Position numbers and translations under genes: made by a program. A DNA stretch of 64,000 nt from Candidatus Omnitrophota bacterium (GTDB lineage: Bacteria > Omnitrophota > Gorgyraeia > Gygaellales > Profunditerraquicolaceae). Every line of letters begins with the position of its first letter. The stretch's first letter is position 1. The stretch covers positions 414,855 through 478,854 of the forward strand of contig JBAZJY010000002.1 in NCBI GenBank assembly GCA_041651115.1. The letters are read 5' to 3'. Shown here piece by piece: positions 1 through 64,000 of this stretch. The notes beneath the pieces are model-generated. The model was not told the DNA's origin, made no database searches, and worked only from the letters and a program-made list of their open reading frames with translations.

Positions 1-1205
1 GCATCGGAGTGATCAGCGCGATAGACGAACAGCCGATCTGCGTGCATTCAAAATTCGGGCCGTTTGCGCTGGTGACTAACGGTTTCATTGAAAATGCCGA
101 TAAGCTGGCAGAGCAGCTCTATAAGGAAGGGCAATCGTTCAGCGAAGTAACCAACGGCAAAGTAAATCAAACCGAATTAGTAGCCAAATTAATTATTCGC
201 GGCAAGTCGTTCATTGAAGGTATTGAGGAAATGTTCCCGCTTATCGAAGGTTCTTGTTCACTTTTGTTATTGAGTAAAGACGGGATCTGCGCGGCAAGGG
301 ACAGGCTTGGCTATTCGCCTCTGATAATCGGGGAAAGATCAGGCGAATGGGCAGTAACTACAGAAAGCTCAGCTTTTCTTAACCTCGGGTTTAAGGTGGT
401 AAAAGATATCCAGCCGGGCGAGATCGTTTCATTAAACGAAGCAGGATTAAAGCCGCGCTGTAAGGGAAAAGGAAAGGCTGCTTGTCAAATTTGTTCTTTT
501 CTTTGGATCTATACCGGGTTTCCGGCTTCTTCATATGAAGGGATCAACGTAGAAATGGCAAGGGAAAGAAGCGGCTGTTGCCTTGCTAAAAACGACGATG
601 TTAAGGCAGACATGGTTTCCGGCATTCCTGATTCAGGCACTGCCCATGCCATCGGTTATGCAATGTGCTCGGATATCCCCTTGCGCCGGCCTTTAGTGAA
701 ATATACTCCCGGCTATGACCGCAGCTATACGCCGCCTTCGCAGGAAAAGCGCGACTTGATCGCGAAAATGAAATTGATCCCGGTGCCGGATATCATTAAC
801 GGCAAGCGGATCGTATTTTGCGACGATTCCATTGTCCGCGGCACGCAACTTAAAAATTATACTATTCAGAAGCTGCGCGATTGCGGGGCAAAAGAGATTC
901 ATTTACGGATCGCCTGCCCGCCGCTGATGTTCCCCTGTAAATTTAATTATTCCACGCGCAGCTTAAATGAGCTGGCAGCGCGTAAAGCAATCCGGGCGAT
1001 CGAGGGTAAGGACATTGATGATATCGGCGGGTACCTGAAAGAAGGATCAGCCCAATACAAAAAGATGGTAGAATGGATCTCTAGGGATATCGGTGTTACC
1101 ACCCTGAGATTCCAGAAACTAGCAGATATGATAAAATCTTTAGGCATGCAAAGAGAACAACTCTGCCTTTATTGCTGGACAGGCGAGGAAAAGAACGGAG
1201 CTTAA
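1..1205 (+). CDS. Amidophosphoribosyltransferase-like paralogue (divergent PurF-like; 5' end cut by the window edge)
   Basis: The frame of ORF 9..1205 stays open back to base 1. The C-terminal PRTase region (GIPDSGTAHAIGYA, CDDSIVRGTQ, EIHLRIACPPLMFPC, CLYCWTG) parallels the canonical PurF downstream, but the N-domain is divergent. Confidence 0.6.
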   Translation, partial: IGVISAIDEQPICVHSKFGPFALVTNGFIENADKLAEQLYKEGQSFSEVTNGKVNQTELVAKLIIRGKSFIEGIEEMFPLIEGSCSLLLLSKDGICAARDRLGYSPLIIGERSGEWAVTTESSAFLNLGFKVVKDIQPGEIVSLNEAGLKPRCKGKGKAACQICSFLWIYTGFPASSYEGINVEMARERSGCCLAKNDDVKADMVSGIPDSGTAHAIGYAMCSDIPLRRPLVKYTPGYDRSYTPPSQEKRDLIAKMKLIPVPDIINGKRIVFCDDSIVRGTQLKNYTIQKLRDCGAKEIHLRIACPPLMFPCKFNYSTRSLNELAARKAIRAIEGKDIDDIGGYLKEGSAQYKKMVEWISRDIGVTTLRFQKLADMIKSLGMQREQLCLYCWTGEEKNGA

Positions 1206-1206
1206 G

Positions 1207-2661
1207 ATGCGGGAAATAAATTTTAATGATGAGCCGAAAGAATATTGCGGGTTGTTCGGAGTTTACGGCTATAAACATGCCAGCTGGCTTACTTATCTCG
1301 GGCTTTACGCCCAACAGCACCGCGGCCAGGAAGCCTGCGGTATCGTCACCAATAATAAAGGTATTTTGACCATTCATAAAGAAATGGGCCTGGTCAGCGA
1401 CGTATTCAATGAGCATAATTTAAGCGCTTTAAAAGGCGATATGGCAGTCGGCCACGTGCGTTATTCTACGACCGGCTCAAGCGTCTTAAAGAATGCCCAG
1501 CCGCTGTTAATTGAATATGCTAAAGGTTCTGTCTGTATCGCCCATAACGGTAACCTTGTAAATTCTCTTGAGTTACGGCAGTACTTAGAAACCAACGGAT
1601 CCATATTTCAGACTACTACCGACTCGGAATTGATCATCCATTTAATGGCGCGGGCAAGATCTCGCGACCTGCAGGAAAGCCTGATCTATGCGCTGCGCAG
1701 GATCAAAGGCGCGTATTCGCTGGTAATGATGGATAATAATAATCTGATCGGAGTAAGGGACCCGTTGGGTTTCCGGCCTTTATCCCTCGGCAAGATCGGG
1801 AATGCCTGGTGCCTTGCTTCGGAAACCTGCGCTTTTGATTTGGTCGGCGCAAGGCTGATCCGCGAAGTTGAACCGGGAGAGATCGTTTTCATAAATAAAA
1901 ACGGCGTGCGTTCAGTGCATCCAAAGGAATTCAGTTTTAAGAACCGCCACGCCTTTTGCACGTTTGAGCACGTTTATTTTTCCCGGCCGGATTCGTCGGT
2001 ATTCGGGGAGAACGTGCATATGGTCAGGCGCAAATTAGGCGGCCAGCTTGCCAAGGAGCATCCTGTTGACGCTGATTTTGTCGTTCCTGTTCCGGATTCT
2101 GGATTTTCCGCGGCAATGGGGTATTCTACGGTTTCCGGCATACCGCTGGAAATGGGGATCATCCGTAACCACTACGTAGGCAGGACATTTATCCAGCCGG
2201 CACAGGATGCGCGCGAGCTGGGCGTCAGGGTTAAGTTTAACCTGCTTAAGGACGTAGTGCGGAAAAAACGCGTGGTGATCGTAGATGATTCCATTGTGCG
2301 CGGTACGACTTCCAAAATACGCGTAAGGAACCTGCGCCGCGCCGGGGTAAAGGAAGTGCATTTGCGTATTTCCTGCCCGCCACACAGGTTTCCCTGTTTT
2401 TATGGCATTGATTTCCATCGTTCTTCGGAATTGATCGCCAACCGTTATGAATCACTGGAAAAAATCCGCCAGTACCTGGGCGTAGATACTTTAGGATATT
2501 TGAGCCTGGAAGGCATGCTTAGCTGTTTAAAATGCCCGAAAAATAATTATTGCGCTGCCTGCTGGACGGGCAAATATCCGGTGAGAGCAGAAAAGAAGCA
2601 CAGTAAATTTTCGCTGGAACTGCGCTGCTGCGGCCAGGGGGAGATATACAAAAATGAGTAA
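1207..2661 (+). CDS. purF: Amidophosphoribosyltransferase
   Basis: 484 aa. N-terminal Cys nucleophile (MREINFNDEPKEYCGLFGVYG), HVRYSTTG and AHNGNLVN motifs, PRTase motif VVIVDDSIVRGTTS, and a C-terminal Cys cluster. Confidence 0.9.
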   Translation: MREINFNDEPKEYCGLFGVYGYKHASWLTYLGLYAQQHRGQEACGIVTNNKGILTIHKEMGLVSDVFNEHNLSALKGDMAVGHVRYSTTGSSVLKNAQPLLIEYAKGSVCIAHNGNLVNSLELRQYLETNGSIFQTTTDSELIIHLMARARSRDLQESLIYALRRIKGAYSLVMMDNNNLIGVRDPLGFRPLSLGKIGNAWCLASETCAFDLVGARLIREVEPGEIVFINKNGVRSVHPKEFSFKNRHAFCTFEHVYFSRPDSSVFGENVHMVRRKLGGQLAKEHPVDADFVVPVPDSGFSAAMGYSTVSGIPLEMGIIRNHYVGRTFIQPAQDARELGVRVKFNLLKDVVRKKRVVIVDDSIVRGTTSKIRVRNLRRAGVKEVHLRISCPPHRFPCFYGIDFHRSSELIANRYESLEKIRQYLGVDTLGYLSLEGMLSCLKCPKNNYCAACWTGKYPVRAEKKHSKFSLELRCCGQGEIYKNE

Positions 2662-3679
2662 ACTGACTTATAAAAAGGCAGGCGTGGATATCCATAAGAT
2701 GGATGCGTTTAAGGGCAATATCAAGTCCCTTGTGTGCAGGTCTTTCCGGAAAGAAGTTTTAAAAGACATCGGAGGCTTTGGAAGTTTTTTTGCCCTGGAT
2801 AAAAATAAATACCGCCATCCGGTGTTAGTTTCTTCGTCAGATGGGGTGGGGACAAAATTAAAGATTGCCGGGCTCGTTGGCTGCCACACCGGCGTGGGGA
2901 TTGACGCAGTGGCAATGAACGTAAATGATATTTTATGTACGGGCGCAGAGCCTTTGTTTTTTCTTGATTACATCGCATTCAGCAAGGTTGCGCCGAAAAT
3001 ACTTTTTGACGTGGTAAAAGGCATTAATGAAGGCTGTATCCGTTCAGGCTGTTCTTTGATCGGCGGGGAAACTGCCCAGATGCCGGGGATGTATGCCGAT
3101 GGTGAATATGACCTGGCGGGATTCTGCGTAGGGGTGGCAGAAAGGGATAAAATTATTGACGGCTCAAAGATCAAGGCCGGGGATATTGTGATTGGAATGG
3201 AATCAAGCGGCATACATTCCAATGGTTATTCTTTGGTAAGAAAAGTTTTATCTGCGCCTGAACAGAAGAAAATGGCCAAAGCTTTGCTTATGCCAACGAG
3301 GATCTATGTTAAGCCGGTGCTAAAGGTATTGGCTGTGGCAGGAAGCAAGATAACCGGCATTGCCCACATTACCGGCGGCGCGTTCTATGACAAGATCAGC
3401 CGGATCCTTCCTAAAAACATTAATGTAGAGATCAACAAAGGTTCCTGGCCTGTAGCGCAGGTATTCCGTTATATCCAGGATAAAGGCGGTATTAGCGATA
3501 AAGAGATGTACCACACCTTTAATATGGGCGTGGGTATGGTTTTGATCGTCAGGCCCGGAGCGGAAAAAAAGGTCATTGGCCGGCTCAAGGCATCCGGTTT
3601 AAAATCGTGGGTCATCGGTAAGGCGGTAAAAGGAAAAAAAGCAGTAATCGTAGGAGGTGGGCATGAATACAGCGTATAG
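2654..3679 (+). CDS. purM: Phosphoribosylformylglycinamidine cyclo-ligase (AIR synthetase)
   Basis: 341 aa with the AIRS N- and C-domain pattern (GGFGSFF, DGVGTKL, GGETAQMPGMY). Its start overlaps the purF stop. Confidence 0.9.
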   Translation: MSKLTYKKAGVDIHKMDAFKGNIKSLVCRSFRKEVLKDIGGFGSFFALDKNKYRHPVLVSSSDGVGTKLKIAGLVGCHTGVGIDAVAMNVNDILCTGAEPLFFLDYIAFSKVAPKILFDVVKGINEGCIRSGCSLIGGETAQMPGMYADGEYDLAGFCVGVAERDKIIDGSKIKAGDIVIGMESSGIHSNGYSLVRKVLSAPEQKKMAKALLMPTRIYVKPVLKVLAVAGSKITGIAHITGGAFYDKISRILPKNINVEINKGSWPVAQVFRYIQDKGGISDKEMYHTFNMGVGMVLIVRPGAEKKVIGRLKASGLKSWVIGKAVKGKKAVIVGGGHEYSV

Positions 3680-4532
3680 TTTTATTTTATTGGCAGTGGT
3701 AATTTTTATCATGGGTATCAGGATTGTCCGGCCTACGCACCGCGGCCTGATTGAGAGATTGGGTAAATATAACCGTTTTGCCGCTCGGGGCTTTAACTGG
3801 ATAATCCCGATTGTAGATAAAATGTATCTGGTGAATATTACCGAGCAAATGGTTGATGCCGAACCGCAGGAGATCATTACTTTTGATAATCTCAATGCCA
3901 AGGTTGACGCGCAGGTCTATTTCAAAGTAAAGGACGACGAGGAAAGCGTAAAAAGCTCGCAATATAATGTTTATAGCTACCAATATCAGATTGTTAACCT
4001 GGCGCGTACAACTCTTAGGAATATTATCGGCACGCTTACCCTTAAATCCGCAAACAGCGAGCGCGGCAAGATTAATGACGAGCTGCATAAGACATTGATG
4101 GATGAAACTGCGCATTGGGGCATTGATATTGTCAGGACAGAGCTGAAAGAAATTGACCCGCCCAAAGACGTACAGGAAACAATGAATAAAGTTGTAAAGG
4201 CGGAAAACGAAAAAGTCGCGGCTGTAGATTTTGCCACTGCTGCGGAAACTGTTGCTGACGGCGAGCGCCGGGCGCAGATCAAGAAGGCTGAAGGCATCAA
4301 GCAGTCAAAGATATTGGCTGCCGAAGGCGAGGCAGAGGCGATCAAGCTGGTGAATGAGGCAGCGGAAAGATATTTTGTCGGCAATGCCCAGGTGCTGCGT
4401 AAGCTTGAGGCAGTGGAAAAGTCGCTTGAGACTAACGCCAAGATCGTTATCCCGGCAAATACCGAACTGGTGAATGTGATCGGTGAAATGGCCGGTATAC
4501 TACCCTTAAAGAAAGAAACGAAAGAAAAGTAA
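3663..4532 (+). CDS. SPFH/Band-7 (stomatin/prohibitin-like) membrane protein
   Basis: AGGAGG lies 5 nt upstream of the ATG at 3663. An N-terminal TM helix is followed by an SPFH-domain pattern (IVRPTHRGLIERLGKY, ITFDNLNAKVDAQVYFKV) and a C-terminal coiled coil. Confidence 0.8.
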   Translation: MNTAYSFILLAVVIFIMGIRIVRPTHRGLIERLGKYNRFAARGFNWIIPIVDKMYLVNITEQMVDAEPQEIITFDNLNAKVDAQVYFKVKDDEESVKSSQYNVYSYQYQIVNLARTTLRNIIGTLTLKSANSERGKINDELHKTLMDETAHWGIDIVRTELKEIDPPKDVQETMNKVVKAENEKVAAVDFATAAETVADGERRAQIKKAEGIKQSKILAAEGEAEAIKLVNEAAERYFVGNAQVLRKLEAVEKSLETNAKIVIPANTELVNVIGEMAGILPLKKETKEK

Positions 4533-4542
4533 GTCGTTCTTT

Positions 4543-4765
4543 TACAATTTTGTGTCTACCTTGTCTTGTTTCTCGCAGGGACGCTCGCCCCGCCCAGCGT
4601 GCGGGGCTTCGTCCTACGCTATCGCGTAGGACTACGCACTACCTGTATAAGAGGAGCTTCGCTCGGGAGTCGGCTTTCGCTCTGCCCTAACGTAAGTGAG
4701 GGCAACCTTGCCCGCTCAAGCCTCCTACGCCCTGCTCAAAACAAGACAAGTTATCCACAAAATTG
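4543..4765. repeat. Family-C structured repeat, copy 1 (about 223 nt; imperfect terminal inverted repeats of about 38 bp, caattttgtg...cttgtcttgttt / aaacaagacaag...cacaaaattg)
   Basis: A near-identical core (ctcgcagggacgctcgccccgcccagcgtgcggggcttcg...ctcgggagtcggctttcgctctgccct...gcccgctcaagcctcctacgccctgctcaaaaca) recurs at 35417..35590. This copy carries an extra 46-nt hairpin insert (tcctacgctatcgcgtaggact...). It is intergenic between the SPFH gene and purD. Confidence 0.8.
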
Positions 4766-4805
4766 ATAACGGAATTAATGTTATATCTGTAAGTTAAGAT
4801 TTTAA

Positions 4806-4975
4806 GGTTTTTGTTCGCAGGCGCATTGCAAATTTTTGCCAGCTTCGTTCACAGATTAGTCGGCAAGGTTTTACGGCGAGCGGAAGCTCTAATGTTACGA
4901 AAGTATGCCTGAGAGCGAGCCGTAAACCGTAGCCGACGGCAAAATGTTTGCAGCGCCGAGAACAAAACCTTAAAA
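4806..4975 (+). promoter_or_regulatory. Long imperfect palindromic 5' leader upstream of purD-purE (candidate attenuator, riboswitch or structured UTR)
   Basis: ggtttttgttcgcaggcgc...gcagcgccgagaacaaaacc pair as outer arms. Inner arms are gtcggcaaggttttacggcgagcgg / gagcgagccgtaaaccgtagccgac. It ends about 18 nt before the purD ATG. Confidence 0.4.
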
Positions 4976-4992
4976 TATAAGGATTAAATATA

Positions 4993-6270
4993 ATGCGTAT
5001 ATTAATTGTCGGTTCTGGCGGCAGGGAGCATGCGCTGGTCTGGAAGATCGCGCAGTCAAAGCTTTGTGATAAGATATTCTGCGCGCCCGGCAATGGCGGC
5101 ATTTCTCAATTAGCAGAGTGCGTTGAGATTAAAGCCGATGATGTTGCCGGCCTGCTTGAATTTGCCCGCCGGGAAAAGATAGATTTTACGATTGTCGGCC
5201 CGGAAGTGGCGCTTGCCGCCGGCATTGTTGATGAATTCCGGAAACATAAGCTAAAGATATTCGGGCCGGAGAAAAAGGCTGCGCAGCTTGAAGCAAGCAA
5301 GATCTTTGCCAAGGAATTAATGGCAAAATACGGCGTGCCTACGGCAACATTCCGGATATTCGACGACGCAGCAGAAGCAAAAGAATATATAGAAAATAAC
5401 GGCGTTCCATGCGTAGTTAAGGCAGACGGCCTTGCCGCGGGTAAAGGCGTGGTTGTAGCAAAGACCATAGATGAAGCAAAGCAAGCGGTTGACGCAATGA
5501 TGCGCGATAAGATTTTCGGCGAGGCAGGCAGCCGCGTGATCATTGAAGAATGCCTGGAAGGCCAGGAAGCATCTATTTTAGTTCTAACTGATTCAAAAGA
5601 AGTTATCCCGCTTGCTTCAAGCCAGGACCATAAAAGGATATTTGATAATGATGCCGGGCCGAACACGGGCGGCATGGGCGCTTATTCTCCGGCACCGGTG
5701 GTTACTCCGGAATTATTCAAGGAGATCCTGAATAAAATAATTTATCGTACAATTAATGGCCTGGCTGACGAGGGCATAGATTATCGTGGTGTATTATATG
5801 CGGGAGTAATGCTTACTAATCACGGGCCGCAGGCCCTTGAATTTAATGTGCGTTTCGGCGACCCGGAAACCGAAGCGATCCTGCCGCGGGTCAAATCGGA
5901 TTTGCTGGAAGTTATGCTTGCGGCAAGCGAAGGCAAATTGAATAAGGTTGTAAAAAACGGCGGATTGATCTGGGATGAACGGCCGTGCGTTTGCGTGGTC
6001 TGCGCTTCCAAGGGCTATCCGGGAGATTATGAAAAAGGCAAAGTGATTACCGGGCTTGATGCAGCAGCCAAAATGGATAATATCGTCGTATTTCATGCGG
6101 GGACTAAAAAGGCAGCGGATGAATATTTTACAAATGGAGGAAGGGTTTTGGGGGTTACGGGCCTGGGTAAAACGATAAAAGAAGCAATCAGCCATACTTA
6201 CAAGGCAGTTGAGAAAATAAGTTTTGAGGGAATGCAGTATCGTAAGGACATCGGCAGGAGGGCATTATGA
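4993..6270 (+). CDS. purD: Phosphoribosylamine--glycine ligase
   Basis: 425 aa with the canonical PurD N-terminus MRILIVGSGGREHALVWK and an ATP-grasp core. Confidence 0.92.
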   Translation: MRILIVGSGGREHALVWKIAQSKLCDKIFCAPGNGGISQLAECVEIKADDVAGLLEFARREKIDFTIVGPEVALAAGIVDEFRKHKLKIFGPEKKAAQLEASKIFAKELMAKYGVPTATFRIFDDAAEAKEYIENNGVPCVVKADGLAAGKGVVVAKTIDEAKQAVDAMMRDKIFGEAGSRVIIEECLEGQEASILVLTDSKEVIPLASSQDHKRIFDNDAGPNTGGMGAYSPAPVVTPELFKEILNKIIYRTINGLADEGIDYRGVLYAGVMLTNHGPQALEFNVRFGDPETEAILPRVKSDLLEVMLAASEGKLNKVVKNGGLIWDERPCVCVVCASKGYPGDYEKGKVITGLDAAAKMDNIVVFHAGTKKAADEYFTNGGRVLGVTGLGKTIKEAISHTYKAVEKISFEGMQYRKDIGRRAL

Positions 6271-6752
6271 GCAAGCCAATCAGTATAATCATGGGCAGCA
6301 ATTCTGACTTGGAAACCGTGAATGAAGCGGTCAGCGTACTGAAAGAATTCCGTGTTGGTTTTGAGGTTAAGGTTTTATCCGCGCACCGCACACCCAAGGA
6401 CCTGGAAAAGTATGTAGAAGCTGCGCCTAAAAAAGGCGTAAAGGTTTTTATTGCCGCAGCAGGCGGAGCAGCTGCGCTTGCCGGAGTAATTGCCGCGCAT
6501 ACAACGCTTCCGGTGATCGGCATTCCCATTGAAACCAAAAGTTTGAATGGGATAGATTCGCTTTTATCCACCGTGCAAATGCCTGCCGGCATACCGGTTG
6601 CTTCTATGGCCATCGGCAAAGCCGGAGCAAAGAATGCCGCGCTTTTTGCATTAGAAATATTGGGCACAGCCGATAAAAAGATCGCCGGTAAGCTGGCAGC
6701 TTATAAAAGAACAATGCGGCAAAAGATTCTCTCGGTAAGAATCAAAATTTAG
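6267..6752 (+). CDS. purE: N5-carboxyaminoimidazole ribonucleotide mutase
   Basis: 161 aa with the PurE pattern (IIMGSNSDLETV, HRTPK). It overlaps purD by 4 bp. Confidence 0.9.
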   Translation: MSKPISIIMGSNSDLETVNEAVSVLKEFRVGFEVKVLSAHRTPKDLEKYVEAAPKKGVKVFIAAAGGAAALAGVIAAHTTLPVIGIPIETKSLNGIDSLLSTVQMPAGIPVASMAIGKAGAKNAALFALEILGTADKKIAGKLAAYKRTMRQKILSVRIKI

Positions 6753-6758
6753 AAAATT

Positions 6759-7820
6759 ATGCCTTCGACAAAAATAATCAAAGTTGATCCGGCGCACGCG
6801 GATGAAGATGTGATTAAGCAGGCAGCAGCCCTCCTGCAGCGTGGCGGCTTGGTGATCATCCCTACGGAAACGGTTTACGGGGTCGCCGCAAACATATCAA
6901 ACGCCAAGGCACTAAAAAGGCTTAGTAAAATAAAGCAGCGGCCTAAAGATAAGCCGTTTTCGCTGGTTGTAGGCAGAAAAGAGGCGATTGAGGAATACGC
7001 GGCAAACATACCGCCTTGCGCTTATAAGCTTATTGATAAATTCTGGCCCGGGCCATTGACTATCGTATTAAAATCAAAAAGCAACGGCACCGTAGGCCTG
7101 CGCATGCCCGACAGCGATATCGCGCGCAGGATCATTATGGAGGCAGGTGTGCCTTTGGCATGCCCGTCGGCAAACCTTTCCGGAAAACCCGCGCCTGCCG
7201 GATTTCAGGAAGCGGTCAAGGACTTAAACGGCCTGGTGGATATGGCGATCGACACGGGTGCCGCCAGGGTCGGGGTTGAGTCATCGGTGATTGACCTGAC
7301 GCTGGAACCGCCGGTAATATTAAGGGAAGGCGCGATAAAGAAAGACGCGATCTTGGAAGAGGCGGGAAAGAAGACCGTATTATTTGTCTGCACAGGTAAT
7401 TCCTGCCGTTCGGTCATGGCCCAGGCCTTGCTTAAGAAAAAACTGGAGGCCAGCGGCCGCAGGAACGTGGAGGTGATATCTGCGGGGATCACCATGTTCG
7501 CGGGTATGGGAGCGACAGAAGCGACAAGGGCAGTTTTAAGCGCTGAGGGAATAGATGTTTCCAGCCACCGCTCGCAAGTGGTAACCCCGTTAATGATCAG
7601 GAAATCCGACCTTATCCTCGTGATGGAGGCTTTGCATGAAGATAAAATACTGGAAATCGCCCCAGAGGCAAAAAATAGGGTGTTTTTATTAAAAGAATTT
7701 GCTAAAATAGACGATAGCGATTTAAATATTAGCGATCCCATCGGCGGTTCGCTGGAATTCTACCGCCAGACTTTTTTTGTGATAAAACAGGCAGTGGAAA
7801 GGATAATTGATATCATATGA
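6759..7820 (+). CDS. YrdC/TsaC-family threonylcarbamoyl-AMP synthase domain fused to a low-molecular-weight protein (Tyr/Arg) phosphatase domain
   Basis: N-terminal YrdC motifs (IIPTETVYGVAAN, KQRPKDKPFSLVV). The C-terminal half has the LMW-PTP P-loop VLFVCTGNSCRS and DP motif. The gene sits in ywlC-ywlE-rpiB-glyA-like synteny. Confidence 0.8.
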   Translation: MPSTKIIKVDPAHADEDVIKQAAALLQRGGLVIIPTETVYGVAANISNAKALKRLSKIKQRPKDKPFSLVVGRKEAIEEYAANIPPCAYKLIDKFWPGPLTIVLKSKSNGTVGLRMPDSDIARRIIMEAGVPLACPSANLSGKPAPAGFQEAVKDLNGLVDMAIDTGAARVGVESSVIDLTLEPPVILREGAIKKDAILEEAGKKTVLFVCTGNSCRSVMAQALLKKKLEASGRRNVEVISAGITMFAGMGATEATRAVLSAEGIDVSSHRSQVVTPLMIRKSDLILVMEALHEDKILEIAPEAKNRVFLLKEFAKIDDSDLNISDPIGGSLEFYRQTFFVIKQAVERIIDII

Positions 7821-8278
7821 AAGCCATACTCATCGGTTCTGACCACGCGGGATTTGCCTTAAAAGAACAGCTAAAGGCCCACTTATTAAAAAAGGGTTTT
7901 CAGGTAAATGACTTAGGCACGCATTCCGACGAGCGCTGCGATTATCCGGCTTTTGCCTACGGCGTGGCAAAGGGCATTTCCCGTCAAAAATACAGCCGCG
8001 GCGTGCTGATCTGCAAAACCGGCATTGGCAACTCTATCGTGGCTAACCGGCTTCCCGGGGTGCGCGCTTCACTATGTTACAACGTGGAAGCGGCCCGGCT
8101 TACGCGCGAACATAATGACAGTAATGTCCTGGTGCTTGGATCGGGGTTTGTGACGCAGAACCAGGCGAAAAGGATTTTGGACGTATGGCTGAATACGGAA
8201 TTTCTGGCCGGCAGGCACAAGAGGCGGCTTAACCAGATAAAAGAGATTGAGAAGAAGATAGGGGCAAAGGCACGATGA
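7817..8278 (+). CDS. rpiB: Ribose-5-phosphate isomerase B
   Basis: 153 aa, [19 protein letters not shown], RpiB/LacA/LacB family pattern. Confidence 0.88.
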
Positions 8279-9525
8279 AGCACATTAAAATTGTTGATCC
8301 GCAGATCTACCGGGCGATAAAAAACGAGATAAAGCGGCAGGAAGAGAATTTAGAGCTGATCGCCTCGGAAAATTTTACTTCTTTGGCAGTGCTTGAGGCG
8401 CAGGGCAGCGTCCTGACCAATAAATACGCTGAAGGTTATCCCGGAGCGCGCTGGTATGGCGGATGCGTCAATGTGGACGCGGTAGAGACGCTGGCGATCG
8501 AGCGGGCAAAAAAGCTTTTCAACGCGGAGCACGCCAATGTCCAGGCGCATTCCGGCACGCAGGCGAATATGGCGGTTTATTTTGCCTGCCTTGAATTAGG
8601 CGATACGGTGCTGGCGCTTGACCTTGCCTGCGGCGGCCACCTTTCTCACGGCCTGGCGCATAATTTTTCCGGTAAATTCTATAAGATCGTTACCTACGGG
8701 CTCAACCATAAAACCGAAATGCTGGATTACGATAATATTGCCTATCTTGCCAAGCAGCATAAACCGAAAATGATCCTTGCCGGAGCTTCCGCCTATCCCC
8801 GGATAATAGATTTTAAAAAATTCCGCGAGATTGCAGACTCCGTAGGCGCTTATTTATTCGTGGATATGGCGCACATTGCCGGCCTTGTGGCGGCGGGAGT
8901 GCATCCGTCGCCTGTCCCCTATGCTGATTTTGTCAGTTCAACCACGCATAAAACATTGCGTGGCCCGCGCGGCGGGTTTGTGCTCTGCAAAAAAGAATTC
9001 GCTAAGAAACTGGACAGCCGTATTTTTCCCGGCATCCAGGGTGGACCGCTGGAGCATGTGATCGCCGCAAAAGCCATAGCTTTTAAAGAAGCAATGGCCC
9101 CCAAGTTTCGCATTTACCAGCAGCAGATCGTGAAAAATTCCGTAGCGTTGGCAAAGGCAATGACCGAAAACAAATTCCGCATCGTTTCCGGCGGCACAGA
9201 CACGCATTTGATGCTGGTAGACCTTACCTTAAAGGGCATTACCGGCGCAGAAGCGTCAGGGCTTTTGGAAGAGGTTAATATTACTGCCAATAAGAACCTG
9301 ATCCCGTTTGATAAGGAAACCCCTGCCAGGACCAGCGGCATACGTTTAGGCACTGCTGCCGTGACCACGCGGGGAATGAAAGAGCCGCAGATGCGCCTGA
9401 TCGCGCAATTCATCCATGAAGCAATAGATGCCAGAGGCGACTATAAAAAGATGAAGGCGATTAAAAGCAAGGTTTTGGCATTGGCAAAAAAATTTCTGCT
9501 ATATCCTGAATTAAGGAACGCCTAA
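8275..9525 (+). CDS. glyA: Serine hydroxymethyltransferase
   Basis: 416 aa with the SHMT PLP-site pattern ([14 protein letters not shown]). Confidence 0.93.
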
Positions 9526-9998
9526 TGAAAAATAAGCCTTTGCACAAACATAAACGGCCAAGTTGGGATGAATATTTTTTGGAAGTTGCCGGCCTTGTTT
9601 CTAAAAGGTCAACTTGTTTACGCAGGCGCGTGGGCGCAGTGCTGGTAAGGGACAAAAAGATCCTGGCTACCGGCTATAACGGAGCGCCGTCCGGCGTAAG
9701 GCACTGCACTGACATCGGCTGCCTGAGGGAAAGACTAAAAATTCCTTCCGGCCAGCGGCATGAACTTTGCCGCGGCCTGCATGCCGAGCAAAACGTTATC
9801 CTGCAGGCGGCTTTACACGGCTCAAGCACCAAAGACAGCTGCCTTTATGTTACCAATCAGCCGTGTATGATCTGCGCCAAGATGCTGATCAATGCCGGCA
9901 TTAAAGAGATCGTTATCTCCGACGGTTATCCCGATGAAATGGCAGCCAAATTTTTAAAGGAAGCCAAAGTCAAGGTCAGGAAGTCTAACCATAAATGA
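9525..9998 (+). CDS. dCMP deaminase (ComEB-type cytidine/deoxycytidylate deaminase)
   Basis: HAEQNV...[18 protein letters not shown] zinc-binding deaminase motifs; 157 aa. Confidence 0.85.
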
Positions 9999-10477
9999 AG
10001 TGTCCCTATTGCGGTTATAAAGAAGATAAGGTTGTGGATTCGCGGGCAACGCAGGAGCAGTTTGCCATCCGCCGCAGGCGTGAATGCCTTAAGTGCGGCA
10101 AGCGTTTTACTACCTACGAATATATTGAAGAAGTTTCCCTGATGGTAATAAAGAAAGACGGCCGCCGGGAGCCATTTGACCGCAAAAAGATCCTTGCCGG
10201 GATCATCCGCGCTTGCGAAAAAAGGCCGATCAGCATGGAGAAGATGGAAGAGATCGCCACGCAGGTTGAGCGGCAGATCCAGAAAAAAACCGACCGCGAA
10301 GCGCCCGCTGCCAAGATCGGCGAGCTGGTGATGGAAAGGCTTAAAATCCTCGATGACGTTGCCTATGTAAGGTTTGCCTCGGTTTACCGGCAGTTTAAAG
10401 ACGTCGGCCAATTTATGTCGGAATTAAAAGAAATGCTCGGCAAGGAAAAAAAGGACAGCCGCACAAAAAGGAGATAG
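9995..10477 (+). CDS. nrdR: Transcriptional repressor NrdR
   Basis: [17 protein letters not shown] zinc ribbon plus an ATP-cone; 160 aa. Confidence 0.9.
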
Positions 10478-10484
10478 CGCATCT

Positions 10485-10895
10485 ATGGTTGAAATGGAGC
10501 TTTCTAAGATCGTCATCGATGAAAAAAGGCACGATCAGCTGATTGTCCTTAAAGAAAAGAACGGCGTCAAGATCCTGCCGATCGTGATCGGGCTTTCGGA
10601 GGCATCGGCGATAAAGTTGAAGATCAGCGGCATTATCCCTCCTAGGCCGGTGACCCACGACCTCCTGCATAATACGATCAGAGACCTTGAGGCGAATATT
10701 GAAAAAGTGATCATCGACAAGCTGGAAGGCGAGATATTCCACGCCAAGCTCGTCATAAAGACGAATACCGGCAGCACCAAGATCATTGATTGCCGGCCTT
10801 CAGACAGTATTGCCCTGGCAGTGAGGGCGCACGCCCCTATATTCGTGGAAGACGGGATCATCCGGCAGTCGGAAATATTTAACAAGACCAAATAA
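10485..10895 (+). CDS. Bifunctional nuclease family protein (BFN/DUF151)
   Basis: 136 aa with the DUF151 pattern (ILPIVIGLSEASAI, RPVTHDLL). Confidence 0.75.
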   Translation: MVEMELSKIVIDEKRHDQLIVLKEKNGVKILPIVIGLSEASAIKLKISGIIPPRPVTHDLLHNTIRDLEANIEKVIIDKLEGEIFHAKLVIKTNTGSTKIIDCRPSDSIALAVRAHAPIFVEDGIIRQSEIFNKTK

Positions 10896-10903
10896 AAGGC
10901 TAT

Positions 10904-12367
10904 ATGACCTTTTCCATAAGGCCCCAGGACAAGACCCTGCTCAAAGAAGTCCACTGCTTTGCCGTTTCTCAAAGAATAGAGCTTTATATTGTTGGAGGAT
11001 ATCTCAGGGACAGCGTATTAAAAAGGCAAAAAGATAACCCCGATATTGATTTTTGCCTGGCCAGGCAATCCATAAAATTCGGCAGAAGATTAGCCGCAAA
11101 GATTAAAGCCGGGTTTGTGGCCCTTGATGATGAGCGCGGCTGCTGCCGGCTGATAAAAAGGATAAACAATAAAACCTACACTTTGGATTTTGCGGATTTC
11201 CGCGCCGGTACCTTAAAACACGATCTTCTGCACCGCGATTTCACGATCAACTGCCTGGCTGTGGGCCTTGAGGAAGCGATCAATAATGAGGATTTTTCCA
11301 GATCCGTCATTGATCCTGCCTGTGGTATGCAAGACTTGCAAAAAAAGACCATCCGGGCAATAAATTCCAAAAGCTTTGATGAAGATCCATTGCGCATCCT
11401 GCGCGCTTTCAGCCTGTCCTGTATATTCGGTTTTAAGATAGATAAGCAAACACTCCGGATGATAAAGGCAAAGAAAAATAAACTGACAGTTGTTTCTCAA
11501 GAACGCATCCGCGATGAACTGTTTAAGATCCTGGCCAGGCCGGATAGCTTTGCTTGTCTTCAGGAGATGGACAAGCCGGGGGTTTTAAGGCTGGTCATGC
11601 CGGAAATAGAGGTAATGCGCGGAGTAAACCAGGGGCCGTATCACCATCTTGACGTATTTAAACATTCTATGGAAACCCTAAGGCAGCTGGAAATAATCAT
11701 CAAGGAATATGCCGATGACCGAGATGTGCAGGCTGATCTTAATACGGTCATTTCGGGGGACCGGCTGAGGCAAAGCCTGCTTAAGCTCGGCGCGTTCCTG
11801 CATGATATCGGAAAGCCAGAGGTGAAACGCCGCAAAGAAGGCAAGATGATTTTCCATGGCCATGAGCGCAGCGGCGCGGAAATTACCAAGATCATCGCCA
11901 AGAGATTGAAGCTTTCTAACGAAGAGCTGGATGCTTTAAGGAAAATGGTTTTCTGGCATTTACGGCCGGGTTATATGGGCGATAGCAAGGCCCTTACTGC
12001 CCGGGCAAAATTCCGTTATTTTCGCGACGCAGGCAAAGAGGGCGCAAGCGTGCTTTTATTGTCGCTGGCTGACCAACGCTCTACGCGCGGGCCGTTGACT
12101 ACCCGCGCCTCGCGGCTGCGCCATGAAAAAGTAGTTTCCGGATTGATTAAAGAATATTTCCGCAGGCAAAAAGAAAAAAAGGTGGCGCGGCTGGTAAACG
12201 GCAATGACCTGATGAAAAAATTCAAACTTAAGCCTTCGCCGCTTGTCGGCAAGATATTGTCCGGGTTAGAAGAGCTTCAGGCTACGGCTAAGATCAGGAC
12301 AAAGGCGCAGGCGTTTGAAGCAGCGAAAAAGATTATCAAGGGGGGAACTGAAAAATGCAAGCGTTAA
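10904..12367 (+). CDS. cca: CCA tRNA nucleotidyltransferase / poly(A) polymerase family with HD domain
   Basis: GGYLRD, DIDF and RD motifs of the Pol-beta nucleotidyltransferase head, with an HD-domain pattern (HDIGKP) downstream. Confidence 0.8.
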   Translation: MTFSIRPQDKTLLKEVHCFAVSQRIELYIVGGYLRDSVLKRQKDNPDIDFCLARQSIKFGRRLAAKIKAGFVALDDERGCCRLIKRINNKTYTLDFADFRAGTLKHDLLHRDFTINCLAVGLEEAINNEDFSRSVIDPACGMQDLQKKTIRAINSKSFDEDPLRILRAFSLSCIFGFKIDKQTLRMIKAKKNKLTVVSQERIRDELFKILARPDSFACLQEMDKPGVLRLVMPEIEVMRGVNQGPYHHLDVFKHSMETLRQLEIIIKEYADDRDVQADLNTVISGDRLRQSLLKLGAFLHDIGKPEVKRRKEGKMIFHGHERSGAEITKIIAKRLKLSNEELDALRKMVFWHLRPGYMGDSKALTARAKFRYFRDAGKEGASVLLLSLADQRSTRGPLTTRASRLRHEKVVSGLIKEYFRRQKEKKVARLVNGNDLMKKFKLKPSPLVGKILSGLEELQATAKIRTKAQAFEAAKKIIKGGTEKCKR

Positions 12368-12942
12368 AACGGCATTTTATTACCGGCTTGATCGTGATCA
12401 TACCGTTGTTCCTTACGGTTTATTTATTTATATTTATCTTTAAGTTTTTTGACGGCATTTTAGGCGGGTTTATCAATAGCTTTATTAAAGATAAGCTCGG
12501 TTTTTATATCCCCGGCCTGGGTTTGATATTATCCGTATTCATCATATTGTTTACCGGGATCATTGCCAGCCGGCTCATCGGTAAAAAAATATTTGCCATT
12601 TTCGAGAAATGGTATGCCGGCCTGCCCCTGATCAAGAACATCTATCCTGCCTTTAAGCAATTAGTCGTTTTTCTTCTGGCGCAAAAGGAAACCGGCTTTA
12701 AGCGGGTCGTCTTGGTAGAATATCCCTCCAAAGGGATCTGGTCCGTTGGTTTTTTGACCAATGAGGGGATGGAAAAGATCAATAATGCCTGCGGCCGCGA
12801 TATGGTGGGAGTATTCCTGATCCTTTCTCCCGGCCCGTTCAGCGGCTATGTTGTTTTTGTCCCCAGGGAAGAGTTAAAATTTCCCGATATATCCGTAAGC
12901 GACGCGCTGAAGATCATTATTTCCGGCGGCGTGATCAAATGA
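12355..12942 (+). CDS. DUF502-family membrane protein
   Basis: 195 aa; an N-terminal TM region and conserved DUF502-like N-terminus MQALKRHFITGLIVIIPLFLT. Confidence 0.65.
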   Translation: MQALKRHFITGLIVIIPLFLTVYLFIFIFKFFDGILGGFINSFIKDKLGFYIPGLGLILSVFIILFTGIIASRLIGKKIFAIFEKWYAGLPLIKNIYPAFKQLVVFLLAQKETGFKRVVLVEYPSKGIWSVGFLTNEGMEKINNACGRDMVGVFLILSPGPFSGYVVFVPREELKFPDISVSDALKIIISGGVIK

Positions 12943-12953
12943 GGTGAAAAATA

Positions 12954-13613
12954 ATGAATCCGACTAAGACTAAATCGCTGCAAGAGATCGAGCAAAAAAT
13001 GGAAAATATTGACCCGGCTTCGCTGCGCTACCACATTTTAAAAAACGCCAAGGATTTTAAGACTTCCTGGATTGAGCTTGGCCGCGCGCTTTATACGGTA
13101 TTTAAGGACAAGCTTTACAAAGAATGGGGCTATGGCTCGTTTGAGATCTATACGGCGCGGGAGATCGGCATAAGAAAACAGACGGCAATGAAGCTTTTAC
13201 GGTCGTATTATTTCCTGGAAAAAGAAGAGCCGCTTTATTTAAAGAAAGATTACGTAGAGTCAGCCGATGCTGCCGCGATCCCCAGTTATGAATCGGTTGA
13301 CCTGCTCAGGCAGGCAAAAAATAAAAAGGCCATTGATGAAGAAGATTATACCGCGCTTAAAAAAGAGGTATTTGAAAAAGGCAAAGATGTTTCTGAAATA
13401 AAAAAAGGCCTTACGGCGATCATCAGGCAAAGAGAAGAGCTTGAGCCGGAAGAGGCGCGGGAAAAAAGGAAGATCGCCACGTTAAGAAGGTTCCTCGGAG
13501 TGTTAAAAACGCTCAAACAGGAAATTGAAGCCGCAAAACTCGCTCCCGCAGCTCTGATTAAAGAAACAGCGGCGTTGATATCCAGGTTTGAGGCGGAAAT
13601 AGGAAAGGAGTGA
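12954..13613 (+). CDS. Hypothetical protein (charged, coiled-coil-rich, possible HTH)
   Basis: 219-aa ORF with an RBS (gaggtgaaaaataATG). I recognise no family. Confidence 0.5.
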   Translation: MNPTKTKSLQEIEQKMENIDPASLRYHILKNAKDFKTSWIELGRALYTVFKDKLYKEWGYGSFEIYTAREIGIRKQTAMKLLRSYYFLEKEEPLYLKKDYVESADAAAIPSYESVDLLRQAKNKKAIDEEDYTALKKEVFEKGKDVSEIKKGLTAIIRQREELEPEEAREKRKIATLRRFLGVLKTLKQEIEAAKLAPAALIKETAALISRFEAEIGKE

Positions 13614-13617
13614 GCAA

Positions 13618-14562
13618 ATGAAAAAAATAAACCTTTTCATCGGTATTGCAGTTCTTTCCTTAATCCTTCTTGTTGTTGCCAAAGATCAGATCATAAGGAT
13701 AGCGGTAGAGGTAGGCGCGAAACAAGTCTTGGGTGCGGATGTGCGCATCGGCGGCATGTCCATGGGGATCTTCCGCCATCGGATCGTCATAAAGGATTTA
13801 AGGGTATATAATCCGCAGGATTTCCCCGAAGGGATATTGCTGAATATTCCCAGGATCAGCGTGGATTATGACCTCGGGGCATTACTTCAGAAGAAAATAT
13901 ATATTAAACGGCTGGAATTGAACCTGAAAGAATTAGTGGTAATTAAAAATAAAAAAGGCGCGATGAATGTTGACGCGCTGAAGGTCGCGGAAAAAGAGGA
14001 TAAGCCGGCCAAAGAACAACCGGCGCCGCAGTTTAAGATAGATTATTTGTTGTTAAGTATCGGCCAGGTGGTTTATAAGGACTTCAGCACGGCAGATAAG
14101 CCGAAGATCGAAGCATTTGATATTAACGTCAAAGAGCAGGTCTATAAGAACATCACAAATCCGCAGCAGCTGGCAACATTGGCGATCACCGAGGCAATGC
14201 GCCGCACAACCATAAAGGCGGCGCGGATCTACGGCGTAGCCAGCCTTGCGGGAGTGGCAGTGCTTCCTTTTGCGGCAGCGCTCATGGTTACCGGCAGCGA
14301 TAGCGTGAGCGCTGATTTTGACGATGATTGGGATAAAGTTTTTACGGCATGCATAGAAGCGGTTAAACATGTGGGCAAGGTTGTCGCCGAAAATAAGACA
14401 AGAGGCACGATCAGCGGAGAAAGCGCAGGCGGAGATATCGCAGTTAAACTTGAAAAATCCGGCAACAAGGTAAAGGCAACCGTTTCAGTAAGAAAATATT
14501 TTCTTCCTAAGAAAGAAGCTGCCGGGGGAATATTGTTTCAGGTTTCGGAGCAGTTAAAATAA
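13618..14562 (+). CDS. Hypothetical exported or membrane-anchored protein
   Basis: 314 aa with an N-terminal signal/anchor MKKINLFIGIAVLSLILLVVA, followed by a Gly/Ala-rich hydrophobic segment. Confidence 0.5.
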   Translation: MKKINLFIGIAVLSLILLVVAKDQIIRIAVEVGAKQVLGADVRIGGMSMGIFRHRIVIKDLRVYNPQDFPEGILLNIPRISVDYDLGALLQKKIYIKRLELNLKELVVIKNKKGAMNVDALKVAEKEDKPAKEQPAPQFKIDYLLLSIGQVVYKDFSTADKPKIEAFDINVKEQVYKNITNPQQLATLAITEAMRRTTIKAARIYGVASLAGVAVLPFAAALMVTGSDSVSADFDDDWDKVFTACIEAVKHVGKVVAENKTRGTISGESAGGDIAVKLEKSGNKVKATVSVRKYFLPKKEAAGGILFQVSEQLK

Positions 14563-14575
14563 GAAGGAGAGAGAC

Positions 14576-14983
14576 ATGGTACAAAATGCGTATCTGGGTA
14601 AGGAGATCGTAGTAACCGTAACAAACCGCATCGGCATATTGGCGGACATGTCCAAGATCCTCGCTGATCACGGCATTAACATCGTGGCAGTTGCCGGCTA
14701 TGCAACAGAGAACGAAGCAAAGATAATGGTGGTTACTGAAGATAATCTGCGCGCCTCCGACGCTCTCGTCAAGGCAGGCTATAAAGGCGCCAGGGAAAAT
14801 CCCGTGTTGATCGTTGAGCTGGATGATAAGCCCGGGGCTTTAAGGAATATAACTACGAAGCTGGCAGCGGAGAATATAGATATCAGGTATATTTACGGCA
14901 CTGCCTGTTCCGTGAAATGCCCGGCAAAGATCGTGCTTTCTACAAGCAGCGACGAAAAAGCATTACTGGTATTTAAAAAATAA
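14576..14983 (+). CDS. ACT-domain protein
   Basis: 135 aa with two ACT-like beta-alpha-beta-beta-alpha-beta halves; RBS aaggagag. Confidence 0.6.
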   Translation: MVQNAYLGKEIVVTVTNRIGILADMSKILADHGINIVAVAGYATENEAKIMVVTEDNLRASDALVKAGYKGARENPVLIVELDDKPGALRNITTKLAAENIDIRYIYGTACSVKCPAKIVLSTSSDEKALLVFKK

Positions 14984-15498
14984 TGCTTAACCGCGAAGAG
15001 ATCGAGAAATTAATACAGGAGATAAAGCTGGTAGACGGCTATATGGACGCTGCTGTCCAGTTGACGCCTAATGGTTTTGACTTGACTGCCGCCAGTATTT
15101 TTGAATTTATCGGCCAGGGAAGCGTTGATTTTTCCAATAAGGAGAGGCAGCTTCCGGAATGCCGTGAGGTTGAGGCGCAAAAAGCAAGCCCGCAGGATAA
15201 ATTCGGCTGGTGGCATCTAAGGCCCGGGGTTTATAAAGTAAAAACTAACGAAGCCGTGAACCTGCCGCAGGACCTTATCGCGCTGGCATTTACGCGCACT
15301 TCGCTTCTAAGGGCAGGCGCCTTTACCCAACACGGCGTCTGGGACGCGGGTTTTAAAGGCAAGGGCGAATTTATCTTAAGCGTGCAAAACCCGGCCGGCC
15401 TGAAATTGAAACAGAATGCCCGGGTGGCACAGCTGGTATTTTTGAAGATCAACGAAACTAACCACAGCTATAAGGGGATCTACCAAAACTTAGTTTAA
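14983..15498 (+). CDS. dCTP deaminase/dUTPase-superfamily protein (Dcd-like)
   Basis: Dcd-like motifs RTSLLRAGAF...WDAGFKGKGEFILSVQN...ARVAQLVF; 171 aa. Confidence 0.65.
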   Translation: MLNREEIEKLIQEIKLVDGYMDAAVQLTPNGFDLTAASIFEFIGQGSVDFSNKERQLPECREVEAQKASPQDKFGWWHLRPGVYKVKTNEAVNLPQDLIALAFTRTSLLRAGAFTQHGVWDAGFKGKGEFILSVQNPAGLKLKQNARVAQLVFLKINETNHSYKGIYQNLV

Positions 15499-15612
15499 AG
15501 GTTAAGGTTAAGAAGCCAGTATGGTAAATTAGGTTAGGGTTAAGTATTAATGACCTAACCTTAACCTCTAATCCATACTGGCATCCTGACCCTAACCTAA
15601 TAACTTAACCGA
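15499..15612. repeat. Family-A palindromic intergenic repeat, copy 1 (about 115 nt; ggttaaggttaagaagccagtatggt ... ccatactggcatcct ... aacc)
   Basis: Nested inverted repeats. Two more copies lie at 37641..37762 and 53977..54094, all intergenic and in the same orientation. Confidence 0.85.
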
Positions 15613-15621
15613 TAAATTACG

Positions 15622-16548
15622 ATGGTTATCAGAGGCGTAGAAATTAAAGTTGTAAAAGCCGATATTACCGAATTAAAAGCCGATGCCATTGTCAATGCCG
15701 CAAATAATAAGCTGGTGATGGGCGGAGGGGTTGCCGGCGCCATCCGCAAAAAAGGCGGCAAGGAGATTGAAGAAGAGGCAATTGAGCAGGGCCCGATCAA
15801 GGTCGGCGATGCGGTTGCTACCCCGGCAGGAAGCTTGCCGGCTAAATTCGTCATTCATGCGGCAACCATGGGTATGGATTTTAAGACAGATGAGGTTAAG
15901 GTCAGGGCCGCGGCAAAAAGTGCGCTTTTGCTTGCTGAAAAATTAAAGCTGAAATCAATTGTTTTTCCGGCATTAGGCTGCGGCACCGGAGGGTTTTCTT
16001 TGCTGGCTGCTGCCAAGATCATGGCGCAGGAGGCATTCAGGGTGATCCGGCAGGGCAAGACCTGTTTAAAAGAAATAATCTTTTGCCTTTACGATCAGGA
16101 AGCCGTTGATACTTTTAATACCGGGGTGATTAAATATCTTGAACACATCACCGGTGAATTGCAGAACGGGCCGTTCGCTACGGTTGACGCGATCATTGAG
16201 ATTGACGCGGGAATAGTGATCATTAAAAGAAGCAATCCGCCGTTTGGCTGGGCGCTTCCCGGAGGTTTTCTTGATTTTGGGGAAAAATTAGAAGATGCGG
16301 TTGTGCGGGAGGCAAAAGAAGAGACCGGCCTGGATATTTACGACGTAAAACAATTCCATACCTATTCAGATCCCCGGCGCGATCCGCGCTTCCATACCAT
16401 TGCTACGGTTTTTACTGCCAAGGCAAAAGGCAAGCCCAGAGCAGGCGATGATGCTGCCGCGCTTAAGATCATTACGCAAAAAGATCTACCCAATATAGAG
16501 TTTGCCTTTGATCATAAGCAAATCTTACAGGATTATTTTCAGGTTTAG
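15622..16548 (+). CDS. Macro domain (ADP-ribose/Appr-1''-p processing) fused to a NUDIX hydrolase
   Basis: N-terminal macro motifs ([22 protein letters not shown]). The C-terminal half has a Nudix box ([23 protein letters not shown]). Confidence 0.85.
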
Positions 16549-16622
16549 GGACGGTTTTCAGCCAAGATTAAAAGTATCCCCTTCGGGGCACACTTTTTTC
16601 TTGGACTGAGAACCGTCCCTAT
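16548..16622. repeat. Family-B hairpin repeat, copy 1 (TAGGGACGGTT...AACCGTCCCTA arms; an internal small GC hairpin plus T-run terminator)
   Basis: gggacggttttcagccaag / cttggactgagaaccgtccc arms enclose tatccccttcggggcacactttttt. The left arm begins in the stop codon of the macro-NUDIX gene, as copy 2 at 19465 does with its upstream gene. Confidence 0.75.
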
Positions 16623-16625
16623 CTA

Positions 16626-16653
16626 TTGAAAATAGCATAAAATATGCTATACT
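16626..16653 (+). promoter_or_regulatory. Sigma70-like promoter (TTGAAA-16-TATACT) with an 8-bp perfect inverted repeat (ATAGCATA aaa TATGCTAT) in the spacer
   Basis: Read directly in the sequence. It sits about 7 nt upstream of the candidate sRNA start. Confidence 0.5.
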
Positions 16654-16659
16654 TTTAAT

Positions 16660-16807
16660 GTAAATTAGTTACTCACTGATAAAGGCAAACCCGGAGTAAT
16701 CCGGGGACGCAAAGCCAAGGGTCCTTTGAAAAAAGGACAGCCGGTTGCCAAAGGGGTAGAAGAGTCCGACTTTTATGAACCCTAAAGGCTAACCTTTAGG
16801 GTTTTTT
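16660..16807 (+). ncRNA. Candidate small RNA (about 150 nt) bounded by its own promoter and an intrinsic terminator, class unknown
   Basis: There is no ORF over 20 codons on the plus strand. Internal hairpins are cccggagtaatccggg and gtcctttgaaaaaaggac; it ends in gaaccctaaaggctaacctttagggtttttt. It lies between convergent genes. Confidence 0.45.
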
Positions 16808-16976
16808 ATTGGGATGGGCATGGGAGAGTGAGGGTAAGACGATGAGAAGAACGCAGAAAAAGATGCACAAAAGGGCAACGGCCAAAAGGCATCAGCGCAG
16901 AATGAGCTTTCTTGAAGCGTTGAGGCTGCATGGCGGGTTGCCGATGGCACTGTAGAATTAGGGTCGTTCCCGCGGT

Positions 16977-18854
16977 TCATCCTTCGCGCAGCTGCTTCTC
17001 GGCGTCTACGACATCGCGGTTAATGACCCTAATCGTTTCTTTTATCCTGTCTTTGAGGATATAAGAAACGACTTTGGCTTCATGGATCTCCCGCAATATC
17101 TGTATGCTCATCCGGAAATAGCGCACGACTTCACCTTCGTCGGTATCCGTAGCCTGCAGCGTCTTGTCAAAGCTCGTACCCCTTAGCCATGTCTCCACCG
17201 TATTGCTTAAATGAAAATACGGTTCTTTGCTAAAAGAATAAATGTGGAATTTGGTTTCTTTTTCTTTGATCTTGGCGTAAGTTTCCTCACAGATCCTTTT
17301 TACGTGGCGCATCGCCTTTGAGATATGCGGCGGCCGCTGGTTTTTCCGCGGTTCAAACACGCAGGCAGTAGTGACTACGCCCAATCCGAATTCATCCAGT
17401 TGCTCCAGCATTCCTGCCGCGTAAAGCTCTGAAAGTAAAAGCTCATATCCGTATATTGTCTTTGCGAATTCTCCCTTTTGCGAAAGCTCGCCGTTTTCTA
17501 TGTAACCCATATTTTTCAGGAGATTGAGTTTTGCCTCAATAAGGCGCAGCGCGTCTTTTTGCTCGTGCGGCTTTGACTGGTAATAATGCAAGGACAAGGG
17601 ATAGATCTTAAAAAGGTCATCTTTGTGTTTTTCATAAAGGTTAAGTATAGTCGCGTATGAGTTGTTGAGCTGGCTCTTGACTTCTTCGGGATTTGAATAA
17701 ATTATGCGTTTTACGTCGTCAGCCTGGACGCGGCTTAAATTAACGCGGGAATAAACAAAGCCTTCTTTATCAATGCCGCGCCTGCCTGCGCGTCCGGCCA
17801 TTTGGTAAAAATCACGGGTTTTTAAATTCCGCACGTAGCGGCCGTAAAATTTCCTTAATTCGTCAAAGATCACCGAGCGGCTGGGCATATTTATGCCAAG
17901 GGCAAAGGTTTCGGTGGTAAAGATCACTTTTAAGAGCCGGCTGGTAAAAAGCCGCTCTACGACTTCTTTTAAAGTCGGCAGCATCCCGGCATGATGATAG
18001 GCGATTCCCCGGCGGATAAGCGGGAACATATTCTGCGTGGTGCGGTCGTGTTTTAGGTCAAAGCGTTCGCAAAGGTCGTTGAACATTCGGATGATCTGTT
18101 TTTCTTCTTCGGGTTCAAGAAAATCAAAGCCGTGCATTTCAAAGGCGAGGTCTTCTGCGCGGCGCCTGCCAAAGACAAAATAAATACAGGGTAGGCCTTC
18201 TCTTTGGCGCAGGTAGTTTATCAGCATGCTTAATTTATTCGGCTTTGTTCCGCGCAGCCTCTTTAATATATGTACGTTATCCACGACTTCATTCTGGCAT
18301 TGGAAGAAGAAATGCAAGGGTACCGGCCGCTTATCTTCAATTACTACTTTTACCGGCTTGTTGTGGATAGACTCTATCCAGCCGGCGAACTGTTTGATGT
18401 TGGGAATAGTTGCGGAAAGCCCGAGCATGTTCATATGTTTAGGTAGAAAGATCAGGGATTCTTCCCAGACTGTGCCGCGCTCGTAGTTATCAATGTAATG
18501 GATCTCGTCAAAAATGATCCAGGAATACTGCTTGAGGCTGTCCGGTTCATCAAGCACTTTATTGCGGAAGATCTCCGTGGTCATGATCAGGACCGGCGCG
18601 TAAGGGTTGATTGAAACGTCGCCGGTGAGGATCCCGATATTATCTTTGAACTGGCCCTGGAAATCGCGGAATTTCTGGTTGGAAAGCGCCTTGATCGGCG
18701 CGGTATAGATCACCCCGCGCTGGTTCTCAATGCTGGTAGCGATGATATGCTCGGCAATCGCGGTTTTCCCGGCTCCGGTAGGTGCGGAAACGATCACGGA
18801 AAACCCCTGGTTGATGTAGTCGATTGCTTCCTGCTGGAACCGATCGTAGATCAT
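16977..18854 (-). CDS. Ski2/HelY-like DExH-box superfamily-2 helicase
   Basis: 625 aa. Motifs I (APTGAGKT), II (DEIH) and a SAT-like motif, then the helicase C-domain (QMAGRAGRRG) and a C-terminal Ski2-type DSHCT-like region. It is the only large minus-strand gene. Confidence 0.8.
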   Translation of the reverse strand: MIYDRFQQEAIDYINQGFSVIVSAPTGAGKTAIAEHIIATSIENQRGVIYTAPIKALSNQKFRDFQGQFKDNIGILTGDVSINPYAPVLIMTTEIFRNKVLDEPDSLKQYSWIIFDEIHYIDNYERGTVWEESLIFLPKHMNMLGLSATIPNIKQFAGWIESIHNKPVKVVIEDKRPVPLHFFFQCQNEVVDNVHILKRLRGTKPNKLSMLINYLRQREGLPCIYFVFGRRRAEDLAFEMHGFDFLEPEEEKQIIRMFNDLCERFDLKHDRTTQNMFPLIRRGIAYHHAGMLPTLKEVVERLFTSRLLKVIFTTETFALGINMPSRSVIFDELRKFYGRYVRNLKTRDFYQMAGRAGRRGIDKEGFVYSRVNLSRVQADDVKRIIYSNPEEVKSQLNNSYATILNLYEKHKDDLFKIYPLSLHYYQSKPHEQKDALRLIEAKLNLLKNMGYIENGELSQKGEFAKTIYGYELLLSELYAAGMLEQLDEFGLGVVTTACVFEPRKNQRPPHISKAMRHVKRICEETYAKIKEKETKFHIYSFSKEPYFHLSNTVETWLRGTSFDKTLQATDTDEGEVVRYFRMSIQILREIHEAKVVSYILKDRIKETIRVINRDVVDAEKQLREG

Positions 18855-18914
18855 ATATTTATTATAATCTAAATCGTTGATTTATCCAATAAAAAGAAGT
18901 AAAATGAATAAAAT

Positions 18915-19466
18915 ATGGGTTATGATATCGCCATAAATAAGTCGTGGGAAAGCCTGCTGGCGCTTAAACCAGCGGCCAGGCTTTCCGTAAAGCTGCTCGC
19001 CGATGAGTACGACATAGATATTGTCGGCAGGCGGGTGCTTTCGCTTTCCTGCAATGCTCCGGCAAAAGATTATACGGCAATATTGCTGTTGCATTATCTT
19101 GCTCAGAAAATAAAAGGATTGCCGCCCATTTCCGGGGAATGGCTGGATTTTAAAGAGCTTTCCGGAGTTGAGGGCTATCAGGATGCATTCCGTAAAAGGG
19201 TGATCGAACGGATAATCAGGAAATACGGCAGCCAGCCGGATTCTTTGTATTCTGTGCTTGAAAGGTTTCCCGGCAAAAAATCCGGCCAGGCAGATGTAAG
19301 CATCATTTTAGACGTATTCGAAGCTGTGCCTGCGCTGATCGAGCTATGGAAAGCAGATGAGGAATTCAGTCCCGAGGCAAATTTACTTTTTGACCGGAGT
19401 ATTACAAAGATATTCTGCACGGAAGATATTGTAGTCTTGGCGGAATTGATTGCTAATTATGTTTAG
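18915..19466 (+). CDS. Hypothetical protein (possibly DUF3786-like)
   Basis: 183-aa ORF; family assignment is from memory only and is weak. Confidence 0.4.
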   Translation: MGYDIAINKSWESLLALKPAARLSVKLLADEYDIDIVGRRVLSLSCNAPAKDYTAILLLHYLAQKIKGLPPISGEWLDFKELSGVEGYQDAFRKRVIERIIRKYGSQPDSLYSVLERFPGKKSGQADVSIILDVFEAVPALIELWKADEEFSPEANLLFDRSITKIFCTEDIVVLAELIANYV

Positions 19467-19543
19467 GGACGGTTCTGGGCCAAAGCGAAAAGTGTCCCTA
19501 AAAGCAGGGCATTTTTCCCTTTGTCCGCAGAACCGTCCCTAAT
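19465..19543. repeat. Family-B hairpin repeat, copy 2
   Basis: tagggacggttctgggccaaag ... ccgcagaaccgtcccta. It again starts in the stop codon (gtttag) of the upstream gene. Confidence 0.75.
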
Positions 19544-19553
19544 AAGGACTAAG

Positions 19554-20111
19554 ATGAAAAAGATAATCTTTGTTATTGCCTTATTATTGCTGCCGTTATC
19601 AGCGGTCCTTGCGGAAGATAGATTAGGTATGAGTTATGATTCCGATAAGGGGAAATTTGTTATTCCTTTTGGCAGCGCTTATGATTATTCCAATATCCTC
19701 GTTAAGCGGGTAGTAGACGGCGATACGCTGGTATTAGAGAACGGCGAGCGGGTGCGGTTGATCGGCATAGACACTCCGGAAATGCATGAATCCAATAAAT
19801 TATATAAAGACAGCCGTAAAAGCGGAGAAGACGTATCCACGATACAAAAATTAGGCAAGCAGGCCTATGAGTTTACTAGGGGCCTTGCGGAGGGTAAGCG
19901 CGTGAACCTTGAGTTTGACGTGGAGAGGCGCGATAGGTATGACCGGCTGCTTGCCTACGTATACCTAAAAGACGGTACGTTTGTGAATGCGGAGATCATA
20001 AAGCAGGGCTATGCTTCGCTGATGAGTATTCCGCCGAACATAAAATACGCCGACGTATTCCTTAAGCTTTACCGTGAGGCGCGGGATGACCGCCGGGGAT
20101 TGTGGGGCTGA
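19554..20111 (+). CDS. Secreted thermonuclease (staphylococcal-nuclease/SNase-like)
   Basis: Signal peptide MKKIIFVIALLLLPLSAVLA. SNase motifs VVDGDTLVL, RVRLIGIDTPE and YDRLLAYVY. Confidence 0.8.
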   Translation: MKKIIFVIALLLLPLSAVLAEDRLGMSYDSDKGKFVIPFGSAYDYSNILVKRVVDGDTLVLENGERVRLIGIDTPEMHESNKLYKDSRKSGEDVSTIQKLGKQAYEFTRGLAEGKRVNLEFDVERRDRYDRLLAYVYLKDGTFVNAEIIKQGYASLMSIPPNIKYADVFLKLYREARDDRRGLWG

Positions 20112-20135
20112 TAAGTTTATAATAGGAGGTAAAAA

Positions 20136-21176
20136 ATGTTGCGTTATCTGACAGCAGGTGAATCACACGGAAAAGCGCAGGTTACGATATTGGAAGGGAT
20201 GCCCGCGGGCTTAAGGCTTGACGGGGAAAAGATCAACCACGAGCTTAAGCGCCGGCAATCAGGGTTTGGCCGGGGCAAGCGCATGCAGATAGAAAATGAC
20301 CGCGCAGAGGTCATTTCCGGGGTTAAGGGAATGGTAACCTTAGGCAGCCCGATTACTCTCTGCATTAAAAATAAAGACGCCAGCATTGAAAAATTACACA
20401 AAGTGCTTTGTCCGCGGCCCGGGCATGCGGACTTAGCCGGGCTTTTAAAATATGGTTTCAGCGATATCCGAGAAGTTTTAGAGCGCGCTTCGGCAAGAAG
20501 CACGGCAGCAACTGTAGCTGTGGGCGCGCTATGCAAGGCGCTCCTTGATGAATTCAATATCAGGATCTCAAGCAGCGTATTATCCGTAGGCGGGGAAACG
20601 TCTATCGCAGCCGTGGCTAGAAAAATAAATGAGGCAATCGCTAAAAAAGATACCATCGGCGGGATCTTTGAAGTAAAGGCCAAGGGCGTAGTCGTGGGGT
20701 TAGGCAGTTATGCGCAAGCTGACCGTCGCCTTGACAGCCTCTTGGCAGCTGGGTTAATGGCTATTCCCGGAATCAAAGCAGTTGAGATTGGCCTGGGTTT
20801 GGGTTACGCAGAAAAATTCGGCTCCGAATGCCACGATGAGATCTATTATTCCAAAGTAAGGGGTTATTTCCGCGAAACAAACAATGCCGGCGGCATTGAA
20901 GGCGGCATTTCTAATGGCGAGGATATTATCCTGCGCTGCTGCATGAAACCGATATGCACCTTGATGGAGCCGCTGGCATCAGTGAATATCTCAACGAAAA
21001 ACTCCTCTAAAGCGGCAACCGAGCGCTCCGACACCTGCGTTGTGCAGGCTGCAGGGGTGGTTGGAGAAGCTGTTTGCGCCTATGTATTGGCAGCTGCGTT
21101 CCTGGAAAAGTTCGGTTCCGATTGTCTTTCCGACATAAAGCAAAATTACAAGGCCTTCCTAAAAAGAATCCGTTAG
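20136..21176 (+). CDS. aroC: Chorismate synthase
   Basis: MLRYLTAGESHGKAQVTILEGMPAGL, GRGKRM, and the AroC C-terminal pattern. Confidence 0.9.
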   Translation: MLRYLTAGESHGKAQVTILEGMPAGLRLDGEKINHELKRRQSGFGRGKRMQIENDRAEVISGVKGMVTLGSPITLCIKNKDASIEKLHKVLCPRPGHADLAGLLKYGFSDIREVLERASARSTAATVAVGALCKALLDEFNIRISSSVLSVGGETSIAAVARKINEAIAKKDTIGGIFEVKAKGVVVGLGSYAQADRRLDSLLAAGLMAIPGIKAVEIGLGLGYAEKFGSECHDEIYYSKVRGYFRETNNAGGIEGGISNGEDIILRCCMKPICTLMEPLASVNISTKNSSKAATERSDTCVVQAAGVVGEAVCAYVLAAAFLEKFGSDCLSDIKQNYKAFLKRIR

Positions 21177-21235
21177 ATAATATCGCCTCTTTCGTCTATT
21201 GAAGTGAGGGCATTAGACGAAGGGAGGTGATATCT

Positions 21236-21496
21236 ATGGATGAGAATTTGATCCAGATCAACCGGATCCACAGGTTTGACGGCGAATCCAAGCTTAAGGC
21301 GTTCGTGGACGTAACGCTGGCAGGTTTTTTGATCAAGGGCTTGCGTATAGTCGAAGGCAAGAATGGTTTGTTCCTGGGTATGCCTCGTCAGCAGGGCAAA
21401 GACGGCAAATGGTACAATTCCGTATCTACCGTAACCAAGGAAACGCATCAGGAATTGACCGATTTTATCCTGGCTGCCTATAAGGAACAGGAATGA
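21236..21496 (+). CDS. spoVG: SpoVG-family protein
   Basis: NGLFLGMPRQQGKDGKWY matches the SpoVG core. The RBS GGGAGG lies 8 nt upstream of the ATG at 21236. Confidence 0.75.
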   Translation: MDENLIQINRIHRFDGESKLKAFVDVTLAGFLIKGLRIVEGKNGLFLGMPRQQGKDGKWYNSVSTVTKETHQELTDFILAAYKEQE

Positions 21497-21502
21497 GACT
21501 AA

Positions 21503-21544
21503 AACCCCCGTTGTCCCGCATTGCGGGATAACGGGGGTTTCATT
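21503..21544 (+). terminator. Rho-independent terminator
   Basis: aaacccccgttgtcccgcattgcgggataacgggggtttcattt. Confidence 0.8.
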
Positions 21545-21572
21545 TGACAGCGTTTTAACCGTATGTTAGAAT
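21544..21572 (+). promoter_or_regulatory. Sigma70-like promoter (TTGACA-17-TAGAAT) for aroK-dprA-topA-xerC
   Basis: Read directly in the sequence; it lies 8 nt upstream of the aroK ATG. Confidence 0.5.
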
Positions 21573-21579
21573 TAGGGAT

Positions 21580-22074
21580 ATGAATAATATTTATCTCATC
21601 GGATTTATGGCTACCGGCAAAAGCATTGTAGGTAAGGAATTGGCCGGAAAATTAGGGCGAAAATTCGCAGATTTGGATGAATTGATCGAATTGAAAGAAA
21701 AGCGGTCGATCCCGGATATTTTTGCCCAAAATGGCGAACCTTATTTTCGCAAGGTTGAGAAAGCAACGCTCGCTCAAGCTGCGCAGGAAGACGAGCTTAT
21801 CTATGCCTGTGGCGGTGGCATTGTCATTGACGCGGAAAATATCGCGATAATGCGCCGGACCGGAAAAATAATTTGCCTGACCGCAGCTCCGGAAGTGATC
21901 TTAAGGAGGGTCGGTGATACTTCTCACCGGCCGCTCTTAAATGTCCCTGACCCAAGGAAACAGATTGAACTATTGCTTAAATTGCGGCAGCCTTTCTACG
22001 GCCAGGCAGATATGACCATTGACACTTCTAACCTTTCGGTGGAACAGGTAGTTGATAAAATATTAAAATGTTAA
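21580..22074 (+). CDS. aroK: Shikimate kinase
   Basis: IYLIGFMATGKS P-loop; 164 aa. Confidence 0.88.
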   Translation: MNNIYLIGFMATGKSIVGKELAGKLGRKFADLDELIELKEKRSIPDIFAQNGEPYFRKVEKATLAQAAQEDELIYACGGGIVIDAENIAIMRRTGKIICLTAAPEVILRRVGDTSHRPLLNVPDPRKQIELLLKLRQPFYGQADMTIDTSNLSVEQVVDKILKC

Positions 22075-23201
22075 GCCAAGAATTAATACACTGGTTACGT
22101 TTAGTCCTGACGCCCGAGATCGGCCCAAGGCGGGGGAAGAGCCTCTTGGAAAAGTTCAAAACCCCCAAGGCAATATCGGAAGCTTCTTTAGCAGATATTG
22201 CCGAGGTAGAAAATATCGGCAGGGAAGCTGCCAAAAAGATCATTGAGGGCAGGGAGAAGATAGATTTAGGCCGCCAGATTAAATTGATTGAAAAGAATAA
22301 TATCACGCTTATCCCGTTAGACAGCGAATCTTATCCTGTCAGCTTAAAAGCTACATTTGATCCGCCGTTAGTTTTATTCGTAAAGGGCGAACTCCTGCCG
22401 CAGGATTATTTTTCGATTGCTATCGTAGGCACGCGCCTGGCTTCTTTTTACGGCAGGGCCATGGCCGAGAAACTAAGCAGACAATTAGTTGAAAGAGGCT
22501 TTACGATTGTCAGCGGCGGAGCGCGCGGCATAGATACATTTAGCCACCAGGCTGCCTTAAAAGCAAAAGGCCGTACTTTGGCAGTATTGGGATGCGGTTT
22601 GGATATTGCTTATCCTCCGGAGAATAAAAAATTGTTTGGGCAAATCGCTGAAGAGGGGGCGATGGTCTCAGAATTTTCTTTATCTACGGAGCCGGACAAA
22701 GGAAATTTTCCTATGAGAAATAGAATTATCAGCGGTTTATCATTGGGAGTAGTGGTAATTGAAGCGCCGCACAAAAGCGGGGCCTTGATTACCGTTACTC
22801 ATGCTAATGAGCAGGGCCGCGAGGTCTTTAGCGTCCCCGGCAAAGCAGACAGTTTTATCAGCAAGGGCTCCAATCAGCTCTTGCGCGAAGGCGCAAAATT
22901 AGTGGAAGACGCGGACGACATAATTGAAGAACTTGAGCCGCTGTTAAAAAGCAAAGTAAAAGAATTTAAAGCCGGCCAGGCAGGGCCGCAACAGGAAAAA
23001 GAAGTTTTAACGCAGCCGCGGCTATCGACAGAAGAAGCCAGGTTATATGATTTATTTTCTTCCGGCCCGCTGGATTTAGATGGCATCCTTATTAAGAGCC
23101 GATTGTCCGTAAGCAGCGTCTCAAGCTTGCTTACGGCATTGGAATTAAAGAAACTGGTAAAACAGCTTCCGGGGAAGATATTTACGAAAGAGGCAAATTA
23201 A
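22068..23201 (+). CDS. dprA: DNA processing protein DprA (Smf)
   Basis: DprA Rossmann-like core (IVSGGARGIDTFSHQAAL); 377 aa, in smf-topA synteny. Confidence 0.85.
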   Translation: MLSQELIHWLRLVLTPEIGPRRGKSLLEKFKTPKAISEASLADIAEVENIGREAAKKIIEGREKIDLGRQIKLIEKNNITLIPLDSESYPVSLKATFDPPLVLFVKGELLPQDYFSIAIVGTRLASFYGRAMAEKLSRQLVERGFTIVSGGARGIDTFSHQAALKAKGRTLAVLGCGLDIAYPPENKKLFGQIAEEGAMVSEFSLSTEPDKGNFPMRNRIISGLSLGVVVIEAPHKSGALITVTHANEQGREVFSVPGKADSFISKGSNQLLREGAKLVEDADDIIEELEPLLKSKVKEFKAGQAGPQQEKEVLTQPRLSTEEARLYDLFSSGPLDLDGILIKSRLSVSSVSSLLTALELKKLVKQLPGKIFTKEAN

Positions 23202-23237
23202 ACGTAAGGCGCGATTTAGAAAAATACTGGAGAAAAA

Positions 23238-25217
23238 ATGAAAAAGAACCTGGTAATCGTGGAATCGCCGACAAAAGCAAAAACGATCAGCAAGATATTA
23301 GGCGCTGATTTTTCGGTAGTTTCTTCAATGGGGCATATCATTGACCTGCCCCAGAAAAAACTCGGCGTGGATATTGAAAAAGGCTTTGAGCCGGAGTATG
23401 ACGTGATTAAGGGCAGGCAAAAGGTCGTGGCCGCGCTGAAAAAAGAAGGCAAAGAAGCGGAAAATATTTATATGGCTACTGACCCTGACCGCGAAGGAGA
23501 GGCGATCGGCTGGCATATCAGAGACAGGATATTCAAGAAGAAAAAAGTAAAGCGGGTTGTCTTCCATGAAATAACTACTTCGGCAATCAAAGACGCATTT
23601 TCCAATCCCCGCGATTTTGACGCCAATATGGTGGAGGCGCAAGCCGGCCGCAGGATATTAGACAGGATCGTGGGTTATTTCTTAAGCCCGCTGCTTTGGA
23701 AAAAGATCGGCCGTGGCTTGAGCGCGGGAAGAGTGCAGTCCGTAGCCCTGAAACTGATCATTGACCGGGAGCGGCAGATCAGTAATTTTATCCCGCAGGA
23801 ATATTGGGAGATCGAGGCGGAATTAAAAAAGAGCAGCGGCAATTCGTTTATTGCTAAGCTTGATAAAATAGGCGAGAAAAAAGCCGAGTTAAAAGATAAA
23901 ACGGCTGCGGATACGGCAGTAGCCGATATTAAAAACAGGCAGTTCATTGTCGGCGAAGTAAAAAAGAAAGAGCGCAGGCGTTATCCTTACGCGCCGTTCA
24001 TCACCAGCACCCTGCAGCAGGAGGCTTTTAATAAGTTAAGGTTTAACGCGACCAAGACAATGATCGTCGCGCAACAGCTTTATGAAGGCATTGAGATCGG
24101 AGAAGCAGCGCCTGTCGGGTTGATCACTTATATGCGCACGGATTCTACGCACGTGGCGCCGGAAGCGATAAAAGGCGTGCGGGAATTTATCTCAAAACAG
24201 TTCGGGAAAAAATATCTGCCTGATGAGCCGAACGTTTACAAAGTGAAAAAACTGGCGCAAGAGGCGCACGAAGCGATCCGGCCGACTTCTATCGCGCACG
24301 CGCCGCGCGACGTGGAAAGTTTCCTTACGCATGAGCAATATAAATTATACGAGCTGATCTATAACCGTTTTATCTCAAGCCAGATGGCGCCCGCGGAATA
24401 CTTGATGACCAGCGTAGATATACTCGCGGGAGAGTATTTATTTACCGCATCCGGCTCAAGCCTTATTTTTGACGGCTTTACCGCCATTTACAACAAAGAA
24501 GAGAACGGCAACGGCTCCGAAGAAGAAGAAGAGAAAAAGAAAAACCCCATACCTGAGCTTCAAAAAGATGAACAGCTTCAACTGCTGGGTATTGAGCCTT
24601 CGCAGCATTTTACAAAACCGCCGCCGAGGTATTCCGACAGCTCGCTGGTAAAGGCGCTGGAAGAAGACGGCATTGGCCGGCCTTCCACTTACGCGCCGAT
24701 TATCCACACTTTGACGCTGCGCGATTATGTGCGCAGGATCAAGGGCTATTTTTATGCCACTGAATTAGGCTTCAAGGTATGCGACCTACTGGTGGAATAT
24801 TTCCCCAAGATCATGGACGTTAATTTTACCGCGACCATGGAAGAGGAATTAGATGAGATCGAAGAGGGCAGGCTTGATAAGATCAAGGTCCTGAATGATT
24901 TTTATTCGCCGTTTAAAACCACCGTTGATTTTGCCCAGACTAACATTAAGAAAGAAGTAATTACCACCGATGAGATCTGCGAAAAATGCGGCAAGCCGAT
25001 GATCATCAAATGGGGCAGGAAGGGAAAATTTTTGAGCTGTTCGGCGTATCCTGAATGCAAGAGCTCCAAGTCTATCACCACAAAAGTCAAGTGCCCGCAG
25101 GAGGGCTGCGGAGGCGAGCTGATCGAACGCCGTTCAAAGCGCGGGTTCTTTTACGGCTGCACGAATTATCCTAAATGCACGTTTACGGCAAAGAATTTGC
25201 CGGAAGAGAAATCTTAA
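23238..25217 (+). CDS. topA: DNA topoisomerase I
   Basis: TOPRIM N-terminus (LVIVESPTKAKTI), active-site Tyr region (YMRTDS) and C-terminal Zn ribbons (C-x2-C...C-x4-C). Confidence 0.92.
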   Translation: MKKNLVIVESPTKAKTISKILGADFSVVSSMGHIIDLPQKKLGVDIEKGFEPEYDVIKGRQKVVAALKKEGKEAENIYMATDPDREGEAIGWHIRDRIFKKKKVKRVVFHEITTSAIKDAFSNPRDFDANMVEAQAGRRILDRIVGYFLSPLLWKKIGRGLSAGRVQSVALKLIIDRERQISNFIPQEYWEIEAELKKSSGNSFIAKLDKIGEKKAELKDKTAADTAVADIKNRQFIVGEVKKKERRRYPYAPFITSTLQQEAFNKLRFNATKTMIVAQQLYEGIEIGEAAPVGLITYMRTDSTHVAPEAIKGVREFISKQFGKKYLPDEPNVYKVKKLAQEAHEAIRPTSIAHAPRDVESFLTHEQYKLYELIYNRFISSQMAPAEYLMTSVDILAGEYLFTASGSSLIFDGFTAIYNKEENGNGSEEEEEKKKNPIPELQKDEQLQLLGIEPSQHFTKPPPRYSDSSLVKALEEDGIGRPSTYAPIIHTLTLRDYVRRIKGYFYATELGFKVCDLLVEYFPKIMDVNFTATMEEELDEIEEGRLDKIKVLNDFYSPFKTTVDFAQTNIKKEVITTDEICEKCGKPMIIKWGRKGKFLSCSAYPECKSSKSITTKVKCPQEGCGGELIERRSKRGFFYGCTNYPKCTFTAKNLPEEKS

Positions 25218-25227
25218 AACCCGATAA

Positions 25228-26097
25228 ATGGAACGCTATATAGAAAAATTCATCCGTTATCTGCAGATCGAAAGGAATTATTCTGCTCATACGGTATTAA
25301 ACTACCACCATGACCTGGAGGATTTCCGGGCGTTCCTCGCGGATAAGAATATTGAGGATATTGATTACCTTTTTTTACGGAAGTACCTTGCGCTGCTCAA
25401 AGAGAAGAATATCTCGGCGCGCTCGGTCAGCCGCAGGCTTTCCGCCATGAGGTCATTTTTCAAGTTTCTCGCCCGCGAAGGCCTGCTTAAGGCAAATCCG
25501 ATCTCTATCGTTTCCAGCCCTAAGCAGGAAAAGCGGCTGCCGATATTTCTTACCGAGGAAGAAGTAAAGAAATTGATCGATGCCGTCATTCCCAAAGCGG
25601 AAACAGACGAGGCGGCATTGCGGGACAAGGCGATCCTGGAAACTTTTTACTCAACCGGCATGCGTATTTCCGAGCTTGTTGGTTTAAGTATGCCCGATAT
25701 CGATTTTATCAGCGGGATAATAAAAGTGATGGGCAAAGGGAAAAAAGAGCGGATCGTGCCGATCGGAGAACACGCGATCAAAGCGATCCGGCGGTATTTG
25801 CAAAAGCGCTCTACCGAGTCCGGCGCCCTGTTCCTTAACAAAAATAAACGCCGCATCACCGACAGAGGCGTAAGGAATATAGTCGCCAAATATATCCGGC
25901 TGGCAAGCCTGCGCCAGGGCGTTTCCCCGCATACGTTACGGCATTCATTCGCAACGCATTTATTGAACCGCGGCGCTGACCTCAGGAGCGTGCAGGAATT
26001 ACTGGGCCATGCCAATCTTTCCACGACACAGGTCTATACTCACCTTACCACCGAACGGTTAAAGAGTGTTTACGATAAGGCGCACCCAAGGGCATAA
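25228..26097 (+). CDS. Tyrosine recombinase XerC/XerD family
   Basis: R..HxxR..Y catalytic pattern (HTLRHSFATHLL, LGHANLSTTQVYTH). Confidence 0.88.
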   Translation: MERYIEKFIRYLQIERNYSAHTVLNYHHDLEDFRAFLADKNIEDIDYLFLRKYLALLKEKNISARSVSRRLSAMRSFFKFLAREGLLKANPISIVSSPKQEKRLPIFLTEEEVKKLIDAVIPKAETDEAALRDKAILETFYSTGMRISELVGLSMPDIDFISGIIKVMGKGKKERIVPIGEHAIKAIRRYLQKRSTESGALFLNKNKRRITDRGVRNIVAKYIRLASLRQGVSPHTLRHSFATHLLNRGADLRSVQELLGHANLSTTQVYTHLTTERLKSVYDKAHPRA

Positions 26098-26133
26098 AAA
26101 AGGCAAAAATTAAAACTTAAAAGGCAAAAGTAT

Positions 26134-27417
26134 ATGTTTTTGTTGTACGACTTGATATTTCTGATCATTGCGGTTGTTTTTCTGCCGGCTTATTTATTTA
26201 AGGGTAAATTCCACAAAGGCTTTTTAAGCCGATTGGGATTTTTACCTGCTAATCTGGCGCTGAAGCAGCCGATCTGGGTACATGCGGTCAGCGTTGGAGA
26301 GGCAATGGCGGTAAAGGGGTTGATTGATGCCTTGAGAAAGAAATTTCCCGGAAGGCAGTTGGTGATCTCAAGCGTGACGCCTACGGGCAACAAAGTCATC
26401 AGGGATTTTGCCGTAGAGAATGATTTTGTAACCTACCTGCCGCTGGACTTTAGCTTTATCACCGAAAAGGTGGTGAAAGAGATCTATCCTTCGCTGGTTA
26501 TTATCGCGGAAACCGAGCTCTGGCCGAATTTTATCTTGAGCTTATCCAAAAGAGGGATACCAGTCTTAGTCGTTAATGCCAGGATTTCAGATAAGTCGTT
26601 GCGCGGTTACCTTTGGATCAGGCAAATTTTCAAGCCTATCCTCAATAAAGTGGATCTATTCTGCGCGCAGTCAAGCCGCGACGCGGAAAGGCTCCGGGCC
26701 ATTGGCGTTGCGAAAGAAAAGGTCCGCGTAACGGGAAATATGAAATTTGACGCGATGGATCCTGCTGTCTGTCCTCCGGATGCAGCAGCCGCGGATGCAG
26801 GGTTTAAGCAGGGAATTGGGCTGGCGCCTGAAGCAAAACTCTTAGTTGCCGGATCAACGCATCCCGGGGAAGAAGAGATCGTATTGGGCGCCTATCGCAG
26901 CCTTTCTGCCAAATTTACTTCCTTAAGGCTTGTGCTTGCTCCGCGGCATCCGCACAGGTCTGCCGAGATAATAAAGCTCGTGGTTAAATACGGATTTAAC
27001 CCTTTTCGGGTCAGCCAGCTTAGCGCAAGCAGCAGGCTGCCCGCTGAAAAAGCGGTACTTATCCTGGATGTTGTGGGCAGGCTAAAACCTTTTTACGCTG
27101 CTTCCGATATAGTTTTTGTCGGAGGCAGCCTGATTAAAAAAGGCGGGCATAATATTATTGAGCCGGCTTGTTTTGCCAAGTCGATAATCTGCGGCCCGCA
27201 TATGTTCAATTTTCGCGATATCGCTGACCTTTTTGCCGGAAGCAGGGCGTTTATTATCGTAAAAAGCGGTCAGGAATTAGAAAAGGCAGCGGCTGACCTG
27301 CTGGATAATCCTTCTTCGGCAGCTGAATTAGGAAAAAGAGCCAGGGAATTGGTCGCGCAAAATCAGGGGGCAACGCTGAAAAACCTGGAATGCGCAAGAG
27401 AGCTCCTTAAATGCTGA
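26134..27417 (+). CDS. waaA: 3-deoxy-D-manno-octulosonic acid (Kdo) transferase
   Basis: WaaA N-terminal pattern (PIWVHAVSVGE) and a GT-B C-domain. Confidence 0.85.
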   Translation: MFLLYDLIFLIIAVVFLPAYLFKGKFHKGFLSRLGFLPANLALKQPIWVHAVSVGEAMAVKGLIDALRKKFPGRQLVISSVTPTGNKVIRDFAVENDFVTYLPLDFSFITEKVVKEIYPSLVIIAETELWPNFILSLSKRGIPVLVVNARISDKSLRGYLWIRQIFKPILNKVDLFCAQSSRDAERLRAIGVAKEKVRVTGNMKFDAMDPAVCPPDAAAADAGFKQGIGLAPEAKLLVAGSTHPGEEEIVLGAYRSLSAKFTSLRLVLAPRHPHRSAEIIKLVVKYGFNPFRVSQLSASSRLPAEKAVLILDVVGRLKPFYAASDIVFVGGSLIKKGGHNIIEPACFAKSIICGPHMFNFRDIADLFAGSRAFIIVKSGQELEKAAADLLDNPSSAAELGKRARELVAQNQGATLKNLECARELLKC

Positions 27418-28469
27418 ATTATATTTATAACCTAGCTACCGATAAAGATAACGGCTTACTCGCGTCATTGATAAAAATTTTCTTATATGCGCTTTCCCTC
27501 GCCTATGGCATGATCATCAGGCTGTTGATATTTTTTTATGCTCTCCGGCCTTATCAGGCGGGATGTAAAGTGATTAGCGTGGGGAATATCACTTTAGGCG
27601 GCACAGGTAAAACGCCGCTTGTTGAATATCTCGCAGCCAGGCTTAAAGGGCGCGGCCGTAAGATAGCCGTAGTTACCAGGGGTTATCTTAGCCAGGATGA
27701 GCCGCAGATGCTGGAGGCGAATTTAAGCAATGTACCGGTAATCGTAGATGCTGACAGGCGTAGGGGGATTAAGCGCGGCATAGCTGAATACGGGGTTGAT
27801 ACGGTGGTCCTGGATGACGGGTTCCAGCAATGGCGCATAAAAAAAGACCTGGATATAGTGGTGATAGATTCGCAGAATCCGTTCGGCAACCGGCAGATGA
27901 TTCCGCGCGGCATACTTCGCCAGCCGTTGTCATCGTTAAAGTCAGCGCAGGTTTTTGTCCTGACAAAAACAGACTTGGCCCCGCAGATAGACCGGCTTAA
28001 AGATTTTTTACGGGGCATTAACCCCGGGGCAGTCATTACCGAATCCCGGCACGCAGCGCTGGGATTTTACGAGCTTGGGAAAAAAGAACTCCTGGCCGCC
28101 GCAGCCGTGTTCAAGGAAAAACCCGTTGCTTTACTTTCCGGGATCGGCGATCCGGATTATTTTGCACATTCGGTAAAGGGCACGGGAATTAAAATCGGGC
28201 TGGCTTTTGAATTCCCCGATCATTACGCTTACAGCAGCCAGGATCTGGATAAAATAATAACGGCCTGCGGCGTTGAAGGCTTAGATGCCATCGTTACTAC
28301 CGAGAAAGACGCGGTGAAGCTCCGCAAATTACAAATTACAAATTCCGCCGCAGGCGGACCAGCCTACGGCTGGCACAAATTACAAATTTTTGTGTTACGC
28401 AGTGAATTACAAATTACAAAAAATGAACAAGGACTTCTGGAAAGATTATTTAAGTTGTACGGCGCTTAA
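27411..28469 (+). CDS. lpxK: Tetraacyldisaccharide 4'-kinase
   Basis: ISVGNITLGGTGKTP P-loop and TTEKDAVKL. The 3' end carries ACAAATT heptamer repeats and overlaps the next gene. Confidence 0.85.
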   Translation: MLNYIYNLATDKDNGLLASLIKIFLYALSLAYGMIIRLLIFFYALRPYQAGCKVISVGNITLGGTGKTPLVEYLAARLKGRGRKIAVVTRGYLSQDEPQMLEANLSNVPVIVDADRRRGIKRGIAEYGVDTVVLDDGFQQWRIKKDLDIVVIDSQNPFGNRQMIPRGILRQPLSSLKSAQVFVLTKTDLAPQIDRLKDFLRGINPGAVITESRHAALGFYELGKKELLAAAAVFKEKPVALLSGIGDPDYFAHSVKGTGIKIGLAFEFPDHYAYSSQDLDKIITACGVEGLDAIVTTEKDAVKLRKLQITNSAAGGPAYGWHKLQIFVLRSELQITKNEQGLLERLFKLYGA

Positions 28470-30375
28470 ACTGATCGGCCCGCTGATCCGCCTGCTGCCG
28501 TTCAGGATAAGCATGCGCCTTGGCAGGGCTGTCGGTGAATTGATGTATTGGTTTGATTTTAAGCATCGCGCCATTGCCTATGCTAACATAAAAAGGGCTT
28601 TAGGCGCAGAGCTTTCTCCCCGGGAATTAAAGAAGACAACGCGAAATTTTTTCCGCGCCTTTGGCCAGAACATCATAGATATTTTTCTTATTCCCCTGAT
28701 CGGCAAGAAGCATATGGATAAATATCTGGAGATAGAAGGCAGGGGCAATATTGCCGCAGCATTCAAAAAAGGCAAGGGCGTGATATTTTTGGCCGTGCAT
28801 GCCGGAAGCTGGGAGCTTTCCAACGTCATCTGCGCAAACCTCGGCTTTCCCTTCCGGATGTTCGTGCGCAGCCAGAATATGCCGCGGCTGAATAAATTAT
28901 TGAATTCTTACCGTCAGCAAAATGGCTGCCGCATATTTGAACGCGATGACCATGGCCAGTTGCGCGAGCTGATCAAGACATTAAAAGATAACGAGGCTAC
29001 GGGAATGACTATTGATCAAGGGGGAAGGTCCGGGATGCTCATCGATTTTTTCGGCAAGAATGCCTCGATGTCTTCCGGGGCGATAAAGCTTGCTTTAAAA
29101 TATGATGCGGCGATATTGCCGTCTTCTTACGCCCGAAAAAATGGCGCATATTATAAGCTGGTTATTGACCCGCCGTTTGAGCTGAAAAAAACAGGCGATC
29201 CGGATGCGGACGTAAAGAATAACCTGCAGGCGCTGGTGAAGTTATTTGAGGGGCATATCCGGCAATATCCCGCCGAATATCTCTGGACGTATAAGATATG
29301 GAAATATTCCAATACAAGGGACATACTTGTTTTAAGCGACGGCAAAGCCGGCCACTTAAGGCAATCAGAAGCAGCGGCTAAGGCCATAGTGGATTGTCTT
29401 AGGCAGCGCGGGATAACCGCGAGGGTTAAGACGCTTGAGGTAAAAATTTCCGGTAAGTTCGGACGTTCTTGCCTGGCGCTCTGCGGAATGTTTTCAGGAA
29501 AATATTCCTGTCAGGGCTGCCTGGCGTGTTTGCGCAGGTTTATTCCTAAAGAAAGCTACGGGTCGTTGGTTAGAGAAGCCGCGGATATTGTTATCTCCTG
29601 CGGCTCATCATTAGCGGGTATTAATCATTTTATCGCGCGGGAAAACCGCGCGAGGTCGGTAGTAATCATGCGGCCGGCATTTTTAGGCTTGAGAAGGTTT
29701 GACTTGGCAATAATACCGCGCCATGACCGTCCGCCAAAAAGGAAGAATGTGGCGGTTACCGAAGGCGCCTTGAATCTGATCGACGCCGGTTATTTAAAGG
29801 AGCAGGCGGAAAAACTAACGCAAGCGCCGGGCTTCAGTCGCCAGGCATCGGGCCTTAACATAGGCGTATTGATCGGCGGAGATGCAAAAAATTTTCATCT
29901 GGATCCCGGCGTAGTAAAGACAGTGATCAGTCAAATAAAGTCATTTGCTCAAGAAGAAAGTGCGGCCTTGCTTGTTACTACTTCGCGCAGGAGCGGCCCT
30001 GAAATTGAGGCGTTAGTCAAAAGTGAATTAGGGAATTATGCGGCCTGTAAATTTCTTGTTATCGCCGGTGAAAATAACCCTGAATTCAGCGTGGGAGGTA
30101 TACTTGGTTTAAGCGATATCGTGGTTGTTTCCCCGGAAAGCATTTCTATGGTTTCTGAAGCTGCCAGCTCCGGAAAATACGTAATTGCCTTTGATGCGCA
30201 AGTCAGCCGCCGGCACCGCAGATTTTTGTCCGGATTGGCAGAGAAAAAATATATTTATCTTCAGCCGGCGCAGGAGCTTTCCAGCCTGATGAGCAGGATA
30301 AAGTCGCAGCGGCCGGAGATCAAAATATTGAATGACAGGGATAGCCTTAAAGAAGCGATCGGTAGGATAATATGA
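28423..30375 (+). CDS. Lipid A biosynthesis lauroyl/myristoyl acyltransferase (LpxL/HtrB-like) fused to a C-terminal Elm1/DUF1022-like putative glycosyltransferase domain
   Basis: The N-terminal roughly 300 aa is LPLAT-family. The C-terminal roughly 340 aa resembles PF06258 (Elm1-like). The start is placed at MNKDFW; the upstream ATG at 28390 is also possible. Confidence 0.7.
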   Translation: MNKDFWKDYLSCTALKLIGPLIRLLPFRISMRLGRAVGELMYWFDFKHRAIAYANIKRALGAELSPRELKKTTRNFFRAFGQNIIDIFLIPLIGKKHMDKYLEIEGRGNIAAAFKKGKGVIFLAVHAGSWELSNVICANLGFPFRMFVRSQNMPRLNKLLNSYRQQNGCRIFERDDHGQLRELIKTLKDNEATGMTIDQGGRSGMLIDFFGKNASMSSGAIKLALKYDAAILPSSYARKNGAYYKLVIDPPFELKKTGDPDADVKNNLQALVKLFEGHIRQYPAEYLWTYKIWKYSNTRDILVLSDGKAGHLRQSEAAAKAIVDCLRQRGITARVKTLEVKISGKFGRSCLALCGMFSGKYSCQGCLACLRRFIPKESYGSLVREAADIVISCGSSLAGINHFIARENRARSVVIMRPAFLGLRRFDLAIIPRHDRPPKRKNVAVTEGALNLIDAGYLKEQAEKLTQAPGFSRQASGLNIGVLIGGDAKNFHLDPGVVKTVISQIKSFAQEESAALLVTTSRRSGPEIEALVKSELGNYAACKFLVIAGENNPEFSVGGILGLSDIVVVSPESISMVSEAASSGKYVIAFDAQVSRRHRRFLSGLAEKKYIYLQPAQELSSLMSRIKSQRPEIKILNDRDSLKEAIGRII

Positions 30376-32462
30376 ACATTTTACAAATATTGCCCGAACT
30401 GAACGTCGGGGGGGTTGAGACGGGTACGCTTGACATGGCAAAGTACCTGGTCAGGCTTGGCCATAAAGCAGTAGTCGTTTCAAATGGCGGGAATCTGGTC
30501 AAGGAGCTTGAGGCCTTGGGCGCTGTGCATTACCAGCTTCCCGTGCATAAGAAATCTTTTTCCACGATGATCAAATGCGTGCCTAAACTGGCGGAGATCA
30601 TTAAAAAGGAGAAGATAGATATTGTCCACGCGCGTTCGCGTGTGCCGGCCTGGATTGCTTATTTTGCCGCAAGAAAATCCGGCTGTTTGTTTATCACTAC
30701 TTGCCATGGTTACTATAAGAAGCATCCGTTTAGTTATGTAATGGGCTGGGGAAAGCGAGTTATTTGCCCCAGTAACGTGATTGCCCGGCATATGATCGAT
30801 GATTTCAACGTTCCGCACGAACGGATAAAGCTGGTTCCGCGCAGCGTGGACCTGGAAAAATTCAAATTCGTCAGCCCGGATAAAAAGCGCAAAGCGGAGT
30901 TTAACGTCGGCATAATCGGCAGGATCACGCCGATAAAAGGCCACTTGCATTTTATCAAGGCAATGGCAAAGCTTAGCCGGTCAGTGCCTCGGCTTAAGGT
31001 CTGGATAATCGGAGATGCGCCTGCTTCACGCGAAGCCTATAAAGAACAAATACAGGTCCTGGCGCGCAGGCTCGGCCTCTGGAATTGCACGCAGTTTCTG
31101 GGTACGCAGCGCGATATCCCGTCTATACTTTCCCATCTTGACCTTTTGGTGCTTCCTACGACCACGCAAGAGGCATTTGGCAGGGTGATTATCGAGGCGC
31201 AGGCAGCAGGTGTACCGGTGATCGCCACAAAGGTCGGCGGCATAGTGGATGTTATTGACGACGGAATAACCGGCATGCTTGTTCCGCCGGCTGACCCTTC
31301 GGCAATAGCAGAGGCGGCGTTGAAGATATTTAGGGACAGTGATTTTTCCGCCAGGCTTGCTGCGGCAGCCCTGGAAAAAGCAAAAGACAGGTATAACGTG
31401 GAATTAATGGTGAATAATACCATTGAAGTCTATCAGCAGGCTTTGGATAACTTTAATATACTGGTGATAAAATTAAGCTCGCTGGGCGACGTGATACTTT
31501 CCAGCGCGGCTTTGCGGGCGATCCGGAAAAAGTTCGGTCCGAATTACAAGATCGCCGTACTGGCGGGCAATGAATCAAAAGACGTGCTTTTTTCCTGCCC
31601 GTATATAGACGAGCTGCTCGTTTGCGATCTAAAGAGCAGGGATAAGGGATTAGCCGGTATCTGGAAGCTCGGCCGGGTTTTAAGAAAAAAGAATTTTGAC
31701 ATTGTTATTGACCTGCAGAATAACCGCGCAAGCCATATACTTTCTGCCTTGAGCCTGGCAATAAACCGCTACGGCTATGCCAACAAAAAATTATCTTTCT
31801 TGCTTAACCACCGGATAAAAAACGAAAAACCGGCGATCGATCCGGTCAGCCATCAGTTCAAGGTGCTTGAGATGCTGGGCATAAAACTGGAAGACCCCGC
31901 GTTAGAATTATGGCCGTCGCAGGAAGATGCGCGTTACATCGATGAATTCCTGAGCGCTCAATGGATGAGCGCAACCCAGAAGATCGCGGGGATAAATATA
32001 AACGCCAGCCAGCGCTGGTTAAGCAAGAGCTGGCCGCTTGCCCAGATGACAAAACTATGCGAAGAGCTGTCGCGGCTGGACATGCGGGTGGTTATTACCG
32101 GCACAAAGGATGACGCCCAAAAAGCGGATCTCCTTGCCGGCTCCCTGAAGAACTCGCCGGTGATAAATGCCTGCGGTAAGACAACGGTTAACCAACTGGC
32201 GTGCCTGATCAAAAAATGCGACGTCTATATTTCCGCAGATTCCGCTCCTTTGCATATTACCGCGGCAATGAAAACGCCCTTCATCGCTTTATTCGGGCCG
32301 ACTGACCCGGCCAGGCACCTGGCGCCGGCAAAGGATTATGTGCTGATAAAAAAGGATCTGCATTGCAGCCCTTGTTATAAGCCGAAATGCGGGAATAAGA
32401 AGTGTATGAACCTGATTACGGCAGAAGAAGTGCTGGCAGCAGTAAAGAAATTATTAAAATGA
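30372..32462 (+). CDS. Fusion of a GT4-family glycosyltransferase (N) and a GT9 heptosyltransferase-like domain (C)
   Basis: N: ILPELNVGGVETG plus an EX7E-type C-terminus of the GT4 half. C: ILVIKLSSLGDVILSSAALRAI...HCSPCYKPKCG, typical of WaaC/WaaF. Confidence 0.8.
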   Translation: MNILQILPELNVGGVETGTLDMAKYLVRLGHKAVVVSNGGNLVKELEALGAVHYQLPVHKKSFSTMIKCVPKLAEIIKKEKIDIVHARSRVPAWIAYFAARKSGCLFITTCHGYYKKHPFSYVMGWGKRVICPSNVIARHMIDDFNVPHERIKLVPRSVDLEKFKFVSPDKKRKAEFNVGIIGRITPIKGHLHFIKAMAKLSRSVPRLKVWIIGDAPASREAYKEQIQVLARRLGLWNCTQFLGTQRDIPSILSHLDLLVLPTTTQEAFGRVIIEAQAAGVPVIATKVGGIVDVIDDGITGMLVPPADPSAIAEAALKIFRDSDFSARLAAAALEKAKDRYNVELMVNNTIEVYQQALDNFNILVIKLSSLGDVILSSAALRAIRKKFGPNYKIAVLAGNESKDVLFSCPYIDELLVCDLKSRDKGLAGIWKLGRVLRKKNFDIVIDLQNNRASHILSALSLAINRYGYANKKLSFLLNHRIKNEKPAIDPVSHQFKVLEMLGIKLEDPALELWPSQEDARYIDEFLSAQWMSATQKIAGININASQRWLSKSWPLAQMTKLCEELSRLDMRVVITGTKDDAQKADLLAGSLKNSPVINACGKTTVNQLACLIKKCDVYISADSAPLHITAAMKTPFIALFGPTDPARHLAPAKDYVLIKKDLHCSPCYKPKCGNKKCMNLITAEEVLAAVKKLLK

Positions 32463-33553
32463 AGATATTATTATTGGCAAATCATCTTAATGTCGGCGGG
32501 ATCACCAGCTATGTTTATTCTCTTGGTTGCGGAATGAAAGCGGCCGGGCATTATGTTTATGTGGCTGCTTCCGGAGGCGAAACATTGCCGAAATTCAAAG
32601 CCGCAGGCATAGAGTTTATTCGCTTGCCGTTGAACACGAAAGCGGAAGCCGGCCCTAAAGCGCTGTTTAGCCTATTCAGGCTTTTACTTCAGCTGCGGGA
32701 GAAAAAGATCGATATTATGCATGCAAATACCCGCGTTACGCAGGTAGTAGCTTGTCTGGCTGCCAGGTTTTCCGGCGTGCCTTTTGTGTCCACCTGCCAC
32801 GGATTTTTTAAGACAAGAGTTTTTCGTAGAGTATTCCCGTGCTGGGGCAAAAGGGTCATTGCCGTCAGCCAACAGGTTAAGGAACATTTAACGGATGATT
32901 TCCGGGTTGATGCGGGAAGAATAAGAGTTATTGCCAACGGCATAGATATAGCAAAATTCAAGGCCATGGACCCGGGATCAAAAAATGAGGCAAAAATAAA
33001 ATTAGGATTAGGCAGCGGCCCGGTGATCGGCATCGTTGCCCGGCTCTCCGATGTCAAGGGCCACGTTTATCTTATTGAGGCAATGCAAAAGGTGCTTCTG
33101 GATATTCCCGCTGCGCAGTTGGTGATTGCCGGAGATGGAAAAATGAAAGATACGTTAGTGTCCTTAAGCAAACGGCTGGGTATCGCGGAAAAAGTATTTT
33201 TTGTCCCTACGCTTGCGGATACCCTGGACGTCCTTTCAGCCTTAGACCTTTTTATTCTGCCTTCGCTTAAGGAAGGCCTGGGCCTGAGCCTGATGGAAGC
33301 AATGGCCTGCGGCATCTGCAGCATCGGCTCCAATATCGGCGGCATAAAGACTTTGATACAAGACGGATATAGCGGGATTTTAGTCGAGCCTAAAAACATA
33401 AACGCGATTTATCGCGCCATAACCGGGCTTTTAAAAGATCCCGCGAAGAGGGAAATGCTCGGCGCAAACGGCCGGGAATTTATTACCGGCAGGTTTTCTC
33501 TTGAACAGATGGTATCTTCTACAGAAGGGGTTTATAAAGAATGTTTAAGTTAA
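32459..33553 (+). CDS. GT4-family glycosyltransferase
   Basis: MKILLLANHLNVGGITSYV ... EGLGLSLMEAMACG. Confidence 0.8.
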   Translation: MKILLLANHLNVGGITSYVYSLGCGMKAAGHYVYVAASGGETLPKFKAAGIEFIRLPLNTKAEAGPKALFSLFRLLLQLREKKIDIMHANTRVTQVVACLAARFSGVPFVSTCHGFFKTRVFRRVFPCWGKRVIAVSQQVKEHLTDDFRVDAGRIRVIANGIDIAKFKAMDPGSKNEAKIKLGLGSGPVIGIVARLSDVKGHVYLIEAMQKVLLDIPAAQLVIAGDGKMKDTLVSLSKRLGIAEKVFFVPTLADTLDVLSALDLFILPSLKEGLGLSLMEAMACGICSIGSNIGGIKTLIQDGYSGILVEPKNINAIYRAITGLLKDPAKREMLGANGREFITGRFSLEQMVSSTEGVYKECLS

Positions 33554-34341
33554 CGCGTAAAGTTTTAATAACTTTTTTGGCCGCAGTATTGCTGTTTACG
33601 GCTGCATTCTTCGGTTTTATGCGGGACAAATATATTATCCCGGTATTTATGTACCATTCTGTAAGCCCGCAGCAAGACCCGGGTTCTAATGCGCTTATCG
33701 TGACGCCGCAGGCATTTGAAAGGCAGATGCGCTTCCTAAAAAATTTCAGCTATAATGTCATGCCCCTTGAGGCAGTAGCGGAACTGATCAGAAATAAAAA
33801 GAAGCTTCCGCCGCGGTTGGTTGTCATAACCCTTGACGACGGATACAAGGATAATTATACCTATGCCTTTCCGGTGTTAAAAAAATACGCGCTTCCGGCA
33901 ACAATATTCATCATTACCGGCGAAGTGGGCAGGCCGGACAGGTTAAGCTGGGGCGAGATTAAGGAAATGCAATCTTCCGGGTTTATTACTTTTGGCAGCC
34001 ACTGCCTCGGCCCGGAACCGCTGATAAACATTAAATCCGGAGATGAAGTGAAGAGGCAGATATTTGAATCAAAAAGGATCCTGGAAGAAAAATTAGGCGC
34101 GCCGGTTGCGATGTTCAGTTATCCCGAAGGAAAATTCAACTTTAAAATAAAGCAACTGGTGGCCGATGCCGGATATAAGCTTGCGGTAGCCACAACCCCG
34201 GGCATAAAATATCCTGCTTCAGACGTTTTCCTGATAAAGCGGCTGCGTATTTCCGAAAACGCCGCCAATCCGTTCGTGCTTTGGTTCAAGGCAAGCGGAT
34301 TTTATAGTTTTTTCCGGGAGAGCCGGGATAAATATAAGTAA
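33541..34341 (+). CDS. Polysaccharide deacetylase (NodB homology domain)
   Basis: VITLDDGYKDNY and ATIFIITGEVG NodB motifs, with an N-terminal TM helix. Confidence 0.8.
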   Translation: MFKLTRKVLITFLAAVLLFTAAFFGFMRDKYIIPVFMYHSVSPQQDPGSNALIVTPQAFERQMRFLKNFSYNVMPLEAVAELIRNKKKLPPRLVVITLDDGYKDNYTYAFPVLKKYALPATIFIITGEVGRPDRLSWGEIKEMQSSGFITFGSHCLGPEPLINIKSGDEVKRQIFESKRILEEKLGAPVAMFSYPEGKFNFKIKQLVADAGYKLAVATTPGIKYPASDVFLIKRLRISENAANPFVLWFKASGFYSFFRESRDKYK

Positions 34342-34366
34342 TCCTTATGCAGAAAAGGAGCGAAGC

Positions 34367-35395
34367 ATGAATCCTAAACGCATATTGATCTTTAATGTTA
34401 ATTGGCTGGGGGACGTTTTGTTCTCTACGGCAGCAATCAGGAATGTCCGGCGTAATTACCCAGAAAGTTTCATTGCCTGCGTTATACCCAGCCGGTGCTA
34501 TCCGGTGCTTAAAGGCAACCCTCATCTGGATGAAGTGATCATTTTTGATGAGGCAGACCGCCATAAGGCCACGCTGGAAAAACTTAAATTCGTCAAATAC
34601 CTCAAAGATAAAAAATTCGACATTGCTTTCTTATTGCACCGTTCTTTTACCCGGGCATTGATCTGCCGGCTTGCCGGCATCCCCGAGAGGATCGGACACT
34701 ACACTAAAAAACGCGCTTTTCTATTGACGAAGAAGATCGTCCCACCTGAGCGCGACAGCCTGCACCGCATTGATTATTATTTGAACGTTATTGAGCAGGC
34801 AGGCCTGCGTATTGAAGACAGGTATACCGAATTTTTCGTGAGCGATGAAGACGATGATTTTGCCGGTACTTTTCTCAAAAATAACTCCCTGGGGAAAAGC
34901 GATTTTATAGTCGGGGTCAACGCCGGCGGGAATTGGCTTCCGAAGCGCTGGCCCGTGCATTATTGGGCAGAGCTTTGCGACCGGCTGATCTCGGAGCTTG
35001 GGTGTAAGGTCATCGTTACCGGCAGTTCAGCGGACCTTAAGCTTGCAAGGAGCATCCAGGATTCAATGAAAGCGAAGCCGGTCATTGCAGCCGGGATATT
35101 TAATATTAAGCAGATGGCGGCATTATGCAAAAAATTAGATTTGTTCATTACCGCCGATACCGGGCCGCTGCATATTGCCAATGCGGTGGGCGCCAAAAAA
35201 ATAATCGCGCTCTTCGGCCCGACGTCTCCGGCGATCACCGGCCCGTTCCCGTCTACCAACGTGGCGATCCTGCGTAAAGACGTGGGCTGCAAGATTCCCT
35301 GTTATGTAGTCAAGTGTAAAGATAACAAGTGTATGAAGGCAATTACCGTAGATGATGTTGTCAACGAAGTTAGGCAGCTTTTACCTAAGCGTTAA
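34367..35395 (+). CDS. GT9 lipopolysaccharide heptosyltransferase
   Basis: ILIFNVNWLGDVLFSTAAI ... ADTGPLHIANAVG ... C-x-PC. Confidence 0.82.
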   Translation: MNPKRILIFNVNWLGDVLFSTAAIRNVRRNYPESFIACVIPSRCYPVLKGNPHLDEVIIFDEADRHKATLEKLKFVKYLKDKKFDIAFLLHRSFTRALICRLAGIPERIGHYTKKRAFLLTKKIVPPERDSLHRIDYYLNVIEQAGLRIEDRYTEFFVSDEDDDFAGTFLKNNSLGKSDFIVGVNAGGNWLPKRWPVHYWAELCDRLISELGCKVIVTGSSADLKLARSIQDSMKAKPVIAAGIFNIKQMAALCKKLDLFITADTGPLHIANAVGAKKIIALFGPTSPAITGPFPSTNVAILRKDVGCKIPCYVVKCKDNKCMKAITVDDVVNEVRQLLPKR

Positions 35396-35416
35396 TTTAT
35401 AACTAATTATGTATTT

Positions 35417-35590
35417 CTATTTTGCGTCTGCCTTGTCTTGTTTCTCGCAGGGACGCTCGCCCCGCCCAGCGTGCGGGGCTTCGCTCGGGAGTCGGCTTTC
35501 GCTCTGCCCTAGCGCATACTCGGGCAACCGTGCCCGCTCAAGCCTCCTACGCCCTGCTCAAAACAAAACAAATCAGCCGCAAAATTATAT
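35417..35590. repeat. Family-C structured repeat, copy 2 (about 175 nt)
   Basis: It shares the core and TIR-like ends with 4543..4765 but lacks the 46-nt insert. It is intergenic between GT9 genes. Confidence 0.8.
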
Positions 35591-35600
35591 GGCATAACAT

Positions 35601-37640
35601 ATGGAGGACATTAAGAAAATATTATTCATTACTTTAAGCAACATCGGTGATGTTGTGTTGACCTTGCCGGCGCTGGACCATTTGCGGCAGAAGTTCCCGT
35701 CGGCAAAGGTCTCGGTGATGTGCGGCCAGCGGGCAAGGGAAATATTTGAAGGTGCTCCTTTTATTGAGGAAACGGTCATTTTTGATAAACACGCGGCGTT
35801 AAAAGAAAAAATAAGGCTGTTCAAAGCCTTAAAAGCCAAGAAGTTTGACGCCGTGATCGACCTGCGCAATTCTTTGTTCGGTTTGGGCCTGCCGGCAAAA
35901 TACAAGGTCCCGGTTTTGCGAAAACTTCCTGCGGGTTTGGCGCATATGAAGGATAAGCACTTGTATAAAGTAGCGGGAAAGCAGGCTGCAGATAGCCTGC
36001 GGCATTCGCTTTATATCTCTGCCGCTGATGAAGACTGCGTCGGCCGGATATTAAAGGACAGCCATATTGCTGTCGATGACAGATTGATAGTTATTGCGCC
36101 GGGAAGCCGCAGTCACACCAAGAAATGGGCTAAGGAAAAATTTGTGGAGTTGATTAATCTATTGGCTGGCGAAACAGGGGTAAAAATAGTATTAGCCGGA
36201 GATAAAGCTGATTTGGATACTGCCGATTATATTGCCGCTGCCTGCGGGGCAAAGGCGATAAACCTCTGCGGAAAAACTAATTTGCGCGAGCTCGCCTGCC
36301 TTTTAAAAAGATCAACGCTGCTAGTGACTAATGACAGCGCAGCCTTGCACATAGCGGGTTATTTAGATATCCCGGTTGTCGCGGTATTCGGCATAACCAA
36401 TGAAGTTAAGTATGGCCCGTGGTCACAGAGGCGCGCAGTGGTCAAAAGGGATATTTTCTGCCGGCCATGTGAAAAGGCGCAGTGCAGATTTGGTACTTTG
36501 AAATGTATGCAGCTGATAAAAGTGGAAGACGTATTAAGAGCAGCTAAAGAACTCTTATTCCAGCACCCAGCACCTAACACCAAACACCTGAAACCTGATT
36601 TCCGGCGTATACTTGTTGTGCGCACAGACAGGATCGGCGATGTGCTCCTTTCCACGCCTGTGTTTAAGGCGTTGCGGCAAGCCTATCCGAGCGCTTATAT
36701 TGCCGCGATGGTCAGCCCCTACGCTAAAGAGATCGTTGAAGGCAATCCTTATATTGACGACGTCATAATCTACGATAAAGATTTTAAGCACCGGAGCTGG
36801 AGCAGGTCAATGAAATTCGCTTCCCGGCTGCGTAAAAAGCATTTTGACCTGGCGCTTATCCTGCATCCTATAAACCGCAGCCACCTGATCGCCTTCTTTG
36901 CCGGCATAAAAAGAAGGATCGGTTTTGACAGGAAGCTGGCCTTTTTGCTTACCGATAAAATAAAACACGTTAAGCAGGAAGGAGATAGGCATGAATTGGA
37001 ATATACGCTTGACCTCGTAAGATACTTAGGCATTGAACCGCAGGATAAACAGCCGTTCATGCCGTTAAAGCCTGATTCGGAAAAGTGGGCTGATGAATTG
37101 TTCAGCCGTGAGTCCTTGACAGCGCAGGATAGGTTGTTGGCGATAAATCCCGCTGCCAGCTGCCCGTCTAAGATCTGGCCGGCAGAAAGGTTTGCCGAAA
37201 CAGCGGATAAACTGGCGGATAAATACGGCTTTAAGGTATTGATCTTTTCCGGGCCGAAAGATACAAAATTAGCGGAAACAGTCTTAGGCCATATGCAACA
37301 CCGGGTGATCAACCTTGCGGGAAAAACATCCGTCAGCCAGCTTGCCAGCGCGTTAAAGCGGTGCAGCCTGTTTATTTCCAATGATTCCGGGCCGGTGCAT
37401 ATTGCCGCGGCCGTGGGAGTGCCGGTGATCTCCATTTTCGGCAGGAACCAGAAGGGTTTGAGCCCGAAAAGATGGGGGCCGGTGGGGCCCCTGGATATTA
37501 TTTTGCACCGGCAGGCAGGATGCATCGAATGCCTGGCGCATAATTGCCTGAAAGATTTTGCCTGTTTAAAGTTGATCAAGGTTGACGACGTTGTTAAGGC
37601 AGCAGATACTATCTTGGAAGCACGTAGAGATCATGGTTAA
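35601..37640 (+). CDS. Tandem double GT9 heptosyltransferase (two complete GT9 modules in one 679-aa protein)
   Basis: Module 1 is ILFITLSNIGDVVLTLPAL...DSAALHIAG...CRPC. Module 2 is ILVVRTDRIGDVLLSTPVF...DSGPVHIAAAVG...CIEC. Confidence 0.82.
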   Translation: MEDIKKILFITLSNIGDVVLTLPALDHLRQKFPSAKVSVMCGQRAREIFEGAPFIEETVIFDKHAALKEKIRLFKALKAKKFDAVIDLRNSLFGLGLPAKYKVPVLRKLPAGLAHMKDKHLYKVAGKQAADSLRHSLYISAADEDCVGRILKDSHIAVDDRLIVIAPGSRSHTKKWAKEKFVELINLLAGETGVKIVLAGDKADLDTADYIAAACGAKAINLCGKTNLRELACLLKRSTLLVTNDSAALHIAGYLDIPVVAVFGITNEVKYGPWSQRRAVVKRDIFCRPCEKAQCRFGTLKCMQLIKVEDVLRAAKELLFQHPAPNTKHLKPDFRRILVVRTDRIGDVLLSTPVFKALRQAYPSAYIAAMVSPYAKEIVEGNPYIDDVIIYDKDFKHRSWSRSMKFASRLRKKHFDLALILHPINRSHLIAFFAGIKRRIGFDRKLAFLLTDKIKHVKQEGDRHELEYTLDLVRYLGIEPQDKQPFMPLKPDSEKWADELFSRESLTAQDRLLAINPAASCPSKIWPAERFAETADKLADKYGFKVLIFSGPKDTKLAETVLGHMQHRVINLAGKTSVSQLASALKRCSLFISNDSGPVHIAAAVGVPVISIFGRNQKGLSPKRWGPVGPLDIILHRQAGCIECLAHNCLKDFACLKLIKVDDVVKAADTILEARRDHG

Positions 37641-37762
37641 GTTATTGGGTTAAGGTTAAGAAGCCAGTATGGTAGTTAGGTTAGGGTTAAGTATTAATGA
37701 CCTAACCATAACCTTTAAACCATACCGGCATCCTAGCCCTAACCTTAACCATAACCTAACTA
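37641..37762. repeat. Family-A palindromic intergenic repeat, copy 2
   Basis: gttattgggttaaggttaagaagccagtatggt...ccataccggcatcct...aaccttaacc. Confidence 0.85.
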
Positions 37763-37766
37763 AAAA

Positions 37767-38744
37767 ATGAAGAAGATATTATTGATTCTTGCCTTATTTT
37801 TCTACTTTTCTCCCTGTCTTGCTGCGGACTTTGGCGCTTCGGATATGAAGAAGATATCCGACGAGCTTAAACGCGACCGGCAGGAGATGGAAAGGACCCG
37901 TCAGGCAATGAAGCAGGCAGAATGGGAAAAAAGACAGGTCGATGACGCCATAAAACGCCAGCGCGATGAGGCAAAACAATTACAGCGGCAGCTGGAAGAA
38001 GAAAAGCGCAGCGAACTTGCCAGGAGAAAGGCTGAAGAGGTCCGCAAGCCGAACAAATTCGTTGAGTTTATTGCCAGCTGGCCGGTACAATTCGCGTTTT
38101 ATTTCCTGGTCTTTGCCGGGTTCGGCACGCTGCTTTACTTTAAGGTCCTGGCGCCGCGTAAGAAGCCGGCTGAAGAAGAGCCTACCATTGAAGAGATAGG
38201 GCCGGATGTTTTGGCGGCAGCGACTCATTGGAGGTTCCGGGAAAAGGACTTTAAGAAATACCAGATGAAGCTTTCCGCTTTGGCCGATGCCAAAGTTATC
38301 GACGTGGATTCCGCGGAATTCAAAAAATATTTTATCCGGGATATGGTCATGACGGAGATCCTTTTTCAGGCTGCCGTGAGCAGGAAACTTGACAGCGATG
38401 CGGTATTTTTGGCCGAACTGAACAAGTATAAAGATTACGTATCGGGCTTAAATAAAGAAGGCGCGGCTTTTTTGAAATTATTGAATGATTATAAATCAAG
38501 TTTTGTCCCTGCCGCAGGCCAAAGGCCCGCCTATGCCGCTTATTATAAAGGCTTTTTGGACCTGCTCATGATCTTAAATGCTAACGAGGAGACCGAAATA
38601 TTTGAATTATACGAGAGGTTCCTTTTGATAAATAAGCTCGCCGGCTCAGGCGACGCTGCCGCCATGCAGCATGCGCTTGACGTCATCATCAATGAATTTA
38701 AATTAGCGCACAACGTGATCATCAAAGAGGAGGCTGCGGCATAG
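37767..38744 (+). CDS. Hypothetical signal-peptide protein with a periplasmic R/E/Q-rich coiled coil, one TM helix and a cytoplasmic helical domain
   Basis: 325 aa; signal MKKILLILALFFYFSPCLA; TM at FAFYFLVFAGFGTLLYF. I recognise no family. Confidence 0.5.
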   Translation: MKKILLILALFFYFSPCLAADFGASDMKKISDELKRDRQEMERTRQAMKQAEWEKRQVDDAIKRQRDEAKQLQRQLEEEKRSELARRKAEEVRKPNKFVEFIASWPVQFAFYFLVFAGFGTLLYFKVLAPRKKPAEEEPTIEEIGPDVLAAATHWRFREKDFKKYQMKLSALADAKVIDVDSAEFKKYFIRDMVMTEILFQAAVSRKLDSDAVFLAELNKYKDYVSGLNKEGAAFLKLLNDYKSSFVPAAGQRPAYAAYYKGFLDLLMILNANEETEIFELYERFLLINKLAGSGDAAAMQHALDVIINEFKLAHNVIIKEEAAA

Positions 38745-38749
38745 CATCC

Positions 38750-40108
38750 ATGGAAAAAAGATCAGTCTCTTTGATTTTGCCGATGTTTAACGAGAAAGAA
38801 TACCTGGAAAAAACGGTTTCCACGGTCATTTCGGTTTTAGAGCCGTCATTCCCGGACTTTGAAGTAATCGTGGTTGATGACGCCAGTAACGACGGATCCG
38901 GGATGGTCGCCGAGCGGCTGGCTGCCGGGGACAGCCGGATCAGGGTCATTCATCATAAGAAAAACCGTAAGCTGGGCGGAGTTTTAAAGACCGGGTTTTC
39001 CGCGGCTTCAAAAGAGATCGTGGTCTATACGGATATGGATATGCCGTTTGATTTGTCGCAGTTAAGCGCGGTAATCCCCCTGGTTTTTGACTCCGATATA
39101 GTAATCGGCTGCCGTATAGGTAAAAGAGAGTCCTTCCTGCGCGTAGTTTATTCCTGGGCATACAATAAGTTGATAAATGTCATATTTAAGACCCGGGTCA
39201 AAGATGTGAATTTTGCCTTAAAAATATTTAAAAGAAAAATTTTAAACGAGATTAAACTGAAGTCCGAAGGCTCGTTCATAAATGCCGAATTCCTGGCGAA
39301 AGCACGAAAGCTTGGATACTCGATAAAAGAGGTAGAAATTGATTACACGCCGCGGACCTACGGTATTTCCCGGTTGTCCACGCCGCCGGTTATATGTAAA
39401 GTATTATACGAGATCGTAAAGTTTTATCCTGAGATCATCCGGTTCTCTAAAAAAAAGGCGATCTATGGCAGGCTGCGTGATTTTTATAAAAATGCCGGGC
39501 GCAAGGCAAAAATCTATAATTTCCTGCGTTTTAAGACCTGCCCTTTTGACAAGATAGAAAAATTCATCCCGAAGACAGGCAGTATATTGGATTTGGGATG
39601 CGGCACGGGCCTCTTGCTTAATACTTTGCGGCTGGAACAGGACAAACGGGCATTATTTGGTTTTGACCGGGACGCAAGAAAAATTGGGATTGCCGCGATC
39701 AGCCTGAATGAAAGCAGGGACATAGTTTTTAAAAAAGCGGACATTAGCGGCAGCAGCCTTGATTTGCCTAAAGCCAGCGCCATTATCTTAACGGATGTCA
39801 TGTATTGCCTGGATCATGAGAAAAAAATTGGCCTGTTGGAAAAATGTTTTACTGCGTTAGATGCCGGCGGCACGCTGCTGATCAAGGATATTGATAGAAG
39901 CTTCAATATAAAGTTTTTCTGGGCCTTCCTGCAGGAGTTCCTGGCGGTAAAAATCTTCGGCCTGACTTCTGCCGACGGGATTTATTTTGAAAATAAAAAG
40001 CAGTACCTTTCACTCCTGAAAAAAAGCGGTTTTATCGCTAATCAGTATTTTGACCTGAGCAAAGGGTATTTCTATCCTCATATTCTATATGCCGGAAAAA
40101 AACCGTAG
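38750..40108 (+). CDS. GT2-family glycosyltransferase (HpnI/ArnC-like, polyprenyl-phosphate sugar transferase type) fused to a class-I SAM-dependent methyltransferase domain
   Basis: N: SLILPMFNEKEYL, VVDDASNDGS, YTDMD. C: ILDLGCGTGLL (motif I) and LLIKDID. Confidence 0.75.
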   Translation: MEKRSVSLILPMFNEKEYLEKTVSTVISVLEPSFPDFEVIVVDDASNDGSGMVAERLAAGDSRIRVIHHKKNRKLGGVLKTGFSAASKEIVVYTDMDMPFDLSQLSAVIPLVFDSDIVIGCRIGKRESFLRVVYSWAYNKLINVIFKTRVKDVNFALKIFKRKILNEIKLKSEGSFINAEFLAKARKLGYSIKEVEIDYTPRTYGISRLSTPPVICKVLYEIVKFYPEIIRFSKKKAIYGRLRDFYKNAGRKAKIYNFLRFKTCPFDKIEKFIPKTGSILDLGCGTGLLLNTLRLEQDKRALFGFDRDARKIGIAAISLNESRDIVFKKADISGSSLDLPKASAIILTDVMYCLDHEKKIGLLEKCFTALDAGGTLLIKDIDRSFNIKFFWAFLQEFLAVKIFGLTSADGIYFENKKQYLSLLKKSGFIANQYFDLSKGYFYPHILYAGKKP

Positions 40109-41525
40109 AAAAATACTCTTTATCAATCCTCCCTTAAGCATAAATCAACGTTATGGAATGTTGGGGCAAGCCGGGGGCAGCGAACCTCCCCTGGGTTTAT
40201 GCTATTTGGCTGCCGCGGTGAGAAAAGAAGGTTTTACAGCCGGAATAATTGATGCGCAGGCGCAAAGACTCGGGTTAAAAGAAACAATGGAGCTGATTAA
40301 GGCCTTTGAGCCGTGTTATGTAGGCATTACGGCTTCGACAATGGCCATAGAAAGCGCTGCGGCCTTGGCGCGGGATATAAAAGTGTCGGACCCCGGCATT
40401 AAAATTATAATCGGCGGCTGCCATATCAGCTCTTTACCCGCGGAAACTTTTGCTGAATACAAATTTTTTGATATCGGGGTAATCGGTGAAGGGGAGGATA
40501 CGGTCCGGGAGCTGCTCTTGGCCCTGGAGAACAATATGGGCTTAAAAGATATCAAGGGTATCGCCATAAGAGAAAACGGGAGTGTTTATTTATCGTTGCC
40601 GCGGCCAAGGATAAAAGACCTGGACAGTTTAGCCTATCCTGCTTTTGATCTGCTGCCTGACATACGCAGATTCTATAGGTTACCGGCGCAAAGTTTGGCT
40701 GATAGCCGCAGTTTTTCGTTAGTCACTTCCCGCGGCTGCATGGGAAAGTGTTCTTTTTGCGACAAAAAAGTTTTTGGAAATTATATAAGCATGCACAGTG
40801 CTGAATATATAACAGAAATGATTCGCATCTTAAATCAGGATTACAAAATAACCAATATAATGTTTGAGGACGATAATTTTATGGCCTCCAGGCAAAGGCT
40901 GAAGGACATAGCCGATTTAATGGCTAAAAAAAAGCTTAAGACCCGCTGTACGGTTTTAGCGCGGATGGATAACGTAGACGAAGAATCGTTAAAAATATTA
41001 AAAGGCATGGGTTGCTGGCAGATATCATACGGCATTGAAAGCGGCTCCCAAAGGATTTTAGATTTTTATAATAAAGGGATTACTGTCCAGCAAATAAGAA
41101 ACGTGGCAGGATTGACCAAAAGCGCCGGTTTAAAAGTTAAATGCTTTTTTATCTGGGGTAACCCAACGGAAGACCGGGAATCCATCAGGGAAACCGCTGA
41201 TCTTGTAAAAAATTCCGGTGTTGATGATATTTCGGTAACTTTCTTTACGCCTTTTCCCGGCTCAGAGATATGGCCGGATATAAGATCTTACGGGGATTTT
41301 GATAAAAACTGGGAAAAAATGAGCTGTTTTGAATTGGTTTTTAGGCCTTACGGGTTGGAAAAAGAATATTTAATCAACAGCAGGAAAAAAATCTTGAGAG
41401 ATTTTTATTTTCGGCCTAAACTTATATTTTCTTATTTGATCCGTATCAGATCGCTGGCGCAACTTAAAGAACTGATTTTAAGCGCCTATTGTTTGTTCCG
41501 TTATATATTAAAAGGGGTGGAATGA
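40089..41525 (+). CDS. B12-binding-domain radical SAM protein (class B; HpnJ-like)
   Basis: The N-terminal cobalamin-binding Rossmann-like region is followed by CMGKCSFC (CX3CX2C); 478 aa. Confidence 0.8.
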   Translation: MPEKNRRKILFINPPLSINQRYGMLGQAGGSEPPLGLCYLAAAVRKEGFTAGIIDAQAQRLGLKETMELIKAFEPCYVGITASTMAIESAAALARDIKVSDPGIKIIIGGCHISSLPAETFAEYKFFDIGVIGEGEDTVRELLLALENNMGLKDIKGIAIRENGSVYLSLPRPRIKDLDSLAYPAFDLLPDIRRFYRLPAQSLADSRSFSLVTSRGCMGKCSFCDKKVFGNYISMHSAEYITEMIRILNQDYKITNIMFEDDNFMASRQRLKDIADLMAKKKLKTRCTVLARMDNVDEESLKILKGMGCWQISYGIESGSQRILDFYNKGITVQQIRNVAGLTKSAGLKVKCFFIWGNPTEDRESIRETADLVKNSGVDDISVTFFTPFPGSEIWPDIRSYGDFDKNWEKMSCFELVFRPYGLEKEYLINSRKKILRDFYFRPKLIFSYLIRIRSLAQLKELILSAYCLFRYILKGVE

Positions 41526-42340
41526 GCAGGTCTTTAATCGTCAATGCCGATGATTTCGGTTTAGATAACCGGATAAACCAGGGTATAGCCGAATGCTGCT
41601 CAAGCGGGATCGTCAGGAGCATCTCGCTTGTTGCCAACGGCCCGGCATTTGAGCATGCCTTAAGCCTGGCCCGGCAAATGCCGGATACCGGCATCGGAGT
41701 GCATTTATGTTTAGTCAATGAAAAACCGCTTCTGGCCGGCATGGCCGGCCAGAACGGGTTGCTGCCGCAGGATTGTTACCGTTTATTTTTTAAGCTCTGC
41801 AGCCGGCGCTTGAACCTTTTGGATGTAGAACAGGAACTTGACGCGCAGATAAAAAAAATTTTGGACAGCGGCATAACGCCTACGCACCTTGATAGCCATC
41901 AGTATACGCATCTGATCCCTGCGATATTTGATATTGTGATGCGGCTGGGAAAGAAGTATAATATTAAATGGATACGCTGCCCGCGGGGGTGGAGGCGGGC
42001 CCGCGGCGCATCATCCGCAGACCTTTTTAAAAAAACATATCTGGCATTGTTTTCCCGCCGGCGGATAGAAGCGCTAAAAGGCAACGGCTTTCGCTGCGCC
42101 GATATTTCTTTTGGTTTTACCGGCAGTGGCCGGCTTAGTGAACAGGCGGTAAGGGAATTTTTGCAGAGATTTGGCTCCGGCATGGCGGATCTGGCTTGCC
42201 ATCCGGGATATTTACCGCAAAGCGGCAAGTACCGCGCATGGGGCTATTGCTGGGAAGAAGAAGCCGCGGTCCTTAAAAGCAAGGGCATAAGAACATTGAT
42301 TGAAAAATTGAATATTAGCCTTACCAACTATGCAGCTTAA
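41522..42340 (+). CDS. YdjC/ChbG-family carbohydrate deacetylase (HpnK-like)
   Basis: LIVNADDFGL...THLDSHQYTH pattern. The start ATG at 41522 overlaps the preceding stop. Confidence 0.75.
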   Translation: MSRSLIVNADDFGLDNRINQGIAECCSSGIVRSISLVANGPAFEHALSLARQMPDTGIGVHLCLVNEKPLLAGMAGQNGLLPQDCYRLFFKLCSRRLNLLDVEQELDAQIKKILDSGITPTHLDSHQYTHLIPAIFDIVMRLGKKYNIKWIRCPRGWRRARGASSADLFKKTYLALFSRRRIEALKGNGFRCADISFGFTGSGRLSEQAVREFLQRFGSGMADLACHPGYLPQSGKYRAWGYCWEEEAAVLKSKGIRTLIEKLNISLTNYAA

Positions 42341-44528
42341 AAAGACATTCTCTTTTTTTCATCTGTTTTTGCTCTTTCTGCTGATCGTATTTTACGGGGT
42401 GAACAATTATATTTGGCTGCATTTAAATCGTTATCCTTTTGTGGATGACGAGGCAGTGCATTTGATCTCCGCAACGCGCTATATGGAGACCCTTTCCCGG
42501 CCCGGCGCGGATATGTTTTCGGCGTTAGCCGGCGTGGACAAGCTTTACCCGCCGTTTTTCCCGTTTATAGCCTCTCTTTTTGGCCTTGCCTTTGGAGGCG
42601 GGGCTGTCAGTATTATCTTATCCAATCTCTTATTTTTATTCGGTATATTCGTTTGCCTGTATTTTATCGGATTAAAAATGGGCGACGCAAGGCTCGGGCT
42701 CCTGGCAGCGCTGATACTGTCGCTGTACCCGATGATTTTCCAGCTTGGCCGCATGTGCATGCTGGAAACCGCGTTAACTTTTACTGTAGTTGCCGCTGTC
42801 ACGGCAATGATCTATTCCGATGGCTTTAAAAGAACGAAGCCGAGCGCCCTGTTTGGGCTGATTTTCGGGCTGGGCGTCCTGACAAAACAAAGCTATGTGG
42901 TGTTGATCATCGGCCCTTTGCTGCTTATCGCGGGAGTTTCCCTTTTTAAGGGGAGTTGGCAGGACAGGAGGAGGGTGGCCGGTAATTTACTTTTATCTTT
43001 TGTAATAGGGGCAGCTGTTGCCTCTTTGTGGTATGTGCCGAATTTTAAGACAATGTTGCCTCTGGCCATAGCCGCGGCTACCGATTCGGCTTTAGTGCCG
43101 TATAACATACCGGTTTTTTCCTTCTGGTCATTTTCCTTCTACTTACGTTCGCTGGTCAACGAACAGATACTCTTTTTCTTCTTTGTGCTGCTCTTAATGG
43201 CAACCCCCGTATTTTTTAAACGGAAAAAAGATGAATTTTTCTTTCTGTTCCTCGTTTGGATCATAGTTACCTATCTTATCCGGACTTTCATCGGCAATAA
43301 ATTCCTTTATTATACTGTATCTTGCCTTCCTGCCGTGGCGCTGGTCACGGCCTGCGGCATTATGAATATGAAAAAGGATTCTTTAAGGAAGATAATAATC
43401 TGGCTTATCTTTATCGTCGGGTTTGCTCAGTATTTCCTGATTTCCTATATCCACTACGGCCATGTCAGTCTGCACATGGCTTTTCATACCGGGACCGAAA
43501 AAGACAAAAGCAGGATGTTGGATATTTTCCTGTTTCCCGGAACAGAGATCCTTGCGGGGGTAAAACATTTTCCCCGGGGCGGAAACTTCAAGCGCCTGGA
43601 GCTGGTCAACGCCATATTAAAGGGATCGCGCGGTATCATGCCGAAGATCGGGGTTTTTGGTTTTGACCCCAATTTGGAAAATAAGAAAGACCCCGGTAAA
43701 TCCGTGATCATGACCAAGCTTGATAGTTATGCCGGAGCCAATTTTGACGGCCTGAATTATTATTTATTGTCGCAGAAGATATCTTATAAGATTTTTCCGT
43801 TGAATTCCGATCTGGACATGAGGGTAAATTTTATCGTTACGCCGATCGAGCTGGAAAAGATAGACTCCGCCGATTTTAAAATTCCCATCCGGGATTTTGT
43901 GCCGGTAGAAGAATTTGCCATGCCGGATACCAGCAGCGTTTATCTATACCGGCTCAGCAAGGTAACCCCGTTTATCCTCAATTATACCCCGCAGCTTTCA
44001 CCGGAATATAAAATGTCCAGCGCCCGGATCGATATCCACAGCGCAGACATGAAATTTGCGTTTAAGGATGTTAAAAGCAACGGCGTAGCCCAGGTTGCCG
44101 AGTGGCTGCCGGAAAAAGATTGGACGAAAAGCTGGATTACGCAAATGGAACTGGTCAGTAATATGTGGCAGCAGCTGTGGATAGAATTTGTGCCGCTTGA
44201 ATCGGGTGATATGTATATACAGTTCAGGGGATCGTTTTATCCGGATAATGAATCCAACCACCATGAAGTTTATGTTGATGACGTAGCCATAGAAGGCAAG
44301 GGGCTGAAGATCGTAAACGGCAGCTTTGAAGAGCAGAACTATCTCGGTAGTCCTTTAACTTGGGATTTGCCCGTGGCATCATCCAGCCAAACTACGGAGT
44401 TGGCACGCAGCGGAAGGTGCTCGGTTCTTATTTGGCATGACAGCCCGCTGGTAAAGAAAATACCCGTAAAGGCAGGGGTGAAATACCGCCTTAGCGCGTG
44501 GTTCAAACCGTATAATCCGGTAGAATAA
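42330..44528 (+). CDS. ArnT/PMT-like (GT39/GT83) polytopic membrane glycosyltransferase with a C-terminal periplasmic beta-rich (CBM-like) domain
   Basis: About 11 predicted TM helices. A conserved acidic loop motif YPFVDDEAVHLISATRYME follows TM1. The C-terminal roughly 250 aa are soluble. Confidence 0.7.
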   Translation: MQLKKTFSFFHLFLLFLLIVFYGVNNYIWLHLNRYPFVDDEAVHLISATRYMETLSRPGADMFSALAGVDKLYPPFFPFIASLFGLAFGGGAVSIILSNLLFLFGIFVCLYFIGLKMGDARLGLLAALILSLYPMIFQLGRMCMLETALTFTVVAAVTAMIYSDGFKRTKPSALFGLIFGLGVLTKQSYVVLIIGPLLLIAGVSLFKGSWQDRRRVAGNLLLSFVIGAAVASLWYVPNFKTMLPLAIAAATDSALVPYNIPVFSFWSFSFYLRSLVNEQILFFFFVLLLMATPVFFKRKKDEFFFLFLVWIIVTYLIRTFIGNKFLYYTVSCLPAVALVTACGIMNMKKDSLRKIIIWLIFIVGFAQYFLISYIHYGHVSLHMAFHTGTEKDKSRMLDIFLFPGTEILAGVKHFPRGGNFKRLELVNAILKGSRGIMPKIGVFGFDPNLENKKDPGKSVIMTKLDSYAGANFDGLNYYLLSQKISYKIFPLNSDLDMRVNFIVTPIELEKIDSADFKIPIRDFVPVEEFAMPDTSSVYLYRLSKVTPFILNYTPQLSPEYKMSSARIDIHSADMKFAFKDVKSNGVAQVAEWLPEKDWTKSWITQMELVSNMWQQLWIEFVPLESGDMYIQFRGSFYPDNESNHHEVYVDDVAIEGKGLKIVNGSFEEQNYLGSPLTWDLPVASSSQTTELARSGRCSVLIWHDSPLVKKIPVKAGVKYRLSAWFKPYNPVE

Positions 44529-44580
44529 ATAGGGACAGACACTATTTTTCTGTAGAAAAATAGTGTCTGTCCCTATTTAT
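44529..44580 (+). terminator. Perfect 22-bp palindrome followed by a T-rich run (terminator of the LPS-core operon)
   Basis: aatagggacagacactatttttctgtagaaaaatagtgtctgtccctatttatttttc. Confidence 0.7.
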
Positions 44581-44638
44581 TTTTCTCCTATTTTTCGTTT
44601 GCTAAAGCCACTAATTTATGATAAACTGACATCTTCGT

Positions 44639-45568
44639 ATGCTCAATATTAATAAGGTAAAGACATATTCGGTTTTAAAACGCAAAAGCAAGGTAAATAT
44701 GGCTGATTTTGCTAAAGCCCCCGCTGTTGGCCGCAGCTTTGCGGCATTTTACCGTTCTTTGCCCAATATCTTAAAGGCCAAGGACTTAAGGGCCATAGCT
44801 GGCGCGGTCGCGGCCGCCCGCACGAAGAAAAGATCGGTCATCTTTATGGCCGGCGCGCACGTCATAAAATGCGGGCTTAATCCCGTGCTGATCGAACTGA
44901 TAAAGAAAAAGATAATTACCTGTATCTGCCTTAACGGCGCAGGGATAATCCATGATTTTGAGATAGCTTTTCAGGCAAAGACATCCGAAGATGTGGGAGA
45001 GGGTTTAAAAGATGGTAAATTCGGCATGGGCAGGGAAACCGCGGATTTCATCAATCACGCCGTAAATGAAGGAGTGGTAAGCGGTTTAGGCTTAGGGCAA
45101 TCCGTGGCCGCAAAGATCTCAGGCAGCAAATTACGCCATAAAGATCTAAGCCTGCTTTATAACGCGTATAAATATAAAGTTCCGGTATGCGTGCATGTTG
45201 CCGTCGGCACGGATATTATCCATCAACACCCTTCTTTTGACGCTGCTTTTGCCGGAGAAGGTTCTTTGCGGGATTTTCGCAGGCTTACCGAAGAGATCGC
45301 CGGCTTGAATAACGGCGGAGTGGTAATGAATTTCGGCTCAAGCGTCATCCTGCCGGAAGTTTTTTTAAAGGCGCTGAATCTGGCGCGCAACCTCGGCAAG
45401 CGCGTGGGAAATTTTACTGCCGCTAATTTTGACATGATCCATCATTACCGGCCGTTCCAGAACGTAGTGTCCCGGCCAACGCAGGATTCGGGCAAAGGCT
45501 ATTACATTGTCGGCCATCATGAGATCATGCTGCCGCTTCTGGCGCAGGCAATAATAGAAAGCGTTTAA
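44639..45568 (+). CDS. Deoxyhypusine-synthase-like (DS family) protein; the start may instead be at 44699
   Basis: Pattern VIFMAGAHVIKCGLNPVLIELIKKKIITCICLNGAGIIHDFEIAF resembles the DHS core (IFLG..GA.VP.G.R..I.ELI..G.ID.IVTTGAN..HD.IEA). The assignment is from memory. Confidence 0.45.
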   Translation: MLNINKVKTYSVLKRKSKVNMADFAKAPAVGRSFAAFYRSLPNILKAKDLRAIAGAVAAARTKKRSVIFMAGAHVIKCGLNPVLIELIKKKIITCICLNGAGIIHDFEIAFQAKTSEDVGEGLKDGKFGMGRETADFINHAVNEGVVSGLGLGQSVAAKISGSKLRHKDLSLLYNAYKYKVPVCVHVAVGTDIIHQHPSFDAAFAGEGSLRDFRRLTEEIAGLNNGGVVMNFGSSVILPEVFLKALNLARNLGKRVGNFTAANFDMIHHYRPFQNVVSRPTQDSGKGYYIVGHHEIMLPLLAQAIIESV

Positions 45569-45569
45569 G

Positions 45570-46592
45570 ATGGAATCAAAGCTTAAATCGGTAATACAAA
45601 AATTTGCTAAATCAAAGATATTGGTCATCGGCGACCTCATCCTTGACGAATTTGTCTGGGGCAGCGTAGACAGGATCTCCCCGGAGGCGCCGGTGCCGGT
45701 GGTCTGGGCAGGAAGGCGTTCGTATATGCCCGGAGGAGCGGCCAACGTTGCCAATAATATTGCCGCACTCGACGGAAAGGTTACCCTTATCGGCGTTATC
45801 GGTAACGACAAGAACGCGGAGATCCTTTTATCAGAAATAAAGAAAAGGAAGATTTCCGGAAAAGGGATCTTTGCCGAGCCAAAGCGCCATACTACGGTTA
45901 AGACGCGCATTGTTGCCGGCCATCAGCAGGTCGTGCGCGTTGATTGGGAGCATCGCGACAGCCTGCCGGAAGCGCTCAACGCGAAGATACTTAGATACAT
46001 TGAAAAAAATATCGCCGCTTACGATGCCATTATCATAGAAGATTATGGAAAAGGCGTGGTCAACGCGCATTTGCTGGAAGAGGTTACCCGGCTGGCGCAG
46101 AAAAATAAAAAAGTAGTTACCGTAGACCCTAAAGAGGAAAATTTTCTTTATTACCGGGGGGTGACCGCGATCACGCCCAATCGCAAAGAGTTGGAAAACG
46201 CGGTGCGGAATTTAAAGATCCAGGATAAGACAAACCGCTTCCGGGTGCACAGTGACCGGCTTTTCAGCGATAAGGAGATCGATCTGGCCTGCGATCAGAT
46301 CCTGAAGTATCTTAATCTTGATTCTATCCTTGTGACGATGGGGGAACATGGGATGCGCTTGTTTGAAAAAAACGGCCGGTTGACCAATATCCCGACCGTA
46401 GCCCAGGAAGTATTTGATGTTTCCGGAGCAGGAGATACGGTGATCGCCGCATTTACGCTGGCGCTTTCCTGCGGAGCAAGCAAGCCCGAGGCAGCGTATA
46501 TCGCTAATTTTGCCGCAGGCATCGTAGTCGGCAAGCTCGGCACGGCTACAACCACAAGAAAAGAATTGACTGAAAGGCTGGCTGTAAAATGA
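45570..46592 (+). CDS. D-glycero-beta-D-manno-heptose-7-phosphate kinase (HldE/RfaE kinase domain, PfkB family)
   Basis: ILVIGDLILDEFVWGSVDRISPEAPVPV and the GAGDT C-terminal motif. Confidence 0.82.
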   Translation: MESKLKSVIQKFAKSKILVIGDLILDEFVWGSVDRISPEAPVPVVWAGRRSYMPGGAANVANNIAALDGKVTLIGVIGNDKNAEILLSEIKKRKISGKGIFAEPKRHTTVKTRIVAGHQQVVRVDWEHRDSLPEALNAKILRYIEKNIAAYDAIIIEDYGKGVVNAHLLEEVTRLAQKNKKVVTVDPKEENFLYYRGVTAITPNRKELENAVRNLKIQDKTNRFRVHSDRLFSDKEIDLACDQILKYLNLDSILVTMGEHGMRLFEKNGRLTNIPTVAQEVFDVSGAGDTVIAAFTLALSCGASKPEAAYIANFAAGIVVGKLGTATTTRKELTERLAVK

Positions 46593-47335
46593 ACGTAATC
46601 GGCGTAATACCGGCAAGGTATTCTTCTACCCGCTTTGAAGGCAAGGTGCTGGCGAATATTTCCGGCAAGCCGATGATCCAGCACGTCTGGGAACGGGCAA
46701 AACAGGCTTTGATTTTAGATGATATCATTATTGCCTGCGACGATGAAAGGGTGGCTGACGCCGCCAATAGCTTCGGCGCGAAAGTCGTATTCACCGCCAA
46801 GGGCCATGTTTCGGGAACGGACAGGATCATTGAAGTGATCAATCCCCTTGAGGTAAAAGCCGTGATAAATATCCAGGCAGATGAGCCGCTTATCCATCCG
46901 ATGATGATCGAAGCGGTAGGCAGGGCATTGCTTGACGACCCGAAGATCTCCATGACCACCCTGATGAAAAAGATAGAAGACCCTGCCCAGGTAAACGACC
47001 CGCACGTGGTCAAGGTGGTGGTGGACAGGAATAATTTCGCGCTTTATTTTTCGCGCGCGGCAATACCGCATTATCCGGAAAATTCCGAGATCAAAGAACC
47101 GGTTTATTACAAGCATATCGGCCTTTACGGCTATACCAAGGATTTTCTTTTTACGTATAAGAATCTGCCGGTATCGCGGCTGGAAAAAACCGAACGTTTA
47201 GAGCAGCTGCGCGTGCTTGAAGAAGGATACCGCATAAAGGTCATTGAAACAAAATACGATACCGTCGGCGTGGATACGCCGCAGGATTTAGAGAAAGTAA
47301 GGGCAATAGTTTCCGCAAGCGAAGGCGTCAAATGA
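46589..47335 (+). CDS. kdsB: 3-deoxy-manno-octulosonate cytidylyltransferase (CMP-Kdo synthetase)
   Basis: VIGVIPARYSSTRFEGKVL ... IQADEP. Confidence 0.9.
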   Translation: MNVIGVIPARYSSTRFEGKVLANISGKPMIQHVWERAKQALILDDIIIACDDERVADAANSFGAKVVFTAKGHVSGTDRIIEVINPLEVKAVINIQADEPLIHPMMIEAVGRALLDDPKISMTTLMKKIEDPAQVNDPHVVKVVVDRNNFALYFSRAAIPHYPENSEIKEPVYYKHIGLYGYTKDFLFTYKNLPVSRLEKTERLEQLRVLEEGYRIKVIETKYDTVGVDTPQDLEKVRAIVSASEGVK

Positions 47336-48150
47336 AACAGGTAAAAGCAGGAAATATAAATATCGGAGATAAAAACCTACTGGTGCTGATTGCCGGGCCG
47401 TGCGTGATTGAATCGGAAGCAGCCTGTATGGATACCGCAAAGCAGCTTAAGGATATTGCCGCAAAGTCAGGCATCCCGTTTATTTTTAAATCCAGTTTTG
47501 ATAAGGCAAACCGCATGTCAGTAACTTCCTTTCGCGGCCCGGGCTTAAAAAAAGGGCTGCAGGTTCTGGCAAAGATAAAGGCAAAGTTAGGCGTTCCGGT
47601 ATTAAGCGATGTGCATTGTCGGCAGGACGTGGAGGAAGCAAAGGATGTCCTGGATATCATCCAGATCCCGGCCTTGCTCTGCCGTCAGACAGACCTTTTG
47701 CTTGCCGCGGCAAAAACCGGCAAAGCCGTAAACGTCAAAAAAGGCCAATTCCTCGCGCCGTGGGACATGCTGCCGATCATCCAAAAGATAGAATCTACCG
47801 GCAATAAGAATATCATGATTACCGAGCGCGGCGTATCTTTCGGTTATAATAATCTTGTCTCGGATTTCCGCGGCTTAAAGATCATGCGCGATCTCGGATA
47901 TCCGGTGGTTTATGATGCCACTCATAGCGTGCAGCTGCCGGGTGGAAAAGGCTCTTGTTCCGGCGGCCAGAGGGAATTTGTCGCAGGGCTTTCGCGGGCG
48001 GCGGCAGCGTTCGGTTGCGACGGCCTGTTTCTGGAAGTGCATCCGGACCCCGACAAAGCTTTATGCGACGGCCCGAATATGGTCAGCCTTAAAGAACTGG
48101 AAATTATTTTAAAACAGGTCAAAAAAATCAGGAAGGCATTATGGGAATAG
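47332..48150 (+). CDS. kdsA: 3-deoxy-8-phosphooctulonate synthase
   Basis: LLVLIAGPCVIES ... PFIFKSSFDKANR ... DATHSVQLP. Confidence 0.9.
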   Translation: MKQVKAGNINIGDKNLLVLIAGPCVIESEAACMDTAKQLKDIAAKSGIPFIFKSSFDKANRMSVTSFRGPGLKKGLQVLAKIKAKLGVPVLSDVHCRQDVEEAKDVLDIIQIPALLCRQTDLLLAAAKTGKAVNVKKGQFLAPWDMLPIIQKIESTGNKNIMITERGVSFGYNNLVSDFRGLKIMRDLGYPVVYDATHSVQLPGGKGSCSGGQREFVAGLSRAAAAFGCDGLFLEVHPDPDKALCDGPNMVSLKELEIILKQVKKIRKALWE

Positions 48151-49109
48151 ATGTCCTGAAACGCGCAAAATCAGTGCTTGATATTGAAGCAAGGGCAGTC
48201 AGCGGCCTGAAGAAAAACATTAATAATGATTTCCGGGCGGCAATAAAATATATCTTTGATTCCAAGGGCAGGATAGTGGTTACCGGCGTAGGTAAGACCG
48301 GGATCATCGGCCAGAAATTTTCCGCCACCCTTTCTTCTACCGGAAGCCCAAGCCTGTTCCTGCATTCAGCCGAGGCAATCCACGGCGACCTGGGCCGGGT
48401 GACTAAAGACGACGTTGTGGTAATCCTCTCTTACAGCGGAGAAAGCGAAGAGATAAAAAAGCTTCTGCCGGTGCTCAAAAAAATCGGCAGTAAAATAATT
48501 TCCATCACCGGCAATACAAAATCACCGATGGCCCGTTACAGCGACGTGGTCCTGAATACGGAAATAAAAAAAGAGGCCTGTCCATTGGGTTTAGCGCCAA
48601 CCTCTTCAACAACCGCGATGCTGGCAATGTGCGACGCCCTGGCAGTCTGCCTTTTAGAATTAAAAGGCTTCAAAGAAAAGGACTTTGCTTTTTACCATCC
48701 GGGCGGGGCTTTGGGCAAACGCCTGCTTTTAAAAGTAGAAGACATTATGCGTAAAGGCCGCACCAATCCCGTGGTGAATGAGAACAAAAAAATATCCGAG
48801 GTGTTGATGAAAATTACCGAGGGCAGGGCAGGCAGCGCTTCAGTAGTCGGTAAAAACGGAAAATTACAGGGCATATTTACCGACGGAGACCTGCGCCGCC
48901 ATTTAGAGATTGATCCGGATTTATCCCTGCGCAAAGTGAAAGACGTGATGACTAAAAATCCTACGACAGTCAAGCCGCAGATGCTGGCGGCAGAGGCAAT
49001 GCGCATATTAAAAGACAAAAAAATAGATGAAGTGCCGGTAGTTGACGCAAAAGGAAAGCCTGTCGGGCTCTTGGATGTGCAGGACCTCTTAAGGGCCGGA
49101 TTAGTCTGA
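48141..49109 (+). CDS. kdsD: Arabinose-5-phosphate isomerase (SIS + tandem CBS; KpsF/GutQ family)
   Basis: SIS motif GVGKTGIIGQK and a C-terminal CBS pair. Confidence 0.88.
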   Translation: MGIDVLKRAKSVLDIEARAVSGLKKNINNDFRAAIKYIFDSKGRIVVTGVGKTGIIGQKFSATLSSTGSPSLFLHSAEAIHGDLGRVTKDDVVVILSYSGESEEIKKLLPVLKKIGSKIISITGNTKSPMARYSDVVLNTEIKKEACPLGLAPTSSTTAMLAMCDALAVCLLELKGFKEKDFAFYHPGGALGKRLLLKVEDIMRKGRTNPVVNENKKISEVLMKITEGRAGSASVVGKNGKLQGIFTDGDLRRHLEIDPDLSLRKVKDVMTKNPTTVKPQMLAAEAMRILKDKKIDEVPVVDAKGKPVGLLDVQDLLRAGLV

Positions 49110-49111
49110 TA

Positions 49112-49639
49112 ATGGATCAATATATCCTGGAAAAAGCGAGAAAGATCAAGCTGTTGTTATTGGACGTGGACGGCGTTTTGACCGACGGCCGGATCATCTA
49201 TGACTGCCGGGGCCACGATATGAAATTTTTCGATGTCCACGACGGCATGGGAGTTTATCTTTTAAAAAAAGCCGGTATCCCGACCATACTTATTACTGCC
49301 AAAGGCTCGCGGGCAATCAAGCCGCGGGCGCGCGATATGCAGGTTACCGAAGTATTCGCCGATATTTCCCCTAAGACGTCTGTTTTAGAGAGGATCCTGA
49401 AAAAATACAGCCTTGATCCATCCGAGGTATGTTTTGTCGGGGATGACCTGGTTGATCTCGGGCTGCTTAAGCGCGTAGGCTTGCCGATTGCGGTATTCAA
49501 TGCCTGCCCGGAAATAAAGCAGGTTTCCGCTTACGTTACTTTAAAGCTTGGCGGCCGCGGCGCGGTAAGGGAAGTCGCGGAAATGATCCTGAAATCTCAA
49601 GGGCTCTGGGAAGGGCTGGTTAAATCTTATGAGGCTTAG
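49112..49639 (+). CDS. kdsC: 3-deoxy-D-manno-octulosonate 8-phosphate phosphatase (HAD)
   Basis: LLLLDVDGVLTDGRIIY ... VCFVGDDLVD. Confidence 0.88.
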   Translation: MDQYILEKARKIKLLLLDVDGVLTDGRIIYDCRGHDMKFFDVHDGMGVYLLKKAGIPTILITAKGSRAIKPRARDMQVTEVFADISPKTSVLERILKKYSLDPSEVCFVGDDLVDLGLLKRVGLPIAVFNACPEIKQVSAYVTLKLGGRGAVREVAEMILKSQGLWEGLVKSYEA

Positions 49640-50552
49640 CATCGTTAGGGCGGCAGCCGGATTTTTTACCGCGGCATTATTATGCGCTGATCTTTCTTTT
49701 GCCGAAGTAATGCCGGTAGCAGCACCCGCAGAATCCGACCAGCAGATCAATGATTTTTCTTTTTCCGGTTACGGGGAAAGGGGTAAAAAAACCTGGGATA
49801 TCGCCGGTAAAAGCGCGGATATCTTTGCCGATAATATCAGGCTTAAGGAAATCACCGGGAATATGTACGGCGATGAAGATGTCAAGCTTACCGCGGAAAA
49901 AGGCGATTTCAATAAAGCCGAAGGAAAGATCCATTTGGAAGAAGACGTGGTGATCACCACTGAATCCGGGGCAAAGCTTACTACCGATTCCCTTGATTGG
50001 GACAGAAAGAACGACGTAGTGACCACGAAAGACAAGGTAAATATTGTCAGGGATAACCTGATTGCCGAGGCATTGGGCGCAATGGGCAAGCCCGCCTTAA
50101 GCAAGGTTAACCTGGAAAAAGAAGTAAAAGTGCAGATCATCCCGGAAAAAGATAAGGATCAACCGCCGGCAACCGAGGCAGAGAGAATAATCATTACCTG
50201 CGACGGGCCGCTGGCCATTGATTACGCGAAAAATTTTGCCACCTTCAGCAATAACGTAAGGGTGGATAGGGACGGTTCGCAGATCTACAGCGACACAATG
50301 GACGTTTATTTTAATACAGGGGCAAAGGCAGGCGCCCAGCCCGAAACAGCCGCTCAACCCGAGGCAGGCCTTTCTAACAGTAAGATTGAAAAGATCGTCT
50401 GCCGGGGAAACGTCAAGATCATCAGGGGGCCGAATGTTTCTTACAGCGATGAGGCAATATATTCCGCCCTGGAAAATAAGATCACGCTCTTAGGCAGGCC
50501 AAAACTCGTACTTTATTCTACGGAGGAAATGGATGCACCTTCTGGAAACTAA
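49629..50552 (+). CDS. LptA/OstA-family periplasmic LPS transport protein (possibly an LptC/LptA-like tandem)
   Basis: Signal peptide plus repeated OstA-N-like beta-jellyroll pattern. It sits directly upstream of lptB. Confidence 0.65.
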   Translation: MRLSIVRAAAGFFTAALLCADLSFAEVMPVAAPAESDQQINDFSFSGYGERGKKTWDIAGKSADIFADNIRLKEITGNMYGDEDVKLTAEKGDFNKAEGKIHLEEDVVITTESGAKLTTDSLDWDRKNDVVTTKDKVNIVRDNLIAEALGAMGKPALSKVNLEKEVKVQIIPEKDKDQPPATEAERIIITCDGPLAIDYAKNFATFSNNVRVDRDGSQIYSDTMDVYFNTGAKAGAQPETAAQPEAGLSNSKIEKIVCRGNVKIIRGPNVSYSDEAIYSALENKITLLGRPKLVLYSTEEMDAPSGN

Positions 50553-51255
50553 AGACCTGTGTAAATCTTATGACGGCAGGCAAGTAGTCCGGGGAGTGGA
50601 CATACTGGTAAAGCGCGGCGAGATCGTCGGGCTTTTAGGCCCCAACGGCGCCGGAAAGACCACTACCTTTTATATGATCGTCGGGATCATCCAGCCCAAT
50701 AAGGGAAAGATAATCTTTGATAATGAAGAGATCACCTCTTGCCCCATACATGAGCGGGCGCGCTTCGGCATCGGCTACCTGGCGCAGGAACCGTCGATCT
50801 TCCGCAAGCTCACCGTAGAAGACAATATAATGGCGATACTTGAAACAATGCCGTTGAACAGCCGGCAGAGGCAGGAAAGGCTTATAAGCCTGCTTAATGA
50901 GCTGAATATCGCGCATTTACGCAAAAGCCGGGCCTATACGCTTTCCGGCGGAGAGCGCAGAAGGCTGGAGATCACCCGCGCCCTGGTAACTAATCCTTCG
51001 TTTATATTGCTGGATGAACCGTTTTCCGGCATTGACCCGATTGTCGTCAGCGAGGCGCAGGAGATCATCAAGGAATTAAGGGCAAAGGGGCTGGGTATAT
51101 TGCTTACCGACCATAATGTAAGGGAGACTCTTTCGATCACCGACAGGGCTTATCTGATCGCCGAAGGAAAAATCCTGATTTCCGGGACTGCCGATGAATT
51201 GATTAATAATTCCAAGGCAAGGGAAATTTACCTGGGTGAAAAGTTCAGGATGTAA
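50533..51255 (+). CDS. lptB: LPS export ABC transporter ATP-binding protein
   Basis: Walker A GPNGAGKTT, signature LSGGERRRLEI, Walker B ILLDEP. Confidence 0.9.
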   Translation: MHLLETKDLCKSYDGRQVVRGVDILVKRGEIVGLLGPNGAGKTTTFYMIVGIIQPNKGKIIFDNEEITSCPIHERARFGIGYLAQEPSIFRKLTVEDNIMAILETMPLNSRQRQERLISLLNELNIAHLRKSRAYTLSGGERRRLEITRALVTNPSFILLDEPFSGIDPIVVSEAQEIIKELRAKGLGILLTDHNVRETLSITDRAYLIAEGKILISGTADELINNSKAREIYLGEKFRM

Positions 51256-51279
51256 TAACAGAAAAACAACGAGGAGACA

Positions 51280-52152
51280 ATGAAAACCGAAGTCAAAAAA
51301 ATCGACAGCACTAAGAGAGAGATCAACATTGAAGTCAGCGGAGAGATCGTAAAGAATAAATTCGAGGAAGCGTTCAAAAAACTTAATCAGGAGGCAAAGG
51401 TTTCCGGCTTCAGGCCGGGCCATGTGCCGCGCGATATCCTGGAAAAGAATTTTTCTTCCGCTGCCAACGAGTTTGTGCTCAAGGAACTGATCCCGGAGGT
51501 TTACGGCAAGGCCCTGGAAAAGGAATCGCTGGACGTCATTGATATGCCCGACATTAGCGACGTAAAGCTGGACAGGAACACGCTGTCGTTTAAGGCCAGC
51601 GTAGAAGTCAGCCCCGAGATAGACATTAAAAATTATAAAGGCATAAAGGTCGGTTACAAAAAAGTAGAAGTGACCCTTGATGATATAAAGCGGTTTGTGG
51701 ATTCCCTTAAGGAATCAAGGCATATAGATACGGTAGACGATGCCTTTGCCCGCAGCCTCGGCTATCCAAGCCTGTCCCAACTTGAGAAGTTCGTGGAAAC
51801 GCAGCTTTATATCCAGAAGCAGAATCAGGAACATAAGAGGATAGAGAATGATCTGATTGAAAACCTGACCAAAGGCCTTGATTTTAAGATACCGCAGTCA
51901 ATGGTGAGCCGTCAGTTGCAGGAAATGTCACGCCAGGCAAAACTGGATATGGCGATCAAGGGAATGCCGCGCGAAGAGATTGATAAGCGGGAAAAGCAAA
52001 TCTCCGACGAATTGGCTCCCGAGGCAAAAAAGCAGGTTAAGATATACCTGGTATTGTCGGAGATCGCCCGCAAGGAGAATATACCCCTTGACGATCACAT
52101 GCCGCAAAGGGTTTTGGAATTTTTGTTGAAGGAAGCAGACTGGAAGGAATAG
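51280..52152 (+). CDS. tig: Trigger-factor-like chaperone apparently lacking the PPIase domain
   Basis: The N-terminal ribosome-binding domain (GFRPGHVPRDILEKNF) is joined directly to a C-terminal arm-like domain. 290 aa, against about 430 for canonical Tig. It is upstream of clpP, as for tig. Confidence 0.65.
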   Translation: MKTEVKKIDSTKREINIEVSGEIVKNKFEEAFKKLNQEAKVSGFRPGHVPRDILEKNFSSAANEFVLKELIPEVYGKALEKESLDVIDMPDISDVKLDRNTLSFKASVEVSPEIDIKNYKGIKVGYKKVEVTLDDIKRFVDSLKESRHIDTVDDAFARSLGYPSLSQLEKFVETQLYIQKQNQEHKRIENDLIENLTKGLDFKIPQSMVSRQLQEMSRQAKLDMAIKGMPREEIDKREKQISDELAPEAKKQVKIYLVLSEIARKENIPLDDHMPQRVLEFLLKEADWKE

Positions 52153-52180
52153 TCCCGACAGCTAATTAGAAGGAGGTAAT

Positions 52181-52789
52181 ATGGACGCGAAGATGCAGAC
52201 TTTGGTTCCTATGGTTATTGAGCAAACCAGCCGCGGTTATGAGCGGGCATACGACATTTATTCGCGGCTCTTAAAAGACCGCATCGTTTTTGTCGGCACG
52301 CCGATTGACGATTTTATCGCCAATCTGATCATTGCCCAAATGCTTTTTCTGCAGATGGAAGATTCGACCAAGGATATCAGCGTCTATATCAATTCTCCCG
52401 GAGGATCGGTTACTGCCGGCCTCGCCATCTACGATACAATGCAGTTTTTGAAATGCGACGTAGCAACCTATTGTATTGGCCAGGCAGCGAGTATGGGCGC
52501 AGTGCTTTTATCCGCCGGCACAAAAGGCAAGCGTTTTGTCCTGCCGAATTCCCGCGTAATGATCCATCAGCCCTGGGGAGGAGTGCAGGGAGCGGCAATA
52601 GACATCTCCATCCAGGCAAAGGAAATCTTAAAGCTGCGCGATAAGATCAATGAAATACTCTCTGCTCACACGGGCCAGAGCCTGGAAAAGATCCAGAAAG
52701 ACACGGACAGGGATTATTTTATGTCCGCGCAAGAAGCAAAAGATTACGGCCTCGTTGATGAGGTAGTTCCGCCAGGCAAGAAAAAATAA
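52181..52789 (+). CDS. clpP: ATP-dependent Clp protease proteolytic subunit
   Basis: [15 protein letters not shown] ... [12 protein letters not shown] ... MIHQP catalytic triad context. Confidence 0.92.
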
Positions 52790-52808
52790 TAATCAGGAGG
52801 AATTCAGC

Positions 52809-53945
52809 ATGAAAAAGAATTATTTATTGACTCCCGGGCCAACGCCTTTGCCGCCGGAGGTTTGTGAGGCGCAAGCGCGTCCGATCATTCATCACCGCAC
52901 CCCGCAGTTCCAGGCGGTATTAAAAGAGGTCACCGAGGGCCTGAAATATATTTTTCAGACTTCCGGGGACGTATTGATCCTGACTTCTTCCGGTACGGGC
53001 GCGATGGAAGCCGCGGTAGTCAATTTATTATCTGCCGGTGATACGGCGATCACCGTTGAAGGCGGAAAATTCGGCGAGAGATGGACCGAACTCTGCGCTG
53101 CCTACGGCGTTAAGGCAGAGGTAATCAAGGTAGAATGGGGCAAAGCAGTTGACCCCAAGGAAATCGAGAAAAAATTAAAAGCCAATCCCGCCATTAAGGC
53201 GGTATTTACCACTTTGTGCGAAACCTCTACCGGCGTGGCTAACGATATTGAAGCGATCGGCAAAGTCGTAAAAGATTCTGATGCGGTCCTGGTAGTGGAC
53301 GCGATCAGCGGCTTAGGCGCGATCGACCTGAAGACCGACGCCTGGCTGGTTGATGTCTGCGTTTCCGGATCGCAGAAAGGCCTGATGCTTCCGCCGGGCC
53401 TGGCATTTGTTTCGGTGAGTAAAAAGGCCTGGGCAAAAGTTGACGCCTCCAAAAGCCCGAAATATTATTTTAATTTGAAAGCGGCAAAAAAAGCCGCAGA
53501 GAAGACCGATACGACATTTACTCCGGCGATCTCGCTGGTGATGGCTTTGGCTGAAGCTTTGAAGCTGATGCGCGCGGATTCACTGGAAAATATCTTTAGC
53601 CGGCACGCGAAAATGGCGCAAGCCACGCGAGCGGCAATGCAGGCATTGGGTTTGGCATTATTCGCGCCGGATGCCGCTTCCGACGTAGTTACGGCAGTAA
53701 AAGTGCCGGAAGGCATAGACGGCGAAAAATTAGTCAAGACCATGCGCGATACTTACGGCGTAACCATTGCCGGCGGACAGTCGGAAATGAAGGGCAAGAT
53801 ATTCCGTATCGCGCATATGGGCTATATCGGTGAATTTGATATTATTATGGGTATTTCCTGCTTGGAAAAAGTCCTTAAGCAGATGGGTTATAAGTTTGAA
53901 CTCGGCGCCGGCATCAAGGCCGCAGAGGAAGTGTTCTTAAAGTAA
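52809..53945 (+). CDS. Class-V aminotransferase (phosphoserine / serine-pyruvate aminotransferase type)
   Basis: LTPGPTPLPPEV N-terminus and a PLP-lysine region (SGSQKGLMLPPGL). It sits upstream of serA. Confidence 0.75.
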   Translation: MKKNYLLTPGPTPLPPEVCEAQARPIIHHRTPQFQAVLKEVTEGLKYIFQTSGDVLILTSSGTGAMEAAVVNLLSAGDTAITVEGGKFGERWTELCAAYGVKAEVIKVEWGKAVDPKEIEKKLKANPAIKAVFTTLCETSTGVANDIEAIGKVVKDSDAVLVVDAISGLGAIDLKTDAWLVDVCVSGSQKGLMLPPGLAFVSVSKKAWAKVDASKSPKYYFNLKAAKKAAEKTDTTFTPAISLVMALAEALKLMRADSLENIFSRHAKMAQATRAAMQALGLALFAPDAASDVVTAVKVPEGIDGEKLVKTMRDTYGVTIAGGQSEMKGKIFRIAHMGYIGEFDIIMGISCLEKVLKQMGYKFELGAGIKAAEEVFLK

Positions 53946-53976
53946 AAAGAGACGCTTATTAATATTTGATACCTTT

Positions 53977-54094
53977 GGTTAAGTTATTGGGTTAAGGTTA
54001 AGAAGCCAGTATGGTGGGTAGGTTATGGTTGAGTATCAACGACCTAACCTTAACCCTTAAACCATACCGGCATCCTAACCATAACCATAACCAA
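53977..54094. repeat. Family-A palindromic intergenic repeat, copy 3
   Basis: ggttaagttattgggttaaggttaagaagccagtatggt...ccataccggcatcctaacc. Confidence 0.85.
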
Positions 54095-54136
54095 ATTTAT
54101 TCCAGGAATATAAATTTTAGCAATGGAGGTTGTTAA

Positions 54137-55723
54137 ATGATCAAAATATTAGTCAGTGACGCGCTATCGGATGAGGGCATTAAGATACTTAAGGACGTCA
54201 AGGATTTTCAGGTTGACGTCAATACCGAATTAAAGCCGGATACCCTTAAAGAAGCGATCAAGAATTATGACGCGCTGATCGTCAGGAGCGCGACCAAGGT
54301 CACCCGCGATATCATTAATGCCGCGGATAAGCTCAAAGTCATCGGCCGCGCCGGCGTGGGCCTTGATAACGTGGACCTGGACGCTGCCACGCAAAAAGGG
54401 ATCATCGTGATGAATACGCCTGCCGGCAATACTATCTCAACCGCGGAACACACGATGAGCATGATCCTTTCGCTTTCCCGTAATATCCCGCAGGCAAACA
54501 GCTCAACGAAGAAAGGCGAATGGAAGCGCTCAAAATTCATGGGCGTGGAATTATACACTAAAGTTTTGGGTATTGTCGGATTTGGCAGGATCGGCGGTGA
54601 GGTTGCCAAGCGTGCTTTTTCTTTCGGGATGAAAGTATTGGCATTTGACCCGTTCCTTTCGCGTGAGGTCGCCGAGAGCCTGGGGGTAGAGGTAGTGGAA
54701 TTAAAGGACCTCCTCGGCCGCGCGGATTATATTACCGTGCATACTCCGCTTACCGAAGAAACGCGGCATATGATCTCTGCGGAAGAATTCGCGATCATGA
54801 AAAAAGGCGTGCGCGTGGTCAATTGCGCGCGCGGAGGCATTATTGACGAGGCGGCCCTGGTGCAGGCGATAAAAGAAGGAAAGGTCGCGGGCGCGGCGCT
54901 CGATGTTTTTGAAAAAGAGCCTTTGTCGCCGGATAGCGAGCTCCTAAAAGTAGATAATATTATTGCCACTCCTCACTTGGGCGCGTCTACTGAAGAAGCA
55001 CAGGTCAATGTGGCCATTGAAGTGGCGGAGATCGTGCGCGACGCGCTTCTGGGTAAGGGTATACGTAATGCCGCTAATTATCCATGCCTTGAGGCGGAAG
55101 TATGCAATATCCTTGAGCCGTATATTAACCTTTCGGAAAAACTGGGAATATTTTCCGGCCAGTTGGTAGAAGGCAGGTTCCAGGAATTAAGCATAACTTA
55201 CAGCGGGGAAATCATCCAGTATAATTTAAGCCCGTTGACTATGGCGCTGGTAAAGGGCATACTTTCCCCGATATTAAAGGAAACGGTAAATTTTATCAAT
55301 GCCGTAAGCCTGGCGCGGGAAAGGGGAATAAATGTCCGGGAATCAAAGTCTTCCAAAGAGGGCGAATTCGTAAATTTGATCCAGCTGGAAATAAGGACCG
55401 ATAAAGAGACCAAAAAGATCGCCGGCACGCTTTCCGCGAACAAACAGCCGCGCATCGTCAAGATCGACGAGAGCTATATGGAAGTTACTCCGGTGGGAGA
55501 AATGATCGTCATGCAAAATTGGGACCGGCCGGGTATTATCGGCAGCCTCGGTACGTTGATGGGTAAGCACAATATTAATATCGCGGCAATGACCTTTGGC
55601 CGCCGGGAGCGCGGAGGCAAAGCTACTTCCGTGTTGAACGTAGACAGCCCGATCTCTCCTGAAGTATTGGAAAGCATCCGGAAAACGGAAAACGTCTTGG
55701 AAGTAAAGATTATCAGGATATGA
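54137..55723 (+). CDS. serA: D-3-phosphoglycerate dehydrogenase (with ASB and ACT domains)
   Basis: GIVGFGRIGGEVAKRA NAD site and the catalytic R/E/H pattern; 528 aa. Confidence 0.9.
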   Translation: MIKILVSDALSDEGIKILKDVKDFQVDVNTELKPDTLKEAIKNYDALIVRSATKVTRDIINAADKLKVIGRAGVGLDNVDLDAATQKGIIVMNTPAGNTISTAEHTMSMILSLSRNIPQANSSTKKGEWKRSKFMGVELYTKVLGIVGFGRIGGEVAKRAFSFGMKVLAFDPFLSREVAESLGVEVVELKDLLGRADYITVHTPLTEETRHMISAEEFAIMKKGVRVVNCARGGIIDEAALVQAIKEGKVAGAALDVFEKEPLSPDSELLKVDNIIATPHLGASTEEAQVNVAIEVAEIVRDALLGKGIRNAANYPCLEAEVCNILEPYINLSEKLGIFSGQLVEGRFQELSITYSGEIIQYNLSPLTMALVKGILSPILKETVNFINAVSLARERGINVRESKSSKEGEFVNLIQLEIRTDKETKKIAGTLSANKQPRIVKIDESYMEVTPVGEMIVMQNWDRPGIIGSLGTLMGKHNINIAAMTFGRRERGGKATSVLNVDSPISPEVLESIRKTENVLEVKIIRI

Positions 55724-57450
55724 TAAATAAATTAAAAATTATTTTCGCGTTTTTCATTTTAGGCCTTGCGTTTAATTGTTATGCCGAAGAGATAACGCTG
55801 ATCTATACCGGCGATACGCACGCAGCGCTTTATCCATGCCATTGCCCGAAGGAGCCGGATGGCGGCATCAGCCGCAGGGCGACCCTGATCAATAAATTAA
55901 GGAAAGGCTCAGCTGCCAGCCTGGTCCTGGATTCAGGCGGATTCTTTGCCGGAGGGGCCTTTGATGAAAATGCTCAAAATACCCAGCTTGACATGCAGCG
56001 CACAGCAACAAACATCCGGGCAATGGAGTTGATGCGTTATGACGCCGCCCTTGTTTCTAATGACGAATTTAATTTCGGGCCGGAGTTCCTTAAACAGTCC
56101 GCTGCCGGGGCAAAATTTGCTTTTCTTTCCTGCGATGTCGCCCTGGATGGCCTTGCCGCCTTTATTATTAAGGAAATTTCCGGGATTAAGGTCGGCATAG
56201 CCGGCGTAACCGGGATCTCCGCGCAGCGGAAAGCTGCCGGGATAAAATCCATTGATCCGAAGGCAGCGGTCAGGATGACGGTGGAGGAAATTAAAAAGAA
56301 GAACGCGGAGATTATTATCCTGCTCAGCGGATTATCGGAAAGCGATAATGCGGAACTGGCGAAAGAAGTGCCGGGCATAGACATCATTATCAGTAACCGC
56401 GGCAAGACAAAAAAGGAAAAAGCAGTAAAGTCCGGGACAGCCTTAATGCTCAATCCGGCTTGGCAGGGAAGGAAATTAACCAAGGTTGCCGTCGCGTTAA
56501 AGGGCCGTAAGCTTGCCGATTATAAATCGGAAGACCTGCGGCTTTCTTCAGAGATCGCCGATGACCCGGCTGTATCGGCAATCCGGCCGCAATGTTTTTC
56601 CGATTATGACTGCAGGAAAAAAGGCATGTCCGGCTCTTGTAAGAATCCGGGAAACGTTAATGCCGAATGCCGTTTTAGCGAACCTGCGAAGGTCAGCCTT
56701 ACCGTGGTTGTTCCCAAAGACTGCCGGGTATGCGACACCAGGCCGCTGGTGGATTATTTAAAAAACCACCTCCCCGGGCTTGCGGTCTCCCAGGTGCGTT
56801 ATCCTTCACCTGAAGCGGATAAGTTGATCAAGGCTTGCGGGGTAAAAGCCCTGCCGCTTTATCTTTTAGGCAAAGAAGTGGAAAATCAACCGTTTTTTTA
56901 CGCCCAGCTTAAAAAGGCATCTGAAGATAAAGGCGAATTTTATATGCTCAAACCGGCATATACCGGGATATCTTATCTCTTAGAGAGAGACCCGATTAAA
57001 GGCAGGCTTGACCTGTTCGTCAGCTTGTTCGGGAAAGACGCAAAAGTTTCGGTGGATGCCGCAAAGGAATTCAATCCTTCGCTGCATTTCCTGGTTTTTC
57101 AAAAAGACGGCGCATTCAGCGCTGCCAAGGGCACGCCTGAGATTGAGGAAAGCCTGCGCAGCGTTTGCGTAAAAAAATATTATCCCGGATTATTTTTAGA
57201 TTATATCGGCTGCCGGATGAAAGCCATTGACAGTACCTGGTGGCAGGATTGCGCCGCAGGCATGGATCATGCGCAAATCGCCTCCTGCGCAAAAAGCGAG
57301 GAAGGCGCCGGGCTGCTTAGGGAGAATATCAGCCTTAATCAGGAGGCCCAGGTAACGATCGGGCCGTCTTATCTTATGGATAATATTGAAATGTTCGCGA
57401 TCGAAGGTAAACCTGCTCCGGAAGACTTGAGGAAAGTCATAAAAAAGTGA
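55720..57450 (+). CDS. Secreted cysteine-rich two-part protein: N-terminal metallophosphoesterase/5'-nucleotidase-like fold and C-terminal thioredoxin/DsbA-like region
   Basis: Signal peptide MINKLKIIFAFFILGLAFNCYA. ITLIYTGDTHAALYPCHCP resembles a 5'-NT-like N-terminus. DCRVCD (CxxC) sits in a Trx-like context. The domain calls are tentative. Confidence 0.5.
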   Translation: MINKLKIIFAFFILGLAFNCYAEEITLIYTGDTHAALYPCHCPKEPDGGISRRATLINKLRKGSAASLVLDSGGFFAGGAFDENAQNTQLDMQRTATNIRAMELMRYDAALVSNDEFNFGPEFLKQSAAGAKFAFLSCDVALDGLAAFIIKEISGIKVGIAGVTGISAQRKAAGIKSIDPKAAVRMTVEEIKKKNAEIIILLSGLSESDNAELAKEVPGIDIIISNRGKTKKEKAVKSGTALMLNPAWQGRKLTKVAVALKGRKLADYKSEDLRLSSEIADDPAVSAIRPQCFSDYDCRKKGMSGSCKNPGNVNAECRFSEPAKVSLTVVVPKDCRVCDTRPLVDYLKNHLPGLAVSQVRYPSPEADKLIKACGVKALPLYLLGKEVENQPFFYAQLKKASEDKGEFYMLKPAYTGISYLLERDPIKGRLDLFVSLFGKDAKVSVDAAKEFNPSLHFLVFQKDGAFSAAKGTPEIEESLRSVCVKKYYPGLFLDYIGCRMKAIDSTWWQDCAAGMDHAQIASCAKSEEGAGLLRENISLNQEAQVTIGPSYLMDNIEMFAIEGKPAPEDLRKVIKK

Positions 57451-57457
57451 GGCAATT

Positions 57458-58693
57458 ATGGCAAAACCAAAAATCTATTTGATTGACGTTACAAACCGCG
57501 ACGGCGTGCAAACATCAAGGATCTGCCTTTCTAAGCTTGAGAAGACAATGATCAACGTGTATCTTAACGAGATGGGCGTATTCCAGTCGGAATTCGGTTT
57601 TCCCGTCACGCGCCATGAGACTAATTACCTTAACGCCAATCTCGAGCTTTCCAAGTCAGGCGCGCTTGCGCCGATAAGGCTTGAAGGCTGGATCCGCGCG
57701 ACAAAAGAAGACGTGAAGACCGCCTTTAAGCTGCTGCCGCAGATAAAACACTTGAATTTATCGATCTCTACTTCCGATCAAATGATCGTGCATAAATTCA
57801 AGGGCAAGCTTGACCATCAGTCGGTGATTGATGAAATGGGCGATGCGGTAAAGAGCGCCTACAAAGCAGGCGCTGAATCCATCGGCGTGAATGCCGAAGA
57901 TGCCTCGCGCACGCGCATGGAATATCTTATTGAGTTTGCGCAGGCCGCCAAAGCTGCCGGCGCATGCAGGATCCGTTATTGCGATACGCTTGGCTGCGAC
58001 AGCCCGTTTACGATCTATGAAAGGATAAAGCTTTTGGCGGAAGCGGTCCAGATGCCCGTAGAGATACACTGTCATAACGACCTGGGGCTGGTGGTAGCCA
58101 ATTCCATTTCCGGGGCAAAGGCTGCTAATGACGCCGGGGTGGACGCTTATATAAATACCTGCGTTAACGGGATGGGCGAACGCGCGGGAAATGCCGATCT
58201 TGTTTCCGTGATCCTCGCGCTTAAATATGCGAATGGCCTGAGCGATTATCATCTTGACGAGCGGATAAGCCTCAAGGTTGCCTGGAAAATATGCAAATAT
58301 GCCTCTTATGCGTTTGGAGTGCCGATACCGATCAACCAGCCGGGCATAGGCAGTAATGCCTTTGCGCATGAATCCGGTATACATGCCGACGGCGCTTTAA
58401 AAGACAGGCGCAATTATGAGCTTTATGATTTTGAAGAACTGGGCCGCGGGGAGCCGGAGATCATTGAGACCGGCAGGAAAATTACCGCCGGAGAATATTC
58501 CGGTATAAAGGGTTTCCGCAACGTCTATGAGAAGCTGGAAGTCGCGTTTGCCGATGATGATGAGGCGGCAAAGGTGCTGGAGTTAGTGCGTTATGCCAAT
58601 GTCCATAACCAAAAGCCTCTGGTTGACGATGAATTAAAGTTCATCGCCAAATATCCCGACATTGCCTGTAAGATATTCACCATGAACCCGTAA
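57458..58693 (+). CDS. HMGL-like DRE-TIM metallolyase (2-isopropylmalate / citramalate / homocitrate synthase family, without the LeuA regulatory domain)
   Basis: DVTNRDGVQT ... HCHNDLGLVVANSISGAKAANDAG; 411 aa. Confidence 0.7.
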   Translation: MAKPKIYLIDVTNRDGVQTSRICLSKLEKTMINVYLNEMGVFQSEFGFPVTRHETNYLNANLELSKSGALAPIRLEGWIRATKEDVKTAFKLLPQIKHLNLSISTSDQMIVHKFKGKLDHQSVIDEMGDAVKSAYKAGAESIGVNAEDASRTRMEYLIEFAQAAKAAGACRIRYCDTLGCDSPFTIYERIKLLAEAVQMPVEIHCHNDLGLVVANSISGAKAANDAGVDAYINTCVNGMGERAGNADLVSVILALKYANGLSDYHLDERISLKVAWKICKYASYAFGVPIPINQPGIGSNAFAHESGIHADGALKDRRNYELYDFEELGRGEPEIIETGRKITAGEYSGIKGFRNVYEKLEVAFADDDEAAKVLELVRYANVHNQKPLVDDELKFIAKYPDIACKIFTMNP

Positions 58694-58714
58694 GTACAGC
58701 GCGAGGAAAGATAA

Positions 58715-59986
<1,272 letters not shown>

Positions 59987-60050
59987 GAATATCGGTTGTG
60001 TTATATTAAAATCTCGACTTTTCTTAAAATAAGAAAGAAGGAGGTAACAG

Positions 60051-60719
60051 ATGAGACCCAGCGTTTTCTTAAAAATAACCGCGGTTTTATTCTTAACTTT
60101 ATCGATTAGCGGATGCACGGTGATATTCCAGTCCGGCAGGCGCTCGGATGTGGAAAAGATCGAGAAATTGTCTAAGGAACTCGACGAACTGGCGCAGGCA
60201 AAGAAGCTCCTTGAAGAGCGGTTGAGCAAGGAAATAGACGATAAACAGGTAAAACTACAGATGATGGAGAAAGGGCTGGTGATCACTTTTGTAGCCGACG
60301 TCCTGTTTGATTCCGGCAAGGCAAAGGTAAGGCCGGAGGCATATTCGATATTGGACAAAGTCGCCCGCGTGCTGCAGGAAAATGTCCCCGATCTGAACGT
60401 CGGGATTGAAGGCCATACCGACAATGTGCCGATCAAGCATTCCGGATGGAAATCCAATTGGGAACTTTCTACAGCGCGCGCTTTAAGCGTGCTGCATTAT
60501 CTTGTTGATGAGAAAGACGTTTTACCTGAGCGCATCTCGGCGATCGGTTACGGCGAATACCGGCCAGTAGCCTCAAATGACACACTGGAAGGCAGGGCGG
60601 CAAATCGCAGGGTTGAAGTTGTGATCCTGCCGAGGATAGCTAAAGCCAAGGATATGGACCGGCCGCAGGCGAGAAGTAAAAAGACGTCCATGAGAGAACC
60701 CGAGGAAAACCTTAAATAA
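60051..60719 (+). CDS. OmpA/MotB C-terminal-domain lipoprotein with a coiled coil
   Basis: Lipobox LSISGC and the OmpA-like motif NRRVEV. Confidence 0.75.
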   Translation: MRPSVFLKITAVLFLTLSISGCTVIFQSGRRSDVEKIEKLSKELDELAQAKKLLEERLSKEIDDKQVKLQMMEKGLVITFVADVLFDSGKAKVRPEAYSILDKVARVLQENVPDLNVGIEGHTDNVPIKHSGWKSNWELSTARALSVLHYLVDEKDVLPERISAIGYGEYRPVASNDTLEGRAANRRVEVVILPRIAKAKDMDRPQARSKKTSMREPEENLK

Positions 60720-60750
60720 TTAAAGTTTGCTTTACCAAAGGAGCGGGACT

Positions 60751-61146
60751 ATGGAAGAAGGGGCAAAGAATAAACTAATATTGATCCTTGGCGTGCTGAC
60801 TTTGATTTTCTTCATTACTACCGTAGGCTCCTGTGGTAATTATCGTATACAAAAAAATGCCCGCAATAAAGAAATGGCAACGCGGCTGGACCTGGAAGAA
60901 AAGATGGCTAAGTCTGCCCAGGAAAAGGGCGTGAATGAGCAAAAGCTGAATTCTGCCACGCAGGCGCTGGAAGAAGAAAAGACCGCGCATCAGGCGACAA
61001 AAAAATCCCTGCTTCAGGAACAGCTGGTTAACCAGAGCTTAAAAGAGGAGCTGCAAAAGGTCAGTAAATTAAAAGATGCTTTAGAGGAAGACCTTAAAGA
61101 AGCCTTGACCGTTGCCAACGCCGCTAAGGCCAAGCCGAAGAAATGA
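60751..61146 (+). CDS. Small coiled-coil (lipo)protein
   Basis: RBS aaggagcggg; signal with VGSC; heptad-rich K/E/Q sequence. Confidence 0.5.
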   Translation: MEEGAKNKLILILGVLTLIFFITTVGSCGNYRIQKNARNKEMATRLDLEEKMAKSAQEKGVNEQKLNSATQALEEEKTAHQATKKSLLQEQLVNQSLKEELQKVSKLKDALEEDLKEALTVANAAKAKPKK

Positions 61147-61228
61147 GATAGCCGGCCTTAAAAATTTCGCGTTGTTCTTGCGGGGGGATGATTATCCCCC
61201 CCGTATTGTTAAAAGGAGGTGGTTTGCC

Positions 61229-62254
61229 GTGGTAAAAAAACTTATCCGCAAAAAGAAAAGTCCGGCAGCAAAAAGAACAACAACTCCCGTAAAGGCACCG
61301 CGTAAAAACACCAAGAAGGCAGTTGCGAAGGCCAGGCCAGCTGCTAAGGAAGAGAAAAAAGATGTAATGGGCTCTCAGGAAGTATTTGTGGAAAAGACTA
61401 AATTTTATACTCCTGTTTCCGCAAAGCCCGCCCGGACAATGCCGCAGGACCTGCCCGGCAGCTACGGCGAAGACCTGATCATCCTGCAGATCCGCGACCC
61501 CTGGTGGCTGCATACTTACTGGGAAGTAGTGCCCGGCACATGGGATAAGCTCAAGGCAAGGCTGGGCGATGCTTTTTATTCCGCAAAAAAAGTATTAAGG
61601 GTATATGACGTCAGCGATATTATTTTTGACGGCAAGAACGCCCATAGATTTTTTGATATTGAAATACCGCTTGAAGCCAGCAATTGGTATATTGATACCG
61701 GCGGGCCGGGAAGATCATGGTGCGTGGATCTTGGCCTCAGGATGGGCAGTGGCGAATTCATTACTATTGTGCGTTCAAACACCGTGCACACGCCTTTAGA
61801 CGGCCCCTCATGGATCACGGATGAAGAATGGATGGTCCCGGAGGACATGTTCGCCCGGCTTTACGGCATGGGCTTTGGGTTCGGCAAGAGCTCCCCGGGC
61901 AAGGCCTGGCAGGAGCGGATGAAAAAGGCGCTTTTCTCAGGCGTCCTGGCTTCTCCCGGCATAACTTCCGTATCCAGCCCGGGGAAAAAAGCCAAAATGA
62001 GAAAATTCTGGTTTGTCCTGGATTGCGAGCTGATTGTTTACGGAGCTACGGAGCCGGACGCGAAAGTTACCGTGCAGGGCAAAGAGATCAAATTGCGGCC
62101 CGATGGCACGTTCACCCTGCGCTTTGTCCTTCCCGACGGCAAGCAGGTAATACCGGCAAAGGCGGTATCTGCCGACCAGATAGAAGAGCGCACCATAACC
62201 CCGATAGTCAGCAGGGAAACTAAAACTACTAATTTAATCAAAGAAACCGTTTAA
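61229..62254 (+). CDS. DUF4912-like protein with a lysine-rich N-terminal tail
   Basis: GTG start after AAGGAGG. It is adjacent to a GH57 glgB, a recurrent pairing. Family assignment is from memory. Confidence 0.55.
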   Translation: MVKKLIRKKKSPAAKRTTTPVKAPRKNTKKAVAKARPAAKEEKKDVMGSQEVFVEKTKFYTPVSAKPARTMPQDLPGSYGEDLIILQIRDPWWLHTYWEVVPGTWDKLKARLGDAFYSAKKVLRVYDVSDIIFDGKNAHRFFDIEIPLEASNWYIDTGGPGRSWCVDLGLRMGSGEFITIVRSNTVHTPLDGPSWITDEEWMVPEDMFARLYGMGFGFGKSSPGKAWQERMKKALFSGVLASPGITSVSSPGKKAKMRKFWFVLDCELIVYGATEPDAKVTVQGKEIKLRPDGTFTLRFVLPDGKQVIPAKAVSADQIEERTITPIVSRETKTTNLIKETV

Positions 62255-62275
62255 TCCAACACCGGATCCAGATTT

Positions 62276-63856
62276 ATGCATAAAGGCTACTTGTGTTTAG
62301 TGCTGCACGGCCACCTGCCGTATGTCAGGCATCCTGCCCATGAGGATTTCCTGGAAGAAGATTGGCTGTATGAAGCGATAACCGAAACCTATATACCGCT
62401 GATCAACGTTTTTGAGAAGCTGGCTGAGGATGGCGTCAATTTTCGGATCACAATGACGCTTAGCCCTACGCTTATCTCTATGCTTTCCGATCAGCTGCTT
62501 TCCGAGCGTTATTTAAGGCACATTAACCGGTTGATCGAGCTGGCGCATAAAGAAATAGAGCGTACTGCCTGGCAGCCGGAATTTCAGCGGCTGGCAATAA
62601 TGTACCTGAATACCTTTTGCCGGGCGCGCGATACATTTGAAAAATATAAGCGTAACCTCGTAACCGCGTTCAAGAATTTCCAGGATATCGGTAAGCTTGA
62701 GATCATTACCTGCGGCGCCACGCACGGCTACTTCCCCCTGATGGATGTCCGCCGGGAATCGGTACGGGCGCAGGTAAAAGTCGCGGCAAGCCACTACGAG
62801 AAGGCTTTCGGCAGAAGGCCGCGCGGGATCTGGCTTCCGGAATGCGGCTATCAGCCCGGCCACGATGAAATATTAAAAGAGGCCGGGATCCGTTATTTCT
62901 TTTCCGACGCGCACGGCGTATTGCATGGTTCTCCCCGGCCGAAATACGGGATATTTGCTCCGGTCTATTGCCGGGGAACGGGCGTCGCCTGCTTCGGCAG
63001 GGACCTGGAATCTTCCAAACAGGTATGGTCATCTATCGAAGGCTATCCCGGCGATTATAATTACCGGGAATTTTACCGCGACATCGGCTTTGACCTTGAA
63101 TATGATTATATTAAACCCTATATCCATCCCGACGGTATCAGGATCAATACGGGGATCAAATATTACCGGATCACCGGGACAGAGATGCATAAAGAACCCT
63201 ATGTTCCCGAGTGGGCAAGGCAAAGGGCAGCGGACCACGCCGGCAATTTCATGTTCAACCGCCAGAAGCAGGTGGAATACCTTTACGGCCTAATGGGCAA
63301 AAAGCCGCTTATTGTTTCTCCGTATGACGCGGAATTATACGGCCACTGGTGGTATGAAGGCCCGCAGTGGCTGGATTTTCTTTTCCGCAAGCTCGCTTAT
63401 GACCAGGACGACATCCGTATGGTTACGCCTTCGGAATACCTCGAGGAAAATCCCCGCAATCAGGTAGTTACTCCGTCAATGTCCAGCTGGGGATGGAAAG
63501 GCTACAGTGAGATGTGGCTGCAGGGATCAAATGATTGGGTTTACCGCCATTTGCACGCCGCTTCAAAAAGGATGACTGCGTTGGCCAAAGATTATCCTGA
63601 TCGTCAGGGGCTGGAGAGGCGGGCTTTAAATCAGGCGTTAAGAGAGCTGCTCCTTGCCCAAAGCTCTGATTGGGCGTTTATATTAGGCACCGGCACGCAT
63701 GTCAGTTACGCCGTCAAACGTACTAAAGACCATCTGCTGAACTTTAACCGCCTGTACGAAGATATAAGGTCGAATTCCATCGACAGCGATTGGCTTTCCG
63801 GCATTGAGTATACCGATAATATATTTCCGGATATCGATTACAGGGTCCACCAATAA
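62276..63856 (+). CDS. GH57-family 1,4-alpha-glucan branching enzyme
   Basis: YLCLVLHGHLPYVRHP N-terminus, with E and D catalytic-region pattern; 526 aa. Confidence 0.85.
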   Translation: MHKGYLCLVLHGHLPYVRHPAHEDFLEEDWLYEAITETYIPLINVFEKLAEDGVNFRITMTLSPTLISMLSDQLLSERYLRHINRLIELAHKEIERTAWQPEFQRLAIMYLNTFCRARDTFEKYKRNLVTAFKNFQDIGKLEIITCGATHGYFPLMDVRRESVRAQVKVAASHYEKAFGRRPRGIWLPECGYQPGHDEILKEAGIRYFFSDAHGVLHGSPRPKYGIFAPVYCRGTGVACFGRDLESSKQVWSSIEGYPGDYNYREFYRDIGFDLEYDYIKPYIHPDGIRINTGIKYYRITGTEMHKEPYVPEWARQRAADHAGNFMFNRQKQVEYLYGLMGKKPLIVSPYDAELYGHWWYEGPQWLDFLFRKLAYDQDDIRMVTPSEYLEENPRNQVVTPSMSSWGWKGYSEMWLQGSNDWVYRHLHAASKRMTALAKDYPDRQGLERRALNQALRELLLAQSSDWAFILGTGTHVSYAVKRTKDHLLNFNRLYEDIRSNSIDSDWLSGIEYTDNIFPDIDYRVHQ

Positions 63857-63880
63857 CAATTTAAAACTTAAAATTTTTTA

Positions 63881-64000
63881 ATGGCCGAAAAAAACAATCT
63901 TCCCCGTCACGTCGCTTTCATTATGGACGGAAACGGCAGGTGGGCCCAGGAGCGCGGGTTATCGCGCGCCGACGGCCACCGCGCAGGTGTTGATACGGTC
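63881..64000 (+). CDS. uppS: Undecaprenyl-diphosphate synthase (5' part, continues beyond the window)
   Basis: [13 protein letters not shown] motif. Confidence 0.8.

Follow-up and report, generated by a model that had tools for sequence, protein, structure and literature searches.

A recurrent gene module for probable lipid-carrier amino-sugar decoration, with radical-SAM and methyltransferase additions, in an Omnitrophota LPS-core locus

Introduction

NaxD of Francisella is a YdjC-superfamily deacetylase of undecaprenyl-P-GalNAc and is required for the decoration of lipid A with GalN (PMC11279074). In Bordetella, lipid A GlcN requires LgmA, LgmB, and LgmC (PMC4993483), of which LgmB is an ArnT-like GT-C enzyme that transfers to lipid A (PMC11401268). 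In the hopanoid pathway, a knockout is so far the only basis for inferring the chemistry of the radical-SAM enzyme HpnJ (PMC13459092). When B12 radical-SAM enzymes were arranged in a sequence network, C-methyltransferases were present in each group that had a characterised member, and methylases and non-methylases were not separable by sequence or structure; GenK, GenD1, and Fms7, from aminoglycoside biosynthesis, are among the characterised Csp3 methylases (PMC12931638).

In the window, by which we mean the whole 64-kb stretch of DNA analysed, four overlapping genes probably encode enzymes that build a tailored amino sugar on a carrier lipid and transfer it to LPS or another surface glycan. 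The encoded proteins combine five domains, namely a GT2 glycosyltransferase, a class-I SAM methyltransferase, a B12 radical-SAM enzyme, a YdjC-family deacetylase, and a PMT_2 (GT-C) transferase, and a literature search for this five-domain combination found no publication on it.

Organization of the Locus

Positions 38750-44528 were filled exactly by the four genes, which form an operon (Table 1). The GT2-methyltransferase gene overlapped the radical-SAM gene by 20 nt, the radical-SAM gene overlapped the YdjC gene by 4 nt (ATGA), and the YdjC gene overlapped the PMT_2 gene by 11 nt. A sequence-only reading of this DNA had described the first three genes as coupled to their upstream and downstream neighbours through 4-bp overlaps; the packing of the four genes was indeed tight, but an overlap of that length occurred at one junction only. 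The radical-SAM gene was taken to start at ATG 40089 and not at the shorter NCBI call, since the N-terminal 23 residues were conserved among homologues. The mechanical ORF for YdjC begins at TTG 41489, while the true start is almost certainly ATG 41522 (MSRSLIVNADDFG...), which was also the choice of the gene callers. A strong terminator, formed by a perfect hairpin of 20 bp and the T-run behind it, lies 3 nt past the GT-C stop codon and is the 3' limit of the transcription unit.

Table 1. Features of the module and its immediate borders, in window coordinates
Feature	Position (nt)	Strand	Length or residues	Basis
Membrane/coiled-coil ORF, function not assigned	37767..38744	+	325 aa	
GT2 + class-I methyltransferase fusion	38750..40108	+	452 aa	Pfam
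GT2 domain, polyprenyl-phosphate sugar synthase type	38750-39454	+	aa 1-235	
Class-I SAM methyltransferase domain	39485-40108	+	aa 246-452	
B12-binding (class B) radical-SAM enzyme	40089..41525	+	478 aa	Pfam
YdjC-family carbohydrate deacetylase	41522..42340	+	272 aa	Pfam
PMT_2 (GT-C) transferase, whole gene	42330..44528	+	732 aa	Pfam
GT-C transferase core (PMT_2 / GT39-GT83-like, polyprenyl-phosphate-sugar-dependent)	42330..43964	+		
GT-C protein, extra C-terminal all-beta domain	43965..44528	+	aa 546-732	
Intrinsic terminator	44531..44584	+		Terminator scan and sequence itself

The module was preceded by waaA, lpxK, lpxL, and GT4/GT9 transferase genes and followed by a GSU2086-family gene, the hldE kinase domain, kdsB/A/D/C, and lptC/B, which bears out its earlier placement inside an LPS-core locus. 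The tight coupling to the upstream genes that had also been claimed was found to be looser, the heptosyltransferase genes being preceded by gaps of 126 nt (37641-37766) and 205 nt (35396-35600).

The upstream stretch was also interrupted by an unrelated ORF of 325 aa, ending 5 nt 5' of the GT2-methyltransferase gene, which encoded two TM segments, the first a signal/TM segment and the second at aa 107-129, together with a charged coiled-coil region, and which matched nothing in NCBIfam or Pfam. It was seen only in L001 and L002, identical copies of the studied locus, and was absent from the other module loci; it is probably co-transcribed with the module but is outside its conserved part.

Domains of the Encoded Proteins

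Pfam searches returned the same domains as the sequence-only reading for all proteins. The fusion of a GT2 to a class-I SAM methyltransferase was confirmed by Glycos_transf_2 (aa 7-168, 90 bits) and Methyltransf_23 (aa 267-428, 42 bits), with the motifs D43-D44 and D95-x-D97 in the former domain and LDLGCGTG in the latter. All of the best solved relatives of the GT2 domain, namely Pyrococcus DPMS (5mlz), ArnC (9hwj/9bhc/8vxh), and GtrB (5ekp), belong to the polyprenyl-phosphate sugar synthases. The domain was 24 % identical to E. coli ArnC over aa 4-223 (E = 1e-16), spanning the catalytic domain, and scored 52 bits on the NCBIfam ArnC model, whose cut-off is 529.

The radical-SAM protein contained B12-binding (PF02310, 78.6 bits) and Radical_SAM (PF04055, 75.7 bits) domains and the cluster motif CMGKCSFC (CxxxCxxC) at aa 217. 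Its best solved relative was MgmA (9ccb), the glutamine methylase of MCR, which scored only 67 bits. Many of its 1223 homologues carried a YdjC fusion, and in a neighbour-joining tree the YdjC-linked enzymes, including that of the window, fell into essentially one clade. The deacetylase (PF04794, 198 bits) had an N-terminal NADDFG motif and the motif HLDSHQYTH; it was 28 % identical to genuine HpnK, approximately 31 % identical to ChbG, and 40 % identical to the YdjC half of a radical-SAM-YdjC fusion (P0019). A search for TM or hydrophobic segments in the GT2-methyltransferase, radical-SAM, and YdjC proteins found none, indicating that these proteins are cytoplasmic or peripheral.

The GT-C protein exceeded the Pfam cut-offs for both PMT_2 (PF13231, 39 bits) and PMT (PF02366, 24.5 bits), had no NCBIfam hit, and aligned with E. 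coli ArnT in hhalign with a probability of 84.6 % (E = 6.9e-6, columns 108-352 vs 97-340). In its core, aa 1-377 were predicted to form about 11-13 TM helices, the first periplasmic loop contained a DDE motif (aa 39-41), and aa 379-545 made up an alpha/beta domain on the periplasmic side. The extra C-terminal domain noted earlier was real, as homologues of approximately 545 aa stop before residues ~546-732 of the window protein. Relatives of this domain were fused to CE4, GH5, GH10, and GH42 enzymes, and the domain itself may be a carbohydrate-binding module from a family not yet described.

Recurrence of the Module in Other Genomes

In a neighbourhood comparison, as proposed earlier, the five domains recurred together in MAGs of Omnitrophota, Elusimicrobiota, Desulfobacterota, and Planctomycetia. 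Enrichment within 6 kb was determined by Fisher tests on the 20 closest radical-SAM relatives outside the studied locus and 140 more distant ones. YdjC was found near 16 of the 20 close and 3 of the 140 distant relatives (p = 1e-15), a GT2 of the same type near 16 and 13 (p = 6e-11), a methyltransferase near 14 and 7 (p = 7e-11), and PMT_2 near 11 and 29 (p = 2e-3), respectively. Gene order was variable, and GT2+methyltransferase, radical-SAM+YdjC, and GT2+YdjC fusions were seen, the first of these also in L003, L004, L008, L009, L086, and L087. The five domains thus behave as a single conserved module.

PMT_2 was not found within 6 kb in L005, L010, L086, and L137, while several loci held two PMT_2 paralogues and PMT_2 genes flanked the module in L083, L084, L085, L170, and L172. 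The other contexts were surface-glycan loci with Wzm/Wzt carrying Wzt_C, WecA-like proteins, GT4s, Wzy_C, and WecG. Among 21 module loci, the LPS-core neighbourhood occurred in the studied genome only, and lipid A or Kdo genes were near none of the other 20. The taxonomically assigned carriers were diderm phyla except for one copy on an 11-kb contig binned as a Lokiarchaeia MAG, which could be misbinned.

Alternative Explanations

Genes for GT2, methyltransferase, and radical-SAM proteins abound in the envelope loci of uncultured anaerobes, and many of the distant radical-SAM relatives lie within unrelated arrays of paralogous B12 radical-SAM genes, as would be expected if four unrelated sugar-metabolism genes had come to lie together by chance within a large LPS cluster. 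The overlaps between the window genes, the repetition of the combination across phyla in differing orders with three kinds of domain fusion, and the YdjC enrichment already refute this explanation, to which we assign a negligible probability. An ordinary HpnI/HpnJ/HpnK triad for the synthesis of bacteriohopanetetrol cyclitol ether, with shc and the remaining hpn genes located in another part of the genome, would account for the order of the GT2, B12 radical-SAM, and YdjC genes, which recalls hpnI-J-K, and for the top NCBIfam names, HpnJ and HpnK. However, the radical-SAM protein scored 181 bits on the HpnJ model against a cut-off of 577.6 (BchE, 153 bits) and YdjC scored 151.5 on HpnK against 232.6 (ChbG, 141.5 against 227), while genuine Paraburkholderia HpnJ, HpnI, and HpnK scored 843, 496, and 403 bits on the same models. 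The HpnI model was not among the 25 best-scoring NCBIfam families for the GT2-methyltransferase protein, and BLASTP against genuine HpnI detected no similarity (E = 3.8). The profile searches suggested in the sequence-only reading therefore went against its own label of an hpnI/hpnJ/hpnK-like triad, and the window proteins are not members of the hopanoid families. Its remark that the 64 kb lacks a squalene-hopene cyclase or other hpn gene held, as a scan of most ORFs of at least 150 aa returned housekeeping genes and no shc or hpn gene, and no DxDDTA motif occurred in any frame; shc and hpn genes were likewise absent from every module locus inspected. The module was instead always accompanied by glycan genes and, at no fewer than 11 of the 20 loci, by a GT-C transferase, and a genome survey found TIGRFAM HpnI and HpnJ domains only where SHC and HpnH were present (bioRxiv 10.1101/2025.07.29.667474). 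With the curated cut-offs missed widely and no hopanoid gene context, the hopanoid side-chain triad was rejected as effectively refuted and very improbable.

HpnJ-like chemistry might still act on a non-hopanoid lipid, with GlcNAc placed on a membrane lipid or polyprenyl phosphate, deacetylated, and ring-contracted to an aminocyclitol, leaving a methylated cyclitol-lipid head group in the membrane and giving the GT-C enzyme a separate role. The best NCBIfam matches agree with this, the radical-SAM-YdjC fusions parallel the successive HpnK and HpnJ steps (PMC13459092), and PMT_2 is missing within 6 kb at the four loci named above. Yet the resemblance to HpnJ is generic, since relatives without YdjC linkage scored equal or higher on its model (186-226 bits), the radical-SAM enzyme of the closest module relative scored at least as high on BchE as on HpnJ, and the window enzyme was 25 % identical to genuine HpnJ. 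A ring-contracted cyclitol phosphate would also no longer be a glycosyl donor, although a GT-C gene recurs with the module and here overlaps the YdjC gene, and the GT2 is of the ArnC/DPMS and not the HpnI type; we therefore consider such chemistry decidedly improbable. A better, though still unlikely, case can be made for the same module and carrier-lipid logic serving a non-LPS acceptor, such as a surface or S-layer protein (by PMT-type O-glycosylation) or another envelope polymer, with the LPS-core location incidental. PMT-family enzymes also carry out protein O-glycosylation, and the top Pfam families of the transferase, PMT_2 and PMT, are protein O-mannosyltransferase families. The absence of lipid A and Kdo genes from the other 20 loci, the copy on an archaeal-binned contig (Lokiarchaeia would have no LPS), and the paired PMT_2 paralogues, which suggest more than one acceptor site, point the same way. 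Against it, the module in the window is packed on the same strand between LPS-core and kds/lpt genes, elsewhere the module lies in polysaccharide loci of the O-antigen type that carry Wzt_C and Wzy_C, the extra GT-C domain is related to domains on carbohydrate-active enzymes, and the assigned carriers are diderm bar that one short contig.

Proposed Pathway

We consider it fairly likely, from sequence relationships, that the locus encodes an Arn/Lgm/NaxD-type module for decoration with an amino sugar built on a carrier lipid, with two tailoring enzymes in addition. The Arn-like carrier-lipid logic put forward earlier gained support from the GT2 relatives (DPMS, ArnC, GtrB), the alignment of the GT-C protein with ArnT, and the conservation of the module. 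On the cytoplasmic face, GT2 would use a nucleotide sugar to load polyprenyl phosphate with an N-acetyl-hexosamine, judging by homology, and YdjC would strip the N-acetyl group, as its family and the precedent of NaxD and LgmC suggest. The B12 radical-SAM enzyme, likewise acting in the cytoplasm, may modify an unactivated carbon of the lipid-linked amino sugar, most likely by C-methylation, the reaction of most characterised B12 radical-SAM enzymes, and the fused methyltransferase may add an N- or O-methyl group. The carrier would then be flipped across the membrane; a search for a dedicated flippase gene with the module found none. In the periplasm, the GT-C enzyme, going by its family, would hand the tailored cationic sugar to an envelope glycan, and its lectin-like C-terminal domain may aid glycan binding.

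In the studied genome only, the position of the genes points to an acceptor in lipid A or the inner core of LPS. The context of this locus thus agreed with the earlier suggestion of transfer onto lipid A/core or another envelope glycolipid, but the placement was not conserved elsewhere, and its absence from the 20 other module loci weakens lipid A/core as the acceptor.

Comparison with Known Systems

The Arn pathway shares with the window the GT2 subfamily of polyprenyl-phosphate sugar synthases, de-N-acylation on the carrier lipid, and a homologous GT-C transferase, but its sugar is Ara4N made via ArnA/ArnB, and genes for ArnA/ArnB and the ArnE/F flippase are absent here. ArnD, annotated as a deformylase, belongs to the CE4 family and not to YdjC, and, being from a different family, is a poor analogue of the window deacetylase, for which the sequence-only reading had chosen it; NaxD and LgmC are the proper analogues. 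HpnI/HpnK/HpnJ likewise pair a glycosyltransferase, a YdjC deacetylase, and a B12 radical-SAM enzyme on lipid-linked glucosamine, but the window GT2 is unrelated to HpnI and the window has a GT-C enzyme and a methyltransferase. By analogy, the closest chemical precedent for the radical-SAM step would be GenK, GenD1, and Fms7, class B radical-SAM enzymes acting on unactivated carbons of glucosamine-derived rings, although their substrates are soluble pseudo-oligosaccharides and not carrier-lipid sugars.

FlmF2, FlmK, LgmA, and LgmC fall, with NaxD and LgmB, into the same three families as the window enzymes. Francisella FlmF2/NaxD/FlmK and Bordetella LgmA/LgmC/LgmB follow the same three-enzyme logic, in which a GT2 attaches HexNAc to undecaprenyl phosphate, a YdjC-superfamily deacetylase frees the amine, and an ArnT-like GT-C enzyme passes the sugar to lipid A; the likeness is one of protein families. 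The earlier statement that the combination matches no characterised pathway was thus too broad for the GT2, YdjC, and ArnT-like enzymes, which correspond to the lipid A GalN/GlcN pathway, and holds for the other two. The Flm/NaxD and Lgm systems yield plain GalN or GlcN, have neither a B12 radical-SAM enzyme nor a methyltransferase, and have no extra lectin-like domain on the GT-C enzyme; relative to this known pathway, those two enzymes are what is new in the window.

Gene Organization and LPS Surroundings

ORF calling on the window recovered four plus-strand genes within the feature under study, and domain calls confirmed the set proposed by the sequence-only reading: a GT2-methyltransferase (GT2-MT) fusion, a B12 radical-SAM protein (rSAM), a YdjC deacetylase, and a GT-C (PMT_2) transferase. 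Consecutive genes overlapped by 20, 4, and 11 nt, in that order; the 4-bp overlaps proposed earlier therefore held for the junction of the rSAM stop and the YdjC start but not for the other two. The tight coupling claimed between the module and the upstream heptosyltransferase genes was not observed, as gaps of 126 and 205 nt and an unrelated 325-aa ORF lay between them. A perfect 20-bp hairpin followed by a T-run was located 3 nt past the GT-C stop codon. The GT2-MT, rSAM, and YdjC proteins contained no membrane segment.

The genes upstream of the module were waaA, lpxK, an extended lpxL, GT4 and GT9 transferase genes, and a CE4 deacetylase gene, and those downstream were a GSU2086-family gene, an hldE kinase domain, kdsB/A/D/C, and lptC/B. 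No dedicated flippase gene was present in the ORF lists. The remaining window ORFs that were scanned (most of those of at least 150 aa) were housekeeping genes.

Coordinates of the features discussed (window positions unless a locus is named)
Position	Strand	Feature
15622-16548	+	Macro-NUDIX gene
16675-16753	+	c-di-GMP-I-GGC riboswitch variant (RF03167)
16977-18854	-	DEAD/DSHCT helicase gene
28390-30375, 30372-32462, 35601-37640	+	Unusual fusions among the LPS genes
32402-34341	+	Second glycosyltransferase and deacetylase pair
37636-37770	+	Intergenic repeats and hairpin, directly 5' of the 325-aa ORF
37767-38744	+	325-aa ORF between the heptosyltransferase genes and the GT2-MT gene
38000-42000		Region of lowered G+C
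38750-44528	+	Four-gene module
40089-40157	+	N-terminal 23 residues of rSAM
41522	+	ATG start codon of the YdjC gene
43965-44528	+	Extra C-terminal domain of the GT-C protein (aa 546-732)
51280-52152	+	Trigger-factor ORF
L169:4335-7792		GT-A and YdjC genes, Sphingomonas parapaucimobilis plasmid NZ_CP155749.1

Several other properties of this region were observed. The G+C content fell to 0.44-0.455 over the GT2-MT, rSAM, and YdjC genes, against ~0.48 in the flanks, a small difference, though one compatible with the module having been inserted into the LPS locus. The repeats upstream of the 325-aa ORF (GGTTAAG / CTTAACC-like) folded into a single, long and imperfect hairpin (MFE -47.5 kcal/mol; z = -5.3 relative to shuffled sequences). 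This hairpin has no T-run and so is not a classic terminator; it may be a repeat element or have a regulatory role. This LPS locus also contained a GT4 gene, weakly matching N-acetylglucosaminyl phosphatidylglycerol synthase, that overlapped a CE4 gene with a PgaB-like N-terminal domain, and the product of this pair may be another de-N-acetylated, cationic envelope sugar. The unusual fusions comprised an LpxL with a ~350-aa C-terminal extension matching Mito_fiss_Elm1, a 696-aa heptosyltransferase fusion of GT4 and GT9, and a 679-aa tandem double GT9 protein. Elsewhere in the window, the riboswitch variant scored 68.4 bits against a gathering score of 59 (Rfam) and was situated between the Macro-NUDIX and helicase genes, with no plus-strand ORF of at least 150 aa downstream of it before position 18915. 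The trigger-factor ORF (290 aa) matched a 410-position model in two stretches and may represent a truncated or frameshifted tig or a short variant.

Relationship to Hopanoid Side-Chain Biosynthesis

The sequence-only reading had described the first three genes as an hpnI/hpnJ/hpnK-like triad, a description that did not survive comparison with the corresponding TIGRFAM models, as all three cut-offs were missed. Genuine HpnJ, HpnI, and HpnK proteins from a Paraburkholderia graminis plasmid, obtained through a YdjC search, were run on the same models as positive controls. On the HpnJ model (TIGR03471), the window rSAM scored 181.3 bits (cut-off, 577.6; control, 843.2), and on the HpnK model (TIGR03473), the window YdjC scored 151.5 bits (cut-off, 232.6; control, 403.4), close to its ChbG score of 141.5 bits. 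The HpnI model (TIGR03472; cut-off, 310; control, 495.6) was absent from the best 25 of the 33 families matched by GT2-MT (E <= 0.01). In pairwise comparisons, rSAM was 25 % identical to HpnJ, the identity of YdjC to HpnK (28 %) did not exceed that to ChbG (~31 %), and BLASTP detected no similarity between GT2-MT and genuine HpnI (E = 3.8). Together, the cut-offs, positive controls, and pairwise comparisons ruled out membership in the HpnI/HpnJ/HpnK families.

Judged from sequence scores, the leftover resemblance of rSAM to HpnJ carries no information: rSAM relatives with no link to YdjC scored 186-226 bits on the HpnJ model, and for the closest module relative the BchE score was equal to or above the HpnJ score. 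The best tblastn match of rSAM on plasmids, an Azoarcus locus, was also considered as a source of genuine HpnJ and was rejected, its context being unrelated and fatty-acid-like.

The genomic context agreed with this outcome. As noted earlier, the 64-kb window held no shc, hpnH, or other hpn gene, and both the ORF scan (most ORFs of at least 150 aa) and a search for the DxDDTA motif supported this; no hopanoid gene was found in five other module loci (L083-L085, L170, and L172). A genome survey found HpnI and HpnJ TIGRFAM domains only in genomes with SHC and HpnH (bioRxiv 10.1101/2025.07.29.667474). Automated names such as "ChbG/HpnK" or HpnJ-like on proteins of this module in MAGs should not be taken to indicate hopanoid side-chain biosynthesis, a point that matters for biomarker inference.

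Conservation of the Module in Other Genomes

A search with rSAM yielded 1223 homologues at E < 1e-20, and many of the nearest were fused to a YdjC domain. Loci were taken from species-representative genomes and metagenomes, the ORFs of all loci were searched with iterated profiles, and partner genes lying up to 6 kb from the rSAM gene were counted for the 20 closest and 140 distant rSAM relatives. YdjC was present near 16 of the 20 close relatives as opposed to 3 of the 140 distant ones (Fisher p = 1e-15). The same type of GT2 was found at 16/20 close and 13/140 distant loci (p = 6e-11), a methyltransferase at 14/20 and 7/140 (p = 7e-11), and PMT_2 at 11/20 and 29/140 (p = 2e-3). The five domains are thus a conserved module, and our literature search found no description of a YdjC-linked B12 radical-SAM module.

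The order of the genes was rSAM, GT2-MT, YdjC at locus L008; YdjC, GT2, MT, PMT_2, rSAM at L095; and GT2, rSAM-YdjC, MT, PMT_2 at L089. Three types of fusion occurred (GT2+MT, rSAM+YdjC, and GT2+YdjC), and the fused YdjC domain was orthologous to the window YdjC, with 40 % identity. In a neighbor-joining tree, essentially one clade held the YdjC-linked rSAMs. The carriers, all of them uncultured, were Omnitrophota, Elusimicrobiota, Desulfobacterota, and Planctomycetia MAGs, together with one short contig binned as Lokiarchaeia. The contexts that could be labeled with Pfam elsewhere were surface-polysaccharide loci, with Wzm/Wzt carrying Wzt_C, WecA-like proteins, GT4s, Wzy_C, and WecG, and two PMT_2 paralogues were often present. 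None of the 20 other module loci contained waaA, lpxK, lpxL, or kds genes, and the sole LPS-core gene near another copy of the module was a heptosyltransferase gene ~7 kb away in L005.

A different arrangement was seen in the wider rSAM family (30-44 % identity), whose B12 radical-SAM paralogues formed tandem arrays of two to five genes in Patescibacteria, Nanoarchaeota/Woesearchaeota, Planctomycetota, and other groups. Such arrays (L173, L174, L051, L061, L066, L113, and others) often adjoined a small GT2 gene and lacked YdjC, and some of their rSAMs were fused to a different class-I methyltransferase. The possibility that these MT-rSAM fusions serve as Rosetta-stone evidence for the module was considered and rejected, as their methyltransferase was 22 % identical to that of the window and their location in arrays without YdjC placed them in the wider family, outside the module.

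Family Assignment of the Individual Proteins

The GT2-MT fusion (452 aa) contained a Glycos_transf_2 domain at aa 7-168 and a class-I methyltransferase domain at aa ~267-428 (Pfam). The best PDB sequence matches of the GT2 domain were Pyrococcus DPMS (5mlz, aa 4-234) and ArnC (9hwj/9bhc/8vxh, aa 4-223), with GtrB (5ekp) lower down the match list; each of these enzymes loads a sugar onto polyprenyl phosphate. Alignment with E. coli ArnC extended through the catalytic domain and paired D95-x-D97 with the ArnC DxD motif. The domain thus belonged to the polyprenyl-phosphate sugar synthases (DPM1/ArnC/GtrB-type GT2), but since every named equivalog cut-off was missed (ArnC, 52 against 529 bits; PpgS, 41 against 370 bits), it is a family member without being orthologous to a named enzyme. 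The methyltransferase domain belonged to the class I SAM-dependent methyltransferases, with Methyltransf_23, _31, and _25 above cut-off and motif I (LDLGCGTG) at aa ~281. NodS, which N-methylates deacetylated glucosamine, matched it below threshold (15.6 bits) and left a weak mark on the orthologue at locus L170; we treated this resemblance as an analogy and not as evidence for N-methylation.

The rSAM protein (478 aa) matched PF02310 (78.6 bits) and PF04055 (75.7 bits) and carried CMGKCSFC (CxxxCxxC) at aa 217, features that assign it to the class B (B12-binding) radical-SAM proteins with predicted use of cobalamin. An identical protein was present in an ENA contig and in an NCBI MAG contig. 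The NCBI record (P0001) is 455 aa long, with Met24 as its first residue; the 23 residues it omits (KILFINPPL...) were conserved in homologues, with P15 invariant in the homologue alignment A1, so the gene model on record probably lacks the true N-terminus. The YdjC protein matched the full PF04794 profile (198 bits; cut-off, 29.7) and contained NADDFG and HLDSHQYTH motifs; with this match and its N-terminal Asp-Asp and His residues, it was assigned to the YdjC/ChbG superfamily, whose YdjC-family enzymes are carbohydrate de-N-acetylases. Its position, adjoining an ArnC-type GT2 and a GT-C gene, was consistent with a putative role as a NaxD/LgmC-type undecaprenyl-phosphate-HexNAc deacetylase.

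The GT-C protein (732 aa) scored above the Pfam cut-offs for PMT_2 (39.2 against 26.1 bits) and PMT (24.5 against 22.7 bits), contained roughly 11-13 hydrophobic segments, with a DDE motif in the first loop (aa 39-41), and was assigned to the PMT_2/GT39-like GT-C fold; it had no match in NCBIfam and none by sequence in the PDB. Because its full-length AF2 model (6-sequence alignment, pLDDT 45.8) was too poor for a fold search, profile comparison with E. coli ArnT was used instead, and this aligned ~220 columns of the TM region (probability 84.6 %, E = 6.9e-6). By sequence comparison, then, the module proteins are best described as members of broad families, not as orthologues of any named enzyme among those compared.

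The extra soluble C-terminal domain reported for the GT-C protein was real. Homologues stopped at ~545 aa, and residues 546-732 were confined to the window protein plus two close relatives. An exhaustive HMMER search of 1.84 billion representative proteins found 153 relatives of this domain (P0127-P0274), mostly stand-alone proteins of ~190 aa or termini of large proteins carrying CE4, GH5, GH10, or GH42, one with an adjoining CBM_4_9. The domain family has no Pfam model, and the predicted structure was a confident beta-sandwich with no close solved structure. It is a candidate carbohydrate-binding module of an undescribed family, a reading that fits a glycan acceptor.

Proposed Pathway and Comparison with Known Systems

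The GT2 domain would load a sugar onto polyprenyl phosphate, YdjC would de-N-acetylate it, and the GT-C protein would transfer it. The rSAM and methyltransferase would act prior to flipping, as both require cytoplasmic SAM. The methyltransferase may perform N- or O-methylation, and rSAM may methylate a ring or side-chain carbon. The alternative, a ring contraction of the HpnJ type, was disfavored because the product must remain a glycosyl donor and contraction would destroy the anomeric phosphate. Sequence and structure do not distinguish methylases from non-methylases among B12 radical-SAM enzymes, and every group with a characterized member includes C-methyltransferases (2026 review, PMC12931638). 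We infer that C-methylation by rSAM, together with N- or O-methylation by the methyltransferase, is favored.

The most specific form of this proposal is put forward tentatively, as somewhat under an even chance: rSAM would modify polyprenyl-phosphate-GlcN by C-methylation or ring rearrangement. Together with the N- or O-methyltransferase, it would yield an amino sugar or pseudo-sugar that is cationic, methylated, and not described before, and the GT-C protein of Omnitrophota, Elusimicrobiota, Desulfobacterota, and Planctomycetia would place this product on LPS core, lipid A, or O-antigen. If true, envelope glycan modification would gain its first known radical-SAM tailoring step on the carrier lipid, uncultured anaerobes would have a new class of LPS decoration, and one clade of the very large, mostly uncharacterized B12 radical-SAM superfamily would receive its first function. 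Decorating lipid A with cationic amino sugars (Ara4N, GalN, GlcN) determines both resistance to cationic peptides and how innate immunity recognizes the cell. With its five domains and multiple fusions, the module is a well-defined, testable target.

The synthase, YdjC deacetylase, and GT-C logic also seems to occur on the Sphingomonas parapaucimobilis plasmid (L169), where a GT-A gene overlapped a ChbG/HpnK-family (YdjC) gene and a divergent GT87 (GT-C) gene adjoined, with no radical-SAM gene. The genus Sphingomonas is known for having glycosphingolipids in place of LPS.

In Francisella, NaxD converts undecaprenyl-phosphate-GalNAc to undecaprenyl-phosphate-GalN for lipid A modification (PMC11279074), and lipid A GlcN in Bordetella requires lgmA, lgmB, and lgmC (PMC4993483; PMC11401268). 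Given these precedents and the relatives of GT2 and GT-C, the GT2, YdjC, GT-C skeleton represents a known pathway type. The Arn-like logic first suggested for it was supported in that GT2 matched polyprenyl-phosphate synthases and GT-C aligned with ArnT, but the nearest match was Lgm/NaxD and not Arn. What the module would share with Lgm, NaxD, and Arn is periplasmic decoration by way of an amino sugar on a carrier lipid; this core logic is textbook, and the interesting part is the possible radical-SAM tailoring of the carrier-lipid sugar. To our knowledge, the known lipid A amino-sugar pathways employ no enzymes beyond a synthase, a de-N-acylase, and a GT-C transferase, and a conserved version with a cobalamin radical-SAM protein and a methyltransferase would widen the chemistry of the carrier-lipid stage.
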